In this document: in pieces, positions 1 through 35,050 of the stretch | How positions within the stretch are numbered: the stretch's first letter is position 1 | Layout of the letters: each line of letters begins with the position of its first letter | Source of the DNA: a virus | Direction: 5' to 3' (one strand) | Length of the DNA: 35,050 nt | Virus genome (UHGV): UHGV-0197915 | Translations under genes and position numbers: made by a program | The notes under the pieces: model-generated | Seen by the model: the letters and a program-made list of their open reading frames with translations, nothing else | What the model was told of the DNA's origin: nothing | Databases searched by the model: none

Positions 1-1
1 C

Positions 2-328
2 GATTATCAGAACTACGAATACGGTTATTCAGTTTCTGACCGCCAGCAGTTTGTTGGTGAGTTTACCGGTGAGCGCAAGGGGGACCTCGCGGCGGTAGCG
101 GTGAAAAATAAATTCTCCGTTGGCGACAGCCTTGAGCTGATGACGCCGCAAGGCAACATTAATTTTACCCTTGAGCACATGGAAAACGCCAAAGGCGAAG
201 CTATGCCGATAGCACCAGGCGATGGTTATACTGTGTGGCTCCCGGTCCCGCAGGATCTTGAGCTCAATTACGCGCTGCTGATGCGTAATTTCTCCGGGGA
301 AACCACGCGTAATCCCCACGGTAAGTGA
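2..328 (+). CDS. yegQ: U32-family peptidase YegQ, C-terminal part (5'-partial; gene starts before the window)
   Basis: Open frame from window start to TGA at 326-328; synteny with cyaR immediately downstream and yegR/yegS at the far end, as in E. coli. Confidence 0.75.
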   Translation, partial: DYQNYEYGYSVSDRQQFVGEFTGERKGDLAAVAVKNKFSVGDSLELMTPQGNINFTLEHMENAKGEAMPIAPGDGYTVWLPVPQDLELNYALLMRNFSGETTRNPHGK

Positions 329-363
329 TTAATTTCGATTATTTTTCCCGGATGGAAAATTCT

Positions 364-403
364 TAGAAACCGATCACATACAGCTGCATTTATTAAGGTT
401 ATC
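364..403 (+). promoter_or_regulatory. cyaR promoter region with CRP-like half-site (…TCACA) and -10-like TATCAT
   Basis: ttagaaaccgaTCACA centred ~41 nt upstream of the sRNA 5' end; TATCAT at 398-403. CyaR is known to be CRP-activated. Confidence 0.45.
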
Positions 404-412
404 ATCCGTTTC

Positions 413-499
413 GCTGAAAAACATAACCCATAAAATGCTAGCTGTACCAGGAACCACCTCCTTAGCCTGTGTAATCTCCCTTACACGGGCTTATTTTTT
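413..499 (+). ncRNA. cyaR: CyaR (RyeE) Hfq-dependent small RNA
   Basis: GCTGAAAAACATAACCCATAAAATGCTAGCTGTACCAGGAACCACCTCCTTAGCCTGTGTAATCTCCCTTACACGGGCTTATTTTTT matches the CyaR sequence as I recall it; terminator hairpin plus T-tract at the 3' end. Confidence 0.85.
478..499. repeat. attL core (22-bp direct repeat CCCTTACACGGGCTTATTTTTT), overlapping the cyaR terminator
   Basis: Identical to 33547-33568; flanking bases differ on both sides. Confidence 0.75.
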
Positions 500-540
500 T
501 GTTCTAACCTAATGAAATAAATGGATTTATTTCTTGCAAT

Positions 541-559
541 GTCCACACATTGACCACAT
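541..559. promoter_or_regulatory. Putative integrase arm-type binding sites (TGTCCACA-cat-TGACCACA direct repeats)
   Basis: Two 8-bp direct repeats ~45 bp inside attL; the same octamer is repeated at 33437-33455 at the int end. Assignment as P2-type Int arm sites rests on a consensus recalled from memory. Confidence 0.4.
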
Positions 560-563
560 CGAT

Positions 564-2407
564 CGAGTAGGAGGCGGGATCACTCCCGCCGTCCTCTCAC
601 ACCACCGTACATGCGGCTCCGCATACGGCGGTTCATGTTAACACTGGAACTGCCTCTGCTGTTCCAGCAGTGATATCAGACCCTGCCTGCTGAACCACGC
701 ATTCTTTATCGCCTGATTCATATGGCTTGACCCTGAGTTCCACCATGGCCCGTGGTTGTTGTACGCTGAGATCATCGCCCTGTCCTTACTCAGCCCCGCT
801 CTTTGCAGGTTCTTCGTCCGGGTTCCCGGCCTCTTCCACTGCCGCCACAACAGGCACCGCAGTTTCCGTTTGATCCAGCCGTCCAGCTCTTCCTGCACTC
901 CTCTGACTTCCGTCAGCCTGAAGTAGCTTATCCATCCACGCAGCACTGGCGTCAGGGCATTGATTGTCGCTTTCACTGATTTGCTCCGGTTTCCCGTGGT
1001 CAGACTGCGGACTTTCTCCTTCAGCCTGTTCACGCTCGTCAGGGCTATTTTCAGCTTCGCCTGTTTGTGCCATGTCACACTGTACCCGAGGAACTTCCGC
1101 TCCCACGGGCGCGCCACCGCGCTCTTCTTCTCATTCACCTTCAGTTTCATTTTGTTCTCCACGAACGCCCTGATGTTCTTCAGCAGATGGTCGCCCGCTT
1201 TCCGGCTGCTTACGTTGATGTTGCAGTCGTCTGCGTAGCGGCAGAAGCTGTGTCAACGACGCTCCAGTTCTTTATCCAGTTCATCCAGCAGGATGTTCGA
1301 CAGTAACGGCGACAGCGGGCCGCCCTGCGGCATGCCCGCCTGTCCTTTATCGTTCTGGCCAGACGCGTCATCAGGAGCCTGTGATCCACCCGGTCAAAGA
1401 ACTTCTCCAGATCCATATCCACCACCCACCGTTTGCCGCCCCGTATGTAACGCTGTGCCTGTTGCACCGCCTGCCATGCGTTGCGCCCCGGCCGGAAGCC
1501 GTAGCTGGAGTCTGAGAAGCTTTTGTCCACGATGGCACTTAACTGCTGCGCAATCGCCTGCTGGATAAGCCTGTCCACCACCGTCGGGATGCCTAAGGTT
1601 CTCACGCCGCCATCCGGCTTCGGGATATCCATCCGGCGTATTGCCCGCGGCTGGTAGTTTCCGTCAATCAATGCCTGCCTGACACTGCGCCAGTTCTTCT
1701 TCAGCCACGGTTTCAACTCCGCCACGCTGAGGTTATCCACCCCCGCCGCGCCTTTGTTTTCCACCACGCGCTGATAAGCCAGCATCAGGTTTTCTCTCGT
1801 TATCACCGCTTCCATCGTCAGCGGCACTTCCGCTTTCGTTTGCCCACCCGCCGCCGTGCTGATTTCAGCGCCATCATGCAGCCCTGACGGATACCGTCCG
1901 TCTCCTCTGCCGCTGGCCGCAGTTGCCTGCGCTTGTGCTTCATTAATCATCATCGGGTTCGGATGTCCTAATCACGGTTAATCATGTTCGGCCCTTCATG
2001 CTGCCGGTTTTGCAGCACTACTACGGCGTCGGCTGACTTCTGCCGCCCCATCCCGGCACCTTACGACGCCGGTAGCACACTGGCAGGACGGCAGTTCTCC
2101 CGGGGTAATTCGCGCGACTTTCCTGCTTATGCCTGTCGGCTCTACGTTACAGCGTTCCGTGTGAGTATCGGGCTTTGGTGATGTATGCCACCTTACCCCG
2201 CTGCGCCGCCTTAACCGCTTCCTGTTCGTCAGGCCAGCATTTTGCATCCGGCTTCCTTCAGATTTCACCTCGCGATGAACACCCTTGCCTTCCGCTAACA
2301 CTTCCCCTCACCGGGTGTGTGGAGGACTTTCACCTCTTAGTCGTTCTTCAGCCACCACAGTTGAAGAACAGCGCCAGTCACGGCGCTACGCGCCATGCCC
2401 GGCGCAC
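564..2407 (-). mobile_element. Group II intron (bacterial class C-like placement), degenerate
   Basis: 5' end GTGCG (reverse complement of 2403-2407) 8-9 nt after a terminator hairpin; domain V-like hairpin near 605-640; RT/maturase ORF inside; intron-free version of the 3' flank present at 33601-33620. Confidence 0.7.
638..1953 (-). pseudogene. Group II intron-encoded reverse transcriptase/maturase, disrupted
   Basis: RT domains 0-4 in ORF 1210-1953; frame breaks near 1331-1345 where ~25 aa before the xPQGGxLSPLL motif are missing; in-frame TGA at 1253-1255 before the YADD motif; maturase domain continues in ORF 638-1162. Confidence 0.75.
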
Positions 2408-2410
2408 ATA

Positions 2411-2450
2411 CAAAAAGCCCCGCAAATGCGGGGCTTTATTTATAAAAAAA
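2411..2450 (-). terminator. Rho-independent terminator (bidirectional hairpin GCCCCGCAAATGCGGGGC flanked by A/T runs)
   Basis: Perfect 8-bp GC-rich stem at 2416-2434 followed by TTTTT on the minus strand; lies downstream of ogr and the 69-aa ORF. Confidence 0.6.
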
Positions 2451-2540
2451 ATGGTAGAAAATTTTGATTTGCTTTAAAGAATAAGAGTATCAATCATTGT
2501 GTCTAGTGCTCTTACACCTTTTTGGCCTAGTGTTTGATTA

Positions 2541-2750
2541 TTAGTTATCAATAGATAACTGTTTCATCATCTCTTCAGTAAGCTTAAACGAGCGCATTGT
2601 CAATTCTGCATGACGACGCATCAGATCAACAAAGCCGGGATTGGATGAGTTTGCGCAATTTGTTAGTGCTTGATTTGCCGTTAGCATAGAAATCTCTTGA
2701 AGTTGCTCATTTATTTCTCTGGTTTTTTGCATATATTCATCAAAAGTCAT
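2541..2750 (-). CDS. Hypothetical small protein (69 aa)
   Basis: AT-rich ORF between ogr and the terminator; no recognisable motif. Confidence 0.4.
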   Translation of the reverse strand: MTFDEYMQKTREINEQLQEISMLTANQALTNCANSSNPGFVDLMRRHAELTMRSFKLTEEMMKQLSIDN

Positions 2751-2852
2751 GGATACGTTTTCCGTAATGTACTGTTAGGTCAGAATTAATTTTTGTTACA
2801 ACAAGCTAGTATTAACAAATATCGTACCCAGATTCCACCTACCAACTTCTTC

Positions 2853-3074
2853 TCACATCCATTGAATTTGCTGCTGACCTGACGTTGTTGGATGCGGCGG
2901 CGCGGGTACTACCTCGCCCGATGATACGATGAAACGCTCGACTGTTTCAGTGGTCACAAACGTGCAACTGCAGTTGATGTTTGTGCACTGGTGATACCGC
3001 TCTTTTGTGGTATCAGTAAAATAGCGACTCGTGCGGGCGTGGGCGGCATGATGGCATTTCGGACAATGAAACAT
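2853..3074 (-). CDS. ogr: Ogr/Delta zinc-finger late-gene transcription activator
   Basis: MFHCPKCHHAAHARTSRYFTDTTKERYHQC…SGQQQIQWM closely resembles P2 Ogr as recalled; start placed at the Met preceding FHCP. Confidence 0.85.
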   Translation of the reverse strand: MFHCPKCHHAAHARTSRYFTDTTKERYHQCTNINCSCTFVTTETVERFIVSSGEVVPAPPHPTTSGQQQIQWM

Positions 3075-3155
3075 GATGAGGGTCTCCGGCGTATTCAATG
3101 TGTTAATTTTACTCATTTTTCACTTATAAAACAAACACATAATTAAAACACATCG

Positions 3156-4319
3156 TTAAGTTTCCTCGCTTTCATACTCCACATCAGAAACCTTAACCTC
3201 AAGCTCTAAGCCCGTCGTGAAGCCGCTCCCATTAAAGCTGTGCACCACACGGCTGATTATCCACGCCTGTTCGTCTATAACGCGCTTAAAGCCTTTCACT
3301 GCGACCGGCGTTTCAGGAAATAAATCAGCGCGGCCAGTGGCGAGCGTAATCGAAAACTCCGCCACCCCACGTTGTATCCTGTCCCACTTTGCCTGAGCTG
3401 CGCGCATGGCCTGCGCCTTTGTCGCGTAGATGGTCGTGAGTTCCAGAACATTGTCGGACTCACCAGCCATATACTCACCTTCCCGCGCTTCCTGCTCCTT
3501 TTTCTTTTTAGCCTTTGCCGATGTTTTGACGGCCTTCGGGTGCTGCAGCGCACGCAGGTGCTGCTCTTTGGGTTTGCGTTTGAGCTTCACCTTTTGCTTT
3601 TGCAGTTTCGGGTCTCTGGTGTGCAGCCATTTCGCCGTTACGCCGGTGTAAGCCTCACGGTCTGCAATGGCGAACTGATGGCGGTCGCCGTCACCGCGTT
3701 CGACGGTCATTTGCGGGATGGCCTTGCCACTGGCCGTCATCGCGCTACCGGCTTTCAGGAATAACAATTTCCCGGCTTTGACCGAAACCGCTGCCCCGTT
3801 ACGATCCGCCAGTCGGGACAAAAACGCGGCGTCGGATTCCTGAGACTGGTCGATATGCGGCACAGCAACAGATTTCAGGGTATCAGCCACGCTGGCCGTC
3901 AGTTTGTTACGCTGCGCGATAGCCTCAACAATCACCCCGAGCGTGGTGTCGTGCCATGACTGTTCGCGCCTGGAGTTCAGCGTCCCGCGAAAATCCGCGC
4001 TGCGCCCCCGGAGGGTCAGCCTGTCAGGCGCGCCCCGGTGCTCGATTTCGTCAACCGTGAAACTCCCTTTGTTTATCAGCGCCGAGCCCTGCCAGCCCAG
4101 CCACAGCGTCAGCGATGCCCCGCGTGGCGGCAGCTCAACCAGCCCGTCAGAATCATCAAGCTCGATATCAAGCTGATCAGCCTCGAATCCGCGATTGTCG
4201 GTCATGGTCAGCCCGATAAGCCGGTTGCTGAAATTCTGTGAGATATCTGCGCCATCGAGCGTGAGCATAAAATCAGGGGCAATGCGCGCCCCGGTCTGAA
4301 TGTTCATTCCCGTTATCAT
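3156..4319 (-). CDS. D: Tail protein gpD
   Basis: 387 aa at the P2 D position; overlaps the U stop. Confidence 0.8.
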   Translation of the reverse strand: MITGMNIQTGARIAPDFMLTLDGADISQNFSNRLIGLTMTDNRGFEADQLDIELDDSDGLVELPPRGASLTLWLGWQGSALINKGSFTVDEIEHRGAPDRLTLRGRSADFRGTLNSRREQSWHDTTLGVIVEAIAQRNKLTASVADTLKSVAVPHIDQSQESDAAFLSRLADRNGAAVSVKAGKLLFLKAGSAMTASGKAIPQMTVERGDGDRHQFAIADREAYTGVTAKWLHTRDPKLQKQKVKLKRKPKEQHLRALQHPKAVKTSAKAKKKKEQEAREGEYMAGESDNVLELTTIYATKAQAMRAAQAKWDRIQRGVAEFSITLATGRADLFPETPVAVKGFKRVIDEQAWIISRVVHSFNGSGFTTGLELEVKVSDVEYESEET

Positions 4320-4780
4320 CCCGCCATCCCCCCGAGCCAGTTACCGGCAGACGTGACCAGATTGTCAGCCTGCGTTTTCAGGTCGCCGTAGATGGCCGCG
4401 AGGGATTCATCCACCCGCTTAAGCGACAGGCTAAACTCGATTTTTTTAGCCGCACCGTCGCTGAATAACTCGGTGTGGTTGTGAGTCACTTTATCGATGA
4501 CATACATCCCGTGGATCATACCGGTTCCGTCAATCAGCGGCCATGCGCGCCCCTCGTCGGCCATCAGCTCGATGGCCATCAGTGACAGACGCCCGCCAGT
4601 GATTTCAGGGTAAAGCGTGCCTGACAGGGTGCGCGAGGTCTCCCCCTCCCCGAGATACTGATAAGCAGGTGGTTTTCCAATACGGTCATTTGACACCCAC
4701 CGGTAGTCCTTCGAATACTGCATTGACTGATGCGGCAGGGTGCGCCGTTCAAACACAAAAAAGCCCAGCACCATTAACAT
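4316..4780 (-). CDS. U: Tail protein gpU
   Basis: 154 aa, P2 U-like, at the P2 U position. Confidence 0.75.
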   Translation of the reverse strand: MLMVLGFFVFERRTLPHQSMQYSKDYRWVSNDRIGKPPAYQYLGEGETSRTLSGTLYPEITGGRLSLMAIELMADEGRAWPLIDGTGMIHGMYVIDKVTHNHTELFSDGAAKKIEFSLSLKRVDESLAAIYGDLKTQADNLVTSAGNWLGGMAG

Positions 4781-4793
4781 TTTTACCCCTCCC

Positions 4794-7235
4794 TCAGTCG
4801 AGTCTCATACTGGATCGCTGGCGCGCACGTTTCTCGCGGTCAAGTTTGTCGACGGCGTCACGGAGCTGGCGGTCAAGGTCACTGCCCGGCGCGACCCCGC
4901 CCTGCAGATTGATGTTGTATTCGCTTTTGCTCTGGTCGATATAAGACCGGCCTGCAGGTGCAGTGACCGGCTGATACGCCTGATACCCGCCATATCCAGC
5001 GGTCGCAAGGATATACCCGCCATTCAGGGACGCTTTATTCGCTTTCGCTGCGGTCTGGTCGAGGTCGCTGGATTCTTTTTTGATAACGCCGAGTTTTTCC
5101 AGTAGCCAGCCGACCTTGCCGCTCAGGCTGTTAAACATCTTGAGCGGCATCATCAGCGCATCAGCCAGCGCCTGACCAAAAGTAACGCCGACATTTTTGC
5201 AACTGGAGAGCGTGTCCTGCGTGGTTTTCACCGGCGCAAGCAGGTCTTTAAACCACTGGCAGACGACACCCAGCTTTTCAGCGATGGCGTCAAACACCGG
5301 CGCGAGCGGGGTAAACATGTCCCCCACCGGTGCAAAGGCGGCTTTCAGTCCCTCCACCACGCCCGAGAAGAATGCACCGAGCGGCTCCCAGTATTTGCGG
5401 ATCAGCAATGCACCGGCCACCACTGCACCGGCTACCGCCAGCACCGGCAGGCTGATTGCGCCAATGGCCGTGACAATCGCGCCGCCAACCGTACTGAAAA
5501 CCACACCGAGCACGCCAGCCGCCGCAATGATGGCATTAATCCCCATCACCACCGGCCATGCGACAAGGCCAATCCCGCCCATTACACCGATCAGCGCCAG
5601 CGCACCACCAACCACCACGCCGAGGGTGGTCGCCAGCCCTTTATTTTTCTGGATCCAGCCGTCGAGCCTGAGCACATATTGCGTGGCCGTCTGCGTCAGC
5701 TTTCGCAGTGAGCCCTCCTGCTGATCAAACAGGTCAGTGCCGACCGCCTCATAGGCTGACTGAAACTCTTTAAAGTCGCCGCCGAGGTTATCCTGCATAA
5801 CCTTAACCAGTTCCTCAGTCTTACCGTCTGAGGCTTTAAACGCGGCGGTGAGCTGGTCGAGCTTGCCGCTTGTTGCGGCGGCCATCAGCACGGCGGCCGC
5901 CGAGCTGGCCTCTTCACCGAAAATGGTTTTCATGTATTCGGATTTCTGCCCCGTTCCGAGATTGTTTTTCTCAAAACTGCGCTGCATTTCTTTCAGGATG
6001 GAAAATATCGGGCGCGTATTGCCTTTGCTATCTGACGTTTTAATACCGAGCTCTTTGATGGCGTCGTACGCTTTACCGGTTGGCGCCTGCAGGCGACTCA
6101 GAACGGCACGGCTCCCTGTACCCGCCATCGAGCCGGTGATTTTGGAATCGTGCAGCGCCCCCACCATTGCGGTGGTTTCTTCGATACTTACCCCGGCATT
6201 TTTCGCCACTGGCGCGGCATAGGTCAGCGCATCACTCATTCCATCAAAGTCGGCGGCGGTTTTGTTCATCGTCATCGAGAGAACATCACCAATATGCGCG
6301 ACTTTATCGTTAGAGAGCTGAAAAGCAGATTTCATGCCTGTCAGCAGCGCAGCGTTTTCTTCCATCGTGCGCTTGTTCGACAGCGCCATATTCAGTGTGA
6401 CCGGCGTCGCCGCCTGAATGGCCGCCGCATCGCCGCCGCTTTTGGCAATGATAATCTGCGCACCCGCCGCATCATCGGCAGAGGCAGCGGTATTATCACC
6501 GAGCTGGCGCGCCTGTTTACGCAGCGCCTGCATTTCAGGCGACTGTTTGTCGACACCGAGCACGGCCTGCAGCTCTGAGTTTTTCTGTGCAAATTCATAA
6601 CCAGGCGTCAGCAGCTTAACCCCGGCGAGGGTTCCCGCCGTCGCAATACCAACACCGGCTGCGCCAGCCGCCGCCGCGTTTCCGGCCAGTGATTTACCGG
6701 CCTGATACCGCGCTTTCACCCGGCTTAACTTCGCCTGTTGTGCGCTGACTTTCGCCAGTGCCTCACGCTGCCGATTAAGCTGCGCGGTAGTCTCACTGAT
6801 GCGCGATTTAAGCCCCCGCTCATCATTTGCCAGATTACGGGTATTAATACCGACTGCACCGAGTTCACGTTGCTGGCGCTTAACAGACTCAGTGAGGCTG
6901 TTGTATTTCGTCTGCAGCCCGTTGGCGGCACGCTTTGCCGATTCAAGCACCTGCGCCTGCGCACGCGTCGGGCGCTCGGTGTTTTTAAATTGTGTGGCAA
7001 GGGCTTGCGCTTCCTGTTTCGCTTTCTCAAGCGAATGACCGGTCACGGCAAGCTGGGCGCTGGCTTTGCGGAATCCGTCAATACGGGACGCCTGCGCATT
7101 AAGTTCGCGCAGGCTTTTTTGTGAATTGCGGATATCACCAGACAGGGATTTGCTGGCGTTCTGAATCGCTTTAAGCGGGCGGCTTGCCCGGTCAACTGCG
7201 TTCAGCAGCACCTCGATTCTGACGTTATTGCTCAT
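4794..7235 (-). CDS. T: Tail tape-measure protein gpT
   Basis: 813 aa, Ala/Gly-rich coiled-coil and glycine-zipper membrane segments typical of tape-measure proteins. Confidence 0.85.
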   Translation of the reverse strand: MSNNVRIEVLLNAVDRASRPLKAIQNASKSLSGDIRNSQKSLRELNAQASRIDGFRKASAQLAVTGHSLEKAKQEAQALATQFKNTERPTRAQAQVLESAKRAANGLQTKYNSLTESVKRQQRELGAVGINTRNLANDERGLKSRISETTAQLNRQREALAKVSAQQAKLSRVKARYQAGKSLAGNAAAAGAAGVGIATAGTLAGVKLLTPGYEFAQKNSELQAVLGVDKQSPEMQALRKQARQLGDNTAASADDAAGAQIIIAKSGGDAAAIQAATPVTLNMALSNKRTMEENAALLTGMKSAFQLSNDKVAHIGDVLSMTMNKTAADFDGMSDALTYAAPVAKNAGVSIEETTAMVGALHDSKITGSMAGTGSRAVLSRLQAPTGKAYDAIKELGIKTSDSKGNTRPIFSILKEMQRSFEKNNLGTGQKSEYMKTIFGEEASSAAAVLMAAATSGKLDQLTAAFKASDGKTEELVKVMQDNLGGDFKEFQSAYEAVGTDLFDQQEGSLRKLTQTATQYVLRLDGWIQKNKGLATTLGVVVGGALALIGVMGGIGLVAWPVVMGINAIIAAAGVLGVVFSTVGGAIVTAIGAISLPVLAVAGAVVAGALLIRKYWEPLGAFFSGVVEGLKAAFAPVGDMFTPLAPVFDAIAEKLGVVCQWFKDLLAPVKTTQDTLSSCKNVGVTFGQALADALMMPLKMFNSLSGKVGWLLEKLGVIKKESSDLDQTAAKANKASLNGGYILATAGYGGYQAYQPVTAPAGRSYIDQSKSEYNINLQGGVAPGSDLDRQLRDAVDKLDREKRARQRSSMRLD

Positions 7236-7694
7236 GATGGCTTCCGCTTCGTTGCAGCGCCTTATCGCGCCATGTCAGGAGCTCGGTCACACTCAGGGAA
7301 TTTAGCTCTGATGGCGGCCAGTGGAAGATCACCGCAATATCCGCCATCAGGTCATCGACCGACAGTTTTTCCGGGAAGGTCAGCGACCCGAAGCTGGTGA
7401 CAAAAAACCGACCACCTTACCGGCTAGTGAAATCAGGTCTGACGCATCCAGACGCGCGAGCTCGTGCTCGGTCAGTGCCGGATATGTCATGCGCGGCAGC
7501 ACCTTAATCAGCGCATCAACGTCGGAATTTGCCAGCGACGCCAGCGACACCCCGCGCAGGGTTCCCGCATTCGGTTTGGTTAAGGTGACCTGCTCAACTT
7601 TCTGCTCACCGCGCATCAGCGGGGTGTCAAAAATAACGACATTCGGATTGACGTTCTCAGTGTCAGCAACAGCAGTCTCATTGATATTTTTCAT
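7225..7694 (-). CDS. E': gpE+E' fusion produced by programmed -1 frameshift
   Basis: The -1 frame from the slippery site (minus-strand GTTTTTTG, forward 7401-7408) reads FFVTSFGSLTFPEKLSVDDLMADIAVIFHWPPSEL… to a TAA at 7225-7227, overlapping the T start. Confidence 0.6.
7380..7694 (-). CDS. E: Tail assembly chaperone gpE
   Basis: 104 aa ORF immediately upstream of T; slippery run GGTTTTTTG at its 3' end. Confidence 0.7.
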   Translation of the reverse strand: MKNINETAVADTENVNPNVVIFDTPLMRGEQKVEQVTLTKPNAGTLRGVSLASLANSDVDALIKVLPRMTYPALTEHELARLDASDLISLAGKVVGFLSPASGR

Positions 7695-7748
7695 GCGAAT
7701 TTCTCATCAGGGTAAATGACCGGCCAGCCTCACTGACCGGTTGAAGGA

Positions 7749-8267
7749 TTACAGGCCAATCGCCTTGCGGTGCTCTGCCATACGGTCGACACCGTCGACT
7801 TTCAGCACCATGTTGATCACGTCAATCTCGATGACTTCTTTGCCGTCGATCGTGAGCTGGTAATAGGCGCACTCGGTCGCCATTTTGGTTGTACCGCTTT
7901 CGCCCTGCTTGTTTTCACCGCCGTCGTATTCTTTATGACGGCCACGCATCACCACCTCGACGGCAGAAATCGCGCCGGTGTCGTCACGCTGATAAGAGCC
8001 GGTAAAACGCAGCGGCACGCTGTCAGCACCCGGTGAGGCGTACTGCGCCCACAATTCAATGTCAGGCAGACCGCCGAGCGTCCACTCAAGCGACAGCGCA
8101 TCGTCATCGAGGCCAAGGTCAACCGACACCGCCCCCGGCATCCCGCCGCCGCGATATTTCTCCAGCTTGCGGGTCAGTTTTGGCAGGGTGACGGATTCAA
8201 CAACGCCCATATAGCTGAGGCCATCGTTGAACATATTCAGGTATTTCAGTTTGCGGGGTAACGCCAT
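7749..8267 (-). CDS. FII: Tail tube protein gpFII
   Basis: 172 aa at the P2 FII position. Confidence 0.85.
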   Translation of the reverse strand: MALPRKLKYLNMFNDGLSYMGVVESVTLPKLTRKLEKYRGGGMPGAVSVDLGLDDDALSLEWTLGGLPDIELWAQYASPGADSVPLRFTGSYQRDDTGAISAVEVVMRGRHKEYDGGENKQGESGTTKMATECAYYQLTIDGKEVIEIDVINMVLKVDGVDRMAEHRKAIGL

Positions 8268-8279
8268 GCTCAGAGCTCC

Positions 8280-9473
8280 TTAGCTGTTGACCGAGTCCGA
8301 CAGGTTCGCCAGATAGGTATCGGTGATGCGCTGGCGCAGGGTCAGGTTTTCCAGCGGCGGGACGGGGGTATAGTCGTAATCGATATACAGTTTCCCCACT
8401 TTCAGGGTCGCGGTGTCGTTCGACTCCGGGTCGTACCAGCAGAAGCCGTCAACGATATAACCACTGGTTTTCAGCTCGCGGAATTTGGCATTGATACCGG
8501 AAACGATGTCGCGAATGAGGGTCGGGGTAATGGGTTTATCCATCGCCCACGCGTGCGCCTCCGCCATCGTGTCGGCCAGTACCTGCGCGGTGCGGGTGTA
8601 GTTCTCAAACAGGAAAAGCGGATCATCCGAGCAGGTACGGTTTCCCCAAAACTTGAAACCATCATTGCGGATAAGCGTGGTGACACCGGCCTGATTCAGC
8701 AGGTTGGCGTCGGTCGCCGGTTCCTGCAAATCCCACGATACTGAGGCACTGACGCCGGTCACACCGTTAACGCCAACGTTAGACAGGGTTTTATGCCAGC
8801 CGACCGTCTGGTCGATTTTGGCACGCAGGCCGAGCGCGCGCGCCGTCGCCCAGGCTGTCGCGGTCGCGTTCGCCGTGGTGTCCCATGCCAGAAAATCAGG
8901 GAAGATGACCATCAGCTCACGCTGGCTGAAATTCTCGCGGTAGTCGATGGCCTCGGAAATGGTTTTACAGCCCCATGCGCTGACATAGCCAAAGGCGCGC
9001 AGGCTCTGACAGGTGGACGCGAGTGCGGTCGCCACCTCCTGTGAATCCAGCCCCGGCACGCCGAGAATCCGTGGCTTAACGCCGGTGACGGTTTTCGCCG
9101 TCAGCAGGGCTTTCAGCCCGGTATATTTGCCGTTTTCGTCGGTGGTGCCGATGATATTAGAAATGGTCTGTTTGTGCGCCTCCTCGGGGTTCTCCGGATC
9201 TTCAATACCTTCGGCCACACGCACGGCCACGATGACCGGCTTGCACTGGTCAGCGATAGCCTGCAGGGACGCCGACAGCGTGCCCTGTTTACCGGCCTTA
9301 CCGATAGCGCTCTGCACGTTCGTAATGAGCACCGGCTCATTGAGGGGAAATGTTTTTTCGTCAGCATCGCTGGCCGTGCAGACCATGCCGATGATGGCCG
9401 TCGAAACGGTGGAAATGGTGCGCACGCCATCGTTAATCTCGATGACCTGCACGCCGTGATGATAGTCACTCAT
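8280..9473 (-). CDS. FI: Contractile tail sheath protein gpFI
   Basis: 397 aa at the P2 FI position. Confidence 0.85.
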   Translation of the reverse strand: MSDYHHGVQVIEINDGVRTISTVSTAIIGMVCTASDADEKTFPLNEPVLITNVQSAIGKAGKQGTLSASLQAIADQCKPVIVAVRVAEGIEDPENPEEAHKQTISNIIGTTDENGKYTGLKALLTAKTVTGVKPRILGVPGLDSQEVATALASTCQSLRAFGYVSAWGCKTISEAIDYRENFSQRELMVIFPDFLAWDTTANATATAWATARALGLRAKIDQTVGWHKTLSNVGVNGVTGVSASVSWDLQEPATDANLLNQAGVTTLIRNDGFKFWGNRTCSDDPLFLFENYTRTAQVLADTMAEAHAWAMDKPITPTLIRDIVSGINAKFRELKTSGYIVDGFCWYDPESNDTATLKVGKLYIDYDYTPVPPLENLTLRQRITDTYLANLSDSVNS

Positions 9474-9536
9474 CCGTTTAACTCCGTGGTTAAGGGGTGA
9501 GTGATATTTTCTGTTGTGTGGCGGGTGCGGGCTATT

Positions 9537-9561
9537 TGTCAGGGTTGGCTAAGGTCTGACA
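9537..9561 (-). promoter_or_regulatory. Candidate late-promoter dyad (TGTCAG-N13-CTGACA) upstream of FI
   Basis: Perfect 6-bp inverted repeat ~76 nt upstream of the FI start codon; the 9-mer CTGACACAA recurs in the O/P intergenic region. Confidence 0.35.
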
Positions 9562-9570
9562 CAACGACGG

Positions 9571-9598
9571 GAAAGGAAAAGGCGGGCAACTGCCCGCC
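9571..9598 (-). terminator. Rho-independent terminator after gene G
   Basis: GGCGGGCAACTGCCCGCC hairpin followed on the minus strand by TTTTCCTTTC. Confidence 0.55.
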
Positions 9599-9608
9599 AG
9601 ATGTCGGA

Positions 9609-10187
9609 TCAGACTGGCAGCGGCGGCCATTCAATATCCGGAGCATCCTCCGGCTGGATGCGGCTCAGTAAAACACGGTATTTTTTCCATGCAATGAGGT
9701 GCGTTTTTTCATCGTCGGTTGCCATCTCCAGATCAACGGAGTCCTGTAATGTCGCAACCGCAGTATTGGCCTGTTTAAGAAGCCTGTTTTTGTTGTTTTT
9801 CGCAGCCTCTGTCAATGCATTACGTGCAGCATCAGCATCATCAACCCATGTTTTACCATCCCATTTCTGCCACGGGTTTTCCGGCACAACCGGTGTTGTT
9901 CCTGCCGGATACTGACCCGGCTCGGTTATCTCCCTCTCATGACCTGTTTCGGTGTCATAGACAACCTCCCCCCGGTGGTCTTCAGTGATAGCCCAGCAAC
10001 CATTTTCAGTGTCATAAACCGGAATAAATCCGTCTCGGGTTTCCGGGGGCTTTTCACTGGTGCAGCAGGCGGGCAATCCGGTAAATGCCGGTATCAGGGC
10101 GTCACCTTTTCCAATAAATTCACAGGTGTCTGCACGAAAGTTATACACAGTGATAGTCCGGCTTTCTCCGGTCATTTTAAACGTCAT
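9609..10187 (-). CDS. G: Tail fiber assembly chaperone gpG
   Basis: 192 aa directly downstream of the tail fiber gene, start overlapping the H stop. Confidence 0.7.
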   Translation of the reverse strand: MTFKMTGESRTITVYNFRADTCEFIGKGDALIPAFTGLPACCTSEKPPETRDGFIPVYDTENGCWAITEDHRGEVVYDTETGHEREITEPGQYPAGTTPVVPENPWQKWDGKTWVDDADAARNALTEAAKNNKNRLLKQANTAVATLQDSVDLEMATDDEKTHLIAWKKYRVLLSRIQPEDAPDIEWPPLPV

Positions 10188-11872
10188 TATGCGAGTCTCA
10201 CGATATAGTTAAAGGCGATGTTTTTGATGGTGTTTTCTGCATTACCCGACGCGGCGATCGTAATGGTGTGACCGTGTGCGCCAATAGCAACGGAGTGCGA
10301 GTGTGCGCCAATCCCGACATTATGATTGTGGGCACCAATCGCCACGGTATGCGCGTGATTACCTGCAGTTGATGTTGTTTTCGTTCCCGTCGCTATTTCG
10401 TTACCGTCGGCGGCCTGTCCCCCGGCCTGATCTCCCCGGTGTACGGTAAAAGTGTGCGCATGGTTGCCGGTTGCATTAGTGGTTTTTGTCCCGTAGTCAA
10501 AGGTCGTGGTGGTTTTCGTTCCGTGGTCAAAAGCACTGGTGGTTTTCGTCCCTAAATCGGTGCTCGATGCGCTGGCACCGTGGGCGTGCGATTTAATGCC
10601 GTCCTGCTCCTGAGACAAAATAGCGCGCCCACTTGCGGGTTTACCTTTGATTGTCCAGCCCCGCATATCAGGAATAACACCCGATGGGTACACCACAGCA
10701 AGCAGCGGATACGCGGCTTTATCAAAAGTTTGTCCCTGCATGACGGCATAGCCAGCAGGAACACTGTCAGACGGCCACGCAACGGGAGCGCCTACCGGAA
10801 AAACATCATCAGGCGTCCACGGTGTCCATGCGCCTGTTGAATACTGGCTGCGCGAGTAGCTCCGGGAGCTGTTATAAACCCGGTATACCTGAGTCACTCC
10901 GGCATTTTTATAAATGACCAGCGTCCCGGCGTTATTTTCAGGGTAATGTCTGGCGGCTGAGGTATTAGAATTCGCTGGCTGAAAGTAAATACCCGGCGTT
11001 TTAAGGGTGTCTAAATCCTCCGTTATCAGCCCAATAGCCTGGTCGTCGAAAATATCCTGCGAGGTGACACTGGTGTCAGCATTCAGGGAGTGTCCGTTAA
11101 TTTTGCGCGAGGAAGGAACGCGGCCATCAGCATTATCATTCGCCGCTTTCACCGCTTTTGGCGTTGCGGCGAGCGTCTCAGACACGCTGTCGATGGCGCT
11201 ACTGAGCTGAACAATCCCTTTCTGCGCCGTGGTCGCGTCCTGAGCCGAGTATTTACCTTTCGCAAGGTCATACGCCGCCTTAACCGCTTTCGGTGTCGCG
11301 GCGAGCGCCTCAGACGTGCTGTCGGTCGCACTGCTTAACTGCGTGAACCCTTTTTCTTTCAGCGTGGCGTCAGGATGGCGGCGGGACTGCTCATGCTCTG
11401 CGAGTTTGTCGTCGACATAATCCTGCGTCGCCATCACCAGCGTGGTATCGATGGACAACTCGACCGTGTCGATATCACTCACCATGATCACCATACGCAG
11501 CGTCTGCGCACGACCTGATCCTTCCGCCAGCTCGGGTTTGTAGCTTTCGGCCATATTGCCGACCGCAATCAGCGTGCCGGTGTCATCGTAAAGCCCCATT
11601 TCACGCAGCCAGAAACCGCCGGTCTCCGGGGGGATCACCAGCTCCGCCACGACATAATTTTTATGTTTTTTGTCCTGGCTGATTTTGTTCAGGACATGAC
11701 GCCAGACCTCATTGACGAGTTTTGTCTGGCTGGCGTCCGGTTCGGGCAGTTTTCCGCCGCCGTCCCCGACGGCCATCACAGCAAAATTGACTTTCTTCCC
11801 GTTCGGGAGCGTCGCCGCCGCCAGTTTTTCCGCACCGGCTCGGGTGATAACGGTTTTATATTTCACTGTCAT
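10187..11872 (-). CDS. H: Tail fiber protein gpH
   Basis: 561 aa; internal duplicated [11 protein letters not shown] segments; C-terminal His-rich GxHxH repeats. Confidence 0.85.
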
Positions 11873-11883
11873 TGTGTTCTCAC

Positions 11884-12414
11884 TTATCCGGGGTAAACCG
11901 TGATGATGTCGCCGTCCCAGGTCAGGGCTCCGGTGAAGAGATAACCCGGTATGTCCTGGATAATATTCAGGCCAATAAGATGGCGGCTGGCTGGCTTTGC
12001 ATCGGCAATCAGCCTTTCCATTTCGTAATACATTTCCTCGGTGATACCGGTCTCCAGCACGCCGATATCAAGGCGAAACGTGCCCGGGGGGTCGTTCGTC
12101 TCCCACCACTCCGTCACGTTAATCAGATACCCGAGCGGCTCGACCACACGACGCACCGCACCTATCGTCCCTTTATGCGCATGGATAAACCACGTGCTGC
12201 GGATAACCTCGCGTTTGGTTTCTTCCGGCCAGCTCTCATCCCAGCGATCAACCGAAAACGCCCAGGCCAGCCACGGCAGCAGATTTGCGGGGCAGTTGTC
12301 AGGGTTCCATAGACGACGCAGCGGGACGGGCGTATTTTCGATATCCGCGCAGGCGCGCGCCGCCGCCACCTCAAGCGGCGACGAGCCCACCGGCAGCAGA
12401 CGAGTATCACTCAT
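11884..12414 (-). CDS. I: Baseplate protein gpI
   Basis: 176 aa at the P2 I position. Confidence 0.8.
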
Positions 12415-13315
12415 CGTTGCCCCCGATGTTTACGCTGTAAGCAGTGCAATATGACGCCTGTGTCTCATTGAGTACGATGTCAGCGACCGGCGCGACAAGT
12501 TCGACACGCTGCACCCCCTCGACGTGAAGCGCGGCATAGATGGCAGACTTGCGGATATCGCGCCCGAGCCGGTGCTGCGCGTTGATATAAGCCTGCAGCT
12601 TCGCTTTTGCCGCACTGAGCACCGGCTCGCTTTCGGGGCCGGGATAAAGATAAAGCGCGGCATCGATGGTGTAGTCGACAATGACCGCCGACTGCACGGT
12701 CACGCGGTCAGCAACCGGCCTCACATCCTCATCGTTGAGAGCATTACGCACCACGGCGAGCAGTTCCCCGGATGCCGCGCCGTTATTCTCCCGGGACAGT
12801 ACCGACACGGTCACGCAGGCAGGCTGCGGGCTGATAACAGAAATATCGGCGACCCGCCCGTCAGCACTGCGGCCATGAAACTGATACGCACCGGTCGACC
12901 CGGCCACGCTCATTCCCTCAAAAGCCTGTTGAATTCGCAGACGGTAATCGGTGTCCGATTCCATGACGGCAGGCGTTGGCGGCAGCGTGGTCTCATCAGC
13001 AGGCGTAATAACGAGACGCTCAACATTGTAATTTGCGCCGAGGTTATCAAGGTCATGACCGGCAGCGTAAGCCAGCATCACCGCCCATGCCGACTCATTC
13101 ACCCGCTGACGCCAGATAACCTCCCGATAAGCATTTTCCTGCAACAGCTTCACAATCGGCTCAGATTCAAGCGTCAGCGTACGCGCTACCGCGTCCTGTT
13201 GCTCTTCGGGATAGAGTGAGACGAGCGTCACCTTTCGCTCTGTCAGGATGGTTTCATAATCCAACTCTTCCACAACATCAGGTGCGGCGAGCTGGCTCAG
13301 GTCAACAATAGCCAT
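12407..13315 (-). CDS. J: Baseplate assembly protein gpJ
   Basis: 302 aa at the P2 J position. Confidence 0.85.
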   Translation of the reverse strand: MAIVDLSQLAAPDVVEELDYETILTERKVTLVSLYPEEQQDAVARTLTLESEPIVKLLQENAYREVIWRQRVNESAWAVMLAYAAGHDLDNLGANYNVERLVITPADETTLPPTPAVMESDTDYRLRIQQAFEGMSVAGSTGAYQFHGRSADGRVADISVISPQPACVTVSVLSRENNGAASGELLAVVRNALNDEDVRPVADRVTVQSAVIVDYTIDAALYLYPGPESEPVLSAAKAKLQAYINAQHRLGRDIRKSAIYAALHVEGVQRVELVAPVADIVLNETQASYCTAYSVNIGGNDE

Positions 13316-13320
13316 AACGT

Positions 13321-13668
13321 TTAACTCAGTGGAAGGGTGATAGAAAAAGGCTGGCCTGATGCCGAACGCGTGCCGGTCATATCGACGTACATCGCGCCGT
13401 CATCCTCTCCGCGTTCAACGGTGATGGTCGACAAACTGACGCGCGGTTCCCACCTCTGGATCGCGGAGTAGCACGCGGCCATAATCTGCAGACGCAGCGC
13501 CGGGGTCTGCGGCTGGTCAATCAGTGCAGACAACAGCGAGCCATATTCGCGGCGCATGACGCGCGAGCCCACTGGCGTGACCAGAATGTCGCGCACGCTT
13601 TGCCTGATGTGCTCAACTTCAGAAATACTGAGGCCGGTCTGGCTGTTCATTCCCAGATAACGCACCGT
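13321..13668 (-). CDS. W: Baseplate protein gpW
   Basis: Start chosen at MTVRYLG (ATG overlapping the V stop by 1 nt); ~115 aa as in P2 W. Confidence 0.75.
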   Translation of the reverse strand, partial: TVRYLGMNSQTGLSISEVEHIRQSVRDILVTPVGSRVMRREYGSLLSALIDQPQTPALRLQIMAACYSAIQRWEPRVSLSTITVERGEDDGAMYVDMTGTRSASGQPFSITLPLS

Positions 13669-14309
13669 CATTTGACCCCCTTCGTCCAGTTTCCGCCCGG
13701 CTCCACGCCACCATGATCGTGGGCATCGACCTGCACGCCGTTTGAGGTAAATTTCCCTTCGGTGTGCTCGATGTTCCCCGACATCGTCCCGCCTTTTTTC
13801 ACTTCGAGCGTGCCGGTGATGAGCTTGTTGGTACACACCACCTCGGGAGTATCGAGGGTAATGCGGGTTTCGGCTTTCACCAGCACCACCGGCACGATGG
13901 CGGTAATGGACTCCGACGCGGTAACGTCGGCGGTTTTAATACCGGATACGGTGAGCGCCCCGTTTTCGGGTTCGTACTCGATAACCACCCCGTCAGGAAA
14001 AGTGACGTGAAACGCATCGGACGAGGCCGACGGCGCAGGATGGTCATCAGAGAAAATGCCGGGCAGCACAAAGGCTGTGTCCAGCTCGCCACCAATGGCA
14101 AGAATGAGCACCTGCTCGCCAACAGAAGGAGCCCACCACACCCGCGAGCGGCCGGCGCGGCAGGTCAGCCAGTTAAGCCAGGTGGTTTGCATCCCGCCGG
14201 TCTGTACACGACAAAGCCCCTCGACGGGGTCGACGTCGGTCACAATGCCGGTGCGGATAAGGTTGCGGATCGCCCGAGCGATTTCCTGTAAAGAATTTAA
14301 ATTATTCAT
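13668..14309 (-). CDS. V: Baseplate spike/assembly protein gpV
   Basis: Start chosen at MNNLNSLQEIARAIRN (213 aa); the longer ORF upstream looks like read-through. Confidence 0.75.
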   Translation of the reverse strand: MNNLNSLQEIARAIRNLIRTGIVTDVDPVEGLCRVQTGGMQTTWLNWLTCRAGRSRVWWAPSVGEQVLILAIGGELDTAFVLPGIFSDDHPAPSASSDAFHVTFPDGVVIEYEPENGALTVSGIKTADVTASESITAIVPVVLVKAETRITLDTPEVVCTNKLITGTLEVKKGGTMSGNIEHTEGKFTSNGVQVDAHDHGGVEPGGNWTKGVK

Positions 14310-14572
14310 GTGGAAAGGATGCCGACTGGAAAGGCTAGTGGCAATCAAGTGGAGTTTTATGGGAGATGAAACAACAATTATCAGCTTTAAAATATCAGTA
14401 TAATTCATCCCATTAGATTAATGAGAGCCACATAAAGGATTTATCAAATAGCAAAACTTAGAAATGAAATAAATCTCATAGACATTTCATCATGATATAA
14501 AATTATTTTCCGAACTCTTACCAAAGCAGATATGGGGCTAAATTATCAAACAGCCCCACGAATATTAAAACA

Positions 14573-15154
14573 TTATTTTCCACAAACCATATTATCTATC
14601 GCGGCCATATAGGATACAAACAGATCTACATAACCACTTACGTCAGTGAGACTAATATCATTTGCATTGTCGTTATGATGAATAATGTTATTTCTCTTTA
14701 CAACCACTGCATTCACAACATCCTTATTCGCATTAAATTCCGCCGAATTCAAAAGATTAACACCCAAATAAGAAAATGCCTTAATCGTCTTGTAAGGATT
14801 ACCAGATAGGCTATCCGACACCTCACTTTTATCAACCTTTAAATCAGCATCTATATATTTCAACTCCTTATCTTTAACATCTTTTTTGACTCGCCAAAGC
14901 AAAAAATTGTGTGGCAAGCAGGCTGCTTTAAGCCTGCGATTGATGGTATCGCAGTGCCATGTTGCAACCTCAGTCAAATACGACTCTAAATAAGTGCAGA
15001 GTGTAATAAGATACGATTTAACAAAAAAATTAATGTTCTTATTGAAGAATTCATTTTCCTCAAGGATAGCCTGTTGCTCCGTCTCCTTAATAATTTCTTT
15101 TAAGGATAAAAATAATGAACGATATCCATCATAGTATTCAGTATTTTCCATCAA
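14573..15154 (-). CDS. HEPN-like protein (RNxxxH motif), predicted RNase-type effector
   Basis: 193 aa, AT-rich; KRNNIIHH matches the HEPN Rx4-6H signature; overlaps the upstream DUF262 gene by 17 nt. Confidence 0.5.
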   Translation of the reverse strand: MMENTEYYDGYRSLFLSLKEIIKETEQQAILEENEFFNKNINFFVKSYLITLCTYLESYLTEVATWHCDTINRRLKAACLPHNFLLWRVKKDVKDKELKYIDADLKVDKSEVSDSLSGNPYKTIKAFSYLGVNLLNSAEFNANKDVVNAVVVKRNNIIHHNDNANDISLTDVSGYVDLFVSYMAAIDNMVCGK

Positions 15155-16187
15155 TAACTTCCTTAAGAAGTGCCACCCAACTAGCCCTACGCTTCATCAC
15201 CGAACTCTTATTCTGTAGCCCACCTGATAAAGTTTTTTTGAACTCAGCACTTGAACAAAGAGTAAACCAAGCATTCCGTATTTGTTCGGACTTTTCATTT
15301 ACAATATCATCATTTAACTTGCCAATTGTAGGCATTAAAATGTCATAATGAACTAACCCTTTACGTTTTCTCCTAACTGTAGGGTTTGTAAATACATCTT
15401 CACCAAATATTTTTTCACACTTAGATAATGATGTTTTGAATCTCTCCCTCATAATATTCAGTTCATCATCTTTTAAGTCTGAAAATTTTTCCATATGATC
15501 ATCCAAGAATTCTTTCAAGGAGCTATCAAAGTAATCAAAAAAGTTATCTTCATAAAATGCAAAAAAACGCAAAACTTGTTCGTCTGGCTCACGACTATCT
15601 CTTTTTACTGTAGTTGTTTCCGCCAAACCAAAATTTTTAATGGCATCAATATTACCTAACTCTTCTAATAATTCATCAAACCCTCCCGGATATAACGCAT
15701 GTCTTATTTCTTGGTCAGAAAGTTTAACTGCCCCCTGATTGAGTCTAGAAAATATCTCTCTTATTAATTTTTTGGGATTTTCTTTTCTTAGAACAATGCA
15801 TCTTATTGTTGTCGACTCTAACTCTGAACGTAGAGATCCTAATTCAGAAAACTTTTTCCCTTCAAGCTCTTTAAATGTAGTCATTCCCTCCAAAGCGAAC
15901 TCGTCATCAAAAAATTTCTGTATTGTGGTTAATCGCTGAACACCATCAATTACAATATGATTGCCGCTATCATCTTCTGCAAAGTAACAAGATGGAAGAG
16001 GAATACGCATTAAACAAGATTCAATGAATTTTGAAGATCGCAGCCATCCGTCCTGATCCCATTTGTACTTTCTTTGAAAGTCTGGATTCAGTTTTAGTTT
16101 GATGGGATTGGACTTCATCCTAGAACATAAAGTCTCAAATGGATAATCTATGGGGAATAAATTCAATGTTTTATCATCGTTAGACAT
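15138..16187 (-). CDS. DUF262 (ParB/GmrS-like NTP-binding) domain protein
   Basis: 349 aa; N-terminal PDFQRKYKWD … IDGVQRLTT motifs characteristic of DUF262; AT-rich cargo gene between S and V. Confidence 0.6.
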   Translation of the reverse strand: MSNDDKTLNLFPIDYPFETLCSRMKSNPIKLKLNPDFQRKYKWDQDGWLRSSKFIESCLMRIPLPSCYFAEDDSGNHIVIDGVQRLTTIQKFFDDEFALEGMTTFKELEGKKFSELGSLRSELESTTIRCIVLRKENPKKLIREIFSRLNQGAVKLSDQEIRHALYPGGFDELLEELGNIDAIKNFGLAETTTVKRDSREPDEQVLRFFAFYEDNFFDYFDSSLKEFLDDHMEKFSDLKDDELNIMRERFKTSLSKCEKIFGEDVFTNPTVRRKRKGLVHYDILMPTIGKLNDDIVNEKSEQIRNAWFTLCSSAEFKKTLSGGLQNKSSVMKRRASWVALLKEVIDGKY

Positions 16188-16322
16188 GCTTCAATCCTTG
16201 TAAGTAAAAGCTTAAAAAATCAACGAGGTAGCAGACAACAACAATATTTACCATTTTTTATGATTAAGGTCAAAAGGTCGGTAAGCTAGGATTCGTCTTA
16301 TGAGACTTGCAACCGTAAATAG

Positions 16323-16769
16323 TCAATTTAGATGTTCAATAACCAATTTTTCAATCAACAAATTGTCTCTAAAGTCAACACCAAGCAACTGCCGTTCTGG
16401 GTATTGCACGTCCTGAGCATGTGGGTTTGGCCGGTCTTTAAGTCCGAGCTGATGAATCTGAGCAATGCGTTGCACCTTGCCGGTAAACTCGACCACCGCT
16501 GCATCATCGCGGCCTCTGGCTTTCATGTAGCGGTTCGTTCGCAACTTCTGAAACATCGTCCGCTTAATACGCCCTTTCTTCGCTCTGAGCGGCTGGCGTT
16601 TTCGCGCCTGATACGGCGTGCCATCAGGCGCTTTTTGCTGTTTGATGCGTTGCTGTTGCGATCTGCGCATTTGCTTTGCTATTTCAGCGGCCAGCTTGCG
16701 CCGACCCGCCGGTGATATTGCCGCAATCAGTCCCGCCAGTTTGTCATCAAAAGGTTTAAATTCATTCAT
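16323..16769 (-). CDS. S: Tail completion protein gpS
   Basis: 148 aa at the P2 S position. Confidence 0.8.
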   Translation of the reverse strand: MNEFKPFDDKLAGLIAAISPAGRRKLAAEIAKQMRRSQQQRIKQQKAPDGTPYQARKRQPLRAKKGRIKRTMFQKLRTNRYMKARGRDDAAVVEFTGKVQRIAQIHQLGLKDRPNPHAQDVQYPERQLLGVDFRDNLLIEKLVIEHLN

Positions 16770-17229
16770 CCCATTTGCTCACCAGCTCACCATTGATATA
16801 CAGCTCAGTCGGTCGCGTCATCGGCTCGGGTAATGGAGGCTCAGGCGCGTAGCTAACGTGCAGCGCGCCGTTTTCGTCCCTGACGAGGGTGCGCTCGGTC
16901 AGTTGCAGGCTGATACTGATATCAACATTATCCCCGTCGTTTAAATCCATCTGGAATCGATAGCCCTTTTTGCGCCCCTCATCCAGCGTGCAGATATCCG
17001 GCTGGTTCTCTCGCAGCCATGCCGCCACCGGCACAAAAATCAGGTCAGGGTCGCCAACAAAATCGCAGACGATCACATTCAGGGTGTAGTTCTTTTCGTG
17101 CGACAGCGAGGCCGCGAGACGCGCATCGATATTTCCCTCATCGGCAAAGATACGCATCATTTCGGGGTTGTTTTTTAGCTGTGGTACGGCGTCAGTGAGT
17201 GCCTGGCGCAGGCTTTTCATTTTCTGCAT
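16762..17229 (-). CDS. R: Tail completion protein gpR
   Basis: 155 aa at the P2 R position. Confidence 0.8.
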   Translation of the reverse strand: MQKMKSLRQALTDAVPQLKNNPEMMRIFADEGNIDARLAASLSHEKNYTLNVIVCDFVGDPDLIFVPVAAWLRENQPDICTLDEGRKKGYRFQMDLNDGDNVDISISLQLTERTLVRDENGALHVSYAPEPPLPEPMTRPTELYINGELVSKWDE

Positions 17230-17482
17230 CGATTTTATCCTGGCAGTCTTTGATGGTTTCGACCTTTATCGCGCAGGCGGTGAGCGCGTGCTCAAGCCTG
17301 CGAATATCGGCACTCAGGTCGCCGTTAGTCGTGGGCTCGCTTCCCGGCATCGGGCAGAGGCTCACCTTCGGGCAGGCGTTGTAAACAATGACCGGCGGAG
17401 ACGCAGCCGGTGCGGGTGTGCAACCGGCGCACAGCATCAGGCAAATCAGCGCTATACCAGCGGCGCAAATCCTCGTTTTCAT
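17192..17482 (-). CDS. lysC: LysC (o-spanin, Rz1-like lipoprotein) embedded out of frame in lysB
   Basis: MKTRICAAGIALICLMLCAGC lipobox signal; Pro-rich; overlaps the lysB 3' end in another frame. Confidence 0.55.
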   Translation of the reverse strand: MKTRICAAGIALICLMLCAGCTPAPAASPPVIVYNACPKVSLCPMPGSEPTTNGDLSADIRRLEHALTACAIKVETIKDCQDKIDAENEKPAPGTH

Positions 17483-17750
17483 TCATCAGCCTCGTTATGG
17501 TTTGTTCGCGCCTTGCCGCCAGCTCACCGGCGGCGTTCAGCTCGTCACTGAGCCTGACCTGCGCAGCTTCATTCGTCCTGGCGATTCGCTGCGATACGGC
17601 AAACTGATTTTTCAGCATGCCAATCGTCGTCTTTTGCTCGCTGGCGACCCTGTTCGCTTTTTCGAATGATCGGGATAAATTTGCGTTGTCATGACGCAGC
17701 CACAGCACCACGGCGAGCAGCCCGGCCAGCAGAATAATCAGCACTTTCAT
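17325..17750 (-). CDS. lysB: LysB (i-spanin, Rz-like)
   Basis: Start at MKVLIILLAGLLAVVLW (N-terminal transmembrane helix) followed by a coiled-coil region. Confidence 0.7.
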   Translation of the reverse strand: MKVLIILLAGLLAVVLWLRHDNANLSRSFEKANRVASEQKTTIGMLKNQFAVSQRIARTNEAAQVRLSDELNAAGELAARREQTITRLMNENEDLRRWYSADLPDAVRRLHTRTGCVSAGHCLQRLPEGEPLPDAGKRAHD

Positions 17751-18256
17751 TGCATCCCCTTCACGCAGTAAGCCCACTCCCGATCGCGTCGGTTTTCCAG
17801 CCCCCGGTTTCGGACACCCTTCACATACACCCAGCGGGTGAGCTGGTCGCACGCCTGCCACCACTGATGGCGTTTGATATACGAGACCAGCGTCGAACGG
17901 CAGGCCGCGCCGGTTCCCACGTTAAAGGCAAAACTGACCAGCGTGTCATAGACGCGCGGTGGCATATCCACCGGCACACAGACCGCGAGCCGTTGCTCAA
18001 CGTTGAGCACATCCGCAACGAGGTTTTCCGCCGCGCGCTGTTCGGTAATATCCCCTTTCGGGACGACACCGGCAGTGTGACCAATGCCCGACGTCCACAC
18101 TCCCGCGCTGCACTGGTAAGGCGTCAGGCGACACCCTTCGAGGTCAGCAATCAGCGCCAGCCCCTCGGGCGAGGTGTTAAGCAGACGAAAGTCAGGCACC
18201 AGTGCCGCCAGCGCCAGCACGGCGGCCACACTGCAGCGTTTAATGATTGAGCTCAC
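17747..18256 (-). CDS. K: Endolysin (lysozyme family) with N-terminal SAR-like hydrophobic segment
   Basis: CSVAAVLALAALV hydrophobic N-terminus followed by EG…GVWTSGIGHT, resembling P21-type SAR lysozymes as recalled. Confidence 0.75.
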   Translation of the reverse strand: MSSIIKRCSVAAVLALAALVPDFRLLNTSPEGLALIADLEGCRLTPYQCSAGVWTSGIGHTAGVVPKGDITEQRAAENLVADVLNVEQRLAVCVPVDMPPRVYDTLVSFAFNVGTGAACRSTLVSYIKRHQWWQACDQLTRWVYVKGVRNRGLENRRDREWAYCVKGMQ

Positions 18257-18461
18257 GTATCGCCCCCTTATCGAGTCCGAGTGATTTCAGATAGCGAAAG
18301 GTTTTGCGCTTAAACCAGTAGTTCGTCAGTGCGGTAAAAATGGCGCAGGCACTCCCCACATACAGCGCCAGCTTTTCAGGGGACATCGCCCCGAAATACG
18401 CCAGCCCCACGGCCAGCCAGTAAGCGATAAACGTCGTGATTTTTTCCACACTCAGTCCCAT
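18240..18461 (-). CDS. Y: Putative holin (two transmembrane segments)
   Basis: 73 aa with two hydrophobic helices and a charged C-terminus, immediately upstream of the endolysin. Confidence 0.55.
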   Translation of the reverse strand: MGLSVEKITTFIAYWLAVGLAYFGAMSPEKLALYVGSACAIFTALTNYWFKRKTFRYLKSLGLDKGAIRELNH

Positions 18462-18655
18462 AGATTCACCGTTTCGGTTTTCGGGGCGCTGTCGGTTTCG
18501 GGCAGTTCAATGGCCGTGCCGTGCGGCAGAATCACGCCCAGCGCTGACAGCCCCGGATTCGCCTGCAGCACCGTTTCAACGACGCCCTCAGTGCGCCCGT
18601 AATACCGGGCACAAATCGCATCGAGGGTGTCACCCTGCATCGCGTAAACCTTCAT
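18452..18655 (-). CDS. X: Tail protein gpX (LysM-like)
   Basis: Start at MKVYAMQGDTLDAICARYYG; 67 aa as in P2 X. Confidence 0.75.
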   Translation of the reverse strand: MKVYAMQGDTLDAICARYYGRTEGVVETVLQANPGLSALGVILPHGTAIELPETDSAPKTETVNLWD

Positions 18656-19161
18656 CAGATTTGCCCGACAATACAGCGCGGCTTGTCCTGAATACGCGCC
18701 ACAGACCAGCGCATATCCCGCCACAGTTCATCGATAACCGCCTCGGTGCTTTCCGCCTTGCGGTCGCCTTTTGCCGTCGCATCGATGCCGCGATAGCGTT
18801 CAAACAGCGTTGCACTGGTCATGGCGCAGACGGCGCGGAAATAGTGGAAACAGCGCACGCTTTCACCGTCGATATCATCGGCAGGCACATCTGCCAGCGT
18901 CTGATAACCTGCGGCCATCTGGTCAACCCGCCACAGGGCAAGCTCTGCATTGGTTTCGGCCATACCGGCTTTAATCGCATCATTCAGGCGCAGCGGGGAA
19001 ACGGTCTGCTCCAGACGCATCAGCTCACGCACGCGCTTCGGATCAACATCAGGAAAAAAGAAGGTGTTTTTAATTACCGGCTCGCTCACGCCCGGTGGCG
19101 GTATCACCACGCCCGGCACGTCCTGCGGCTCTTTTTTTGGCTCAATAATCACTGTCGTCAT
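18655..19161 (-). CDS. L: Head completion protein gpL
   Basis: Start at MTTVIIEPKK (169 aa, the P2 L length). Confidence 0.8.
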   Translation of the reverse strand: MTTVIIEPKKEPQDVPGVVIPPPGVSEPVIKNTFFFPDVDPKRVRELMRLEQTVSPLRLNDAIKAGMAETNAELALWRVDQMAAGYQTLADVPADDIDGESVRCFHYFRAVCAMTSATLFERYRGIDATAKGDRKAESTEAVIDELWRDMRWSVARIQDKPRCIVGQI

Positions 19162-19258
19162 GACAACCTCGGGTAATGGGTGGGCGGTGGACGCCGGTCG
19201 CAGTTGCGGTGAATCACCGACATTGACCGGCGTGCCGCCCGGCTCGGGGAGTGCTCGG

Positions 19259-20011
19259 TTAACCTGCGGCTTTTGCCGCTTTCGGGGGACGCCCGCGCCG
19301 TGCCGCCGGTTTAGCGGCACGGCGCGGGCGCGGTTTATTCTGTTTGGGTGCGGGTTCTGGTTTGGGTTTCAGCGCGCGTTCAAGCTGCTCAATATCCTTT
19401 TTCACACCGATAGCCCGCTCTAACTGGATCGCTCGCTGCAGGTGCGCCAGCGCGTCAGTCAGGTTGCCAGCATCACGCAGCACGTAGCCGGTGATTTTGT
19501 GCAGCTTCGCGCGCACGATATCGGGCATATCTGCGCGTTCGGTCAGTGCGATGGTGTCGAGCAGGAGCGACAGCCCGACAGGCTGTTTTGCATCAAGCAG
19601 GCGCTGCGCTGACAGGGCGACCTCTTCGGCCAGCAGATAGTGCGTTGTGCGGCGGTGGCCGCCGGTCGGCATGGTCAGGCCATACGTCATCGCGTAGCGG
19701 GCGATTTCCAGCGCACCGGCAATGTCATCAGCATCAAGACGCCAGAGCATGACGGTCATGACAATGTCATCCTGCGCCCCTTTGCCGGAGCTGAGAACGC
19801 CACCCACCCACGGCAGATAAAACGGTAGCAGCTCACGCTTTTTGTCTGCCTTGCGCTCATTGGAACGGATTTGTTTTAACGTGCGACAGTCTGCGGCCAG
19901 CTTGACGAGCATCTGCTCATAGGCAGTTGCATTGCGCAGCGGAGCAGCAGCCCGCCGCGCAGTTTCAGAGGCCGAGACCCGCATCATGTGACGCGCTGCG
20001 GGACTCGTCAT
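19259..20011 (-). CDS. M: Terminase small (endonuclease) subunit gpM
   Basis: 250 aa at the P2 M position. Confidence 0.8.
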   Translation of the reverse strand: MTSPAARHMMRVSASETARRAAAPLRNATAYEQMLVKLAADCRTLKQIRSNERKADKKRELLPFYLPWVGGVLSSGKGAQDDIVMTVMLWRLDADDIAGALEIARYAMTYGLTMPTGGHRRTTHYLLAEEVALSAQRLLDAKQPVGLSLLLDTIALTERADMPDIVRAKLHKITGYVLRDAGNLTDALAHLQRAIQLERAIGVKKDIEQLERALKPKPEPAPKQNKPRPRRAAKPAARRGRPPKAAKAAG

Positions 20012-20014
20012 GGC

Positions 20015-21082
20015 TTACTCTCCGCTTTCCGGGGCGGCAGGTGCGGTGAAGTCACCTAAATTGATGTTCTCAATCAGGCAACCGGCCGCGTAAGCCTCGA
20101 TCACATAGTCAATATTCATTGACTCGTAGTTTTCGATACGGTCTTTTTTCGGCTCTTCAATGATGGCGCGGCGGTGTGCGTCATCCATGAAGTAAATCGA
20201 CAGGTTATCGAGACGCGTCACCATCAGGGCATTCGCCGGGAAGTACGGCACACGCACGGCGGGGAGGTTGCCGATCCGCTTCTGGCTGATGATGATGTCA
20301 GCGGCCAGCGTTTCGCTGTTTTCCTGTGCCTTGTTGACAAGCGGGAAATATTTATCCGCCATCAGCTTACGGCCAGTGATAACGACGAGCTCCGGGTCAT
20401 CCTGATAAATCTCATCAATCAGGTTGGTGGTCGCATCCATGACCAGCGCATCGAGGTTTTCATAGTCACCGTTTTTACCCACGCGGATCACATCGGAAAT
20501 AATCTTGCCGTCTTCGTCGGTGATTTTTGACATCACGCGCGCGGCAGCTTCATTGCGGTACTTCTGCAGCCAGCCCACCGCCACATCCTGCAGCATCGGA
20601 TTGTTTTTACGGTTTGAAGTCTCCGCCCGGGTGATACCGTTGAAACCGGCCATGATGAAATCGAGCGACTGTCGCTTGATAATCGCGTCACGGATACGGG
20701 TCTGAAAGTCCTGGAATCGCGACCACAGGTCGAGCTGTTTGTAACGGATGTGGAAATCGAAGTTGATTTGCGCACATTCGTATTTGTTGGATTCGAGCGC
20801 GGTGAAGTCTGCGGTCTTACGCTCATCATCAGCGGCGGTATCGGTGGTGCTGGCAATCGTACCGTTGACGCCCACCCCGACTTTTTCGCCTTTCAGCTCG
20901 TCGACCGGCACGATGTTCACTTTGGTCAGAAACGCGGATGACGCCTGCAGGGTGGTCATCAGGGTTTGCGTCACGGACGGCTCAACGGTGAATTTCTTTG
21001 CCACATCGTCGGTGTCGACGCCGTTCAGCTCCGCCACGCGGGACAGGTAAGCATTAAATTTAAAGCGGGTATCTTTACGCAT
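20015..21082 (-). CDS. N: Major capsid protein gpN
   Basis: Start at MRKDTRFKF preceded by AGGAATAACA RBS; 355 aa. Confidence 0.85.
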   Translation of the reverse strand: MRKDTRFKFNAYLSRVAELNGVDTDDVAKKFTVEPSVTQTLMTTLQASSAFLTKVNIVPVDELKGEKVGVGVNGTIASTTDTAADDERKTADFTALESNKYECAQINFDFHIRYKQLDLWSRFQDFQTRIRDAIIKRQSLDFIMAGFNGITRAETSNRKNNPMLQDVAVGWLQKYRNEAAARVMSKITDEDGKIISDVIRVGKNGDYENLDALVMDATTNLIDEIYQDDPELVVITGRKLMADKYFPLVNKAQENSETLAADIIISQKRIGNLPAVRVPYFPANALMVTRLDNLSIYFMDDAHRRAIIEEPKKDRIENYESMNIDYVIEAYAAGCLIENINLGDFTAPAAPESGE

Positions 21083-21142
21083 TGTTATTCCTGTTTTTCT
21101 AAAAAAGGGCATCAGGCCGGGTGACACGCACCCGGCGGGTTA

Positions 21143-21997
21143 TCAGCAGTTGGTCAGCAGCTCGTCGCCCGTTCCGCCTTTCGATTTCTCGCGGCGCGGC
21201 TGGCGATGGCTTTCGGTGTTATCGAGGGAACGTTTCAGCGAGGTAAACGCCTGCGCGTTTTCTTCGGTCTGGCGGGTCACATCCTGCTTAAACTGCGCAA
21301 ACGCGGTTTCGAGTTCGGTGACGCGCGTTTCAGTGGCGGTCAGGTTGGTTTGCACCTGCTCAGAGACCGCCGTCACCGCTTCATGCACATCGGCAAAGCG
21401 CGCATCGTCACTGGCCTGTTTACGGTTGAAAATGGCTTTGACCTTGTCGGTCAGGCTGTTGAGCATGGTATCGGGGACGTCCTCGAATTCCAGCTCAGCA
21501 AGGGAAGCCACCGAGAAGTGATCGCCCGGCTGGTCTTTTTTACCGGCGAGCGGGTTCTGGCTGGCGCGGCTGCAGAATTCCAGGTATTCGGTGCCGAGGC
21601 TTGCCGGGTCATCCGTGACGGCGAGGCCAATCAGGTAGCATTTGCCGCTGTTGGAGAAATTCGGGCGAATTTCCATCGAAGTGTAAACCTTCTGACCGGC
21701 GCGCACCATGCTGACCAGCTCATCAAGCGGGGCGATTCTGGCAAACAGCGCCTTTTTACCGTTCAGCGCAGAGTCATCGCTGATGATTTCCGCTTTGACT
21801 TCGGTCACGTCGCCATAACGCTTAAACGGACTGTCAGGCCAGAGGCTTTTGATATGTTCGAGGTTAATGCGGCAACCGTAGACGCGCGGGTCGAAGGAAT
21901 CCGCCATTTCCTGAATGTCATCACCGCTGATGACACGGCCATCGCAGGTGTCACCTTCGACGCCGATGCGAAACCATTTAGAAACTTTCTTTGCCAT
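21143..21997 (-). CDS. O: Capsid scaffold protein gpO
   Basis: 284 aa, divergent from P as in P2. Confidence 0.85.
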   Translation of the reverse strand: MAKKVSKWFRIGVEGDTCDGRVISGDDIQEMADSFDPRVYGCRINLEHIKSLWPDSPFKRYGDVTEVKAEIISDDSALNGKKALFARIAPLDELVSMVRAGQKVYTSMEIRPNFSNSGKCYLIGLAVTDDPASLGTEYLEFCSRASQNPLAGKKDQPGDHFSVASLAELEFEDVPDTMLNSLTDKVKAIFNRKQASDDARFADVHEAVTAVSEQVQTNLTATETRVTELETAFAQFKQDVTRQTEENAQAFTSLKRSLDNTESHRQPRREKSKGGTGDELLTNC

Positions 21998-22163
21998 TGT
22001 TCAGGTGTCCTGATGTTAGGTTTTCGGTTCGGGGGTAGTTTCCCGACTCCGCCCCGCATCAGCCACCGCTTGCGGAAGTGCAACCCCTGACACAACAGGG
22101 GGTTAGCGATAATGCCCGGCTATTTCCTTAGCCTTGTCCCGTATTCACCGACACGAGGCAACC

Positions 22164-23933
22164 ATGACCATTTCGACTGACCTCTCCCTTTTACATGACC
22201 CGCGACGACAGGCGCGTCTGTTGTTCTGGCAGGGATTTTCCGTGCCACAAATCGCCGACACGCTGCAGGTCAAGCGCCCGACCGTGCAGAGCTGGAAACA
22301 GCGCGACGGGTGGGAGGAAACCGCCCCGCTTAACCGCGTGGAAACGACGCTCGAGGCGCGCCTGATTCAGCTGTATGCAAAGCCTGACCTGACACCGCAT
22401 GACTTCAAGGTCGCTGATTTTTTGTCGCGCCAGATGGAGCGATTCGCGCGCATCAACCGCTACGGCCAGACCGGAAACGAGGTGGATTTAAACCCCAGTA
22501 TTGCCAGCCGTAATAAGGGCGATCGCCGTAAGCCGAAACGGAATTTTTTCAGCGATGAGGCCATCGAAAAGCTGGAAGAGATTTTCCTCGACCAGTCCTT
22601 TGAGTATCAGCTCAACTGGCACAAGGCCGGTATCGCGCACCGTATTCGCCACATCCTCAAATCACGCCAGATTGGCGCGACATTTTACTTTGCCCGCGAG
22701 TCATTGCTGCGCGCCCTCAAAACCGGGCAAAACCAGATATTTTTATCCGCCAGTAAGACGCAGGCTTACGTGTTCCGAAAGTACATCATCGCCTTTGCAC
22801 GCATGGTCGACGTCGACCTGTCAGGCGACCCGATTGTCATCGGCAATAACGGCGCAGAGCTGATTTTCCTCGGGACAAACTCCAACACCGCGCAGAGCCA
22901 CAACGGCGACCTGTATGTCGATGAAATCTTCTGGATCCCCAACTTTCAGAGGCTGCGCAAAGTGGCGTCGGGGATGGCGTCACAGTCCCACCTGCGCACC
23001 ACCTACTTTTCAACACCCTCAACGCTGGCACACGGTGCGTATCCGTTCTGGTCAGGTGAGCTGTTTAACCGGGGACGCATCAGCGCGAGTGAGCGCGTCG
23101 ACATCGATATCAGTCACAAGGCGCTCGCCGGTGGGGTGTTATGCCCGGACGGACAGTGGCGGCAGATTGTCACCATCGAGGACGCCCTCGCCGGAGGATG
23201 TACGCTGTTTAATCTGGATCAGCTGAAACAGGAAAACAGCGCCGACGACTTTCGCAACCTCTTCATGTGCGAGTTCGTCGACGATAAAGCGTCTGTATTT
23301 CCGTTCGAGGAGCTGCAGCGCTGCATGGTCGATGCGATGGAAGAATGGGAAGACTTTGCACCGTTCTCTGACCGTCCGTTTAACTGGCGCCCGGTCTGGA
23401 TTGGCTATGACCCGTCACACACCGGCGACAGTGCTGGCTGTGCGGTACTGGCTCCGCCGCTGGTTGCCGGTGGCAAGTTCCGCATCCTTGAGCGTCACCA
23501 GTGGAAAGGGATGGATTTTGCAACGCAGGCCGAGGCTATCCGCGAGCTGACAGAGAAATATTGCGTCGAGTATATCGGCATCGATGCAACCGGCATCGGC
23601 CAGGGGGTTTACCAGCTCGTGCGCTCCTTCTTTCCGGCAGCCCGCGCCATTCGCTACACGCCGGAAATGAAAACCGCGATGGTGCTGAAAGCGAAAGACA
23701 CCATCCGACGTGGGTGTCTGGAATATGACGCCGGTGCAACCGACATCACGCAGTCGTTTATGGCGATTCGTAAAACCATGACCAGCAGCGGGCGCAGTGC
23801 CACCTATGAGGCCAGCCGCAGCGAAGAGGCCAGCCACGCGGATATTGCGTGGGCGACCATGCACGCCCTGTTAAATGAGCCACTTTCCGCCGGTAGCGGC
23901 ATGCAATCAACCTCAATTCTGGATATTAACTAA
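22164..23933 (+). CDS. P: Terminase large (ATPase) subunit gpP
   Basis: ATG at 22164 preceded by GAGG; the ORF track start at 22134 is a TTG and less likely. Confidence 0.85.
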   Translation: MTISTDLSLLHDPRRQARLLFWQGFSVPQIADTLQVKRPTVQSWKQRDGWEETAPLNRVETTLEARLIQLYAKPDLTPHDFKVADFLSRQMERFARINRYGQTGNEVDLNPSIASRNKGDRRKPKRNFFSDEAIEKLEEIFLDQSFEYQLNWHKAGIAHRIRHILKSRQIGATFYFARESLLRALKTGQNQIFLSASKTQAYVFRKYIIAFARMVDVDLSGDPIVIGNNGAELIFLGTNSNTAQSHNGDLYVDEIFWIPNFQRLRKVASGMASQSHLRTTYFSTPSTLAHGAYPFWSGELFNRGRISASERVDIDISHKALAGGVLCPDGQWRQIVTIEDALAGGCTLFNLDQLKQENSADDFRNLFMCEFVDDKASVFPFEELQRCMVDAMEEWEDFAPFSDRPFNWRPVWIGYDPSHTGDSAGCAVLAPPLVAGGKFRILERHQWKGMDFATQAEAIRELTEKYCVEYIGIDATGIGQGVYQLVRSFFPAARAIRYTPEMKTAMVLKAKDTIRRGCLEYDAGATDITQSFMAIRKTMTSSGRSATYEASRSEEASHADIAWATMHALLNEPLSAGSGMQSTSILDIN

Positions 23934-23934
23934 G

Positions 23935-24942
23935 ATGAAAAAACGACAGAAGAAACCCGCCACAATGACCGCCAGCGCACCGCAAAAAATGGAGGCGTTT
24001 ACCTTTGGTGAGCCGTCCCCCGTTCTGGATCGCCGCGACATCCTCGACTATGTCGAGTGCATCAATAACGGGAAATGGTACGAGCCGCCGGTCAATTTCT
24101 CGGGACTGGCAAAAAGCCTGCGCGCCGCCGTTCACCACAGCTCGCCGATTTACGTGAAGCGTAACATTCTGGCGAGCACCTACATTCCGCACCCGTTGCT
24201 GTCGCGTCAGGATTTCAGCCGTCTTGTGCTCGATTATCTGGTCTTTGCCAACGGCTATCTTGAGAAGCGCATGAGCGTCACCGGCCAGCTATTAAAACTG
24301 GAAACCTCCCCGGCCAAATACACCCGCCGGGGTGTCGAGGATGGCGTTTACTGGTACGTATCGAGCTACACCCAGCCGCACCCGTTCGCGCCCGGCTCGG
24401 TGTGTCATCTGCTTGAGCCCGATATCAATCAGGAACTTTACGGGATGCCGGAATACCTGAGCGCACTCAATTCAGCCTGGCTGAATGAATCCGCCACGTT
24501 ATTTCGTCGTAAGTATTACCAGAACGGGGCGCACGCGGGGTATATCATGTATGTCACCGACGCGGCACAGAGTAGCACCGACGTTGAATCGCTCCGTAAC
24601 GCGATGCGCGACTCAAAAGGGCTGGGGAATTTTAAGAACCTGTTTTTCTACGCGCCCAACGGAAAGCCAGACGGGATCAAGATTGTGCCGTTGAGTGAAG
24701 TCGCCACGAAGGATGATTTTTTCAACATCAAAAAGGTCAGTGCCGCTGACCTGCTCGATGCGCACCGCGTGCCGTTTCAGCTGATGGGCGGCAAGCCGGA
24801 AAACATCGGCTCAATGGGTGACGTTGAGAAGGTGGCGCGGGTGTTTGTGCGTAACGAGCTGACGCCATTGCAGGAGCGTTTCAAAGAGATTAACGACTGG
24901 CTTCAAGAAGATGTAATACAATTTGAAAAATATTCTATTTAA
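23935..24942 (+). CDS. Q: Portal protein gpQ
   Basis: ATG at 23935 directly after the P stop; 335 aa. Confidence 0.85.
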   Translation: MKKRQKKPATMTASAPQKMEAFTFGEPSPVLDRRDILDYVECINNGKWYEPPVNFSGLAKSLRAAVHHSSPIYVKRNILASTYIPHPLLSRQDFSRLVLDYLVFANGYLEKRMSVTGQLLKLETSPAKYTRRGVEDGVYWYVSSYTQPHPFAPGSVCHLLEPDINQELYGMPEYLSALNSAWLNESATLFRRKYYQNGAHAGYIMYVTDAAQSSTDVESLRNAMRDSKGLGNFKNLFFYAPNGKPDGIKIVPLSEVATKDDFFNIKKVSAADLLDAHRVPFQLMGGKPENIGSMGDVEKVARVFVRNELTPLQERFKEINDWLQEDVIQFEKYSI

Positions 24943-24983
24943 AACAAAATGAGAAAAGGTGCGTCATTTTAAATAACGCACCT
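24941..24983 (-). terminator. Rho-independent terminator downstream of the kinase/phosphatase cassette (hairpin shared with the Q 3' end)
   Basis: AGGTGCGT…ACGCACCT 8-bp stem followed on the minus strand by TTTCTCATTTTGTTTT. Confidence 0.5.
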
Positions 24984-24994
24984 ATATTACAAAA

Positions 24995-25705
24995 CTAAAT
25001 TTCAAAAATAATCAATGAATAATTATCCCTAGTCTCTCTACTCTCAACAAGCTCTATTACACTAGCACCATACTCATTTAACGAATTATATTTCACTGAA
25101 AGATCTCGGAAATCTTTTTTGCTCACAACTGACGAAACCCCGTCAGATAGCAAAGCTATTCTATCACCTATCTGTAAATTACATTCAAATTCATGGACTT
25201 GTAGAGGCTTGTGTGCACCAAGGGCACTATCAAGAATGTTCTTACGAGGGTAATCAACTGCAGTCTCTTTCGTCAGCTTACCTTCACGTAGTAGACGAGC
25301 TACTTCACTGTGATCATAGGAAAGTTGTTTGACGCCACTTCCTCTTAATAGATAAGTCCGAGAATCTCCACAATTGGCTCCTATCAATTTATTCCCGATA
25401 AGCTTTGTTACAGTCACAGTACTTGCCATTCCAGCCAATTTTCCATCTTTCTGAGCAGCATCTTTGATCGCTTCATCAGCTCGGGTTATGGCTTCGAGAA
25501 GAGAGATGCTACTATCCGAACGCATGGCCGCAGCAATAATGTCCAGTGCTAATTGAGAGGCTGTTTCTCCCCCCAAATTCCCGCCGACACCATCCGCAAC
25601 GCCACATAACAAATCAGCGCTGGGTAAAATCTCAACCAAGATAGAGTCTTGGTTGTGGCTTCTAGGTCCCGGAGATGTGTAAGCAAATTTATTAATCAAT
25701 GGCAT
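24995..25705 (-). CDS. PP2C-family Ser/Thr protein phosphatase
   Basis: 236 aa with GVADGVGG, GDSR and SDGV motifs; AT-rich; start overlaps the kinase stop by 10 nt. Confidence 0.7.
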   Translation of the reverse strand: MPLINKFAYTSPGPRSHNQDSILVEILPSADLLCGVADGVGGNLGGETASQLALDIIAAAMRSDSSISLLEAITRADEAIKDAAQKDGKLAGMASTVTVTKLIGNKLIGANCGDSRTYLLRGSGVKQLSYDHSEVARLLREGKLTKETAVDYPRKNILDSALGAHKPLQVHEFECNLQIGDRIALLSDGVSSVVSKKDFRDLSVKYNSLNEYGASVIELVESRETRDNYSLIIFEI

Positions 25706-27027
25706 ACTCTTTGTATCATTGCGAAAAGTTCAGGATGAAGCATATCAGGTGTGGCACCAATTGATCTTTGGAGATGACTCACCGCTGCACACATTCTACC
25801 CTCAAGTATGCTCATTTCCAAAGCAAGCCTTTTAGCCAGTTCTGGAGTCATGTCGTGCCCTGCCACGCTCATGAAGCGTCTCTCGACATACCAACGATTA
25901 TGCGACGTTCCCATAAGAAGCATAGCTATAATAATTTCGGCTTTACAGTTCAAATCGTGAAGTTGTAAAAATTGTTCGAGACGAGTGCAAATCCCATCAC
26001 ACTGTTCGAATGAAAATACTCCATCCGCAACCCAACGACCATATGCTTCACCAAGACGACAAGCTAGCGTGGTATCATGAGCGATTATCTCATTAATCCT
26101 GTTTAAAGTTAGACGCTGAAATATCACCTTGGAGTTTTCTTGTCCAATATTATCCTCTACGAAATTGATTATTTCCCTCCATGTTTCAACATTAATTCCG
26201 GCGTCACTATCTAATGCTGTAGTATATGTTCCAACCTCAGCAGAGAGATGTATTACTGTAGAAGGATCAATACTAAGAATTGCATCCCTTAATGCTGCAA
26301 CACTTGGAAATCTTCTTGAAGGATCTCTACGAGTACAAACCCGTAAAATATGCGCATATGCGCTCGAATCATTATTAATTTCACCACAAGGAATTCTTTC
26401 ATCCGTGCCTACAAAGTCATGCAGTATACACCCCAAAGAATAAATATCTGAAGCAATACTAGCTTTTCTAAGATCTGAAACAATTTCAGGTGCGGTGTAG
26501 TAATCAGAACCCATTTTCATACCTGTATGGGTTAGTGCTGAAATTTGAGTATCTTTTACTGACATCAGGCCAAAGTCGCTAATAGCGTAATATGGACCTT
26601 CACTTGAATCAAATCTAAGCACATTTTGTGGTTTGAGATCACGATGATAAATTTGCAACGTGTGCAATTCTTCGAGTCCAGACAAAATATCCATTATTGC
26701 TCTTAAAAATAATCCATTCAAGTTTCTACTTTGCGCAATATCTTTATCAAGGCTAGATGCTGCTACTGGCATAAGGAAAGATGGAGGGTTACTATTTAGA
26801 TCTTTAAAAAGGACAGGTACAATATTTTTATGCGTAAGTCTATACTGTACGTTTGCCTCTCTTATAAATCTTTTTTTTACATTCTCTGCCAAATCAGGAG
26901 GCAGCGGTTGAGCTTGATTTATAGAAAATGTTTTCCTAGCGAATTGCTTTCCGCTAAGGACATCTTGCACTAAATCAACATTACCAAAACCGCCACTACC
27001 TATCCGTCTAACTTCATTAATCACCAT
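25696..27027 (-). CDS. Eukaryotic-like Ser/Thr protein kinase with ~180-aa C-terminal domain of unknown function
   Basis: 443 aa with GSGGFGNV glycine loop, HRDLKPQN catalytic loop, DFG and APE motifs; AT-rich. Confidence 0.75.
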   Translation of the reverse strand: MVINEVRRIGSGGFGNVDLVQDVLSGKQFARKTFSINQAQPLPPDLAENVKKRFIREANVQYRLTHKNIVPVLFKDLNSNPPSFLMPVAASSLDKDIAQSRNLNGLFLRAIMDILSGLEELHTLQIYHRDLKPQNVLRFDSSEGPYYAISDFGLMSVKDTQISALTHTGMKMGSDYYTAPEIVSDLRKASIASDIYSLGCILHDFVGTDERIPCGEINNDSSAYAHILRVCTRRDPSRRFPSVAALRDAILSIDPSTVIHLSAEVGTYTTALDSDAGINVETWREIINFVEDNIGQENSKVIFQRLTLNRINEIIAHDTTLACRLGEAYGRWVADGVFSFEQCDGICTRLEQFLQLHDLNCKAEIIIAMLLMGTSHNRWYVERRFMSVAGHDMTPELAKRLALEMSILEGRMCAAVSHLQRSIGATPDMLHPELFAMIQRVCH

Positions 27028-27116
27028 ATTGTGCCCCTTGCCTTTTTTGAGATAATTCTGAATTATTCTTTTTGATAATACTAAAAAAAATGAAATTTAA
27101 AACCCCTCAGCGCGCA

Positions 27117-27135
27117 ATGCTATCCCCGCCTCGCC
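27117..27135 (-). other. cos site (19-nt cohesive-end sequence GGCGAGGCGGGGATAGCAT on the minus strand)
   Basis: Minus strand reads GGCGAGGCGGGGATAGCATTGCGCGCTGAGGGG, a near match to the P2 left end (GGCGAGGCGGGGAAAGCAC…) as recalled. Confidence 0.7.
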
Positions 27136-27417
27136 TGCCCGCTTTATGGGTCGGTTTTAATGCAGTTGCATGACCACTCTGGATCCGCGCTAGCTCTGGC
27201 GGCGCACGGCCAGAACGGGCATCCCCAACGCATGCAAAACAATGCACCTGTTGCATGCACGGCTAAAAAACCGGGAAATTGTGGGAAAATGGCATAATAA
27301 AACCTGCTTTAATCGTTCCGGTTGGGGGTGATCTCTACGGGACAGGCTAACGCCTCGCGGGGCTCGTTGGTCAACCCCGCTGGCACTGAAAACAAGTTTC
27401 AGCACCGGCGGCGTTTG

Positions 27418-27651
27418 CTATGGCTTCGCCATATTTGATGGCCGAAACGCCTCAATTTTCGGATTGCTGATATCGCTGTATTTGCGGTGATTATCCCGGA
27501 CGACACCGGCACACCCGACCAGTTCGTCAGGGGTCAGATTCTCGTTAATCATAATTTGTTGCAGGCGATGCACGACGGCCATCAGCTTAATGTTTTGCGT
27601 TGAATGTACGGGCGGCACTGGCATCATTCGCATATGACTCATTTTAACCAC
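27418..27651 (-). CDS. Hypothetical protein (77 aa)
   Basis: ORF overlapping the upstream gene stop; no recognisable motif. Confidence 0.35.
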   Translation of the reverse strand: MVKMSHMRMMPVPPVHSTQNIKLMAVVHRLQQIMINENLTPDELVGCAGVVRDNHRKYSDISNPKIEAFRPSNMAKP

Positions 27652-28103
27652 CCATTTTTTTTAGCATCTGCGACCAGCTTGTCGGAATATTGCCAGACAC
27701 CATCACAAGCGACATAAGCCCCCCCCGAAACGCCGTTAAGTGTTTCAAATCCAATAGCCAGCCCTAACGGGTGTAGAATTTCGTGATTAATTCTGAAAAC
27801 AAGCCCCTTCTCGCTTAACTCTTTCCAGTTCATTAGGGACATACCGCACTTGACATCTGGCATCATTAACTGAAAACTCAGCATCACATAATTTTCCGCC
27901 CATTCAGATAAATCAGTAACGTATGTCACCCTCACTGATACACGTTTCCCGGTATATCCGTTTACCGGTTCCCATTCATGCAACCCGAGAATATCACCGC
28001 TAGAATAATCGCGGTTATTGAGACGAAATTCAGCACGTTTTTCCTGAGATATCACAGCGTTAAAATGCTCAGGTGCAATTTTTAACTCATGGATTTTGCT
28101 CAT
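27639..28103 (-). CDS. DUF3850/ASCH-like domain protein with extra C-terminal domain
   Basis: Start MSKIHELKIAPEHFNAVISQEKRAEFRLNNRDY… resembles DUF3850; ATG overlaps the gene A stop (TAATG) and is preceded by AGGAG. Confidence 0.55.
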   Translation of the reverse strand: MSKIHELKIAPEHFNAVISQEKRAEFRLNNRDYSSGDILGLHEWEPVNGYTGKRVSVRVTYVTDLSEWAENYVMLSFQLMMPDVKCGMSLMNWKELSEKGLVFRINHEILHPLGLAIGFETLNGVSGGAYVACDGVWQYSDKLVADAKKNGWLK

Positions 28104-30391
28104 TATTTCCACTCCTCTTGAATTGAGAATCCCGGCCACTCATCAGCAGCCGCGTATTTGAATTTTTTATCGCCATAAATCACCGTTGCCCCACGCACCA
28201 GCGCTTCGAGCTCCCACCGTTCCGGGGTAATGCCCTCCTGAGCCAAATCGAAACGAATTTTCGCCACGCGATCCCTTTCTGGTTTTGTCATCCTGGCTGA
28301 TGGAGCTTGCTCACTCGTTTTGAGTAGCGCATTGCTTCTTTGCTGGCGATTTTTGCGAGGGATGCCAGCTCTTAACGCACCGTTAAGCGCCTTCATGACG
28401 TCTGGCTCATTCCATCCGATAACTCCGCGCTCAATCAGATTTAACACCGCTGCGGCTTGCTCAGACGGTGTGGGTGTCATAACTGGAGTATCACCGTCGG
28501 TGAGCTTTCCACAGTTATTGACAGGACTCCGAGGCGCGGCAGCGCCGCTTTTTAAGGTCAAAGGCTCAACGGCCAAAACCTTTGGAACTATGCGCCATTC
28601 CGCTGTACGGGTTACATGTACGCGGCTCGCCCCAAGATGAGGGGCATAAATACCGACCACTTTCTCGATATCCTCCTCGTATTCGTTTACCTCATCCGTC
28701 ACCTTACGGGCGACCCTGACCACCTGAGCATCACGCGGCATGTTTGCCCCACCCTGCGCGCTGATGTACAGGTCAAATTCCCCCTCATCTGCAGCAGCCC
28801 GGACGGCCTCGACACGGTCGTCAAACTCGCTGGCGATACTCACCCCGCGCGGCAGCTTACGCAGTTCGCGGTAAGCGCCCATTGTCGGGAGGCCAATCGG
28901 TTTAAACTGAGGGATACGCCATGTAGACGCCCATGCGGTTACGGCTGCGGCCGTATCTTTCAGAGGTTTGCCGGTATCGTGATCGAGCTGACCGTCAAGC
29001 GCGTAGCCGTCGATATTTTTGGCAATGTATTTGGCGATATAACCCGCCGCGCCCCCCTGATTAAGGTGACGCGACTCAAAGCGCTGTTTTGCCGCGCCCT
29101 TTTCGTGTCCGTCCTCTTTGAGGGCATAACGACGCATAATTTCGTTGATAGCTTTACGCTGACCGAGTTTGCAAAAAAGCATCATATGCCAGTGTGGCGT
29201 GCCGTCGTGGTGCGGCTCGACAACGCGCATCCCATACACTTCCAAATCGTTATCTTTGAAAGCGGTACGCATCAGGCTCCAGATTCGGCACAGATAGCGC
29301 TGGCCGTTTTTAGGGGTGAATGCGGTTTCGTTCCAGCCGTGATTGAGCTGCACCGTTTTGCTGTCACCTTTGCCGACCTGTCGGGTCGGGTGATACTTCG
29401 ACGGCGTGGTCAGCGTGATAAACATTCCCACATCACCAACGCTGGCCGCATAGCGTTCAATTCCGGCAATGGTATTCATCAGCTCCATACGGCGTATTTC
29501 AGGGTTTGAAATACTCCCCATGACTTTACTGATGAGGTCGATACGTTCGCCGGTAACTTTGTTTTCCAGCTCACAGGATTTCAGGTATTCGAGATTAGCC
29601 AGCCGGCGCGAGTGAACCTCGCGGATCGCCATTTTGCTGGCGTAAGGTGAACGGTCTTTGTTGACTTCACCGGCAGCGATAAGCAGCGCCTCACGCCAGC
29701 GCATACGCTGCGCCTTGAGCTGGTTAACCCACCAATCATCTTTTATCAGACGGGAAATAGCGGAAAACGCCATGCGGATCGTCATCTGACCCTTACGGTA
29801 TTTTTTCCAGTAGAGCGGGGTTAAGTTGAACGCGCGTGCAACACCAGCCACCTGACCATATATGTGCACCTGCGCCTCATCGGTGAAAAGGGTCTCTTTA
29901 CCGCCGAATGCCTCAGCCCATTCGTCGCTGAGTTCCTCGTATTTACGCCAGAGCTGCGCGGCAATTCTGGCCGCAAATTTTTTCAGCTCTTTGTCATTCA
30001 TATCAGGCAAGCGCGCATATTCGTCATGCTCAGACAAGAAACCAATCGACGCAGATTCATTCATCCCGCACAGCTCGTTAACGCGCTCAAGACGCGGCAA
30101 CAGCTTCCGCTCAAAGGTGTTTTTCAGGAAATAGAGCGCCCCGAGCGGGCTCTTTGTGCGGCGAATGAAGTTATAACGGGAAGTAAACAACGTCTTAAGA
30201 AAGAAAGGCAGGCGGTCAATCCGGTATAAAACACCTTGCACCTGACGGAATTCGGCACGTGTAAGGGGTCTGTCACGGCCAATGGCAGCGCGGGGAGCAT
30301 TCCAGGGATAAGCACCAACGAAAGTATCGCCGGTGCGCTTAGATATTGGCAGGGCTAGCGAGGGGGCAATACGCCCCCGAGTCTCAACGGC
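28103..30391 (-). CDS. A: Replication initiation protein gpA (rolling-circle nickase)
   Basis: Start at MAVETRGRIAPS…; strong similarity to P2 A throughout as recalled; 762 aa. Confidence 0.85.
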   Translation of the reverse strand, partial: AVETRGRIAPSLALPISKRTGDTFVGAYPWNAPRAAIGRDRPLTRAEFRQVQGVLYRIDRLPFFLKTLFTSRYNFIRRTKSPLGALYFLKNTFERKLLPRLERVNELCGMNESASIGFLSEHDEYARLPDMNDKELKKFAARIAAQLWRKYEELSDEWAEAFGGKETLFTDEAQVHIYGQVAGVARAFNLTPLYWKKYRKGQMTIRMAFSAISRLIKDDWWVNQLKAQRMRWREALLIAAGEVNKDRSPYASKMAIREVHSRRLANLEYLKSCELENKVTGERIDLISKVMGSISNPEIRRMELMNTIAGIERYAASVGDVGMFITLTTPSKYHPTRQVGKGDSKTVQLNHGWNETAFTPKNGQRYLCRIWSLMRTAFKDNDLEVYGMRVVEPHHDGTPHWHMMLFCKLGQRKAINEIMRRYALKEDGHEKGAAKQRFESRHLNQGGAAGYIAKYIAKNIDGYALDGQLDHDTGKPLKDTAAAVTAWASTWRIPQFKPIGLPTMGAYRELRKLPRGVSIASEFDDRVEAVRAAADEGEFDLYISAQGGANMPRDAQVVRVARKVTDEVNEYEEDIEKVVGIYAPHLGASRVHVTRTAEWRIVPKVLAVEPLTLKSGAAAPRSPVNNCGKLTDGDTPVMTPTPSEQAAAVLNLIERGVIGWNEPDVMKALNGALRAGIPRKNRQQRSNALLKTSEQAPSARMTKPERDRVAKIRFDLAQEGITPERWELEALVRGATVIYGDKKFKYAAADEWPGFSIQEEWK

Positions 30392-30659
30392 CATCAGCAC
30401 AAAACGCGGTCTGACATTGCAGTCCCAACTGCTCGACCTGCTCACCCAACGCCGCAAAACTATCAGCACCGCCATTTAAAAGGTCATGTAGCACCAGACC
30501 AGAAATCAGTTTTTGAATCGTCGGGTAATACCCGACAGTATCAAGCCATTCGCTACCTTCATTTTTTCCAGCAGTCGCCACTTTCTTTTCCTGCAAAATG
30601 AACTGGTAGCGATCGCTTGTAACTACATACTGATGATTTATCTCGATACGGATACTCAT
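30384..30659 (-). CDS. Hypothetical protein (91 aa)
   Basis: Small ORF between B and A, overlapping the A start; no recognisable motif. Confidence 0.45.
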   Translation of the reverse strand: MSIRIEINHQYVVTSDRYQFILQEKKVATAGKNEGSEWLDTVGYYPTIQKLISGLVLHDLLNGGADSFAALGEQVEQLGLQCQTAFCADGR

Positions 30660-30681
30660 TTTTGTCTCCTTCTAAAATTGA

Positions 30682-30918
30682 TTAGCAAGCACAATGAAAA
30701 ATTGAGTTGTGCAATTTTTCGGACTCTTGCCCCAATAGCTCGATGATCTCGGTGCGGTTGAGTTCTGACTTACTGATGTGCGCAATTAGGCGATCAAAAT
30801 GAGAGGATAAACGGGTCGCGGTATCGAGCTGCGCATCGCGCAACGCTTGCGCCAGATGTACCGAGAGCACACACGTCGGCACTTTATTTTGTTTATGCAT
30901 TTGCCTATCTCCAGACAA
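30682..30918 (-). CDS. Hypothetical protein (78 aa)
   Basis: Small ORF between B and A; no recognisable motif. Confidence 0.4.
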   Translation of the reverse strand: MSGDRQMHKQNKVPTCVLSVHLAQALRDAQLDTATRLSSHFDRLIAHISKSELNRTEIIELLGQESEKLHNSIFHCAC

Positions 30919-30966
30919 AAGGAATCCCCACGCAGTAAGGCGTGTAATAGAACGAATCCAGATTAA

Positions 30967-31467
30967 TTAATGTAAATACTGCTCAGGCTTTACCGAGGTT
31001 AATATCGTTGGCGCGTGTTCAAATAACCCAAAAAGCTCACGCAAAGCGCGGAATAGTTTCTCTCGCCAATAACAAGCATCTTCGTCAATGCGCCAGTAAG
31101 GCTGATTGAACTCGACCTCACTCAATCCCGCGTGTAGAAATAAAGAGCGGCGCTGACCCACAGTTAGAAAACTAATATATGCAGATTCACTTGCGCCAAC
31201 CTGACGACGTTTTGAAAAAGCAGCGCGCAGCTCATCGATAGCACAAGCCAGACGTTCGCGGTCGACATCATTCATTTCTTCAAAGCGCATTACTGCGTGA
31301 CGCTGTTTTAACCGAGCATGAAAACAGACAGTCAAGCGGTCACGCTCCATCATCTGATTATAAAAATCACAGGTATCGTGCCAGCGAGGTTCCGCAAGAT
31401 GCTTTCCTATAACGACGCGTAGAGCTGCAGGTTGTTTTTGAACTAATGCAAGAGTCATAACCGTCAT
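30967..31467 (-). CDS. B: Replication protein gpB
   Basis: 166 aa (the P2 B length) at the P2 B position. Confidence 0.8.
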   Translation of the reverse strand: MTVMTLALVQKQPAALRVVIGKHLAEPRWHDTCDFYNQMMERDRLTVCFHARLKQRHAVMRFEEMNDVDRERLACAIDELRAAFSKRRQVGASESAYISFLTVGQRRSLFLHAGLSEVEFNQPYWRIDEDACYWREKLFRALRELFGLFEHAPTILTSVKPEQYLH

Positions 31468-31658
31468 AACGATATCCCTCGGGATTTCATAAAGCGTTTA
31501 GCCATAGCAATAAATCCAGGCTTGCGAGTGCGGATGATGATGCCTTTACGCCCTTTACCATGAGTGATGTTGAACTTCATCGGGCGTGGACTTTCGTTAC
31601 GCAGTAACTGAGCTATACAACGTGGCTCTTTCATTTCTGGCTCCTTATGCTGGTTCAC
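31464..31658 (-). CDS. Hypothetical protein (64 aa)
   Basis: Small ORF between cox and B, overlapping both; no recognisable motif. Confidence 0.4.
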   Translation of the reverse strand: MNQHKEPEMKEPRCIAQLLRNESPRPMKFNITHGKGRKGIIIRTRKPGFIAMAKRFMKSRGISL

Positions 31659-31920
31659 CTAATCCCAACCACATCAACCAACCATCACGAATTTCTTTAG
31701 GGCGACTGTCATAGGCCATCTTCATGCCTTTGTTCCATGCTGGCAGATATACCCAGTATTCCCCTGCTCTCCCACTTGTAGACTGCGGATCAGTCATCTC
31801 AACTATCGGTAGTTTGCCTTTCTCAATCATCCCTTTGACAGCAGCAGGGGTTTTACCAATAAGACGCGCAAACTCCTGATACGGAACCGCGTCGCTCGCG
31901 CTCTCAATGACCCTATTCAT
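31645..31920 (-). CDS. cox: Cox (excisionase / repressor of the lysogenic promoter)
   Basis: 91 aa; …PYQEFARLIGKTPAAVKGMIEKGKLP…SGRAGEYWVYLPAWN…RPKEIRDGWLMWLGLGEP closely matches P2 Cox as recalled. Confidence 0.85.
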   Translation of the reverse strand: MNRVIESASDAVPYQEFARLIGKTPAAVKGMIEKGKLPIVEMTDPQSTSGRAGEYWVYLPAWNKGMKMAYDSRPKEIRDGWLMWLGLGEPA

Positions 31921-31942
31921 TTGTGACTATTCCTCGTTAGTG

Positions 31943-31972
31943 TTTTAATTGCTCCTAATGGCTTTTAATTGC
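31943..31972. promoter_or_regulatory. Candidate repressor operators in the C/cox switch region (direct repeats TTTTAATTGC ×2, 20 bp apart)
   Basis: Exact 10-bp direct repeat between the divergent cox and C genes. Confidence 0.4.
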
Positions 31973-32055
31973 CATATTGGAGCCATAAATCTGCGGTAAC
32001 GAAGCAAAGATTACTCCGTTATCATTTTTCTATCAATAGTGGAGTGTTAATTACG

Positions 32056-32352
32056 ATGATACCCGTCAACGAGAAGCTGGCCATCATGCGTGAGTCGGAA
32101 CGTATGAATAGAAAAGAATTCAGTGACTTAACTGGAGTTCCGTATAGCTCTCTTTCTAGTTATGAGAAGGGAGTAAAAGATATGGGCATACAAGCAGTGA
32201 TGAAGATTTTGAATCATCCACAGTTCAAAAAATATACCATGTGGTTCATGACTGAGACGATATCACCAGAAGCTGGGCAGATTGCACCGGCTCTCGCGCA
32301 CTTTGGGCAGCAGACAACAACGTCACCCCACTCAGACCAGAAAACTGGCTAA
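32056..32352 (+). CDS. C: Immunity repressor C
   Basis: Start at MIPVNEKLAIM…; …TGVPYSSLSSYEKG…FKKYTMWFMT…GQIAPALAHFGQ…TSPHSDQKTG resembles P2 C as recalled; 98 aa. Confidence 0.8.
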   Translation: MIPVNEKLAIMRESERMNRKEFSDLTGVPYSSLSSYEKGVKDMGIQAVMKILNHPQFKKYTMWFMTETISPEAGQIAPALAHFGQQTTTSPHSDQKTG

Positions 32353-32448
32353 CCATTTACGGTGCTTATCTGTGCAGTAAATGCACGGTGAGTTTTTGTT
32401 ATTTAAATCAGGAAATTGAAGTACGCAGTAACATCATCGGGAGGCTTT

Positions 32449-33462
32449 ATGTCTGTTAAAAAGCTCGATGATGGTCGTTATGAAGTGGACATTAGACCTG
32501 CAGGGCGCAACGGAAAGCGCATCCGCAGGAAATTTGACAAGAAAAGCGAAGCTATCGCTTTCGAGAAGCATACCCAGTACAACCATCACAACAAAGAATG
32601 GTTGGCGAAACCGACAGATAAGCGGCATCTGTCAGAGCTAACAAAAATCTGGTGGGAGCTGAAAGGCAAGCATGAAACTCACGGCCGAGATTACCTGGGC
32701 AAGATAGAGTTGTTCACAAAGATAACCAGTGACCCTTGTGCCTTTCAGATTACTAAGTCATTGATAAGCCAATACAGCACTGTGCGGCGTTCTCAAGGCA
32801 TCAAGCCATCGAGTATAAATCGTGATTTAACGTGTCTTAGCGGGATGTTTACCGCGTTGATAGATGCGGAGCTATTTTTCGGGGAGCATCCTTTCCGAGG
32901 TCTTAAAAGACTCAAAGAGGATAAGCCAGAAACCGGCTACCTGACGCAAGAGGAGATCGCGCTTCTGCTGTCAAAAGTGGACGGTGATAATAAAAAAATT
33001 GCGATTCTTTGCCTTAGCACCGGCGCGAGATGGAGTGAGGCAGCAAAACTGAAAGCGGAAAATATCATTCAAAATCGCGTCACTTTCGTTAAGACAAAAA
33101 CCAACAAGCCGCGAACCGTTCCTATATCCGAGGAACTGGCAACAATGATCACAACGGGTAAGCGTGGCTATCTGTTCACTGATGCTAACTATCCCGCGTT
33201 CAGACGGCTAATGAAGGAGCTGAAACCCGACCTACCACCGGGTCAGGCTACGCACGCATTGCGGCACAGCTTCGCCACGCACTTTATGATAAACGGAGGC
33301 AACATTATCACGCTTCAGAGAATACTTGGGCATTCAAGAATTGAGCAGACAATGACATATGCGCACTTCGCCCCTGAGTACCTACAGGACGCGATAACGC
33401 TTAATCCTCTACGTGGTGGTGTTGGCTCTCAGAGTGTCCACACAGTGTCCACAGTAGGGTAG
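32449..33462 (+). CDS. int: Tyrosine integrase
   Basis: Start at MSVKKLDDGRYEVD preceded by GGGAGG; C-terminal R…HxxR…Y catalytic region (HALRHSFATH … MTYAHF); 337 aa. Confidence 0.85.
   Translation: MSVKKLDDGRYEVDIRPAGRNGKRIRRKFDKKSEAIAFEKHTQYNHHNKEWLAKPTDKRHLSELTKIWWELKGKHETHGRDYLGKIELFTKITSDPCAFQITKSLISQYSTVRRSQGIKPSSINRDLTCLSGMFTALIDAELFFGEHPFRGLKRLKEDKPETGYLTQEEIALLLSKVDGDNKKIAILCLSTGARWSEAAKLKAENIIQNRVTFVKTKTNKPRTVPISEELATMITTGKRGYLFTDANYPAFRRLMKELKPDLPPGQATHALRHSFATHFMINGGNIITLQRILGHSRIEQTMTYAHFAPEYLQDAITLNPLRGGVGSQSVHTVSTVG
33437..33455. promoter_or_regulatory. Putative integrase arm-type sites (TGTCCACA-cag-TGTCCACA) overlapping the int 3' end
   Basis: Exact 8-bp direct repeat ~95 bp from the attR core; same octamer as at 541-559. 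Confidence 0.4.
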
Positions 33463-33546
33463 TTTATTATGGCTTTCAGTGGTCTTGCGTGCCGCGCAAA
33501 CCCGCATTGCACCGCTGAAAGCCCCTGTTGTAAGGGTATATAAACG

Positions 33547-33568
33547 CCCTTACACGGGCTTATTTTTT
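33547..33568. repeat. attR core (22-bp direct repeat CCCTTACACGGGCTTATTTTTT)
   Basis: Identical to 478-499. Confidence 0.75.
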
Positions 33569-33726
33569 ATGCATAAGCCCTATCCCTGGTCACCGTCTTC
33601 CATTGACCACATCGATAGAATCTCCCTTCATAGCACGATGCCTTTCACGTAACGGCATCGTGCTCGCACAGGTTCCGGCTAAGCACAACCAGAACGCGCA
33701 TGTTTGACGCTTACCAAAAAATATTC

Positions 33727-34044
33727 TCACTCTCCACATTTGAATGTCAGACGAGCGACGCCATGTAATCCTGCACCTTCTGTCTTCAGGTCAACTATCT
33801 GCATTTTTTTGCCCTGAGTAACACAGAAATGGGCTGCATCATTTTTTACTATATTTTCTGCACCAGATATTCTGCCCCTGGCTAAAGAAGCTTCGGCTTC
33901 GGTGTAGTATTGGTTATCGAGTTTACGCTGAATATTACTTTTATATGCAAGACCAAATTTACCGATACTTGTCTCATCATTATGCACAGCACAACCAGAC
34001 ATAATAAAAATACTAATTAATGATATAGCAGCTATCTTTTTCAT
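33727..34044 (-). CDS. yegR: Lipoprotein YegR
   Basis: Start at MKKIAAISLISIFIMSGC (lipobox); 105 aa; synteny with yegS. Confidence 0.8.
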   Translation of the reverse strand: MKKIAAISLISIFIMSGCAVHNDETSIGKFGLAYKSNIQRKLDNQYYTEAEASLARGRISGAENIVKNDAAHFCVTQGKKMQIVDLKTEGAGLHGVARLTFKCGE

Positions 34045-34458
34045 CTCACCTTCCCCCATTAAATACCAACGACACTCTCTAGTGTTTAAATATAATAATG
34101 GCATGATTATTATAATTGAATAGGATTATAATAAATGTTCTGTACAACATTTCCTACATAAGTAGGAATTACGGACATTGAGGCCCTTCAGGGTAACTCC
34201 ATGGGGGCTTTAATATATTTGGAATAGTATATTTAAGATGCCACTGTTTGGTTGAATATTAGGCATATGCTCTTTTTTGAAATTTATCGGTGGCAGCCGT
34301 TAGTATTCGCTGTCCCCATTGCAAGCTCCTGGTGGTAACCACTGAATCCTCCATACTTGAACTGACTTTTTATCCTCCGACTTTCATCCTGTTCTGACTC
34401 CACCTTTTGTTTTCTGCTCTACACTATCTACAGACCAATCATAAAGGCACATACGATC

Positions 34459-35050
34459 ATGGCAGAATTTCCCGCCAGCTTACTGATTCTTAATGGCAAA
34501 AGTACTGACAATCTACCCTTGCGCGAAGCAATTATGCTGTTGCGTGAGGAAGGAATGACGATCCATGTGCGGGTCACCTGGGAGAAAGGCGATGCCGCAC
34601 GATATGTAGAGGAGGCCCGGAAGTTGGGCGTCGCAACGGTGATTGCCGGTGGTGGCGATGGCACCATTAATGAAGTTTCTACGGCGTTGATTCAGTGTGA
34701 GGGGGATGACATACCCGCGCTGGGAATTTTGCCATTAGGAACCGCCAATGATTTTGCCACCAGTGTAGGGATTCCTGAGGCACTGGATAAGGCGCTGAAA
34801 CTGGCAATTGCCGGTAACGCCATTGCGATAGATATGGCGCAGGTCAACAAACAAACCTGTTTTATTAATATGGCGACAGGCGGATTTGGGACGCGTATTA
34901 CCACAGAAACGCCGGAAAAATTAAAAGCCGCGCTGGGTGGCGTCTCTTACATCATTCATGGCTTAATGCGCATGGATACTCTGCAACCGGACCGTTGTGA
35001 AATCCGCGGTGAAAACTTTCACTGGCAAGGTGACGCCCTGGTCATTGGTA
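34459..35050 (+). CDS. yegS: Lipid kinase YegS (3'-partial; continues beyond the window)
   Basis: [15 protein letters not shown]…[10 protein letters not shown]… diacylglycerol-kinase-like catalytic motif; no stop before the window end. Confidence 0.85.

Follow-up and report, generated by a model that had tools for sequence, protein, structure and literature searches.

The 3′ end of the small RNA gene cyaR is already known as an attachment site of P2-type phages and is the documented preferred attB of P2; this preferred site in Escherichia coli is the one which we take to be locI. The E. coli W genome paper (PMC3032704, Table 2) gives "cyaR RNA" as a P2-type insertion site and places three elements there, Wphi2 in strain W, ogr-D′ in K-12, and P2*B in strain B. 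The same paper describes P2-like elements inserted at rybB, and phage or island integration at the 3′ end of an sRNA gene has been reported for the sdsR locus in Salmonella (PMC3333887). In our literature search, PMC3032704 was the only paper with an explicit statement of the link between cyaR and P2.

Here, we describe an occupied cyaR locus in UHGV virus genome UHGV-0197915 (35,050 nt, referred to below as the window), in which positions 413 to 499 are the cyaR gene. We are confident that a P2-family temperate phage integrated here by Int-mediated site-specific recombination at its canonical site, the cyaR 3′ end. The details that are new in this locus are minor ones: a 22-nt variant of the attachment core, a hairpin on the attP side of the core, a relic of a P arm in the empty site, and an intron inside attL. 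The host genes, cyaR, and the two attachment cores are arranged in the window as follows.

1..328, plus strand: 3′ end of yegQ (trhP), the host gene upstream of cyaR (RefSeq; identical DNA in E2865, KV7, and MG1655)
363..405, plus strand: cyaR promoter, with a CRP-like site and a −10 element TATCAT at 400-405 (identical to the MG1655 upstream region)
413..499, plus strand: cyaR sRNA gene, intact (MG1655 annotation mapped to the window, Rfam RF00112, fold, and terminator scan)
478..499, plus strand: attL core (22-bp identity with attR; inside the annotated 27-nt attP core of P2)
33547..33568, plus strand: attR core (22/22 identical to the attL copy)
33727..34044, minus strand: yegR, host (RefSeq annotation of identical DNA)
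34459..35050, plus strand: 5′ part of yegS, host (RefSeq annotation)

The sequence CCCTTACACGGGCTTATTTTTT is present exactly twice in the window, at 478-499 and 33547-33568, both times on the plus strand. The exact match stops at 22 nt, with no lengthening on either side; if two mismatches are allowed, the similarity covers 28 nt (472-499 and 33541-33568). In cyaR, the left copy takes in the final three bases of the loop, all of the descending terminator arm, and UAUUUUUU. The initial annotation had claimed that a 22-bp repeat overlaps the descending arm of the CyaR terminator and its T-tract and that the same core sits next to int at attR. Both statements hold, as the two exact copies are unique, the terminator layout confirms the placement of the left one, and int (32449-33462) ends 84 bp before the right one. 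All 22 nt are contained in the 27-nt core annotated in P2, and for the other 5 bases of that core, the match is confined to the host side. To the left of the core, the host-type TCT (475-477) stands at attL and the phage-type ACG at attR, and to the right, a phage T at 500 corresponds to a host A at 33569; therefore, strand exchange took place within 478-499. The prophage boundaries can be set precisely, at 500-33568 or, equivalently, at 478-33546.

Comparison with an unoccupied cyaR locus had been proposed as a check, and here the result was unambiguous. Excision in silico (300-499 joined to 33569-33868, that is, deletion of 500-33568) yielded 500 contiguous nucleotides that are 100% identical in many E. 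coli chromosomes, where they lie between yegQ/trhP and yegR, and so restored a known, uninterrupted locus. This rebuilt empty site was found in one place in 4559 of 5426 complete E. coli genomes, a count that may include short K-12-type remnants, as nearby pieces were joined by the search tool. The attR junction (int, core, and yegR flank) was found in one piece in approximately 807 to 819 of the 5426 genomes (∼15%).

The insert (500-33568; 33,069 bp) is a complete-looking P2-type prophage, and its order, attL-ogr-...-cox-C-int-attR, is that of the P2 prophage.

2414..2437, minus strand: intrinsic terminator of the ogr/late transcript (terminator scan; positional homologue of the terminator annotated in P2)
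2853..3116, minus strand: ogr, late-gene activator (Pfam Ogr_Delta, 2.5e-20)
3156..24942: P2-type tail, lysis, head, and packaging genes (Pfam and PHROGs)
28103..30475, minus strand: replication initiator of the gpA type (phrog_91, 1.5e-299)
31645..31920, minus strand: cox, excisionase/Pc repressor (Pfam Phage_Cox, 8e-42)
32053..32352, plus strand: C-type immunity repressor (Pfam HTH_3; same position as P2 C; the start is a putative one in an open reading frame that runs from 31969)
32449..33462, plus strand: tyrosine integrase of the P2 Int type (Pfam Int_N and Phage_integrase; PDB 5c6k, 1.6e-168)

The structural set comprises gpD, tape measure, sheath, fiber, baseplate, capsid, scaffold, terminase, and portal proteins, and 60 to 70% of the structural region aligns at ∼77% identity to Peduoviridae (Salmonella phages PHB48, SEN1, and FSLSP004). 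Int is identical to P2 Int at 284 of 336 positions (85%). Several further open reading frames were seen in the element. A Ser/Thr protein kinase gene (443 amino acids; Pkinase, 1e-28; PADLOC mad6-/PD-T4-6-like) overlaps the gene of a PP2C-type phosphatase (236 amino acids), and the pair, at 24995-27027 on the minus strand between the portal and replication genes, occupies the position of the P2 old/tin defense hotspot. Between ogr and the terminator/attL end lies an open reading frame of 69 amino acids (2541-2750, minus strand; WP_029392285.1, hypothetical in strain KV7), which was without a match in Pfam and PADLOC and may be a moron at the prophage end. Among the tail genes, an open reading frame of 349 amino acids (15138-16187, minus strand) matches only PHROG families of unknown function (phrog_2598) and may be cargo in a second variable region of P2. 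The tail fiber gene (10187-11872, minus strand) contains three tandem 30-nt units (GTGGTTTT[T/C]GT[C/T]CC...) at 10479-10568.

The two arms flanking the cores align with the Int, IHF, and Cox sites annotated in P2 (NC_001895), which marks them as putative arms of a P2-type attachment site. On the attL side, the P arm is directly followed by a group II intron.

500..562, plus strand: phage P arm, IHF-site homologue plus Int arm-type site (∼535-562) (alignment with annotated P2 sites)
562..2407, minus strand: group II intron of 1846 nt with a split reverse transcriptase (RT)/maturase open reading frame (Rfam RF02001, RF01998, and RF00029; Pfam RVT_1 and GIIM)
33430..33527, plus strand: P′ arm, Int arm-type repeats (GTGTCCACACAGTGTCCACAG) plus Cox-site region (alignment with annotated P2 sites)

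The intron ends were read from the sequence, with the 5′ GTGCG at 2407 and the 3′ end at 562. On one side, the intron is separated by 9 nt from the T-run that belongs to the ogr-side terminator, and on the other, it directly adjoins the Int site of the P arm. The RT/maturase open reading frame is split into 1210-1953 and 638-1162; a deletion of 73 nt (at ∼1335-1342) sets the intron apart from its counterpart inserted at this site in E. coli KV7, and copies with ∼99% identity are carried by both chromosomes and plasmids of E. coli. In the Pfam search, the RT/maturase matched no endonuclease domain. Insertion after a terminator together with an RT/maturase of this kind presumably places the intron close to class IIC introns, which it resembles. 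The intron is outside the att mechanism; lying 62 bp from the core, with the P-arm site intact, it could affect arm architecture or expression on the ogr side.

The strongest rival explanation concerns not the origin of the repeat but the current status of the element, for which it is a genuine rival: the repeat could be the record of a past integration by a prophage that no longer excises, with a dead att core. Searches of sequence collections give this some weight. The rebuilt attP had no close DNA match in the phage collection (P2 was reached via an Int protein search), and an exact search for the attP junction of this lineage in IMG/VR and the JGI metagenome contigs returned no excised form, the IMG/VR search giving only two prophage attR junctions. 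Such collections, however, seldom contain the free form of any particular P2-type phage lineage. The degenerate intron next to the P arm points in the same direction, as does the vertical spread of the same prophage type in some clones, for example, in many ST167-like genomes, with junctions that are 97.5% identical. Against a locked-in element stand the int, cox, C, ogr, and gpA genes and all large structural open reading frames, which are full length, the retention in both arms of counterparts to the annotated Int, IHF, and Cox sites of P2, and the two cores, which are still 22/22 identical. Taken together, we consider it unlikely that the prophage has lost the ability to excise. Mitomycin C induction followed by PCR of the junctions had been suggested as a check in the initial annotation. 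P2-type (C/Cox) phages are not SOS inducible, and mitomycin C is therefore poorly suited to this prophage.

Two further claims of the initial annotation, that the phage supplies a functional sRNA 3′ end at attL and that the CRP-type promoter of cyaR is intact upstream, were compared with K-12 and with an unoccupied strain. Positions 1 to 499 of the window, including the cyaR promoter, do not differ by a single base from MG1655 or from the unoccupied strain E2865 (100% identity), and the first mismatch is base 500; the promoter is thus base for base that of K-12. A CRP-like site, TTAGAAACCGATCACA, lies at 363-378, centered at approximately −42 (pattern scan), although a scan of the whole window for the CRP motif gave 21 matches versus 13 expected, and the motif by itself is not above chance. 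The cAMP-CRP dependence of cyaR comes from the literature cited in PMC3333887. Rfam model RF00112 (CyaR/RyeE) has a full-length match at 411-496, with 100.7 bits versus a gathering score of 47, and the score is the same in the window, K-12, and the unoccupied strain, as is the fold (−19.8 kcal/mol; z, −3.0). The seed hairpin is at 449-462. The terminator, with an ascending arm at 464-474, a loop at 475-480, a descending arm at 481-491, and a T-run at 494-500, retains its 11-bp stem, 6-nt loop, and U-run after integration and is identical to that of K-12 through base 499. These comparisons bear out the first of the two claims as far as sequence, Rfam score, and fold can indicate, in that the phage would supply a 3′ end equal to that of K-12, and they show that cyaR is, at the sequence level, undisrupted in such lysogens.

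It is conceivable that integration alters CyaR in a subtle way, with a 7-U tail or the new downstream context changing termination, Hfq binding, or read-through into the prophage. There are 7 T's after the CyaR stem at attL versus 6 in unoccupied loci, attL reading TTATTTTTTT-G where the unoccupied loci read TTATTTTTT-A, and the CyaR terminator has been reported to be intrinsically leaky, a reporter construct showing 41% read-through (PMC9765468), so that downstream context might matter. On the other hand, the RNA is identical through the U-run, and T-runs of both 6 and 7 occur here among host strains as well. We consider an effect of this kind improbable. With 7 instead of 6 T's after the stem as the sole difference, normal synthesis and termination of CyaR would be expected. 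The third possibility, that the repeat is a chance match or the target site duplication of a transposition-type insertion, has practically nothing in its favor and was rejected, as chance alone would produce ∼4e-5 exact 22-nt pairs in 35 kb with the composition of the window, 22 bp far exceeds transposon duplications, no transposase gene accompanies the P2-type tyrosine integrase gene of the element, the empty site is exact, and the core equals the experimentally defined attP core of P2.

The repeat, the exact empty site, and the P2-homologous Int and arms thus uphold the main proposal of the initial annotation, integration into the 3′ end of cyaR, and suggest the following course of events. 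The attP of the incoming phage would have contained the same 22 nt that end cyaR, comprising part of the loop, the descending arm, and the U-run. Strand exchange with the chromosome would have regenerated an unchanged cyaR at attL and left a duplicate core at attR, 84 bp downstream of int. As attP equals attB over these 22 nt, recombination anywhere within them would regenerate cyaR unchanged at attL. CCC-TTACAC-GGG (478-489) is the sole dyad in the core, which suggests that the crossover occurred there and makes TTACAC(G) the probable overlap region. With a crossover in the dyad, roughly GGGCUUAUUUUUU of CyaR (approximately its last 13 nt) would physically be phage DNA, and the number of phage bases at the CyaR 3′ end would depend on the crossover point inside the 22 bp.

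The window phage brings its own structure to the other side of the core.

33519..33561, plus strand: terminator-like hairpin, followed by a T-run at 33563-33568 (fold)

In this hairpin, phage sequence to the left of the core pairs with the descending arm of the core in an interrupted stem of 16 bp (−21.6 kcal/mol; z, −3.05), whereas the equivalent region of P2 folds no better than shuffled sequences (z, −0.09). On the folding model, C-int transcripts could end at the hairpin, in attP as well as in attR. More speculatively, the hairpin and its U-run may imitate the CyaR 3′ end in its Hfq-binding architecture and serve as an int terminator or as an Hfq-bound 3′ fragment. Two attP types are found at cyaR in E. 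coli, the P2 type with an attB identity of 27 nt and the window type with 22 nt; the latter carries Int WP_000111938.1 and is also present in many ST167-like genomes.

The host DNA to the right of attR also contains a P2-type sequence.

33597..33624, plus strand: relic of a P2-type Int P-arm site in the host flank (22/28 identical to the P2 P-arm site; nhmmer E value, 9.5e-4)

This relic is also found in unoccupied E. coli loci. Together with yegR, it is part of a 798-bp segment (33569-34366; GC content, 40%) that reaches from the CyaR U-run to the upstream region of yegS and is absent in Escherichia sp. E1V33, where the CyaR U-run abuts the yegS leader. The "unoccupied" cyaR locus of E. coli could itself be the scar of an ancient P2-like prophage, a reading that we put forward tentatively and rate as somewhat short of even, the segment being without independent phage homologues. 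If it is true, the 3′ half of the CyaR terminator has been phage delivered in all E. coli since before the species diversified, and present-day P2-like phages integrate in tandem with the old scar. Separately, we considered yegR and the 798-bp island as phage cargo and rejected this, as only two phage records contain the island and independent support is lacking; at least one of the two, vB_EcoM-720R8, carries it just past int, as expected if the record runs into the host flank. At 33632-33664, with the P-arm relic on one side and the yegR 3′ end on the other, lies a perfect inverted repeat of 11 bp (AGCACGATGCC ... GGCATCGTGCT) that has no T-run. A second AATCTCCCTT motif (33620-33629) lies just before the inverted repeat and resembles the left part of the 27-nt att core of P2.

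Beyond E. coli, 101 cyaR loci were surveyed, with one genome per species. In 11 of them (L026, L043, L061, L069, L076, L088, L095, L105, L112, L090, and L009), a P2-type P arm or a relic of one follows directly after the CyaR U-run. These include loci of Citrobacter, Enterobacter, Buttiauxella, Scandinavium, Escherichia albertii, and others, and 5 of the 11 have ogr and gpD within 2.2 kb. Judged from these arrangements, cyaR appears to be a P2-type attB across the family. In each of these species, the P arm or relic is preceded by the form of the CyaR terminator arm found at that locus. A footprint of phage traffic on the terminator stem was also looked for and not found: imperfect stems, defined by mismatched or wobble pairs, occurred in 7/11 loci with a P arm or relic and 41/90 loci without one, which is no meaningful difference.

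Beyond correct annotation, the importance of this locus is slight. It is a textbook case of an attB at the 3′ end of a structured RNA gene, a gene that the integrating temperate phage restores. The variant core with its hairpin, the P-arm relic, and the use of cyaR across genera are modest leads on whether repeated phage traffic has shaped an sRNA terminator.

The closest relative with annotated attachment sites is P2, whose 27-nt attP core, AATCTCCCTTACACGGGCTTATTTTTT, corresponds to window positions 473-499, that is, to the 3′ end of cyaR. As in P2, the same host gene end is used in the same orientation, int adjoins attR, and ogr adjoins attL. Unlike P2, the window phage shares 22 nt with attB and reads AAACG instead of the AATCT of P2 just to the left of the core, and the ∼25 nt to the left of its core are unrelated to P2 and form the strong hairpin with it. 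Further differences are structural genes that are only ∼77% identical to those of PSP3/SEN1-like Peduoviridae and the presence of a group II intron. The cryptic prophage PR-X (ogrK, yegZ′) of MG1655, a P2 remnant, has the same attL, and its annotated start lies within the last 18 nt of cyaR; PR-X in K-12 is a 0.6-kb remnant, whereas the prophage in the window is full length, with int and attR. In Klebsiella phage ST16-OXA48phi5.4, whose record ends before attL, Int is 76% identical and a different core, likewise made up of a hairpin and a T-run, lies beside a diguanylate cyclase gene. More generally, the locus resembles other integrations at the 3′ ends of tRNA, tmRNA, and sRNA genes, in which attP duplicates the structured RNA 3′ end so that the gene survives, and here, too, a stem arm and the terminator tail are part of the core. 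Compared with tRNA targets, the terminator of an Hfq-dependent sRNA takes the place of the acceptor/T-arm, with no difference in principle.

Follow-up and report, generated by a model that had tools for sequence, protein, structure and literature searches.

The window, by which we mean the whole 35,050-nt stretch of UHGV virus genome UHGV-0197915, carries a P2-like (Peduovirus) prophage, recognized by its att core repeats, an attP region that aligns to that of phage P2, and an Ogr_Delta match (E 2.5e-20). The core copy at the ogr-side prophage junction (478..499), which overlaps the cyaR 3' end and terminator and matches the P2 attP core, is an exact repeat of the copy at the int-side junction (33547..33568), where the integrase gene is adjacent in the annotation of strain KV7. 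The genes ogr, D, int and cox and the P2 structural gene set were read from that annotation, which describes a 99.8%-identical prophage. Between the two strains the prophage has diverged by 0.09–0.11% and the chromosomal flanks (477 and about 1500 nt) by 0.8–5.8%. Recombination could yield the same contrast between prophage and flanks.

Near the ogr-side junction, and all on the minus strand, lie a transcription terminator, a complete group II intron and the integrase-binding repeats of the phage attachment site. The terminator, a Rho-independent hairpin in the 5' exon (AAAGCCCCGC-ATTT-GCGGGGCTTT; 2414..2437) identified by a terminator scan and folding at -20.4 kcal/mol, aligns with positions 24265–24288 of P2, which are annotated as 'terminator for ogr transcript and F operon'; the placement inside a prophage, after the ogr-operon terminator, as given in the original prediction, is borne out. 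The intron runs from 2407 to 562 (1846 nt, against 1919 nt in the intact form) and begins with GTGCG 9 nt (TTTTTGTAT) past the GC stem of the terminator at 2437–2414, where 8–9 nt had been predicted; class IIC introns insert 3–11 nt past a terminator or other stem-loop. On the other side, the 3' exon carries the P-arm binding repeats of attP/attR (CGATGTGGTCAATGTGTGGACA...; 535..561), which align to the 'Int P arm' of P2 (24293–24320). The insertion point falls 1 nt within that annotated footprint; cyaR ends about 65 nt away.

These alignments show that the intron landed in the short spacer that separates the terminator from the integrase P-arm site, where it splits neither a gene nor a recombination site, and that spacer, lying behind a terminator, receives little transcription. 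That the intron might part the components of attP was ruled out by the alignment, in which the arm sites, the IHF site and the core are contiguous on its 3' side. The original prediction had named continuity of the flanking sequence with the intron in related phages as evidence that would count against it, and the opposite was found: the site is empty and uninterrupted in P2 and in other cyaR-site prophages, and in P2 and prophage WP2-S18-ESBL-07 the empty site consists of the joined flanks exactly, without duplication.

A different sequence, at 33601–33620, had been proposed as the intron-free copy, and this did not hold. It is a 16-nt relic (33601..33616, minus strand; identical to 548–563) of a P-arm site that belonged to an older P2-like prophage, outside the present one; the region has further likeness to the P2 P arm, and the IHF segment is absent. 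As an allelic empty site it was ruled out: only 16 nt match, the 5' flank is unrelated, and its place is next to the other att core, beyond the prophage boundary.

Identity, ends and exon recognition

Three Rfam models pass their gathering thresholds at this locus, all on the minus strand. RF02001 (2279–2110; 135.9 bits, E 3.5e-28) and RF01998 (2075–1991; 70.5 bits, E 6.5e-11), both matched at full length, cover the domain I–IV core, while RF00029, the covariance model that had been suggested as a check, matches domains V/VI at 633–562 with 48.5 bits, above its gathering score of 40 (E 1e-6). The call of a group II intron, domain V included, is upheld by these three matches. The ends were set by comparison with other copies. 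The 5' end, GUGCG (2403..2407), is the same in all of them, with flanks that diverge directly upstream. The 3' end lies at 562 (...CUACUCGAU) and reads ...CGAU, in keeping with the group II consensus GUGYG...AY; four independent insertion sites fix it, as do more than 50 relatives ending in UACYCGAU. The original prediction had put this junction at 564, give or take 2 nt, so that its range held and its exact position did not.

Domain V (602..631; fold z = -6.1), delimited by the RF00029 alignment, has a CGC triad (630–628), a 3-bp distal stem, where the Rfam alignment has to open a 4-nt deletion, a GAGC loop and a 2-nt bulge. Domain VI (564..599), drawn from the Rfam alignment and the fold, presents a bulged branch-point A at 568, the seventh nucleotide from the 3' end. 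In the RF02001 alignment there is also an 11-nt unpaired motif with AGGAA (AUCUGAAGGAA; 2253..2263). The published hallmarks of class IIC, by which domain V and this motif were judged, are a CGC rather than AGC triad, a domain V distal stem shorter by 2 bp, and an 11-nt bulge with AGGAA (PMC1702495).

The protein, encoded in domain IV as in group II introns generally, matches, once repaired to 462 aa (see below), RVT_1 (E 1.7e-44) and GIIM (E 5.7e-21) in Pfam, with no domain (D/En) after GIIM. Its best PDB matches are IIC RTs, namely 6AR1 (GsI-IIC; E 3.8e-139), 7UIM (5.5e-108) and 5HHJ/5HHL (about 1e-86), whereas the non-IIC matches, IIA LtrA (1e-43) and the IIB maturase/RT 6ME0 (4e-34), are weaker by some 95 orders of magnitude or more. 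Because the protein lacks an endonuclease domain and is closest to IIC RTs, and because the RNA has the CGC triad, the short domain V stem and the AGGAA motif, we assign the intron to class C (IIC), as had been predicted; the sites of its family also follow GC-rich hairpins. The Rfam matches, the boundaries set by independent insertions and the near-identity to E.c.I6 of E. coli CFT073 mark the element as a complete bacterial group II intron of the E.c.I6 family, and it is very probable that this copy is immobilized.

That the locus instead holds some other RT element, such as a retron or a defence RT, or resembles an intron by chance, is exceedingly improbable. The presence of an RT domain would suit such a reading, but nothing more does, and it leaves unaccounted for the three Rfam intron models, the GIIM domain, the GUGCG...AU ends and the bulged A of domain VI; retron and defence RTs match the protein worse by about 130 orders of magnitude or more. 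A retron or defence-RT identity was ruled out on the Rfam, Pfam and PDB matches.

Recognition of the 5' exon can be read in some detail. IBS1 (UGUAU; 2408..2412), with which the 5' exon ends, pairs at all five positions with EBS1 (AUACA; 2186–2182) in a hairpin loop of the RF02001 structure (GCAUACAU; 2181..2188), and the terminator hairpin of the 5' exon occupies the place where IBS2 would be. Across 79 relatives the EBS1 column varies greatly, and it does so in step with the 5' exon; in the copy on plasmid pPSJ-14_2, for example, a loop ACAA stands opposite an exon UUGU. Over 25 sites (four independent E. coli sites of the intron family and 21 of related introns in other species), IBS1–EBS1 pairing averages 3.96 of five pairs. 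Shuffling exons relative to loops lowers this to 2.43 +/- 0.21, and in 2000 such permutations the mean never exceeded 3.04. A GC-rich hairpin precedes the intron at 25/25 of these sites, by a few nucleotides (about 6–10). For the 3' exon, G2142 is a tentative EBS3, with C561, the first nucleotide of that exon (IBS3), as proposed partner: among 52 relatives its column is the one most complementary to exon position +1 (52% Watson–Crick, 83% with wobble), a maximum equalled in 14 of 300 permutations. The predicted ligated-exon junction is GGGGCUUUUUGUAU joined to CGAUGUGGUC.

State of the protein gene and the ribozyme

The RT/maturase gene is broken into two parts in different frames. The N-terminal part (1338..1953, minus strand) starts with an ATG at 1953 and encodes the N-terminal portion of the RT domain up to a deletion junction, while the C-terminal part (638..1337, minus strand), in a shifted frame, encodes the PQGG and YADD motifs and the maturase/X domain before its natural stop (TAA, 640–638). 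Alignment to the same-site copy in KV7, to that in strain A15, to an intact copy and to others sizes the deletion at 73 nt, corresponding to nucleotides 1071–1143 of the intact intron, with its junction at 1338/1337, directly upstream of PQGGPLSPLL, and ambiguous over a GGG microhomology (1334..1338). The loss is 24 codons plus 1 nt, hence a frameshift, and the lost segment reads VLRLIRRYLKAEIV.DGQREKRQE. The original prediction of a loss of about 25 aa with a frameshift near 1331–1345 stood the comparison, with the exact extent now supplied. Also as predicted, an in-frame TGA (1253..1255; codon 258 of 462) lies upstream of YADD (1237–1226), where other copies have GGA (Gly). The protein gene is dead: no uninterrupted RT/maturase frame is left, and only recoding could yield a full-length product from it.

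The two lesions differ in distribution. The TGA (1255–1253) is common to the same-site insertions in KV7 and A15; a search of 5,426 complete E. coli genomes did not find the 73-nt deletion. Because the TGA occurs in three strains and the deletion in this one alone, the comparison shows the change from GGA to TGA to have come first and the deletion later, private to this strain.

The ribozyme has fared better. Intact 1919-nt copies with the 462-aa protein are present elsewhere in E. coli, and relative to the intact copy used for comparison the ribozyme has three differences in its 5' 454 nt and none in domains V and VI. G2148A breaks a pair that is C–G in 47 of 79 relatives, and T2095A alters a column that is T in 76/79. 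As judged from these comparisons, the ribozyme is near-complete, with two lineage-specific substitutions, one in a conserved base pair and one at a near-invariant nucleotide. We infer that autonomous movement or efficient splicing has probably now been lost.

A non-autonomous but live intron, which would splice or retrohome with an intact E.c.I6-family maturase supplied in trans, is an improbable alternative, although not one without points in its favour. The identity of domains V and VI to the intact copy and the near-identity of the 5' ribozyme would allow it, and 99%-identical intact proteins exist in E. coli, both in chromosomes and in contigs with IS66, ParB and UmuDC-like genes; a helper copy may also be present in the remainder of this strain's genome. 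However, the two substitutions fall on just the conserved pair and near-invariant nucleotide described, the strong terminator ahead of the intron means that little RNA would be made, and KV7, which has the same insertion, holds this one copy alone in its chromosome record. Maturases in general act best in cis, as is established for LtrA, which also counts against activity assisted in trans.

Spread and proposed history

The insertion is rare. The occupied site was found in only two of the 5,426 complete genomes, and a search of 50,697 phage records gave fragmentary matches alone, spanning at most 15% of the intron, and in no sequenced phage the intron itself. RefSeq calls a same-site copy an ltrA pseudogene, and in the annotation of the KV7 prophage the intron's ltrA is the only gene so flagged. 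A literature search on group II introns in P2-like prophages returned nothing specific. Since the prophage is so much less diverged from KV7 than the chromosomal flanks are, the sequences suggest that the phage spread between E. coli lineages already bearing the dead intron.

We propose the following history. An intron RNP, made up of the RNA and an endonuclease-less RT/maturase, would have recognized the DNA stem-loop of the ogr/late-operon terminator, as established IIC biology leads one to expect, and the EBS1 loop AUACA would have paired with UGUAU, 5–9 nt past the stem. Sense-oriented reverse splicing into that strand would have been followed by DNA copying from a replication-fork primer. 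The protein gene was killed first by the TGA and then, in this strain, hit by the microhomology-flanked deletion of 73 nt, and the dead intron probably persists as a neutral passenger of the P2-like prophage. We also put forward tentatively, giving it somewhat less than an even chance, that the stretch separating the late-operon terminator from the integrase P arm in a P2-like attP offers class C introns a neutral place to dock, such that a phage with a 1.9-kb intron in its attP region could still excise, package and integrate.

Much less credible is co-option, in which the 1.85-kb insertion would alter attR/attP function (for example, by stabilizing the prophage) or would insulate the convergent transcription of the late operon and cyaR. 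The position of the insertion, just inside the Int P-arm footprint and close to the end of cyaR, is what speaks for it. Yet the arm repeats, IHF site and core are still contiguous, and the occurrence of the intron-bearing prophage in diverged chromosomal backgrounds argues that integration still works; moreover, the occupied site is as rare as described, and inactivating mutations are accumulating, neither of which suggests selection. Such co-option is very unlikely.

On the preferred reading of a decaying passenger, the locus offers a dated series of decay: a shared stop, a private 73-nt deletion and, following these, the first changes at conserved ribozyme positions. Such an order agrees with a proposal on how group II introns die out in enterobacteria (PMC3522654). 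As to annotation, pipelines report separate 'RT' and 'maturase' fragments at this locus, and both belong to one dead E.c.I6-family class C intron, not to a defence RT or retron. Terminator targeting lets such introns occupy dense phage genomes without damage, and the placement hints that P2-like phages can ferry class C introns. If the docking-site reading is true, temperate phages would carry IIC introns, even dead ones, from one E. coli lineage to another.

Comparison with known class C introns

Class C membership and disrupted ORFs are already on record for the E.c.I6 family (PMC3522654), of which the window holds a new copy. The named member, E.c.I6 of CFT073 (a Zimmerly database name; NC_004431 4320108–4321914), was described as class C with a disrupted ORF by Leclercq and Cordaux (2012; PMC3522654). 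It shares 95–97.6% nucleotide identity with our intron over the aligned parts and likewise follows a terminator hairpin (GCCAGCAG...CTGCTGGCTTTTTGTTAT, directly before GTGCG). Its site differs, however, being flanked by grpO and grpP within a genomic island rather than lying in the attR of a P2-like prophage, and its ORF, although likewise disrupted, bears independent lesions: CFT073 has its own deletions, one of them near the 5' end.

More distant relatives share the architecture. B.h.I1 of Bacillus halodurans, a model IIC intron, likewise has the CGC triad, the short domain V distal stem and the AGGAA bulge, as well as a short IBS1–EBS1 pairing, a terminator stem-loop in place of IBS2 and an endonuclease-less protein (PMC1702495); in contrast to the window intron, to which it is distant in sequence, it is active with an intact protein, and its IBS1–EBS1 pairing spans 3–4 bp as opposed to 5 bp here. 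The closest solved structures, those of the GsI-IIC RT of Geobacillus stearothermophilus (6AR1) and of the Eubacterium rectale IIC RNP (7UIM), align end to end (residues 47–456) and have an RT-plus-thumb/X architecture in common with the window protein. While these two are intact and active, the window gene lacks 24 codons between DLEKFFDRV and PQGG, is frameshifted and has a stop before YADD. Finally, Di.ze.I1 and So.gl.I1 are also class C introns that lie after rho-independent terminators in Enterobacterales at low copy number, and So.gl.I1 likewise has inactivated fragments; they are, however, other intron species, and the P2-like attP region is not among their reported sites (PMC3522654).

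The intron and its decayed maturase gene

A decayed class C group II intron of the E.c.I6 family lies in a P2-like prophage, on the minus strand just past the late-operon terminator. In a scan of the window with the Rfam library, three group II intron models exceeded their curated thresholds, all on this strand: RF02001 (D1-D4-3, 2279-2110, 135.9 bits, E 3.5e-28), RF01998 (D1-D4-1, 2075-1991, 70.5 bits, E 6.5e-11) and RF00029 (domains V/VI, 633-562, 48.5 bits, E 1e-6), with the fragments of an RT/maturase reading frame located between the matches. The sRNA CyaR (411-496, plus strand) was the only other RNA match. To define the boundaries, the window was aligned with the copies in E. coli KV7 (at the same prophage site), plasmid pPSJ-14_2, FELIX_MS533, an IS66-associated gut-metagenome copy and CFT073. 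Every copy starts with GTGCGCC and ends with CCTACTCGAT, and the flanks differ right outside these ends, which sets the intron at 2407 (5' end) to 562 (3' end), 1846 nt in length; UACYCGAU also terminates > 50 intron relatives from other phyla. Thus the 3' junction originally predicted at 564 was off by 2 nt, within its tolerance of 2 nt.

Class C introns are marked by a CGC triad, a distal stem of domain V shortened by 2 bp, AGGAA within an 11-nt bulge, a short IBS1-EBS1 (exon-intron) pairing and the absence of EBS2 (Toor, Robart & Zimmerly; PMC1702495). Most of these hallmarks are directly visible in the window: the triad at 630-628 (minus strand), a 3-bp domain V distal stem with a GAGC loop (Rfam alignment and fold), and AUCUGAAGGAA at 2263-2253 (minus strand), which is unpaired in the Rfam alignment and corresponds to the 11-nt AGGAA bulge. 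The fold also gives the bulged A of domain VI, at 568 (minus strand). Repairing the gene for a domain search, with KV7 sequence and with its TGA taken as GGA, yielded a 462-aa protein with RVT_1 (E 1.7e-44), GIIM (E 5.7e-21) and nothing more, and therefore without an endonuclease domain. When all PDB chains were searched, group IIC enzymes ranked first: 6AR1 (GsI-IIC RT, E 3.8e-139), 7UIM (group II intron RT/maturase of the E. rectale IIC RNP, E 5.5e-108) and 5HHJ and 5HHL (the Roseburia/Eubacterium IIC maturase RT domains, deposited as retron-type RTs; E about 1e-86). LtrA (IIA, 5G2X) matched at E 1e-43 and the maturase RT 6ME0 (IIB) at E 4e-34. The RT matches and RNA hallmarks bear out the class C assignment of the original prediction.

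An intact copy of 1919 nt encodes a protein of 462 aa (cluster P0001), which shares 99% identity with the repaired protein of the window. We checked three places for such copies and found them in human-gut metagenome contigs (with IS66, ParB and UmuDC-like genes as neighbours), on the E. coli M19 chromosome (past the ter operon) and in several E. coli plasmid records (annotated ltrA, matching over the tested segment). Alignment to the intact copy reproduced both predicted lesions. The loss of about 25 aa with a frameshift before the PQGG motif is a 73-nt deletion (nt 1071-1143 of the intact copy) that takes out 24 codons and one further nt and hence shifts the frame; it removes VLRLIRRYLKAEIV.DGQREKRQE, located after the DLEKFFDRV motif and before PQGGPLSPLL, and is bordered by GGG microhomology (AGGC|GGG ... 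AGGA|GGG). The in-frame stop before YADD arose at nt 1226 (window 1255), where T replaces G and Gly258 (GGA) becomes TGA. There are 13 more substitutions. Because the TGA is common to KV7 and to A15, another E. coli strain with the intron at this prophage site, while the deletion occurs in none of 5426 complete E. coli genomes, the events ran from insertion through nonsense mutation to deletion.

Domains V and VI show no difference from the intact copy, and the 5' 454 nt of the ribozyme show three. At one of these it is the intact reference that deviates from the other copies, and the remaining two occur only in the window-KV7 lineage. G2148A turns the co-varying pair 2205-2148, C-G in 47 of 79 relatives, into C·A, and T2095A strikes a column with T in 76 of 79. 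The ribozyme is thus nearly complete, but with a possible onset of erosion.

Insertion site and exon recognition

The 5' exon ends in AAAGCCCCGC-ATTT-GCGGGGC-TTTTTGTAT, a hairpin of -20.4 kcal/mol that the scan called a terminator and whose GC stem ends 9 nt before the intron start. Joining the two flanks in silico gave a query that matched without interruption in numerous E. coli prophages that occupy this locus (for example WP2-S18-ESBL-07, GCGGGGCTTTTTGTAT|CGATGTGGTCAATGTGTGGACATTG, with an identical junction) and in phage P2, the opposite of flanks continuous with the intron in related phages. The P2 record annotates this stretch, in order, as 'rho-independent terminator for ogr transcript and F operon' (24265-24288), 'Int P arm' (24293-24320), 'IHF' and 'attP core', in agreement with the terminator scan and with the predicted position just past the ogr-operon terminator. 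Given the uninterrupted sites and this order, the intron entered precisely, without duplication, with the terminator on one side and the integrase arm site on the other. The insertion point falls 1 nt within the annotated Int P arm footprint and 3 nt ahead of the first TGTGG repeat. On the 3' side of the intron, the arm repeats, the IHF site and the core remain together. Among the 5426 complete E. coli genomes, this terminator is followed by the intron in only two, KV7 and A15, and none of 50 697 phage records carries it.

Scanning a genome collection with the intact protein recovered 80 loci from many phyla, of which 21 with unambiguous 5'-end alignment were combined with four independent E. 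coli sites. In all 25 a strong GC-rich hairpin, in most cases with a T-run after it, ends about 6-10 nt upstream of GTGCG. The loop at 2188-2181 (GCAUACAU) is hypervariable across relatives, and its complementarity to the last five exon nt averages 3.96 of five pairs at these sites, compared with 2.43 +/- 0.21 after permutation of exons and loops (0 of 2000 permutations > 3.04). In the window this EBS1-IBS1 pairing is complete (UGUAU with AUACA, 5/5). The copy on plasmid pPSJ-14_2 (2501-4377) differs in this loop by two substitutions (GCACAAAU versus GCAUACAU), and the changed loop (ACAA) fits its own 5' exon end, UUGU versus GUAU in the window; it represents a natural retargeting event in a family about 95% identical. 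As a tentative EBS3 candidate we propose G2142, opposite C561, which opens the 3' exon.

The exon tail GGGCTTTTTGTAT is common to the phage site and several other E. coli insertion sites of this intron, suggesting that the family prefers a certain terminator-tail consensus. Head-to-tail tandem introns (...CCCGAT|GTGCGC...) occur among the relatives from Bryobacterales, Desulfuromonadales and Pyrinomonadaceae MAGs (loci L031, L067 and L088), the second copy directly after the first, apparently with the first copy's domain V/VI hairpins as target stem-loop.

The prophage, its spread and other cargo

The att cores, exact repeats of 22 nt, are found at 478-499 and 33547-33568. The first overlaps the terminator of cyaR (411-496, plus strand, RF00112, 100.7 bits), and since that gene ends in the core, the phage integrates in the cyaR terminator and restores the sRNA 3' end with phage sequence. 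A second copy of 548-563 is present at 33601-33616, past the int-proximal core on its chromosomal side. This copy, predicted to be intron-free, gave a nearly correct junction. We rejected it as an empty allele: it lies outside the prophage, the sequence upstream of it bears no relation to the ogr terminator, and it aligns with a truncated P2 P arm that lacks the IHF segment. The surrounding 33569-33680, just outside the core, is 5.8% divergent from KV7 and reads as a decayed P2 P-arm site (CGATGTGGTCAATG..GTGACCAG) that lacks the IHF segment and has a hairpin (GCACGATGCC...GGCATCGTGC) ahead of it. It is probably what remains of the attR arm of an earlier P2-like prophage, as is the case at ogrK in E. 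coli K-12.

Over the prophage, window and KV7 are 99.8% identical, and KV7 is annotated with a complete P2-type set (int, cox, replication gene, portal, terminase, capsid, tail, D, ogr) in which the intron's ltrA alone is flagged as a pseudogene. Divergence switches at the att cores, from 0.09-0.11% in the interior including the intron (562-33546) to 0.8-5.8% in the flanks (1-477 and 33547-35050): 1.9% in the yegQ-cyaR flank, 5.8% in the 150 nt directly outside the int-side core and 0.8% in yegR-yegS. Because the switch coincides with the cores, the prophage appears younger than its surroundings. From these short flanks we infer that it reached its hosts horizontally with the dead intron already aboard, in which case the attP with an intron beside its P arm would still be functional.

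Between ogr (2853-3116, minus strand, Ogr_Delta E 2.5e-20) and the terminator, in the variable ogr-attP position, an AT-rich segment holds a 69-aa ORF (2541-2750, minus strand) with no match in Pfam or in the defence-gene models of PADLOC; another prophage at this locus has a trypsin-like peptidase in its place. Within the tail/baseplate region, a two-gene cargo (14573-16187, minus strand) encodes a DUF262/GmrSD_N protein matching PADLOC NsnA (6.6e-80) and PD-T4-2_A, and a RiboL-PSP HEPN protein, a pair likely to act in anti-phage defence. A Ser/Thr protein kinase gene (PADLOC mad6/PD-T4-6-like, about 1e-32) overlapping a PP2C phosphatase gene (24995-27027, minus strand) forms a second, defence-like cargo locus.

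Relation to known introns

E.c.I6 is a class C intron present as a single copy in CFT073, ED1a, S88 and APEC O1, with a disrupted ORF in all of them (Leclercq and Cordaux; PMC3522654), and its CFT073 segment (NC_004431 4320108-4321914, from their supplement) shares 95-97.6% identity with the window intron. The family is common: 1267 of the 5426 complete E. coli genomes contain matches, and in 833 of these 1267 a match spans 80% or more of the intron. In RefSeq the orthologous insertion is already listed as an ltrA pseudogene. The intron is thus a further copy of a well-known kind, mildly new only in its position within the attP region of a phage that apparently can still be transmitted.

Follow-up and report, generated by a model that had tools for sequence, protein, structure and literature searches.

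A mobile DUF262 and HEPN gene pair of PD-T4-2-like design is a candidate anti-phage module in the S-V cargo slot of a P2-like prophage

The described system that most resembles the gene pair considered here is PD-T4-2 of E. coli ECOR65, which is listed as 'DUF262, HEPN' by Vassallo et al. 2022 (PMC9519451, Tables S1-S3). In the HHpred assignments of Table S3, PD-T4-2A matches DUF262 at 99.7% and PD-T4-2B matches HEPN_RiboL-PSP at 97.8% (PMC9519451). The system, located at QOYX01000002:338334-339873 with RCO39066.1 as its first CDS, conferred protection against T4 when supplied from a plasmid, and T4 plaquing returned when it was deleted from ECOR65 (PMC9519451). An arrangement described as 'Ribo L-PSP-HEPN ... 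operon with ParB' had already been recorded in 2013 (Anantharaman et al., PMC3710099), and the literature that we searched holds no published mechanism for PD-T4-2. Two further groups of systems use the same kind of first protein. Menshen is composed of NsnA, NsnB and NsnC (Millman 2022; Li et al. 2025, PMC12065111), and in GmrSD, BrxU and SspE the DUF262 domain is the NTPase or sensor of enzymes that act on modified DNA (PMC10952713; PMC12065111). Foreign genes of P2-like phages are classically found in three regions, namely TO, Z/fun and orf30 (PMC3091744; PMC6823313). In recent surveys of hotspots the stress is on the gpA-portal and Z/fun positions, and late-gene sites receive only a brief mention.

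The DNA analysed here, a stretch of 35,050 nucleotides that is the virus genome UHGV-0197915 and is called the window below, is a complete P2-like prophage extending from ogr (2856-3074) through int (32449-33456), with the P2 gene order kept throughout. Between its gpS and gpV genes lie two genes, here called A and B (Table 1), which together form the cassette. A preliminary description of this DNA, made from the letters alone, had located both open reading frames correctly on the minus strand and had called them AT-rich; GC content is indeed 32-38% over 14.2-16.4 kb vs 54-62% in the flanks, an AT-richness shared with other P2 morons. The same description held the S-V interval of P2 to be free of genes, which is mistaken, as P2 bears the nonessential orf30 at that position. 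Translational coupling of the two genes, which had also been put forward, is plausible, because the ATG of gene B lies 14 nt within the 3' end of gene A and is preceded by a Shine-Dalgarno-like AAGGAAG. This ATG, at 15151, is the start chosen by RefSeq and gives a protein of 192 aa; a TTG at 15154 would give 193 aa.

Table 1. Features of the cassette and of its flanks in the window.
Feature	Coordinates	Strand	Description
gpS (tail completion / virion morphogenesis)	16323..16769	(-)	Left flank; Pfam Phage_tail_S 1e-35; 48% identity to P2 gpS
Promoter-like element	16245..16273	(-)	TTGACC, 17-nt spacer, TGgTAAATA (extended -10 type); moves along with the cassette
Gene A	15138..16187	(-)	349 aa; NsnA-like; ParB/DUF262 NTPase fold, then a helical C-terminal domain; proposed sensor/regulator
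Gene B	14573..15151	(-)	192 aa; RiboL-PSP-type HEPN protein; proposed RNase effector
Stem-loop	14532..14559	(-)	Directly past the B stop; 9-bp stem, 10-nt loop, no T tract
AT-rich spacer	14377..14531	.	Between the hairpin and the V late promoter
gpV upstream region, right slot boundary	14310..14376	(-)	Begins TGTTGT; homology of window, L005, L006 and P2 resumes
gpV (baseplate spike)	13668..14309	(-)	Right flank; Pfam Phage_base_V and Phage_spike; 73% identity to P2 gpV; RefSeq annotation

The cassette occupies a position of variable cargo, and relatives of this prophage carry unrelated genes between the same boundaries. On the left, the slot begins at the S stop codon, where homology to sister prophages stops in an alignment of the flanks. 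On the right, homology resumes about 67 nt upstream of the V ATG, in a region which matches in position the annotated Ogr activator site and pV promoter of P2 (P2 10239-10266). Sister prophages of E. coli, with S and V genes 83-90% identical, hold other cargo in this slot: one (L005) has a gene for a 328-aa hypothetical protein, and another (L006) has a homologue of Tin (PADLOC Tin 2.1e-88), a known anti-T-even gene. Related viral contigs (L014-L018) have the cassette itself in the same S-V slot. The evidence supports the view that the cassette is a horizontally acquired, two-gene DUF262 and HEPN unit at a cargo position of a P2-like prophage.

Protein A matches the Pfam family GmrSD_N/DUF262 at 4.1e-23 over residues 21-166 of 349, far beyond the curated cut-off, and contains FQRKYKW (motif I), DGVQR (motif II) and FSRLN (motif III), so that the DUF262 signature assigned to the first gene in the preliminary description is borne out. 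The corresponding residues, Q38-R39-x3-W43, D81-G82-x-Q84-R85 and F146-x3-N150, are invariant in 27 A sequences, distant phage homologues included. Among PADLOC models, the best match of A is NsnA (6.6e-80, covering 333 of 385 model positions) and the second is PD-T4-2_A (144.6 bits, E 9.5e-43, positions 45-354 of 363). However, the PD-T4-2_A match is not specific, since a genuine Menshen NsnA scores equally well against that model (142 vs 145 bits), and sequence kinship with PD-T4-2 is therefore only at the level of the superfamily. Searches of PDB sequences with A and B gave no matches and NCBIfam gave no meaningful match for either, and in PHROGs A falls in a family of unknown function and B in none.

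Both groups of systems with a related first protein were excluded as the family of the cassette. Menshen was excluded because NsnB and NsnC are lacking: there is no Walker-type protein downstream of A, where the sole ORF before gpV is the 192-aa HEPN protein, and no match to the NsnC model was obtained. The same search detects all three components in a genuine Menshen locus used as a positive control, which scores 362, 352 and 145 bits on NsnA, NsnB and NsnC, respectively (NsnC 1e-42). Type IV restriction of the GmrSD/BrxU kind was excluded because A has no Pfam match to the DUF1524 domain. A looser version of the latter idea deserves separate consideration, namely that A is itself a DNA nuclease that acts on modified phage DNA in a manner like type IV restriction, while B would be a subunit with accessory, regulatory or RNA-binding tasks and not the killer. 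The DUF262 relatives named above do act on modified DNA (PMC10952713; PMC12065111), BrxU is the top and sole PDB fold match of A, from a structure model whose DUF262 half is of low confidence, and PD-T4-2 was selected on T4, whose DNA has glucosyl-hmC. However, cutting by GmrSD, BrxU and SspE is the work of a DUF1524/HNH domain, which A lacks, and DUF262 serves there as the NTPase or sensor; the invariant R-N-x3-H residues of B, described below, argue for an active RNase. We consider a DNA-cutting role for A quite unlikely.

Protein B matches Pfam HEPN_RiboL-PSP at 9.1e-18, again far beyond the curated cut-off, and has the all-alpha HEPN fold with an R-x4-6-H motif in the last helix pair. The motif reads KRNNIIHH, and R153, N154 and H158 are invariant across 30 sequences. 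The Rx4H motif that had been noticed at the end of the second gene is thus a genuine HEPN feature, and the Pfam comparison proposed for both proteins yielded the anticipated DUF262 and HEPN profiles. The proposed comparison with PADLOC had a divided outcome: A matches NsnA and PD-T4-2_A, but B matches no PADLOC family at E<=1, PD-T4-2_B included. The same is true of the B proteins of two further loci (L019 and L024) and of ten distant representatives of the B family. When a B-family profile was compared with 1.84 billion representative proteins, 150 matches were obtained at E<=0.001, with 67 at E<=1e-30, and these comprise only its own compact family; the ten distant representatives just mentioned are the weakest full-length matches scanned, and none fits PD-T4-2_B.

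DUF262 and HEPN pairs of other sequence families are present elsewhere, including other P2 slots: one is in P2_4B2 (TO), one is in Klebsiella phage ST16-OXA48phi5.4 (Z/fun), and one lies between two integrases (L020). By hhalign, the B-family profile is weakly linked to the HEPN partner of the Klebsiella phage pair (76%, E 2e-5) and has no link to those of L020 or P2_4B2. A PADLOC scan of the P2_4B2, Klebsiella phage and IMG/VR loci and of the B-profile matches found none that fits PD-T4-2_B. DUF262-HEPN modules are therefore diverse as a class, and PD-T4-2 is the one member that has been tested.

In structure, B comes closest to the HepT toxins found in HEPN-MNT toxin-antitoxin pairs. This raises an alternative in which the cassette is an addiction module resembling a toxin-antitoxin system, with B as the toxin and A as the antitoxin or repressor, that serves mainly to stabilise the cassette or the prophage. 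The tight two-gene operon with its overlapping genes would fit such a module, as would the setting of the Geoalkalibacter copy, which adjoins an integrase fragment and ParDE-type toxin-antitoxin genes. However, the gene order and sizes are unlike those of HEPN-MNT pairs, and no NTase (MNT) domain lies adjacent to B, whose partner is DUF262. Moreover, A keeps the full invariant set of NTPase motifs, which would be superfluous in a simple antitoxin, and the architectural twin PD-T4-2 protects against phage. We regard an addiction module as an unlikely primary role, and it would in part overlap with a role in defence, because many toxin-antitoxin systems are abortive-infection defences. An RNA antitoxin of the AbiF or type III toxin-antitoxin kind was also considered and rejected, as no tandem repeats of note, significant repeats or Rfam matches were found around the cassette.

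The A and B families are tight and extend across Gamma-, Beta- and Deltaproteobacteria, with homologues that are 62-68% (A) and 46-57% (B) identical. By its sequences, the A/B family is a distinct and widespread proteobacterial one. The two genes are inherited together: B follows directly after A, in the same order, in all nine of the homologous loci examined, which come from Pantoea, P. aeruginosa, Geoalkalibacter, Aeromonas and viral contigs. A and B overlap by 8-14 nt in seven of the nine and are about 14-25 nt apart by tblastn in the other two (L019 and L024). Their identities to the window copy drop in parallel (A/B: 94/89, 89/73, 85/74, 66/52, 62/49 and 59/47%), and in the lists of A and B homologues at least 30 homologues lie on equal-sized contigs. 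One P. aeruginosa assembly has no called B gene, which proved to be intact on checking.

The cassette is mobile between prophage slots and chromosomal islands. A P2/186-like prophage of Pantoea has a copy with 85% identity at its gpA-portal position, the classical old/tin hotspot, and a copy with 89% identity lies at the tail-fibre edge of another prophage (L030). In P. aeruginosa and Aeromonas, it is found in small chromosomal islets that are not of phage type. At 99% identity or more, it is present in 30 of 5,426 complete E. coli genomes, where RefSeq names the products 'DUF262 domain-containing protein' and 'HEPN domain-containing protein'. Many of these 30 genomes are from human isolates, and several are from strains named NDM3-NDM6. 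Comparison of the locus with 50,697 phage records by megablast, and of B with the phage records by tblastn, gave no match.

This distribution also bears on whether the cassette is cargo with no part in defence, acting instead in control of the prophage's own late transcripts or in interference with a P4-type satellite, or being simply a decaying passenger. The genes are co-oriented with the late operons and the window has no P2-type terminator after S, so that read-through and late lytic expression are probable. In addition, orf30, which occupies the S-V slot of P2, matches nothing in Pfam or PADLOC and has no known function. However, both ORFs of the cassette are intact and their catalytic residues are invariant across proteobacteria, mostly outside P2 phages, which is incompatible with decay or with a P2-specific role, and the same cassette is found in the non-phage islets of Aeromonas and Pseudomonas. 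We therefore think it very improbable that the cassette is cargo of this kind.

The conserved unit extends beyond the two genes. Conservation upstream of A begins about 85 nt before the ATG and includes the ribosome-binding site; its first block, the promoter-like element of Table 1, is common to three contexts, namely the S-V slot of the window, the gpA-portal slot of Pantoea and the edge of the L030 prophage. From this cross-context conservation, rather than from any generic scan, we infer that the block is probably the cassette's own promoter. Generic promoter and terminator scans gave nothing above shuffled expectation, and called neither this element nor the stem-loop after B. The hairpin that the preliminary description had placed downstream of the genes does exist, with a fold of -18.1 kcal/mol and a z of only -1.9, but it is not a canonical terminator, given that it has no T-run and that the scan made no call; possibly it is a weak terminator or an RNA end. 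A hairpin is also found 3' of B in the Pantoea copy, and in the P. aeruginosa copy a canonical GC stem with a T-run follows B. The AT-rich spacer beyond the hairpin is common only to the same phage lineage (L017) and is absent from sister prophages with other cargo. In one E. coli genome (L034), an IS903B element is inserted within this interval.

We consider it likely that the cassette is a self-contained, mobile anti-phage module of the PD-T4-2 class, carried as lysogenic-conversion cargo in the S-V slot. The preliminary description had proposed a candidate anti-phage module, and the domain calls, the conserved motifs and the Tin homologue in the same slot of a sister prophage support that proposal. 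By analogy with the systems introduced at the outset, a defence function for the A/B family may be envisaged in which A is the sensor and B the effector. In a lysogen, a sigma70-like promoter belonging to the cassette would drive A and B as a single operon, with read-through from the late O operon probably adding to expression. Protein A, with its DUF262 NTPase domain and a helical domain equivalent to the 'ParBDB' of NsnA and SspE, would bind DNA and sense a cue of infection, for which phage DNA, incoming or modified, is the most plausible candidate in view of GmrSD, BrxU and SspE. Binding or hydrolysis of NTP by A would then turn on B. HEPN proteins act as RNases, and B, with its R-x4-H site, would cleave RNA, such that phage production would stop through abortive infection or growth arrest.

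A broader proposal is that the A/B family is an independent and widespread proteobacterial defence system, in which a DUF262 NTPase directly gates a HEPN RNase, and that the S-V/orf30 position is a third defence hotspot of P2-like phages; we put this forward tentatively, as a possibility that falls just short of being probable. If it is true, the A/B system would work with no ATPase transducer, unlike Menshen, and with no DNA nuclease, unlike GmrSD, and recognition of phage DNA would thereby become an RNA-level response. The S-V/orf30 slot would, moreover, swap cargo with the gpA-portal and Z/fun hotspots. Already, all three classical cargo slots of P2 are seen to be able to carry DUF262-HEPN modules, and the S-V slot, which hosts Tin in a sister prophage and the cassette in the window, merits counting as a defence hotspot. 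This matters when prophage-encoded immunity is surveyed in clinical lineages. An active cassette would give the DUF262-HEPN class a second representative, distinct in sequence, and would help to define the essentials of the design, in particular the control of an RNase by a ParB-type NTPase. PADLOC 2.0 fails to call such loci, as the divergence of the HEPN partner puts it out of reach of the PADLOC model. What remains of interest is a family outside the PADLOC 2.0 calls, the coupling of DUF262 to HEPN, which is mechanistically unexplored, and the standing of the S-V slot as a defence hotspot.

Compared with known systems, the cassette stands nearest in design to PD-T4-2. The preliminary description had taken the pairing of DUF262 with HEPN to suggest a different sense-and-kill arrangement and had assigned it to no named system; this does not hold, as PD-T4-2 has the same pair of domains. 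Both are two-gene operons of E. coli in which a DUF262 protein of about 350 aa comes first and a small, co-oriented HEPN gene second. HHpred places PD-T4-2B in HEPN_RiboL-PSP, and hmmscan (9.1e-18) places B in that family too. A DUF1524 nuclease and an ATPase are lacking from both systems, and the cassette is also without a methylase. The two differ in that their sequences are distant, as compared through PADLOC models and published domain tables. PD-T4-2B appears to be about 165 aa long, with its HEPN motif near residues 111-131, judging from the HHpred coordinates of Table S3, vs 192 aa and R153 here. The cassette therefore shares the design of PD-T4-2 as an architectural identity, not as close kinship. 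With Menshen it shares an NsnA-like first protein, in which a ParB-DUF262 domain with QRxxxW, DGxQR and FxxxN motifs is joined to a helical C-terminal domain; unlike Menshen, it has neither the ABC-type ATPase NsnB nor NsnC (inPIN and nuclease), and A is followed by the HEPN gene and then by gpV. With GmrSD, BrxU and SspE it has in common the N-terminal sensor domain of DUF262 NTPase fold, but in those enzymes a DUF1524/HNH DNA nuclease forms the C-terminal part of the same polypeptide, whereas the effector of the cassette is a separate HEPN protein. It differs from HepT-MntA, other HEPN toxins and the AbiD/AbiF type in having DUF262 as the partner, and in being without an MNT antitoxin, RNA-antitoxin repeats or an Rfam match. 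Among P2 cargo loci it corresponds in position to orf30, which differs in being a single gene on the opposite strand. The cassette is thus not a new kind of system, and is a candidate of known design in a known variable locus.

The cassette combines gene A (DUF262) and gene B (RiboL-PSP HEPN). In P2 the O operon closes with a rho-independent terminator behind gene S; the window has no equivalent at its S-side edge of the cassette, and late transcripts may therefore read through into the cassette. At the other edge, an imperfect direct repeat of 16 nt (14/16 identical; GGAAAATAAT.TTT.A on the minus strand) lies on either side of the hairpin after gene B, and the gene B stop codon falls inside its first copy. 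This repeat could be due to chance, or it could be a scar left by insertion of the cassette.

IS5-family elements had inserted into the S-V slot in two of the 30 complete E. coli genomes that carry the cassette. In strain 2024CK-00535 (L034), IS903B probably cuts off the V promoter, and in strain 5CRE51 (L035), ISKpn26 has left gene A seven codons shorter and parted from its promoter-like element.

Coordinates of the features discussed.
Feature	Sequence	Position	Strand	Site
Region compared for the P2 terminator	window	16323-16275		after gene S
P2 terminator	L002 (region compared)	9397-9433		after gene S
16-nt repeat copies	window	14496-14511; 14566-14581		either side of hairpin
IS903B	L034	884-1852		between gene B and gpV
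ISKpn26	L035	2725-3705		5' end of gene A
PP2C-type phosphatase and Ser/Thr kinase	window	24995-27027	minus	gpA-portal hotspot
DUF3850/ASCH protein	window	27639-28139		adjoining gpA; listed with hotspot
Z/fun slot	window	~9473-9615		between G (tail-fibre assembly) and FI (sheath)
Group II intron RT/maturase fragments	window	638-1953	minus	just beyond ogr
DUF262 and HEPN pair	L020 (IMG/VR contig)	516-5227		
Tin homologue	L006 (GPT24-02 prophage)	1474-2187	opposite	S-V slot

The classical gpA-portal hotspot of the window holds overlapping genes for a phosphatase (236 aa) and a kinase (443 aa), the latter matching the PADLOC models mad6 (4e-33), PD-T4-6 (~1e-32) and Stk2 (1e-22); this pair appears to be the prophage's second candidate for a defence locus. 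The Z/fun cargo slot appears to be empty, with ~140 bp between its neighbors. Outside ogr, the fragmented reverse transcriptase/maturase matched RVT_1 (2e-19) and GIIM (5e-22), and the annotation of strain KV7 lists the RT as a pseudogene interrupted by an internal stop.

Another DUF262 (371 aa) and RiboL-PSP HEPN (238 aa, RTELAH motif) pair was seen in L020, flanked by two divergently oriented integrase genes, a layout that recalls the hotspots of satellites or integrative elements. The S-V slot of the sister E. coli prophage L006 is occupied by a homologue of Tin (PADLOC, 2.1e-88), whereas in P2 itself tin is located in the gpA-portal region; defence genes therefore move between P2 slots.

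Follow-up and report, generated by a model that had tools for sequence, protein, structure and literature searches.

A putative kinase-phosphatase anti-phage cassette between the portal gene and cos of a P2/186-like prophage of Escherichia coli

Described kinase systems and the P2 hotspot

KKP (PfpC-PfkB-PfkA), which is found in P2 hotspots, combines a PP2C antitoxin with kinase toxins and gives protection from T4 and the T-odd phages; its phage trigger is bound by the phosphatase and not by a kinase domain, T4 Gp59 inhibits the KKP phosphatase, and the C-terminal accessory domains of the KKP kinases are essential for function (Guo et al., Nat Commun 2024, PMC11341870). KKP also controls lysogeny, via MvaU for Pf4 and Pf6, as reported in the same study (PMC11341870), and defence may therefore be neither the sole nor the main role of such a module. 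A KKP-type module from the P2 hotspot proved inactive when Rousset et al. challenged it with their phages (Table S2B, PMC9122126), and the defence range of such modules can accordingly be narrow. Two further kinases act as single genes: Stk2 of Staphylococcus epidermidis, an abortive-infection kinase that defends its host (Depardieu et al. 2016), and PD-T4-6 of E. coli, a Ser/Thr kinase that was validated against T4 and is active when cloned without a phosphatase (Vassallo et al. 2022, PMC9519451).

The cos-adjacent region between gpA and the portal gene (gene A to gene Q) is the published P2 defence hotspot, where the portal side figures solely as a stretch of the gpA-to-portal interval (Rousset et al. 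2022, PMC9122126). The old and tin genes of P2 exemplify its cargo, which lies beside cos, is AT-rich and is highly variable between relatives (PMC9122126).

The cassette and its proteins

The DNA analysed here (the window) is the whole 35,050-nucleotide stretch of UHGV virus genome UHGV-0197915, a P2/186-like E. coli prophage. Its two-gene cassette occupies a 2.17-kb AT-rich segment from the portal stop (24942) to cos (27117-27135), with the following features.

23935..24942, plus strand: portal gene (homologue of P2 Q and 186 W), the left edge of the cargo slot and context rather than cargo
24957..24983, minus strand: terminator-like hairpin (stem of 12 bp, then a T-run) immediately past the PP2C stop (consensus terminator scan)
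24995..25705, minus strand: PP2C/PPM Ser/Thr phosphatase of 236 aa, catalytic domain only (complete ORF, Pfam)
25696..25705, minus strand: 10-nt overlap of the kinase stop with the PP2C start, ATGCCATTGA (sequence read)
25696-27027, minus strand: Hanks-type Ser/Thr kinase ORF of 443 aa, intact
25699..26265, minus strand: C-terminal domain of the kinase, aa 255-443, 189 aa (AF2 model)
26266..27027, minus strand: catalytic domain of the kinase, aa 1-254 (Pfam, alignment and AF2)
27028..27116, minus strand: AT-rich leader of 89 nt between cos and the kinase start (sequence)
27117..27135, minus strand: cos cohesive-end site, GGCGAGGCGGGGATAGCAT, the right edge of the cargo slot (pattern search, one match; shuffles, none)

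The preliminary description of this DNA had placed a ~2 kb AT-rich insert between the portal gene and cos, where in P2 cos lies just past the 3' end of Q, and comparison with relatives bears this out. The cos-portal spacing is 2174 bp here versus 176 bp in 186, and GC content falls to 0.37-0.46 over 25001-27000 versus ~0.56-0.58 in the flanking structural genes. Among 105 P2-like loci sampled from IMG/VR, the interval is empty in 71 (68%), with a median length of ~188 bp, and like 186, most relatives are devoid of the cassette. The left-hand gene is annotated as "phage portal protein" by RefSeq in E. coli KV7, and its product is 77% identical to the portal protein of L015, another prophage locus with the module.

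In P2, cos has the old and tin genes on its gpA side, and from their position the same side was suspected for the cassette. The cos site at 27117-27135 is, however, followed by homology to the right end of 186 from 27136, cos being annotated at positions 1-19 in 186; this puts the cassette on the portal side and rules out the gpA side. A replacement of the C-terminal tail of the portal protein by the cargo was also considered, as alignment to 186 at the DNA level is lost at ~24903, within the 3' end of the portal gene. It was rejected, for the portal protein is conserved to its last residues: tblastn matches reach them in nearly all P2-like loci, and the L015 portal is likewise conserved.

The leader carries a ribosome-binding site (AAGGGG, 27034-27039) 6 nt before the kinase ATG and a candidate -10-like TATTAT (27075-27080) of a putative promoter, while a consensus promoter scan of these 89 nt found nothing above the level of shuffles. 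Alignment with L015 retains the start region (GCAAGG...TATATG) and little else. At the other end, the hairpin at 24957..24983 probably terminates the kinase-PP2C transcript, judging from its position, which would also suit the convergent portal gene. In L015 this position is taken by a different hairpin.

The kinase possesses all the features of the Hanks type, including the Gly-rich loop (GSGGFGNV, 10-17), the beta3 Lys (K32), the alphaC Glu (E57), HRDLKPQN (128-135), DFG (151-153), APE (179-181) and the alphaF Asp (D194), as well as R239. Pfam Pkinase (PF00069) matches aa 5-222 with an E value of 1e-28 and 100.9 bits against a cutoff of 31.7 bits. In 118 homologues most of the catalytic motif residues are invariant and F152 and A179 are near-invariant; in the activation loop, T166 is invariant and T168 near-invariant in the same 118-sequence alignment. 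The AF2 model of this domain has pLDDT >90 except in the activation loop (156-172). Neither a PASTA region nor a transmembrane sensor domain is found in the kinase, and its best NCBIfam match, PknB/Stk1 (NF033483; 5.5e-25), covers aa 7-206 only and reaches 88.4 bits against a cutoff of 450.

The phosphatase contains the PP2C motifs RSHNQD, VADGVGG, GDSR, LLSDGV and RDNYS, with the metal-binding Asp motifs present, and scores above the gathering cutoffs of PP2C_2 (PF13672; 4.6e-11, 43.1 bits against 24) and PP2C (PF00481; 3.1e-09, 37.3 against 20.3). Its match to the NCBIfam model Stp1/IreP (NF033484; 6.5e-49, 166.5 bits) falls below the 230-bit equivalog cutoff, and no PADLOC model matches it. 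The catalytic motifs of both enzymes are thus intact, their catalytic residues are invariant in the 118 homologues, and every motif that the preliminary description had read for the kinase (GSGGFGNV, HRDLKPQN, DFG and APE) and for the phosphatase (DGVGG, GDSR and SDG) is present in the translations, as is the overlap between the kinase stop and the PP2C start. The 10-nt overlap indicates translational coupling of the two genes. PP2C adjoins the kinase in 33 of 33 evaluable GTDB loci and in 10 other loci; the pair is co-directional in 32 of the 33, with junctions of -13 to +4 nt, and junctions range from -13 to +8 nt across homologous loci. By these gene orders, the pairing is obligate.

The C-terminal extension of the kinase, previously described as uncharacterised and ~180 aa long, corresponds to aa 255-443 and has no Pfam match even at E<=10 and no relative in the PDB. 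Structure prediction, which the preliminary description had called for, yields an all-helical AF2 model of 11 helices, with a full-length pTM of only 0.58, from which the domain is predicted to be a family-specific, ARM/HEAT-like α-solenoid. Its N-terminal half (aa 255-335) is hypervariable, while invariant or near-invariant residues are found in its C-terminal half: C343-D344, G373-T-x-H376-N-R-W-Y-V-E382, H418, S422, H431-P432 and C442. In this half, which carries the CDG and GTSHNRWYVER motifs, residues C343, H376, H418, H431 and C442 may make up a Cys/His cluster that might bind a metal. Sequence identity is 63% for the kinase, 38% for the C-terminal domain and 37-49% for PP2C; the C-terminal domain and PP2C diverge at similar rates, both higher than that of the kinase core. 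Such divergence would fit an arms race or a partner-specific interface.

Relationship to described modules and genomic distribution

Like KKP, the cassette joins a Hanks-type kinase and a PP2C in one operon and is prophage-borne, KKP being found also in P2-like phages between gpA and the portal gene. KKP, however, consists of three genes in the order phosphatase-kinase-kinase, whereas only one kinase gene followed by one PP2C gene is found between cos and the portal gene here and in the same layout in 33 of 33 GTDB loci. The KKP kinases carry FHA (PfkB-type) and cold-shock (PfkA-type) domains, whereas the cassette kinase carries the α-solenoid, with no FHA or cold-shock fusion detected by Pfam at E<=10 or in the all-helical AF2 model; and the KKP phosphatase has a long C-terminal tail, whereas the PP2C of 236 aa is minimal. 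In BLASTP against the KKP-type proteins of the P2 hotspot of E. coli E1167, the kinase shows 27% identity over the kinase core only (2e-16) and 37% over 76 aa, and the phosphatases are 25% identical (3e-11). The same direct comparison detected no similarity of the C-terminal domain to these proteins.

PD-T4-6 resembles the cassette kinase as a Hanks-type E. coli kinase of similar length (436 aa from ORF coordinates), and its models are the second-strongest PADLOC match of the cassette kinase (6.7e-32) after mad6, so that annotation pipelines may call the cassette kinase PD-T4-6. The comparison was made with the profiles of PD-T4-6 (reference sequence RRM76169.1), and they align only with residues ~6-250 of the kinase (protein 7-206 to profile 14-204/443, and 6-251 to 33-268/443); unlike the cassette kinase, PD-T4-6 has no PP2C partner. 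The Stk2 model of PADLOC matches the kinase domain (1.1e-22) with homology limited to aa 47-246, and Stk2 differs in its non-catalytic region, in having no dedicated PP2C partner and in its Gram-positive host. The best PADLOC match, mad6 (4.2e-33), spans residues 6-221 of the kinase domain only. With the NCBIfam model antiphage_MADS6 the kinase scores 79.8 bits against a cutoff of 460, and the cassette contains no other mad genes. The matches to mad6, PD-T4-6 and Stk2 are all confined to the kinase domain, while that to MkoA extends to aa 302. That the kinase reaches the defence models only via its generic kinase domain, and that PP2C matches no PADLOC model, count against a defence role.

The TerY-P triad, a TerY vWA protein with a PP2C and a Ser/Thr kinase, was reportedly associated with defence by Gao and co-workers in 2020. 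It shares the kinase and PP2C with the cassette but includes TerY, whereas no third ORF is found between the portal gene and cos and no TerY/vWA partner in the homologous loci listed with Pfam. Both proteins also fall below the curated cutoffs of the Stk1/PknB-PASTA and Stp1/IreP equivalogs.

Like P2 hotspot cargo, the cassette is located between gpA and the portal gene at cos, is low in GC and is variable between relatives; it differs from old and tin in being on the portal side. Cargo of 1-5 kb, also AT-rich, occupies the cos-portal interval in 29 of the 105 P2-like loci (28%). Nine of ten cargo proteins tested match defence families, with hits to Septu PtuA (5.8e-123), retron RT-Toprim (8e-195), retron RT_I-A (2e-131) and DRT UG36 (1e-172), as well as to AriA-like, PDC-M38A and TIR-type PDC-S35 proteins. 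In the same interval, sister phages have genes for Septu, for retrons, for a DRT and for PARIS-like ATPases. Genes for Hachiman with a RES toxin, pAgo II, type I RM, PifA-like, SoFic and GajB proteins neighbour the homologous modules, in PADLOC scans that give family counts only, without per-locus resolution or a matched background rate. The contents of the interval in sister phages and this neighbourhood (Hachiman, pAgo, type I RM) strengthen the reading of the cassette as a defence module.

The cassette is not conserved core in close relatives: among 5,426 complete E. coli genomes a single one has it, close P2/186 relatives are nearly all without it, and IMG/VR yielded three true relatives among viral contigs, with only two P2-like phages carrying the module. 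The kinase with its C-terminal domain forms a rare family (~200 clusters, ~37 of 100,044 species) with members among the Gamma- and Alphaproteobacteria, Bacteroidota, Gemmatimonadota, Synergistota and Campylobacterota. Prophages carry the module here and in L015; in Pseudomonas it adjoins P2-like tail and lysis genes, in Methylovorus it has an inovirus prophage (with Zot, coat B and RepG2P) as its neighbour and, in Bacteroidota, it resides in a CTnDOT-like ICE beside ArdA anti-restriction and RadC genes. Many copies are outside prophages, in chromosomal islands beside RM, pAgo or Hachiman genes or in an ICE. From this occurrence, the module is accessory and mobile, and its patchy distribution looks like that of horizontally transferred genes.

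The preliminary description had put the novelty of the locus too high. The hotspot is published, and the exact pair (WP_029392161 and WP_029392160) and the exact four-gene arrangement are catalogued, without an assay, in Table S5 of Rousset et al. 2022 (PMC9122126). A literature search on the protein accessions found no paper, their sole occurrences being in that table, and the pair is not described in DefensePredictor or in a 2026 preprint on P2/P4 hotspots.

Proposed function and alternative explanations

We propose that the two genes make up a self-contained anti-phage module, horizontally mobile and of the superinfection-exclusion or abortive-infection type, which the prophage carries as a moron on the portal side of the cos-proximal hotspot, and give this reading a probability of roughly 0.6. 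In the best reading of these comparisons, the module would pair a kinase effector with a phosphatase brake and act in the manner of KKP, Stk2 and PD-T4-6 while being a member of none of them. The abortive-infection logic suggested earlier, a kinase held in check by its phosphatase, has a direct precedent by experiment in KKP (PMC11341870) and agrees with the intact motifs, the coupling and the hotspot position; its defence part stands as a proposal.

Under this proposal, a transcript starting from the cos side would cover both the kinase and PP2C genes, and with translational coupling lysogens would make both proteins together; expression in the prophage state is an assumption, because no convincing upstream promoter was detected. 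PP2C, the proposed brake or antitoxin of the kinase, would keep the activation loop (T166 and T168) and any substrates dephosphorylated. The C-terminal domain is proposed to be a sensor or docking domain, and a phage product may either bind the hypervariable N-terminal half of the α-solenoid or inhibit PP2C, as T4 Gp59 does in KKP. The freed kinase would then autophosphorylate and phosphorylate host or phage proteins, which would lead to arrest of growth or of phage development. Expression in the lysogen, toxicity, trigger and targets are what we infer in this scheme.

Other roles for the pair are improbable to differing degrees. The dual role of KKP, which phosphorylates MvaU for Pf4/Pf6 (PMC11341870), and the copies in or beside prophages (here, in L015, in Pseudomonas and in Methylovorus) would agree with a module that mainly regulates prophages, in which the kinase/phosphatase balance sets lysogeny or induction of its own or co-resident prophages via a phosphorylated nucleoid-associated silencer or phage regulator and defence is secondary. 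We consider this unlikely, since many copies are in chromosomal islands or an ICE, the slot in P2-like phages is otherwise filled by defence systems and not by regulators, and nearly all close P2/186 relatives do without the module. A little less likely still is an ordinary lysogenic-conversion or signalling pair of the Stk1/Stp1 housekeeping kind that modulates host physiology outside any phage conflict: kinase-phosphatase operons are common in bacterial signalling and the best NCBIfam matches are PknB/Stk1 and Stp1/IreP, but the scores are far under the equivalog cutoffs (88 versus 450 and 166 versus 230 bits), PASTA and transmembrane sensor domains are lacking, and the patchy, horizontal-looking distribution, the AT-rich cargo and the mobile-element and defence-island contexts are unsuited to housekeeping.

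Least probable of all is counter-defence or host takeover, in which a kinase like T7 gp0.7 would phosphorylate and disarm host defence or other proteins upon entry while PP2C limits collateral damage. A phosphatase permanently paired with the kinase as its antagonist fits a toxin under restraint more readily than an enzyme used for attack, the slot is used by prophage-expressed defence morons, and the module, frequent in non-mobile-looking chromosomal islands by defence genes, is very seldom found on viral contigs. These points stand against the location of the cassette at the very tip of the packaged genome, with cos ~90 bp away, the ArdA and RadC neighbours in the Bacteroidota ICE, and the T7 kinase, which is reported in a preprint (bioRxiv 10.1101/2024.12.20.629319) to disarm defences broadly.

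Returning to the anti-phage module, we tentatively extend it, as a possibility that we hold below even odds, to a self-contained, hitherto unvalidated defence family in which a Hanks kinase fused to a family-specific solenoid is paired with an obligate minimal PP2C. The N-terminal half of the solenoid would read phage proteins and its C-terminal half would dock the kinase lobe or PP2C, making a two-protein phospho-switch sensor distinct from KKP, and the portal side of P2 cos would be a defence slot of its own.

Annotation tools will probably miss the pair or, from the kinase domain alone, misname the kinase PD-T4-6, mad6 or Stk2. If validated, the cassette would extend the catalogue of bacterial defences by a compact immune system of two genes that is based on phosphorylation, with a sensor or docking domain that has no known relatives and a module distributed from Enterobacteria to Bacteroidota. 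With one kinase and one phosphatase, it would also serve as a simple model for how eukaryotic-like kinases are restrained, how they are triggered by phages and what they phosphorylate.

Gene content around the cassette

The window is a P2/186-like prophage of E. coli KV7, with 100% identity to NZ_LT795502.1. The − strand genes near the cassette run, from the right, in the order gene A, DUF3850/ASCH, small ORF, kinase and PP2C.

Features around cos
+ strand: large terminase, then portal protein (portal 23935-24942)
24995-25705, − strand: PP2C phosphatase, 236 aa
25696-27027, − strand: Ser/Thr kinase, 443 aa
Between kinase and DUF3850/ASCH protein, − strand: small hypothetical ORF
27639-28139, − strand: DUF3850/ASCH protein
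From 28103, − strand: replication gene A

Searching with the P2/186 cohesive-end sequence gave a single match, at 27117-27135, and none in shuffles, and sequence homologous to the phage 186 right end starts at 27136. This places the cassette between the portal stop codon and cos, which are 2174 bp apart here versus 176 bp in phage 186. Its GC content is 0.37-0.46 versus ~0.57 in the structural genes, in agreement with the AT-rich insert of ~2 kb noted in the preliminary description. All motifs reported there were recovered: the kinase ORF contains GSGGFGNV, HRDLKPQN, DFG and APE, together with K32 and E57, and matches Pfam Pkinase at aa 5-222 (E=1e-28), while the PP2C ORF contains DGVGG, GDSR and SDG among its metal-binding motifs, together with RSHNQD and RDN, and matches PP2C_2 (E=4.6e-11). 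The overlap of kinase stop and PP2C start, also described previously, can be read directly in their shared stretch, ATGCCATTGA. The cassette thus encodes two intact and translationally coupled enzymes that are predicted antagonists.

On the gpA side of cos (27418-28139, − strand) are a 166-aa DUF3850/ASCH + DUF7415 protein and a 77-aa hypothetical ORF, which Table S5 of Rousset et al. groups with the kinase pair as a single arrangement (PMC9122126). These two look like independent cargo because they never stand beside the kinase-PP2C pair in other genomes.

The kinase family and its phosphatase partner

The kinase belongs to a tight family of full-length proteins of ~440 aa, in which identity is 47-55% from Enterobacteria to Pseudomonas, Vibrio, Sinorhizobium, Flavobacterium and Mucilaginibacter. 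Aligning 118 sequences shows no variation at the catalytic residues, and conservation over the protein is highest across the activation loop and P+1 segment (aa 161-200), with T166 invariant and T168 near-invariant; the activation loop is thus conserved and phosphorylatable. AlphaFold2 models the full-length kinase with a pLDDT of 89.8 and disorder only in the activation loop (156-172). Structure prediction of the C-terminal domain alone (aa 255-443), which had been suggested as a check, yields eleven helices (pLDDT 96.5, pTM 0.91), probably arranged as an ARM/HEAT-like α-solenoid. The predicted solenoid combines a hypervariable half, aa 255-335, where the protein varies most, with a C-terminal half in which C343-D344, G373/T374/H376/N377/R378/W379/Y380/V381/E382, H418, S422, H431-P432 and C442 are invariant or near-invariant. 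When the domain alone was searched by phmmer against 1.84 billion representative proteins, only 200 clusters were found. The domain appears to be specific to this kinase family, because matches of full-length size (~430-450 aa) carry it at the C-terminus and many shorter ones are fragment-like.

The pairing of kinase and PP2C is obligate. A PP2C gene of 224-246 aa adjoins the kinase in every evaluable locus, comprising 33/33 loci from GTDB representative genomes and ten further loci from protein look-ups and IMG/VR. Of the 33 GTDB copies, 32 are co-directional with the kinase, with junctions of -13 to +4 nt; the sole inverted copy (11333-12010 of L157, a Flammeovirgaceae MAG locus) is convergent with its kinase. 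A PifA-like NTPase is found just downstream of that convergent pair. Distant members share 60-67% identity with the window proteins in the kinase core, 35-43% in the C-terminal domain and 37-49% in PP2C; PP2C and the C-terminal domain therefore diverge in step and faster than the catalytic core.

Full-length members are scattered over at least six phyla, in ~37 of 100,044 species representatives. In Klebsiella and Raoultella the module adjoins Hachiman and a RES toxin, in Mucilaginibacter, Sapientia and one MAG it adjoins type I RM, and in Cyclobacteriaceae a class II pAgo is four genes away. It also occurs beside a PifA-like NTPase, and SoFic, GajB-like and RT-helicase genes are also among the neighbours. 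In Pseudomonas the module stands beside P2-like tail and lysis genes, and a CTnDOT-type ICE carries it inside, next to ArdA. These contexts are mobile or defence-rich, which is qualitative guilt by association because the neighbourhood counts are not background-corrected. On MAG contig JAQTWB010000006.1, two module copies (L182 and L183) lie ~34 kb apart with flanking genes that appear to be the same, including a type I restriction enzyme; they reflect a duplication of a large region or else an artefact of assembly.

The portal side of cos and other cargo of the prophage

The cassette is accessory cargo that moves horizontally and occupies a defence slot. The preliminary description had proposed checking whether close relatives carry these genes as conserved core: among 5,426 complete E. 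coli genomes a single one has the cassette, while the neighbouring cos-proximal sequence is present in 248 (80-95% identity), and the cassette is absent from every INPHARED phage record. For comparison of the insertion site, 120 cos-containing IMG/VR loci were taken and portal and gpA were placed by tblastn; 105 P2-like loci with a portal C-terminus gave gap statistics. The cos-to-portal gap is 178-292 bp (median 188) in 71 loci, 390-618 bp in five and 1.0-5.3 kb in 29. The long gaps are all AT-rich (GC 0.32-0.49), and their genes are nearly always oriented from cos to portal, as in the cassette. Of ten cargo proteins chosen to represent this interval, nine match PADLOC defence families.

Portal-side cargo (PADLOC matches)
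Septu PtuA, 5.8e-123
Retron RT-Toprim I-C, 8e-195
Retron RT_I-A, 2e-131
DRT UG36, 1e-172
AriA-like and NsnB-like ATPases
PDC-M38A; TIR-type PDC-S35

Thus, the portal side of cos forms a slot of its own for defence cargo, within a P2 hotspot that was defined broadly as the cos-proximal region from gpA to portal (Rousset et al., PMC9122126) and alike by Vassallo et al. (PMC9519451). A second P2-like prophage, L015, has the same arrangement, with a kinase and a portal each 77% identical to those here, a PP2C, and cos 85 bp upstream of the kinase start; the module has therefore been maintained within a sub-lineage and is not a one-off. Several portal-side proteins of the IMG/VR loci L029-L148 have no PADLOC match or weak ATPase-level matches only, for example a 513-aa P-loop protein (L108) and a four-gene set including a Dcm-like methylase (L144), and may represent further uncharacterised systems.

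A second AT-rich island (14573-16187, − strand, GC 0.32-0.39) lies within the late operon between baseplate/spike gene V (13668-14408) and tail gene S (16323-16769).

Genes in 14573-16187
− strand: DUF262/GmrSD_N protein, 349 aa; PADLOC NsnA 6.6e-80, PD-T4-2_A 9.5e-43
− strand: HEPN_RiboL-PSP protein, 193 aa; Pfam 9.1e-18

By its domains this pair resembles defence systems of the PD-T4-2 type (DUF262 + HEPN), which would give the prophage at least two defence cargos. Near the prophage end, a group II intron (562-2279, − strand; Rfam group-II-D1D4-3, 135.9 bits, D1D4-1 and a domain V/VI model) lies between the host CyaR gene and ogr (2853-3116). Its encoded protein is divided between two ORFs, RVT_1 (1210-1953) and GIIM maturase (638-1162), which suggests a frameshifted or decaying RT. 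The CyaR/RyeE sRNA gene is full-length (411-496, + strand; Rfam 100.7 bits) and in the host flank, so the prophage adjoins cyaR; ARAGORN found no tRNA across the window. Beyond the integrase, at the right end, an AT-rich stretch (33727-34104 and 34000-34500, GC 0.37), whose 125-aa ORF has no Pfam or PADLOC match, could be att-proximal cargo or host flank.

Relation to KKP and proposed function

In the PfpC-PfkB-PfkA kinase-kinase-phosphatase module (KKP), PP2C is the antitoxin and the kinases are the toxin; T4 Gp59 inhibits the phosphatase, and many essential host proteins are phosphorylated (PMC11341870). Stk2 and PD-T4-6 are further precedents for kinase-based defence. By analogy, the module probably works like KKP yet falls outside the KKP family. 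Instead of two kinases it has one, which lacks FHA and cold-shock domains; its genes stand in the opposite order to those of KKP, and its phosphatase is minimal. When the module was compared by BLASTP with the KKP-type proteins from the P2 hotspot of E. coli E1167 (Rousset Table S2B), only the catalytic cores aligned, at 25-37% identity. PADLOC matches to mad6, PD-T4-6 and Stk2 cover the kinase domain only, that to MkoA ends at aa 302, and PP2C has no PADLOC match; NCBIfam scores for PknB/Stk1, MAD6 and Stp1 are far under the equivalog cutoffs, and the TerY gene of the TerY-P triad is absent. In Methylovorus sp. (L151 10282-14618, GCA_053848825.1) the pair directly adjoins a filamentous inovirus prophage (RepG2P, coat protein B, Zot), a location that mirrors KKP on Pf prophages.

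We propose, with a probability of about 0.6, an anti-phage system with the kinase as effector and PP2C as brake. In the lysogen, PP2C would hold the kinase off; an infecting phage would tip the balance via the C-terminal domain or via the phosphatase, and the resulting kinase activity would arrest the cell or the phage. Control of lysogeny, the other function of KKP, is unlikely to be the main role and would be compatible with defence. That the enzymes form a signalling pair with no part in conflict is quite improbable, and a counter-defence kinase like T7 gp0.7 is slightly less probable still.

Both the P2 hotspot and kinase-phosphatase defence have been published, and 'DUF3850/ASCH + hypothetical + Pkinase + PP2C' was catalogued, without an assay, among the P2 loci (WP_029392163/162/161/160; Rousset et al., Table S5, PMC9122126). 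Three points appear to be new: the pair constitutes a two-gene family that is distinct and widely dispersed, its kinase has a predicted α-solenoid C-terminal domain, and the portal side of cos is itself a frequently used defence slot.

What the first reader, a model, noticed from the sequence alone, without database searches (positions are those of the whole stretch)
27117..27135. cos site identified on the replication-gene side of the kinase cassette
The 19-nt sequence GGCGAGGCGGGGATAGCAT followed by TGCGCGCTGA is a near match to the P2 cohesive end as I recall it. The kinase/phosphatase insert therefore sits between cos and Q, while the usual tin/old position beyond gene A holds only two small genes.
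Basis: partly seen in the sequence, partly recalled or inferred. Interest (0 to 1): 0.4.

Follow-up and report, generated by a model that had tools for sequence, protein, structure and literature searches.

The report
P2-type cos site beside defence cargo
The flagged 19 bases are the DNA-packaging cut site (cos) of a complete P2/186-like prophage of E. coli, and the kinase/phosphatase genes sit between it and the portal gene, a cargo slot known in this phage family since the 1990s, so the finding is correct but ordinary.

Summary
Confirmed. Window 27117-27135 (minus strand) reads GGCGAGGCGGGGATAGCAT. It occurs once in the window and none are expected by chance. It matches the annotated cohesive ends of P2 and of 186 at 17 of 19 bases each. 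It lies in the conserved 55-bp cos core (27110-27164), which matches 186 at 52/55, P2 at 49/55 and P4 at 48/55. The deposited right ends of phages 186 and EtG align exactly to base 27136.

The placement is not unusual. More than 500 bp separates cos from Q in 25 of 93 viral contigs and 12 of 41 species-representative genomes, often holding recognisable defence genes. The literature already calls cos-to-Q a hotspot (Dodd & Egan 1996 and Nakayama 1999, as cited by Askora 2017). This exact gene arrangement is listed in Rousset 2022, Table S5A.

Conservation stops 7 bp left of the overhang, in P4 as well, which explains why cargo can abut cos.

One minor extra: the foreign block (about 24903-27103) includes a low-GC rewrite of the last 13 codons of Q.

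The parts
27117..27135 (-). The 19-nt cohesive-end sequence GGCGAGGCGGGGATAGCAT. The predicted top-strand nick is between 27136 and 27135, and the bottom-strand nick between 27117 and 27116, giving 5' overhangs.
   Evidence: The nick geometry comes from the 186 annotation ('top strand cut at 5' end and bottom strand cut at 3' end'). The 186 and EtG record ends align to 27136.
27110..27164 (-). The 55-bp conserved cos core: 29 bp of right arm, the 19-mer, and TGCGCGC.
   Evidence: Identity is 52/55 to 186, 49/55 to P2 and 48/55 to P4. The right-arm part was not in the search pattern, yet it is strongly conserved across 119 unique sequences. The existence of a '55-bp core' (Ziermann & Calendar 1990) is as cited in PMC5694545. 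Its mapping to these exact coordinates is my inference from the P2/P4 alignment.
27136..27417 (-). The non-coding cos right arm on the replication-gene side. It carries repeated TGCAT/GCATGCAA motifs (27165-27172, 27230-27237, 27250-27258), which are candidate terminase recognition elements.
   Evidence: It is about 88% identical to the last 283 bp of phage 186 and about 91% identical to Yersinia and Klebsiella P2-like phages. Conserved islands lie at -36..-1 and -113..-94 relative to the nick. The terminase role is inferred.
27028..27109 (-). The left flank of cos. TGAGGGG is still P2-like; it is followed by an AT-rich (GC 0.23) leader upstream of the kinase gene, which is the start of the foreign block.
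   Evidence: Homology of 248 E. coli genomes stops at about 27110. No sigma-70 consensus site was called here, so a promoter is only presumed.
25696..27027 (-). A Hanks-type Ser/Thr protein kinase of 443 aa. It has the GSGGFG, HRDLKPQN, DFG and APE motifs and an uncharacterised C-terminal half.
   Evidence: Pfam Pkinase, E = 1e-28. PADLOC gives kinase-domain hits to mad6, PD-T4-6 and Stk2 models. RefSeq protein WP_029392161.
24995..25705 (-). A PP2C-family protein phosphatase of 236 aa, overlapping the end of the kinase gene by 10 nt.
   Evidence: Pfam PP2C_2, PP2C and SpoIIE. RefSeq protein WP_029392160.
24957..24983 (-). A terminator-like hairpin followed by a T-run, at the end of the cassette.
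24903..24942 (+). The last 13 codons and the stop codon of portal gene Q, rewritten in AT-rich DNA (GC 0.21) with the amino-acid sequence conserved. This is the Q-side junction of the foreign block.
   Evidence: Nucleotide homology to the closest Q genes ends at 24902.
23935..24942 (+). Portal protein gene (P2 Q / 186 W homologue).
   Evidence: Pfam Phage_portal; RefSeq annotation.
22164..23933 (+). Terminase large (ATPase) subunit gene, the P2 P homologue.
   Evidence: Pfam Terminase_6N, Terminase_6C and Terminase_5; RefSeq annotation.
19259..20011 (-). Terminase endonuclease subunit gene, the P2 M homologue.
   Evidence: RefSeq annotation 'terminase endonuclease subunit'.
27418..27651 (-). 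A small hypothetical ORF of 71-77 aa. It is the only gene in the classic tin/old slot.
   Evidence: No Pfam or PADLOC hit.
27639..28139 (-). DUF3850/ASCH plus DUF7415 protein, the homologue of P2 Orf91.
   Evidence: Pfam. P2 orf91 is itself annotated as DUF3850.
28103..30475 (-). Replication endonuclease gene A.
   Evidence: Pfam Phage_GPA, E = 9e-109.

Best explanation
This is the cos site of a complete P2/186-like (Peduoviridae) prophage of E. coli KV7. The expected sequence of events is as follows. The prophage excises at its att repeats and replicates using protein A. The phage terminase (P plus M) then recognises cos, mainly through the 55-bp core and roughly 115 bp of conserved right arm on the gene-A side. 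It nicks the two strands 19 nt apart, and the genome is packaged through portal Q. The linear virion DNA would begin at window 27135, with the kinase start codon about 90 nt from the left end, and would end at 27136. Sequence-specific requirements stop about 7 bp to the left of the overhang, so foreign DNA can sit directly against cos. Here a low-GC block of about 2.2 kb (kinase, PP2C, its own terminator and a recoded Q 3' end) has replaced the usual roughly 170-bp cos-to-Q spacer. It occupies the left half of the known A-to-Q hotspot. What is shown: sequence identity, position, gene context, the asymmetry of conservation and the recurrence of the slot. What is inferred: actual cleavage, the terminase contacts, the cassette promoter and a defence role for the cassette.
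For: Match to cos: 17/19 to both annotated cos 19-mers, and 49-52 of 55 in the core. The site is unique in the window. Record ends of 186 and EtG align to 27136, and many phage records start on the first G. The exact 19-mer also occurs in other P2-like contigs.

Intact phage: all P2 core genes, including terminase P and M and portal Q, are annotated as intact. The att repeat at 478-499 and 33547-33568 gives about 33.09 kb, against 33.59 kb for P2.

Asymmetric cos: conservation is high in the right arm and vanishes after position +26. P4, which P2 terminase packages, shares only CGCGCGC on the left.

Recurrent slot: a different cassette (DUF3696 plus a hypothetical) sits in the same slot in E. 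coli WCHEC005784. More than 500 bp separates cos from Q in 25/93 IMG/VR loci and 12/41 GTDB loci. That cargo includes a retron RT-Toprim, a type IIG restriction-modification enzyme and a PD-T4-4/HEC-02-like ATPase. A kinase homologue 77% identical at protein level also abuts cos in another contig.

Foreign origin: cassette GC is 0.39 against 0.52 for the window.

Literature: the cos-to-Q hotspot, the A-to-Q hotspot and this exact arrangement.
Against: No experimental data exist for this prophage; cleavage, inducibility and virion production are untested. Position 13 of the 19-mer (T here) differs from both P2 and 186, although this variant is common among relatives. No consensus promoter was detected between cos and the kinase gene. 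The defence role of the cassette rests only on kinase-domain similarity, and the PP2C gene has no PADLOC hit.
Confidence: 0.9

Rival explanations
1. The sequence is a true cos homologue but no longer works. On this view the prophage is a fixed, defective element, and replacing the cos-to-Q spacer and the Q 3' end inactivated packaging.
For: Nothing here shows induction. The native tQ/tW terminator and spacer are gone, and the last 13 codons of Q are replaced. A group II intron with a broken RT gene also sits in the prophage.
Against: All core genes are annotated as intact. The Q C-terminal amino acids are preserved despite recoding. The cos core diverges no more than P2 and 186 do from each other. 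The same architecture recurs in about a quarter of P2-like elements across many genera. P4 is packaged with an equally short left flank. Genome length fits a P2 capsid.
Confidence: 0.08
2. The match is a chance GC-rich resemblance, and the real packaging site lies elsewhere in the prophage.
For: The degenerate 26-nt pattern also hit a few actinobacterial genomes with no P2 genes, so short GC-rich patterns can match by chance in very large databases.
Against: Zero matches are expected in the window. The unsearched flanks are conserved over about 280 bp with 186. The position between A and Q is exactly that of cos in P2 and 186. No second candidate exists in the window.
Confidence: 0.01
3. The cos belongs to a P4-like satellite or a satellite-phage hybrid rather than to the P2-like phage, because cargo immediately to the left of cos is the P4 arrangement.
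For: P4 has the same local layout: conserved right arm, cos, then an AT-rich cargo region (gop, beta) transcribed away from cos.
Against: cos here is flanked by the P2 A/orf91 genes and by Q/P, and no psu, sid, delta or alpha genes are annotated in the window. No nucleotide sharing was found between the left flanks of 152 P2-like and 57 P4-like loci.
Confidence: 0.01

Closest known systems
cos of coliphage 186 (NC_001317 positions 1-19, plus the last ~283 bp of the genome)
   Same: The 19-mer matches at 17/19 and the core at 52/55. The right arm is about 88% identical over 283 bp, and the record end coincides with the predicted nick.
   Different: 186 has only 177 bp between cos and the portal gene W, and carries tum and orf97 on the A side. 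Here the A side is nearly empty and 2.17 kb of cargo lies on the portal side.
cos of coliphage P2 (NC_001895 cosL 1-19, cosR 33575-33593)
   Same: The 19-mer matches at 17/19, the left flank TGCGCGCTGA is identical, and the core matches at 49/55. The gene order A ... cos ... Q is the same.
   Different: P2 carries its cargo (tin, old) between orf91 and cos and has a 168-bp cos-to-Q spacer. Outside the core, the P2 right arm is not similar to the one here.
cos of satellite P4 (NC_001609)
   Same: The core matches at 48/55. Homology on the left ends after 7 bp and is followed directly by AT-rich cargo genes transcribed away from cos.
   Different: P4 is a satellite without A, Q or P. No cargo is shared with P2-like left slots in my sample.
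The cos-to-Q ('left arm') hotspot of P2-like phages: retrons Ec67/Ec86 in 186-related prophages (Dodd & Egan 1996), ctx of phiCTX (Nakayama 1999), ORF1-4 of phiRSY1 (Askora 2017, PMC5694545)
   Same: Foreign genes replace the DNA between cos and the portal-gene terminator. My survey found a retron RT-Toprim in this slot in L064.
   Different: The cargo here is a Ser/Thr kinase plus PP2C pair. The replaced block also takes in the terminator and the last 13 codons of Q.
The P2 gpA-gpQ 'cos-proximal' defence hotspot (Rousset et al. 2022, PMC9122126; PMC13586616)
   Same: It is the same locus. The arrangement DUF3850 + hypothetical + Pkinase + PP2C, with the same RefSeq protein accessions, is listed in Table S5A.
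   Different: In the passages I read, those studies treat the A-to-Q interval as one locus and do not say on which side of cos the cargo lies. No phenotype is reported in the main text for the related system pFR102 (phosphatase + kinase + kinase) listed among the systems evaluated for defence (Table S2).

Membership tests
P2/186-type (Peduoviridae) cos site | A 19-nt cohesive-end sequence of the form GGCGNGGCGGGGANAGCAY | tested here: met
   GGCGAGGCGGGGATAGCAT matches P2 at 17/19 and 186 at 17/19.
P2/186-type (Peduoviridae) cos site | A conserved 55-bp core around the cohesive ends, shared by P2, 186 and P4 | tested here: met
   Identity is 49/55 to P2, 52/55 to 186 and 48/55 to P4. The core is cited in PMC5694545.
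P2/186-type (Peduoviridae) cos site | Position between the replication gene A region and portal gene Q, in a genome that encodes the cognate terminase (P, M) | tested here: met
P2/186-type (Peduoviridae) cos site | Terminase cleavage producing 19-nt 5' overhangs at this site in virion DNA | not testable with these tools
   This needs sequencing of virion ends. The only indirect support is that the ends of the 186 and EtG records align to 27136.
cos-to-Q cargo hotspot of P2-like phages | Variable, unrelated gene content at the same position in otherwise syntenic phages | tested here: met
   WCHEC005784 carries DUF3696 plus a hypothetical gene in this slot. The spacer exceeds 500 bp in 25/93 and 12/41 loci, with diverse cargo.
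cos-to-Q cargo hotspot of P2-like phages | Cargo that is compositionally foreign to the phage backbone | tested here: met
   GC is 0.39 against 0.52 here, and 0.33-0.48 in 20 other loci.
Kinase-based anti-phage systems (Stk2, PD-T4-6, mad6) | Full-length similarity to a validated system protein, not just to the catalytic domain | tested here: inconclusive
   PADLOC hits cover only the kinase domain (residues ~6-230 of 443). The PP2C gene has no hit.
Kinase-based anti-phage systems (Stk2, PD-T4-6, mad6) | Demonstrated protection against phage | not testable with these tools
   The arrangement is only catalogued.

The most novel reading that the evidence does not exclude
Cargo in the cos-to-Q slot may circulate as 'cos-to-Q modules' with two built-in homology arms. 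One arm would be the 55-bp cos core. The other would be a low-GC recoded version of the last ~13-15 codons of the portal gene. Swaps would then occur by homologous recombination among P2-like phages only. P4 satellites share just the cos arm and would be left out. On this reading the kinase/PP2C pair would be an untested phospho-signalling abortive-infection system carried by such a module.
Probability: 0.3. Interest if true: 0.35.

Novelty: already known. Interest (0 to 1): 0.15.

Why it matters
Placing cos correctly fixes the virion map of this prophage. It shows that the known A-to-Q hotspot has two sub-slots, one on each side of cos, and that this phage uses the portal-side one. That matters for practical work: when annotating P2-like prophages, cloning hotspot cargo, or building P2/P4 cosmids, one should know that nothing to the left of cos+7 bp is conserved. 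The biology is otherwise textbook P2/186 packaging plus a catalogued, untested candidate defence cassette.

Tried and rejected
1. Primary papers. I tried to read Ziermann & Calendar 1990 and Odegrip 2006 directly; neither is held. The 55-bp core is therefore cited second-hand, and its coordinates are inferred from my P2/P4 alignment.

2. Cassette promoter. I looked for a sigma-70 promoter between cos and the kinase gene. None was called, so the cassette promoter remains unproven.

3. Exchange with P4. I tested whether P2-like left-slot cargo is shared with P4-like hotspots, using blastn of the left flanks of 152 P2-like against 57 P4-like loci. There were no hits of 300 bp or more. This agrees with PMC13586616.

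4. Distribution of the cassette. It is present in 1 of 5,426 complete E. coli genomes (KV7 itself) and in no phage record at megablast level. IMG/VR holds one identical copy and one 77%-identical copy.

5. Small ORFs. The 71-aa ORF at 27190-27405 inside the right arm has no family hit and lies in a region that is non-coding in 186, so I treated it as spurious.

6. Pattern specificity. The genome scan also returned actinobacterial and other loci with no P2 or P4 marker (28 of 120). These were excluded as chance matches or truncated loci.

7. Rfam. The scan found nothing in the cos or cassette region.

Full report
**1. Observation**

With up to three mismatches the 19-mer occurs once in the window. 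None of 100 dinucleotide-preserving shuffles contains it. The P2 19-mer hits only this site at up to five mismatches; the 186 19-mer also has one 5-mismatch match at 18987-19005. The P2 55-bp core hits only here.

**2. Identity as a cos site**

- The RefSeq records of P2 and 186 annotate their first 19 bases as the cohesive end. The window matches each at 17 of 19.
- The flanks match as well. Taking 29 bp to the right, the 19-mer and 7 bp to the left (window 27110-27164), identity is 52/55 to 186, 49/55 to P2 and 48/55 to P4. P2 and 186, both experimentally characterised, share only 48/55.
- This 55-bp block is exactly the stretch shared by P2 and P4 in my alignment. It fits the '55-bp core sequence' of Ziermann & Calendar 1990 as cited in PMC5694545. 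I could not read the original paper.
- A blastn of the region against 50,697 phage records aligns the last base of the linear 186 record (30624) and of Erwinia phage EtG (30413) to window 27136.
- Many phage records (P2, Wphi, L-413C, fiAA91-ss, R18C, SEN4/5, HQ103 and others) begin at base 1 on the first G of the 19-mer.
- Using the 186 annotation of the cut geometry, the predicted nicks lie between 27136 and 27135 on the window's minus strand and between 27117 and 27116 on the plus strand.

**3. Context**

- The window is 100% identical to E. coli KV7 (NZ_LT795502.1), isolated from pig faeces in Denmark.
- RefSeq annotates a complete P2-like prophage: integrase, repressor, cox, A, portal, both terminase subunits, and the scaffold, capsid, lysis, tail, D and ogr genes.
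It gives a genome of about 33.09 kb, against 33.59 kb for P2.
- Pfam confirms A, a DUF3850 protein (P2 orf91 is itself annotated DUF3850), Pkinase, PP2C, the portal and the large terminase.
- In P2 orientation the order is: A, orf91 homologue, a 71-77 aa ORF, 282 bp of non-coding right arm, cos, about 90 bp of AT-rich leader, kinase, PP2C, a terminator hairpin, then Q and P on the opposite strand.
One of the 'two small genes' is a conserved backbone gene, not cargo.

**4. Why cargo can touch cos**

I scanned IMG/VR with GGCGNGGCGGGGNNAGCAYYGCGCGC and retrieved 120 loci. Of these, 102 are P2-like and 15 P4-like, judged by tblastn markers.

Across 119 unique sequences the right arm was not part of the pattern, yet it is strongly conserved from -36 to -1 (TGCAACTGCATTAAAACCGNCCCNNAAAGCGGGCN). 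A second conserved island lies at -113 to -94 (GGTGCAT...TTTGCATGCG). Conservation to the left collapses immediately after +26.

P4 is packaged by P2 terminase (PMC9122126). It shares only CGCGCGC to the left of the overhang before its AT-rich gop region starts.

The window carries the TGCAT-type repeats in its right arm. I infer that terminase recognition lies in the core plus the right arm, and that the left side is free for cargo. This is comparative inference, not a binding assay.

**5. How usual the placement is**

- In the IMG/VR sample the distance from cos to the Q stop codon is 150-260 bp in 62 of 93 P2-like loci (168 bp in P2, 177 bp in 186). It is 260-500 bp in 6 loci, over 500 bp in 25 and over 1 kb in 20.
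- An independent scan of one genome per GTDB species gave 28 of 41 compact, 12 of 41 over 500 bp and 9 of 41 over 1 kb. The occupied loci came from Pectobacterium, Citrobacter, Rahnella, Pantoea, Serratia, Mixta, Erwinia and Scandinavium.
- In the window the distance is 2,174 bp.
- Cargo in this slot is AT-rich (GC 0.33-0.48). 28 of 34 ORFs point away from cos towards Q.
- The cargo includes a retron-type RT-Toprim, a type IIG restriction-modification enzyme, a HEC-02/PD-T4-4/AriA-like ATPase, a PifA-like protein and PDC-S02.
- When the left slot holds more than 1 kb, the A-to-cos distance is shorter: median 1,078 bp against 2,613 bp (Mann-Whitney p = 0.003). This is consistent with a shared packaging budget.
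- A close relative in E. coli WCHEC005784 has DUF3696 plus a hypothetical gene in the same slot.

**6. What is already published**

[quoted passage not shown] - Rousset et al. 2022 define the gpA-gpQ 'cos-proximal' hotspot.
- Their Table S5A lists DUF3850/ASCH + hypothetical + Pkinase + PP2C with the accessions WP_029392163/62/61/60. Three of the four (…163, …161, …160) are the accessions RefSeq gives these KV7 genes; the small hypothetical now carries a newer accession.
- Both the site and the placement are therefore known.

**7. The cassette**

- GC is 0.39 against 0.52 for the window.
- The kinase has the Gly-loop, HRDLKPQN, DFG and APE motifs. The phosphatase has the PP2C DGxGG and DG motifs.
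- PADLOC hits (mad6, PD-T4-6, Stk2, MkoA) cover only the kinase domain, and the PP2C has no hit.
- I therefore regard it as a candidate Stk2-like abortive-infection pair in which the phosphatase restrains the kinase. That is inference only.
- The cassette occurs in 1 of 5,426 complete E. coli genomes.
- A 77%-identical homologue also sits directly against cos in another P2-like contig. Homology at about 70% nucleotide identity runs from cos through the cassette into Q.

**8. A small extra**

Nucleotide homology to the closest Q genes (89% identity) stops at window 24902, which is 40 nt inside Q. The last 14 codons have GC 0.21, yet they still encode the conserved C-terminus.

Across the IMG/VR loci, the last 15 codons of Q are more AT-rich when the left slot is occupied: mean GC 0.39 against 0.48. 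Relative to the gene body the difference is -0.127 against -0.045 (p = 1e-4).

This suggests that cargo blocks often bring their own Q 3' end, so that the cos core and the Q 3' end act as recombination arms. I found no nucleotide sharing between P2-like and P4-like left flanks, in line with PMC13586616.

**9. Verdict**

The feature is an ordinary P2/186-type cos with cargo in a known hotspot. Whether this particular cos is cut has not been tested and needs end mapping of virion DNA.

Noticed in passing
window 14573-16187 (-): There is a second cargo block in the prophage: a DUF262-domain protein plus a HEPN-domain protein (GC 0.34). It lies between the S-type virion morphogenesis gene and baseplate gene V, the P2 orf30 position. 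It is probably another defence-type insertion.
   Followed up: partly
window 562-2279 (-): Rfam finds a group II intron (domains D1-D4 at 1991-2279, and the 3' domain at 562-633). RefSeq marks its RT/maturase ORF as a pseudogene with an internal stop. It lies inside the prophage, between the ogr side and the att repeat.
   Followed up: partly
window 411-496 (+); repeats at 478-499 and 33547-33568: The CyaR (RyeE) sRNA gene overlaps the 22-bp att repeat CCCTTACACGGGCTTATTTTTT. The prophage is therefore integrated at the 3' end of cyaR, between yegQ and yegR, and regenerates that end.
   Followed up: partly
window 24903-24942 (+): The last 13 codons of portal gene Q are recoded in AT-rich DNA (GC 0.21) with a conserved protein sequence. 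The same trend holds across 20 other loci that have cargo between cos and Q (p = 1e-4).
   Followed up: yes
L251 818-4155 (IMGVR_UViG_643886054_000003): A diverged copy of the kinase/PP2C cassette (kinase 77% identical at protein level) also abuts a cos (GGCGTGGCGGGGATAGCAT TGCGCGC) in another P2-like contig. The cassette has therefore been in this slot for some time.
   Followed up: partly
L006 5580-8341 (E. coli WCHEC005784, NZ_CP028578.2): A closely related prophage has a different two-gene cassette (a DUF3696 protein plus a 370-aa hypothetical) in the same cos-to-Q slot. Its 19-mer is GGCGAGGCGGGGTAAGCAT, and its Q 3' end is also AT-rich.
   Followed up: partly
window 27137-27151 and the conserved right arm -23..-2: A short inverted repeat (ACCCATAAAGCGGGC) directly abuts the top-strand nick. 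It is present in variant form in P2, 186 and P4. The terminator scan flags it on the opposite strand. Its role, if any, in terminase action is unknown.
   Followed up: no

Follow-up and report, generated by a model that had tools for sequence, protein, structure and literature searches.

What is the DNA that separates the right attachment core of a P2-like prophage from the host gene yegR: ordinary chromosomal flank, or debris of an earlier phage? The question arises from a window of 35 050 nt (UHGV virus genome UHGV-0197915). A sequence-only reading of this stretch had proposed that, in the 158 nt just outside attR (33569-33726), the ogr-side arm of an older P2-like element survives, next to which the current phage had integrated or which it had replaced. 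We examined the resident prophage, the flank and the corresponding locus in other genomes.

Attachment cores, arms and a displaced terminator

The P arm of P2 attP reportedly carries a pair of Int arm-type sites, and a P2-like remnant comprising ogrK and yegZ, on record since 1992, occupies the same attachment site, locI, in E. coli K-12. In the window, a P2-like prophage is inserted within the 3' end of the small RNA gene cyaR (table 1). Its att core reads CCCTTACACGGGCTTATTTTTT at both 478-499 and 33547-33568, and the 27-nt P2 core at 473-499 has the same sequence as the annotated attP of P2. At its left end the prophage carries ogr (2853-3116, minus strand) and gene D; the repeat pair AGTGTCCACACAGTGTCCACAG lies in the 3' end of int at the right end. 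Both arms have annotated counterparts in P2: the sequence of the int-side arm is that of the corresponding Int arm site, and the ogr-side arm is homologous to the protein_bind feature 'Int, P arm'. To the right of the attR core follow the 158 nt in question, then yegR and, from 34460, yegS.

Two further features of the prophage were noted. A 69-aa ORF (2541-2750, minus strand) lies between ogr and the phage terminator, where P2 and the K-12 remnant have no counterpart; it may be a small cargo gene adjoining the att site. The structural-gene region contains three tandem 30-nt units at 10479-10568 (GTGGTTTT.GT.CC...).

Table 1. Positions of the features discussed, in window coordinates.
Feature	Position	Strand	Details
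cyaR (RyeE) sRNA gene	411-496	+	Rfam RF00112, 100.7 bits; 3' terminator is the P2 att core
attL core copy	478-499	+	exact 22-nt repeat of 33547-33568; continuous with cyaR
ogr-side arm, resident phage	538-566	+	two Int arm-type repeats (motif scan), TGTCCACA at 540 and TGACCACA at 551; includes the 16-mer at 548-563
Group II intron	567-2407	-	between Int arm site and phage terminator; Rfam RF00029, RF02001, RF01998
True ogr-side intrinsic terminator, resident phage	2412-2437	-	fold dG -20.4 kcal/mol, then U-run
int-side arm	33432-33455	+	two Int arm-type repeats, TGTCCACA at 33435 and 33446, inside int 3' end
attR core copy, resident prophage	33547-33568	+	exact repeat of 478-499
Putative fossil P2-type Int arm site, host flank	33585-33620	+	27/31 identical to P2 and K-12-remnant P arms
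Hairpin, 11-bp stem	33632-33664		dG -21.3 kcal/mol, z = -5.3; 63-95 nt downstream of the yegR stop codon (minus strand)
yegR, small lipoprotein-like gene (PF27694)	33727-34044	-	islet cargo; annotation
Islet right part	34045-34344		AT-rich, 37% GC; highly polymorphic; no detectable phage homology
Degenerate 27-nt att core copy	34345-34371	+	AATCCTCCATACTTGAACTGACTTTTT; 18/27; abuts ancestral yegS leader; MAFFT-aligned with outgroup cyaR core
Ancestral cyaR-yegS spacer (yegS leader)	34372-34459	+	directly after the core in other Enterobacteriaceae; 1/88 sites vary in E. coli

Part of the earlier argument was that a hairpin in the flank takes the place of the terminator hairpin of the resident phage. 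Next to the resident arm, the stem-loop at approx. 571-595 belongs to a group II intron, as its domain VI (Rfam); the analogy was based on this stem-loop and is unsupported. The matches to all three Rfam families exceed their gathering scores and lie on the minus strand, with domains V/VI at 562-633 and D1-D4 segments at 1991-2279; the intron begins with GTGCG at 2407 and ends in ...CTAC at 567. Its RT/maturase ORF, annotated ltrA in homologous copies, is broken in two (638-1162 and 1210-1953), and the intron is approximately 73 nt shorter than the copy in strain KV7. Related copies, some chromosomal and some on plasmids, were found in 1267 of the 5426 complete E. coli genomes.

The 5' end of the intron lies 5 nt past the U-run of the terminator (GGGGCTTTTTGTAT, followed directly by GTGCG). 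The intron has moved the real terminator of the resident phage, at the same position as the P2 and K-12 ogr terminators, 1.84 kb from the arm. With the intron taken out, the arm reads ...CATTGACCACATCGATCGA joined to ATACAAAAAGCCCCGCAAATGCGGGGC, a layout that matches P2, the K-12 remnant and one Citrobacter youngae prophage. Arm site followed by terminator is the true layout of the phage family.

The arm-like stretch and the hairpin beyond attR

The repeat that drew attention to the flank is exact. The 16-mer CATTGACCACATCGAT occurs at 548-563 and 33601-33616, on the plus strand in both cases and with no third copy in the window, within one base at most of the coordinates first given for it. 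It starts 32 nt past the right core and 48 nt past the left one (47 counting the seventh T at 500). The att core aside, a k-mer census of the 35 kb returned just two other repeats of at least 16 nt. Similarity to P2 and related arms spans approximately 31-34 columns and is restricted to 33585-33620. Against the P2 or K-12-remnant arm this segment gave a local alignment score of 38, compared with 14.7 ± 2.2 for shuffled sequences, none of which (0/1000) reached 38; against the arm of a Scandinavium prophage, 29 of 34 columns were identical, with three mismatches and two single-base gaps. The shuffles and the census together exclude a chance repeat as the origin of the 16-mer. Judged by sequence, 33585-33620 is genuinely homologous to the ogr-side Int arm sites of the P2 type.

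In the P2 GenBank record (AF063097), the ogr side of attP runs from an IHF site to the Int binding site 'P arm' and on to the ogr terminator. The P2 Int site has the sequence GGTCACGTCCACACATTGACCACATCGA; the flank reads GGTCACCGTCTTCCATTGACCACATCGA at the match. When the P2 P arm is set against the flank, GGTCA-CGTCCACACATTGACCACATCGA aligns with GGTCACCGTCTTC-CATTGACCACATCGA, with orientation and side of the core unchanged. The direct repeats that make up P2-type arm sites have the consensus tgTGGaCa (PMC3448106). Unlike the P2 P arm, the flank has one intact repeat, no IHF region, terminator or ogr, and is host DNA outside any prophage. The intact repeat is the second of the pair, TGACCACA, at 33604 inside the 16-mer; the first has decayed and reads CGTCTTCC. 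Within the flank, only the site at 33604 lies within one mismatch of the consensus, one repeat where a P2-type arm has two in direct orientation. The spacing from the core is also shorter, 32 nt versus 47-48 nt in the phage arm, and the 16 nt between core and arm (33569-33584) do not resemble the A/T-rich IHF region found in P2 arms.

The proposal that an ogr-side arm survives beyond attR stands as far as a homologue of the P2 Int footprint is concerned, and goes no further: only approximately 36 nt can be shown to be phage-like, and neither an ogr nor a gene D remnant was found between attR and yegR in the window, where attR adjoins the 158-nt flank directly. For the study of P2 recombination, the match places a putative Int arm-type sequence within the classical locI substrate.

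The flank hairpin is present as described, with an 11-bp stem. It has no T-run on either strand, a terminator scan returned no terminator-like site in it, and it shows no sequence similarity to the phage terminators; in E. coli Nissle the stem is shorter by two pairs, without compensatory changes. On these grounds we rejected the hairpin both as a terminator and as a homologue of a phage terminator.

The flank and the yegR islet across genomes

The host part of a 661-nt query over attR and yegR matched 5317 of the 5426 complete E. coli genomes (approx. 98%), and prophage-free E. coli (loci L001 and L003) carry yegQ, cyaR, the identical 158 nt and yegR in succession. Since the flank is species-wide and present in prophage-free genomes, 33569-33726 is the normal right flank of P2 locI attB, at the 3' end of cyaR, and not a strain-specific leftover. 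Any remnant is old and species-wide. The sequence-only reading had opposed a phage remnant to a native flank devoid of P2-arm similarity; prophage-free strains do share the flank, but the similarity is there (27 of 31 positions). What looks like debris is thus species-wide attB flank, and calls of prophage boundaries and remnants should end at the att core.

The ogrK/yegZ remnant that the sequence-only reading placed here in K-12 is indeed present, yegZ being a truncated gene D. The order in K-12 is cyaR, P arm, ogrK, truncated gene D and a partial core, followed by the common flank and yegR, so the K-12 remnant sits to the left of the flank and is a separate, later event. It resembles the putative fossil in the flank in using the same att site, in being a product of prophage decay and in keeping the ogr-side arm, but differs in retaining a full P arm, a terminator, ogr and 213 nt of gene D and in being lineage-specific; the fossil, whose flank is present in K-12 too, is far more reduced and species-wide. 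In K-12 BW25113 (locus L002, 2791-3020), the right deletion endpoint of the ogrK/yegZ remnant falls inside the att core, with the truncated D fused to TACACGGGCTTATTTTTTT.

We compared the locus with the yegQ regions of other Enterobacteriaceae, 80 in all; E. albertii and Escherichia sp. E1V33 are the two non-coli Escherichia lineages among them. Neither the flank nor yegR had a match in any of the 80. In uninterrupted outgroup loci (Escherichia sp. E1V33, Klebsiella, Kosakonia, Citrobacter amalonaticus and many more), yegS follows approximately 80-110 nt after cyaR, and in spacer alignments homology with E. coli restarts at CGACTTTCATCCTGTTCTGAC (approx. 34379). E. coli has an extra islet of approximately 0.8 kb (33569-34344) that contains yegR and extends from the att core to an apparent, degenerate copy of it, situated precisely where the outgroup core meets the yegS leader. 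A scan of 70 048 positions on both strands found 17 or more matches to the core only at the two true cores, at 34345-34371 (18 matches) and at one site with 17. Given the outgroup spacers and the core-like sequence at 34345-34371, the E. coli islet appears to run from core to degenerate core, and any remnant probably spans this whole 0.8-kb islet rather than 160 nt.

The core copy at the right edge is strongly diverged, with 9 of 27 positions differing in every E. coli sampled. Decay in place after E. coli and E. albertii diverged would be expected to leave fewer differences, which points either to an incoming core that was imperfect from the start or to an older event with subsequent losses elsewhere. 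The islet has a GC content of 40%, against approximately 52% for its neighbours yegQ and yegS, and in 10 diverse strains 54 of 300 sites vary in its right part, compared with 1 of 88 in the ancestral spacer. Across the same 10 strains, polymorphism falls off inside the degenerate core, with variable sites up to approximately 34358 and none beyond; this switch may mark an old crossover point. No phage or integrase genes, IHF site, terminator or int-side arm could be detected in the islet, and nothing phage-like was detected in it to the right of 33620. Alignments of 34045-34344 to the int sides of P2, the resident phage and WPhi scored no better than shuffled sequences, and an int-side arm or int remnant there was rejected; a lone TGTCCCCA at 34311 is within chance expectation.

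YegR itself (PF27694) is nearly restricted to E. coli and Shigella. Homologues of the gene with 76-81% identity in other enterics lie between a glutaminase gene and nitroreductase/ivy/acs genes, followed by a gene for a 110-aa lipoprotein; more distant homologues occur on an IS-rich Enterobacter island and at other chromosomal sites, none tied to cyaR or P2. The DNA homology of these loci to the islet is confined to the yegR coding region. B2 strains such as Nissle (locus L086, 1370-1545) have approximately 170 extra nt between flank and yegR, at window position approximately 33713/33714, and these encode a frameshifted N-terminus of the 110-aa lipoprotein gene; the islet therefore formerly contained a two-gene cassette from another enteric chromosome. 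Flank positions 33621-33712 were considered as a decayed part of the same gene and rejected, since the match is of five residues only and not significant. A phage origin of yegR was also discarded. The gene strongly matches PHROG 21109, but the only phage-database records with yegR, two in number, run into E. coli flank, one of them a 34.8-kb entry that is apparently a prophage deposited with its flanks; no free phage with yegR appeared among the phage-database matches.

Comparable islets occur at cyaR elsewhere. In E. albertii NBRC 107761 (locus L008, 5534-8883), 3.35 kb lie between two copies of the cyaR/P2 core, with cdtA, cdtB and cdtC as the only genes; the islet opens with a P2-type arm truncated in its first repeat and has no other phage genes. 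It thus shares with E. coli the succession of core, truncated P2-type arm, cargo, second core and yegS leader, but its second core is intact where that of E. coli is degenerate, its arm keeps homology to the IHF region, and its cargo consists of toxin genes rather than the uncharacterised yegR. Islets of 1.8-2.6 kb between two well-preserved cores are found in Enterobacter-group genomes (L062, 5534-7345; L067, 5534-8106; L073, 5533-7423). The L067 islet retains a P2-type arm, a terminator and an ORF for a WapI-like immunity protein; the other ORFs of these three islets have no Pfam match, and tblastx of the E. albertii and Enterobacter islets against the resident prophage gave no matches. These islets show the proposed path of decay in progress, and the same passage, from prophage to a cargo islet between two cores, is seen at cyaR in several genera. 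The view of cyaR as a repeatedly used integration hotspot is borne out, with P2-like arms or core-bounded islets after the gene in E. albertii, Citrobacter, Trabulsiella, Enterobacter, Scandinavium and others.

Origin of the islet

On balance, we favour the view that the yegR islet is the remnant of an ancient integrated element with a P2-type arm that became fixed in E. coli. A P2-type integrative element would have recombined into the cyaR core in an E. coli ancestor and then lost almost everything except a stub of the arm and a cargo cassette (yegR and a second lipoprotein gene, now decayed). The stub, 16-52 nt into the islet, would have become fixed, while the left core stayed intact as part of cyaR and would have let later P2-like phages insert to the left of the fossil; because of this intact core, the later integrations (the resident phage and the K-12 ogrK/yegZ element) lie on that side. 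The direct observations behind this account are the homology of the arm, the species-wide presence of the flank, its absence from outgroups and the core and core-like sequence that bound the islet. We infer that the arm stub and yegR came in on one element and that the fossil no longer functions. The account suggests that yegR arrived as cargo of an element using the P2 site. A decayed integrative element at an att site is a well-known kind of structure, of which this would be a very reduced, species-wide new example; nothing is overturned, and the result is incremental genome archaeology. Full-text literature searches of a limited collection, which are no proof of novelty, found neither an account of an arm-like sequence flanking locI nor one that treats yegR as a remnant or as att-site cargo.

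Several points weaken this reading: approximately 36 nt alone are recognisably phage-derived, the stub lies closer to the core than the phage arm does, the right core copy is more diverged than expected, no free phage carries yegR, and two non-coli Escherichia lineages are a narrow sample. The stub and yegR may also have entered independently. In that case the yegR islet would have come by an unrelated route, and the stub later, from the imprecise loss of a P2-like prophage at locI through a deletion running from inside the ogr-side arm to past the right core. The K-12 remnant, with its truncated D fused into the core, shows that illegitimate deletions do happen at this locus; the lack of phage-like sequence right of 33620 and the chromosomal or IS-flanked, rather than phage-borne, settings of yegR homologues fit such a history as well. 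Yet it requires one event more, and the exact start of the islet at the core together with its core-like end is the pattern of a single site-specific integration. We regard two separate arrivals as unlikely.

A different proposal concerns maintenance and so does not compete with any account of origin: the conserved 30 nt might be kept by a present role, either as a residual Int arm-type site (in the choice of locI or the tuning of excision) or as a 3' element of yegR. Positions 33590-33620 are invariant in 10 diverse E. coli, while the remaining flank varies at 12 of 106 sites; with a rate of 11% over 31 sites, the rough chance of this is approximately 0.03, which hints at constraint, 10 strains being a small sample. 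Against such a role, one repeat is left of the two needed for cooperative Int binding, and P2 attB function is attributed to the 27-nt core alone. A present role is improbable in our estimation, and we give an equally slender chance to the more specific idea that the intact repeat, 32 nt from the core, still works as an arm-like contact at locI that secondary P2 sites lack. If it did, P2-type phages could owe part of their strong preference for locI to it, or it could bias recombination between attL and attR, P2 being a phage that excises poorly; yegR would then be a domesticated phage cargo gene.

The transfer could in principle have run the other way, with P2-like phages acquiring approximately 30 nt of E. 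coli flank, through an aberrant excision for instance, and adopting them afterwards as an Int arm site. The phage att core itself copies the 3' end of host cyaR, and a slightly longer capture is conceivable. However, the distribution of the motif tracks phages, not hosts. It follows cyaR within P2-like arms in Citrobacter youngae, Trabulsiella, Scandinavium and several Enterobacter-group genomes; relatives with an empty site do not have it. The same repeats occur on the int-side arm and in WPhi, which carries GTCCACATCGA, has an att core unrelated to cyaR and integrates at a different host site. The host copy, in turn, is degenerate, having lost the first repeat and the IHF region, and its flank is absent from all 80 outgroup loci. 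Because the motif is on the int-side arm, in WPhi and in genera with motif-free flanks, and because the host copy is degraded, transfer from phage to host is favoured, and we consider the reverse direction very improbable.

Least tenable is the original proposal, in which the flank is a young remnant, particular to this strain, of a P2-like prophage that the resident phage joined or replaced: the P-arm-like 16-mer and the nearby hairpin just outside attR had suggested it, but the same 158 nt and yegR follow cyaR in prophage-free strains and in nearly all complete E. coli genomes, and we give it next to no credence.

One outgroup locus shows a different kind of junction at the att core. In Enterobacter hormaechei B17-3 (CP169086.1; locus L006, 3144-5533), yegP, yegQ and cyaR are 98.9% identical to K-12 up to the last base of the core, and the sequence beyond it is Enterobacter-like (approx. 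85% identity to E. asburiae). The junction suggests an inter-genus recombination tract whose breakpoint is the P2 att core.
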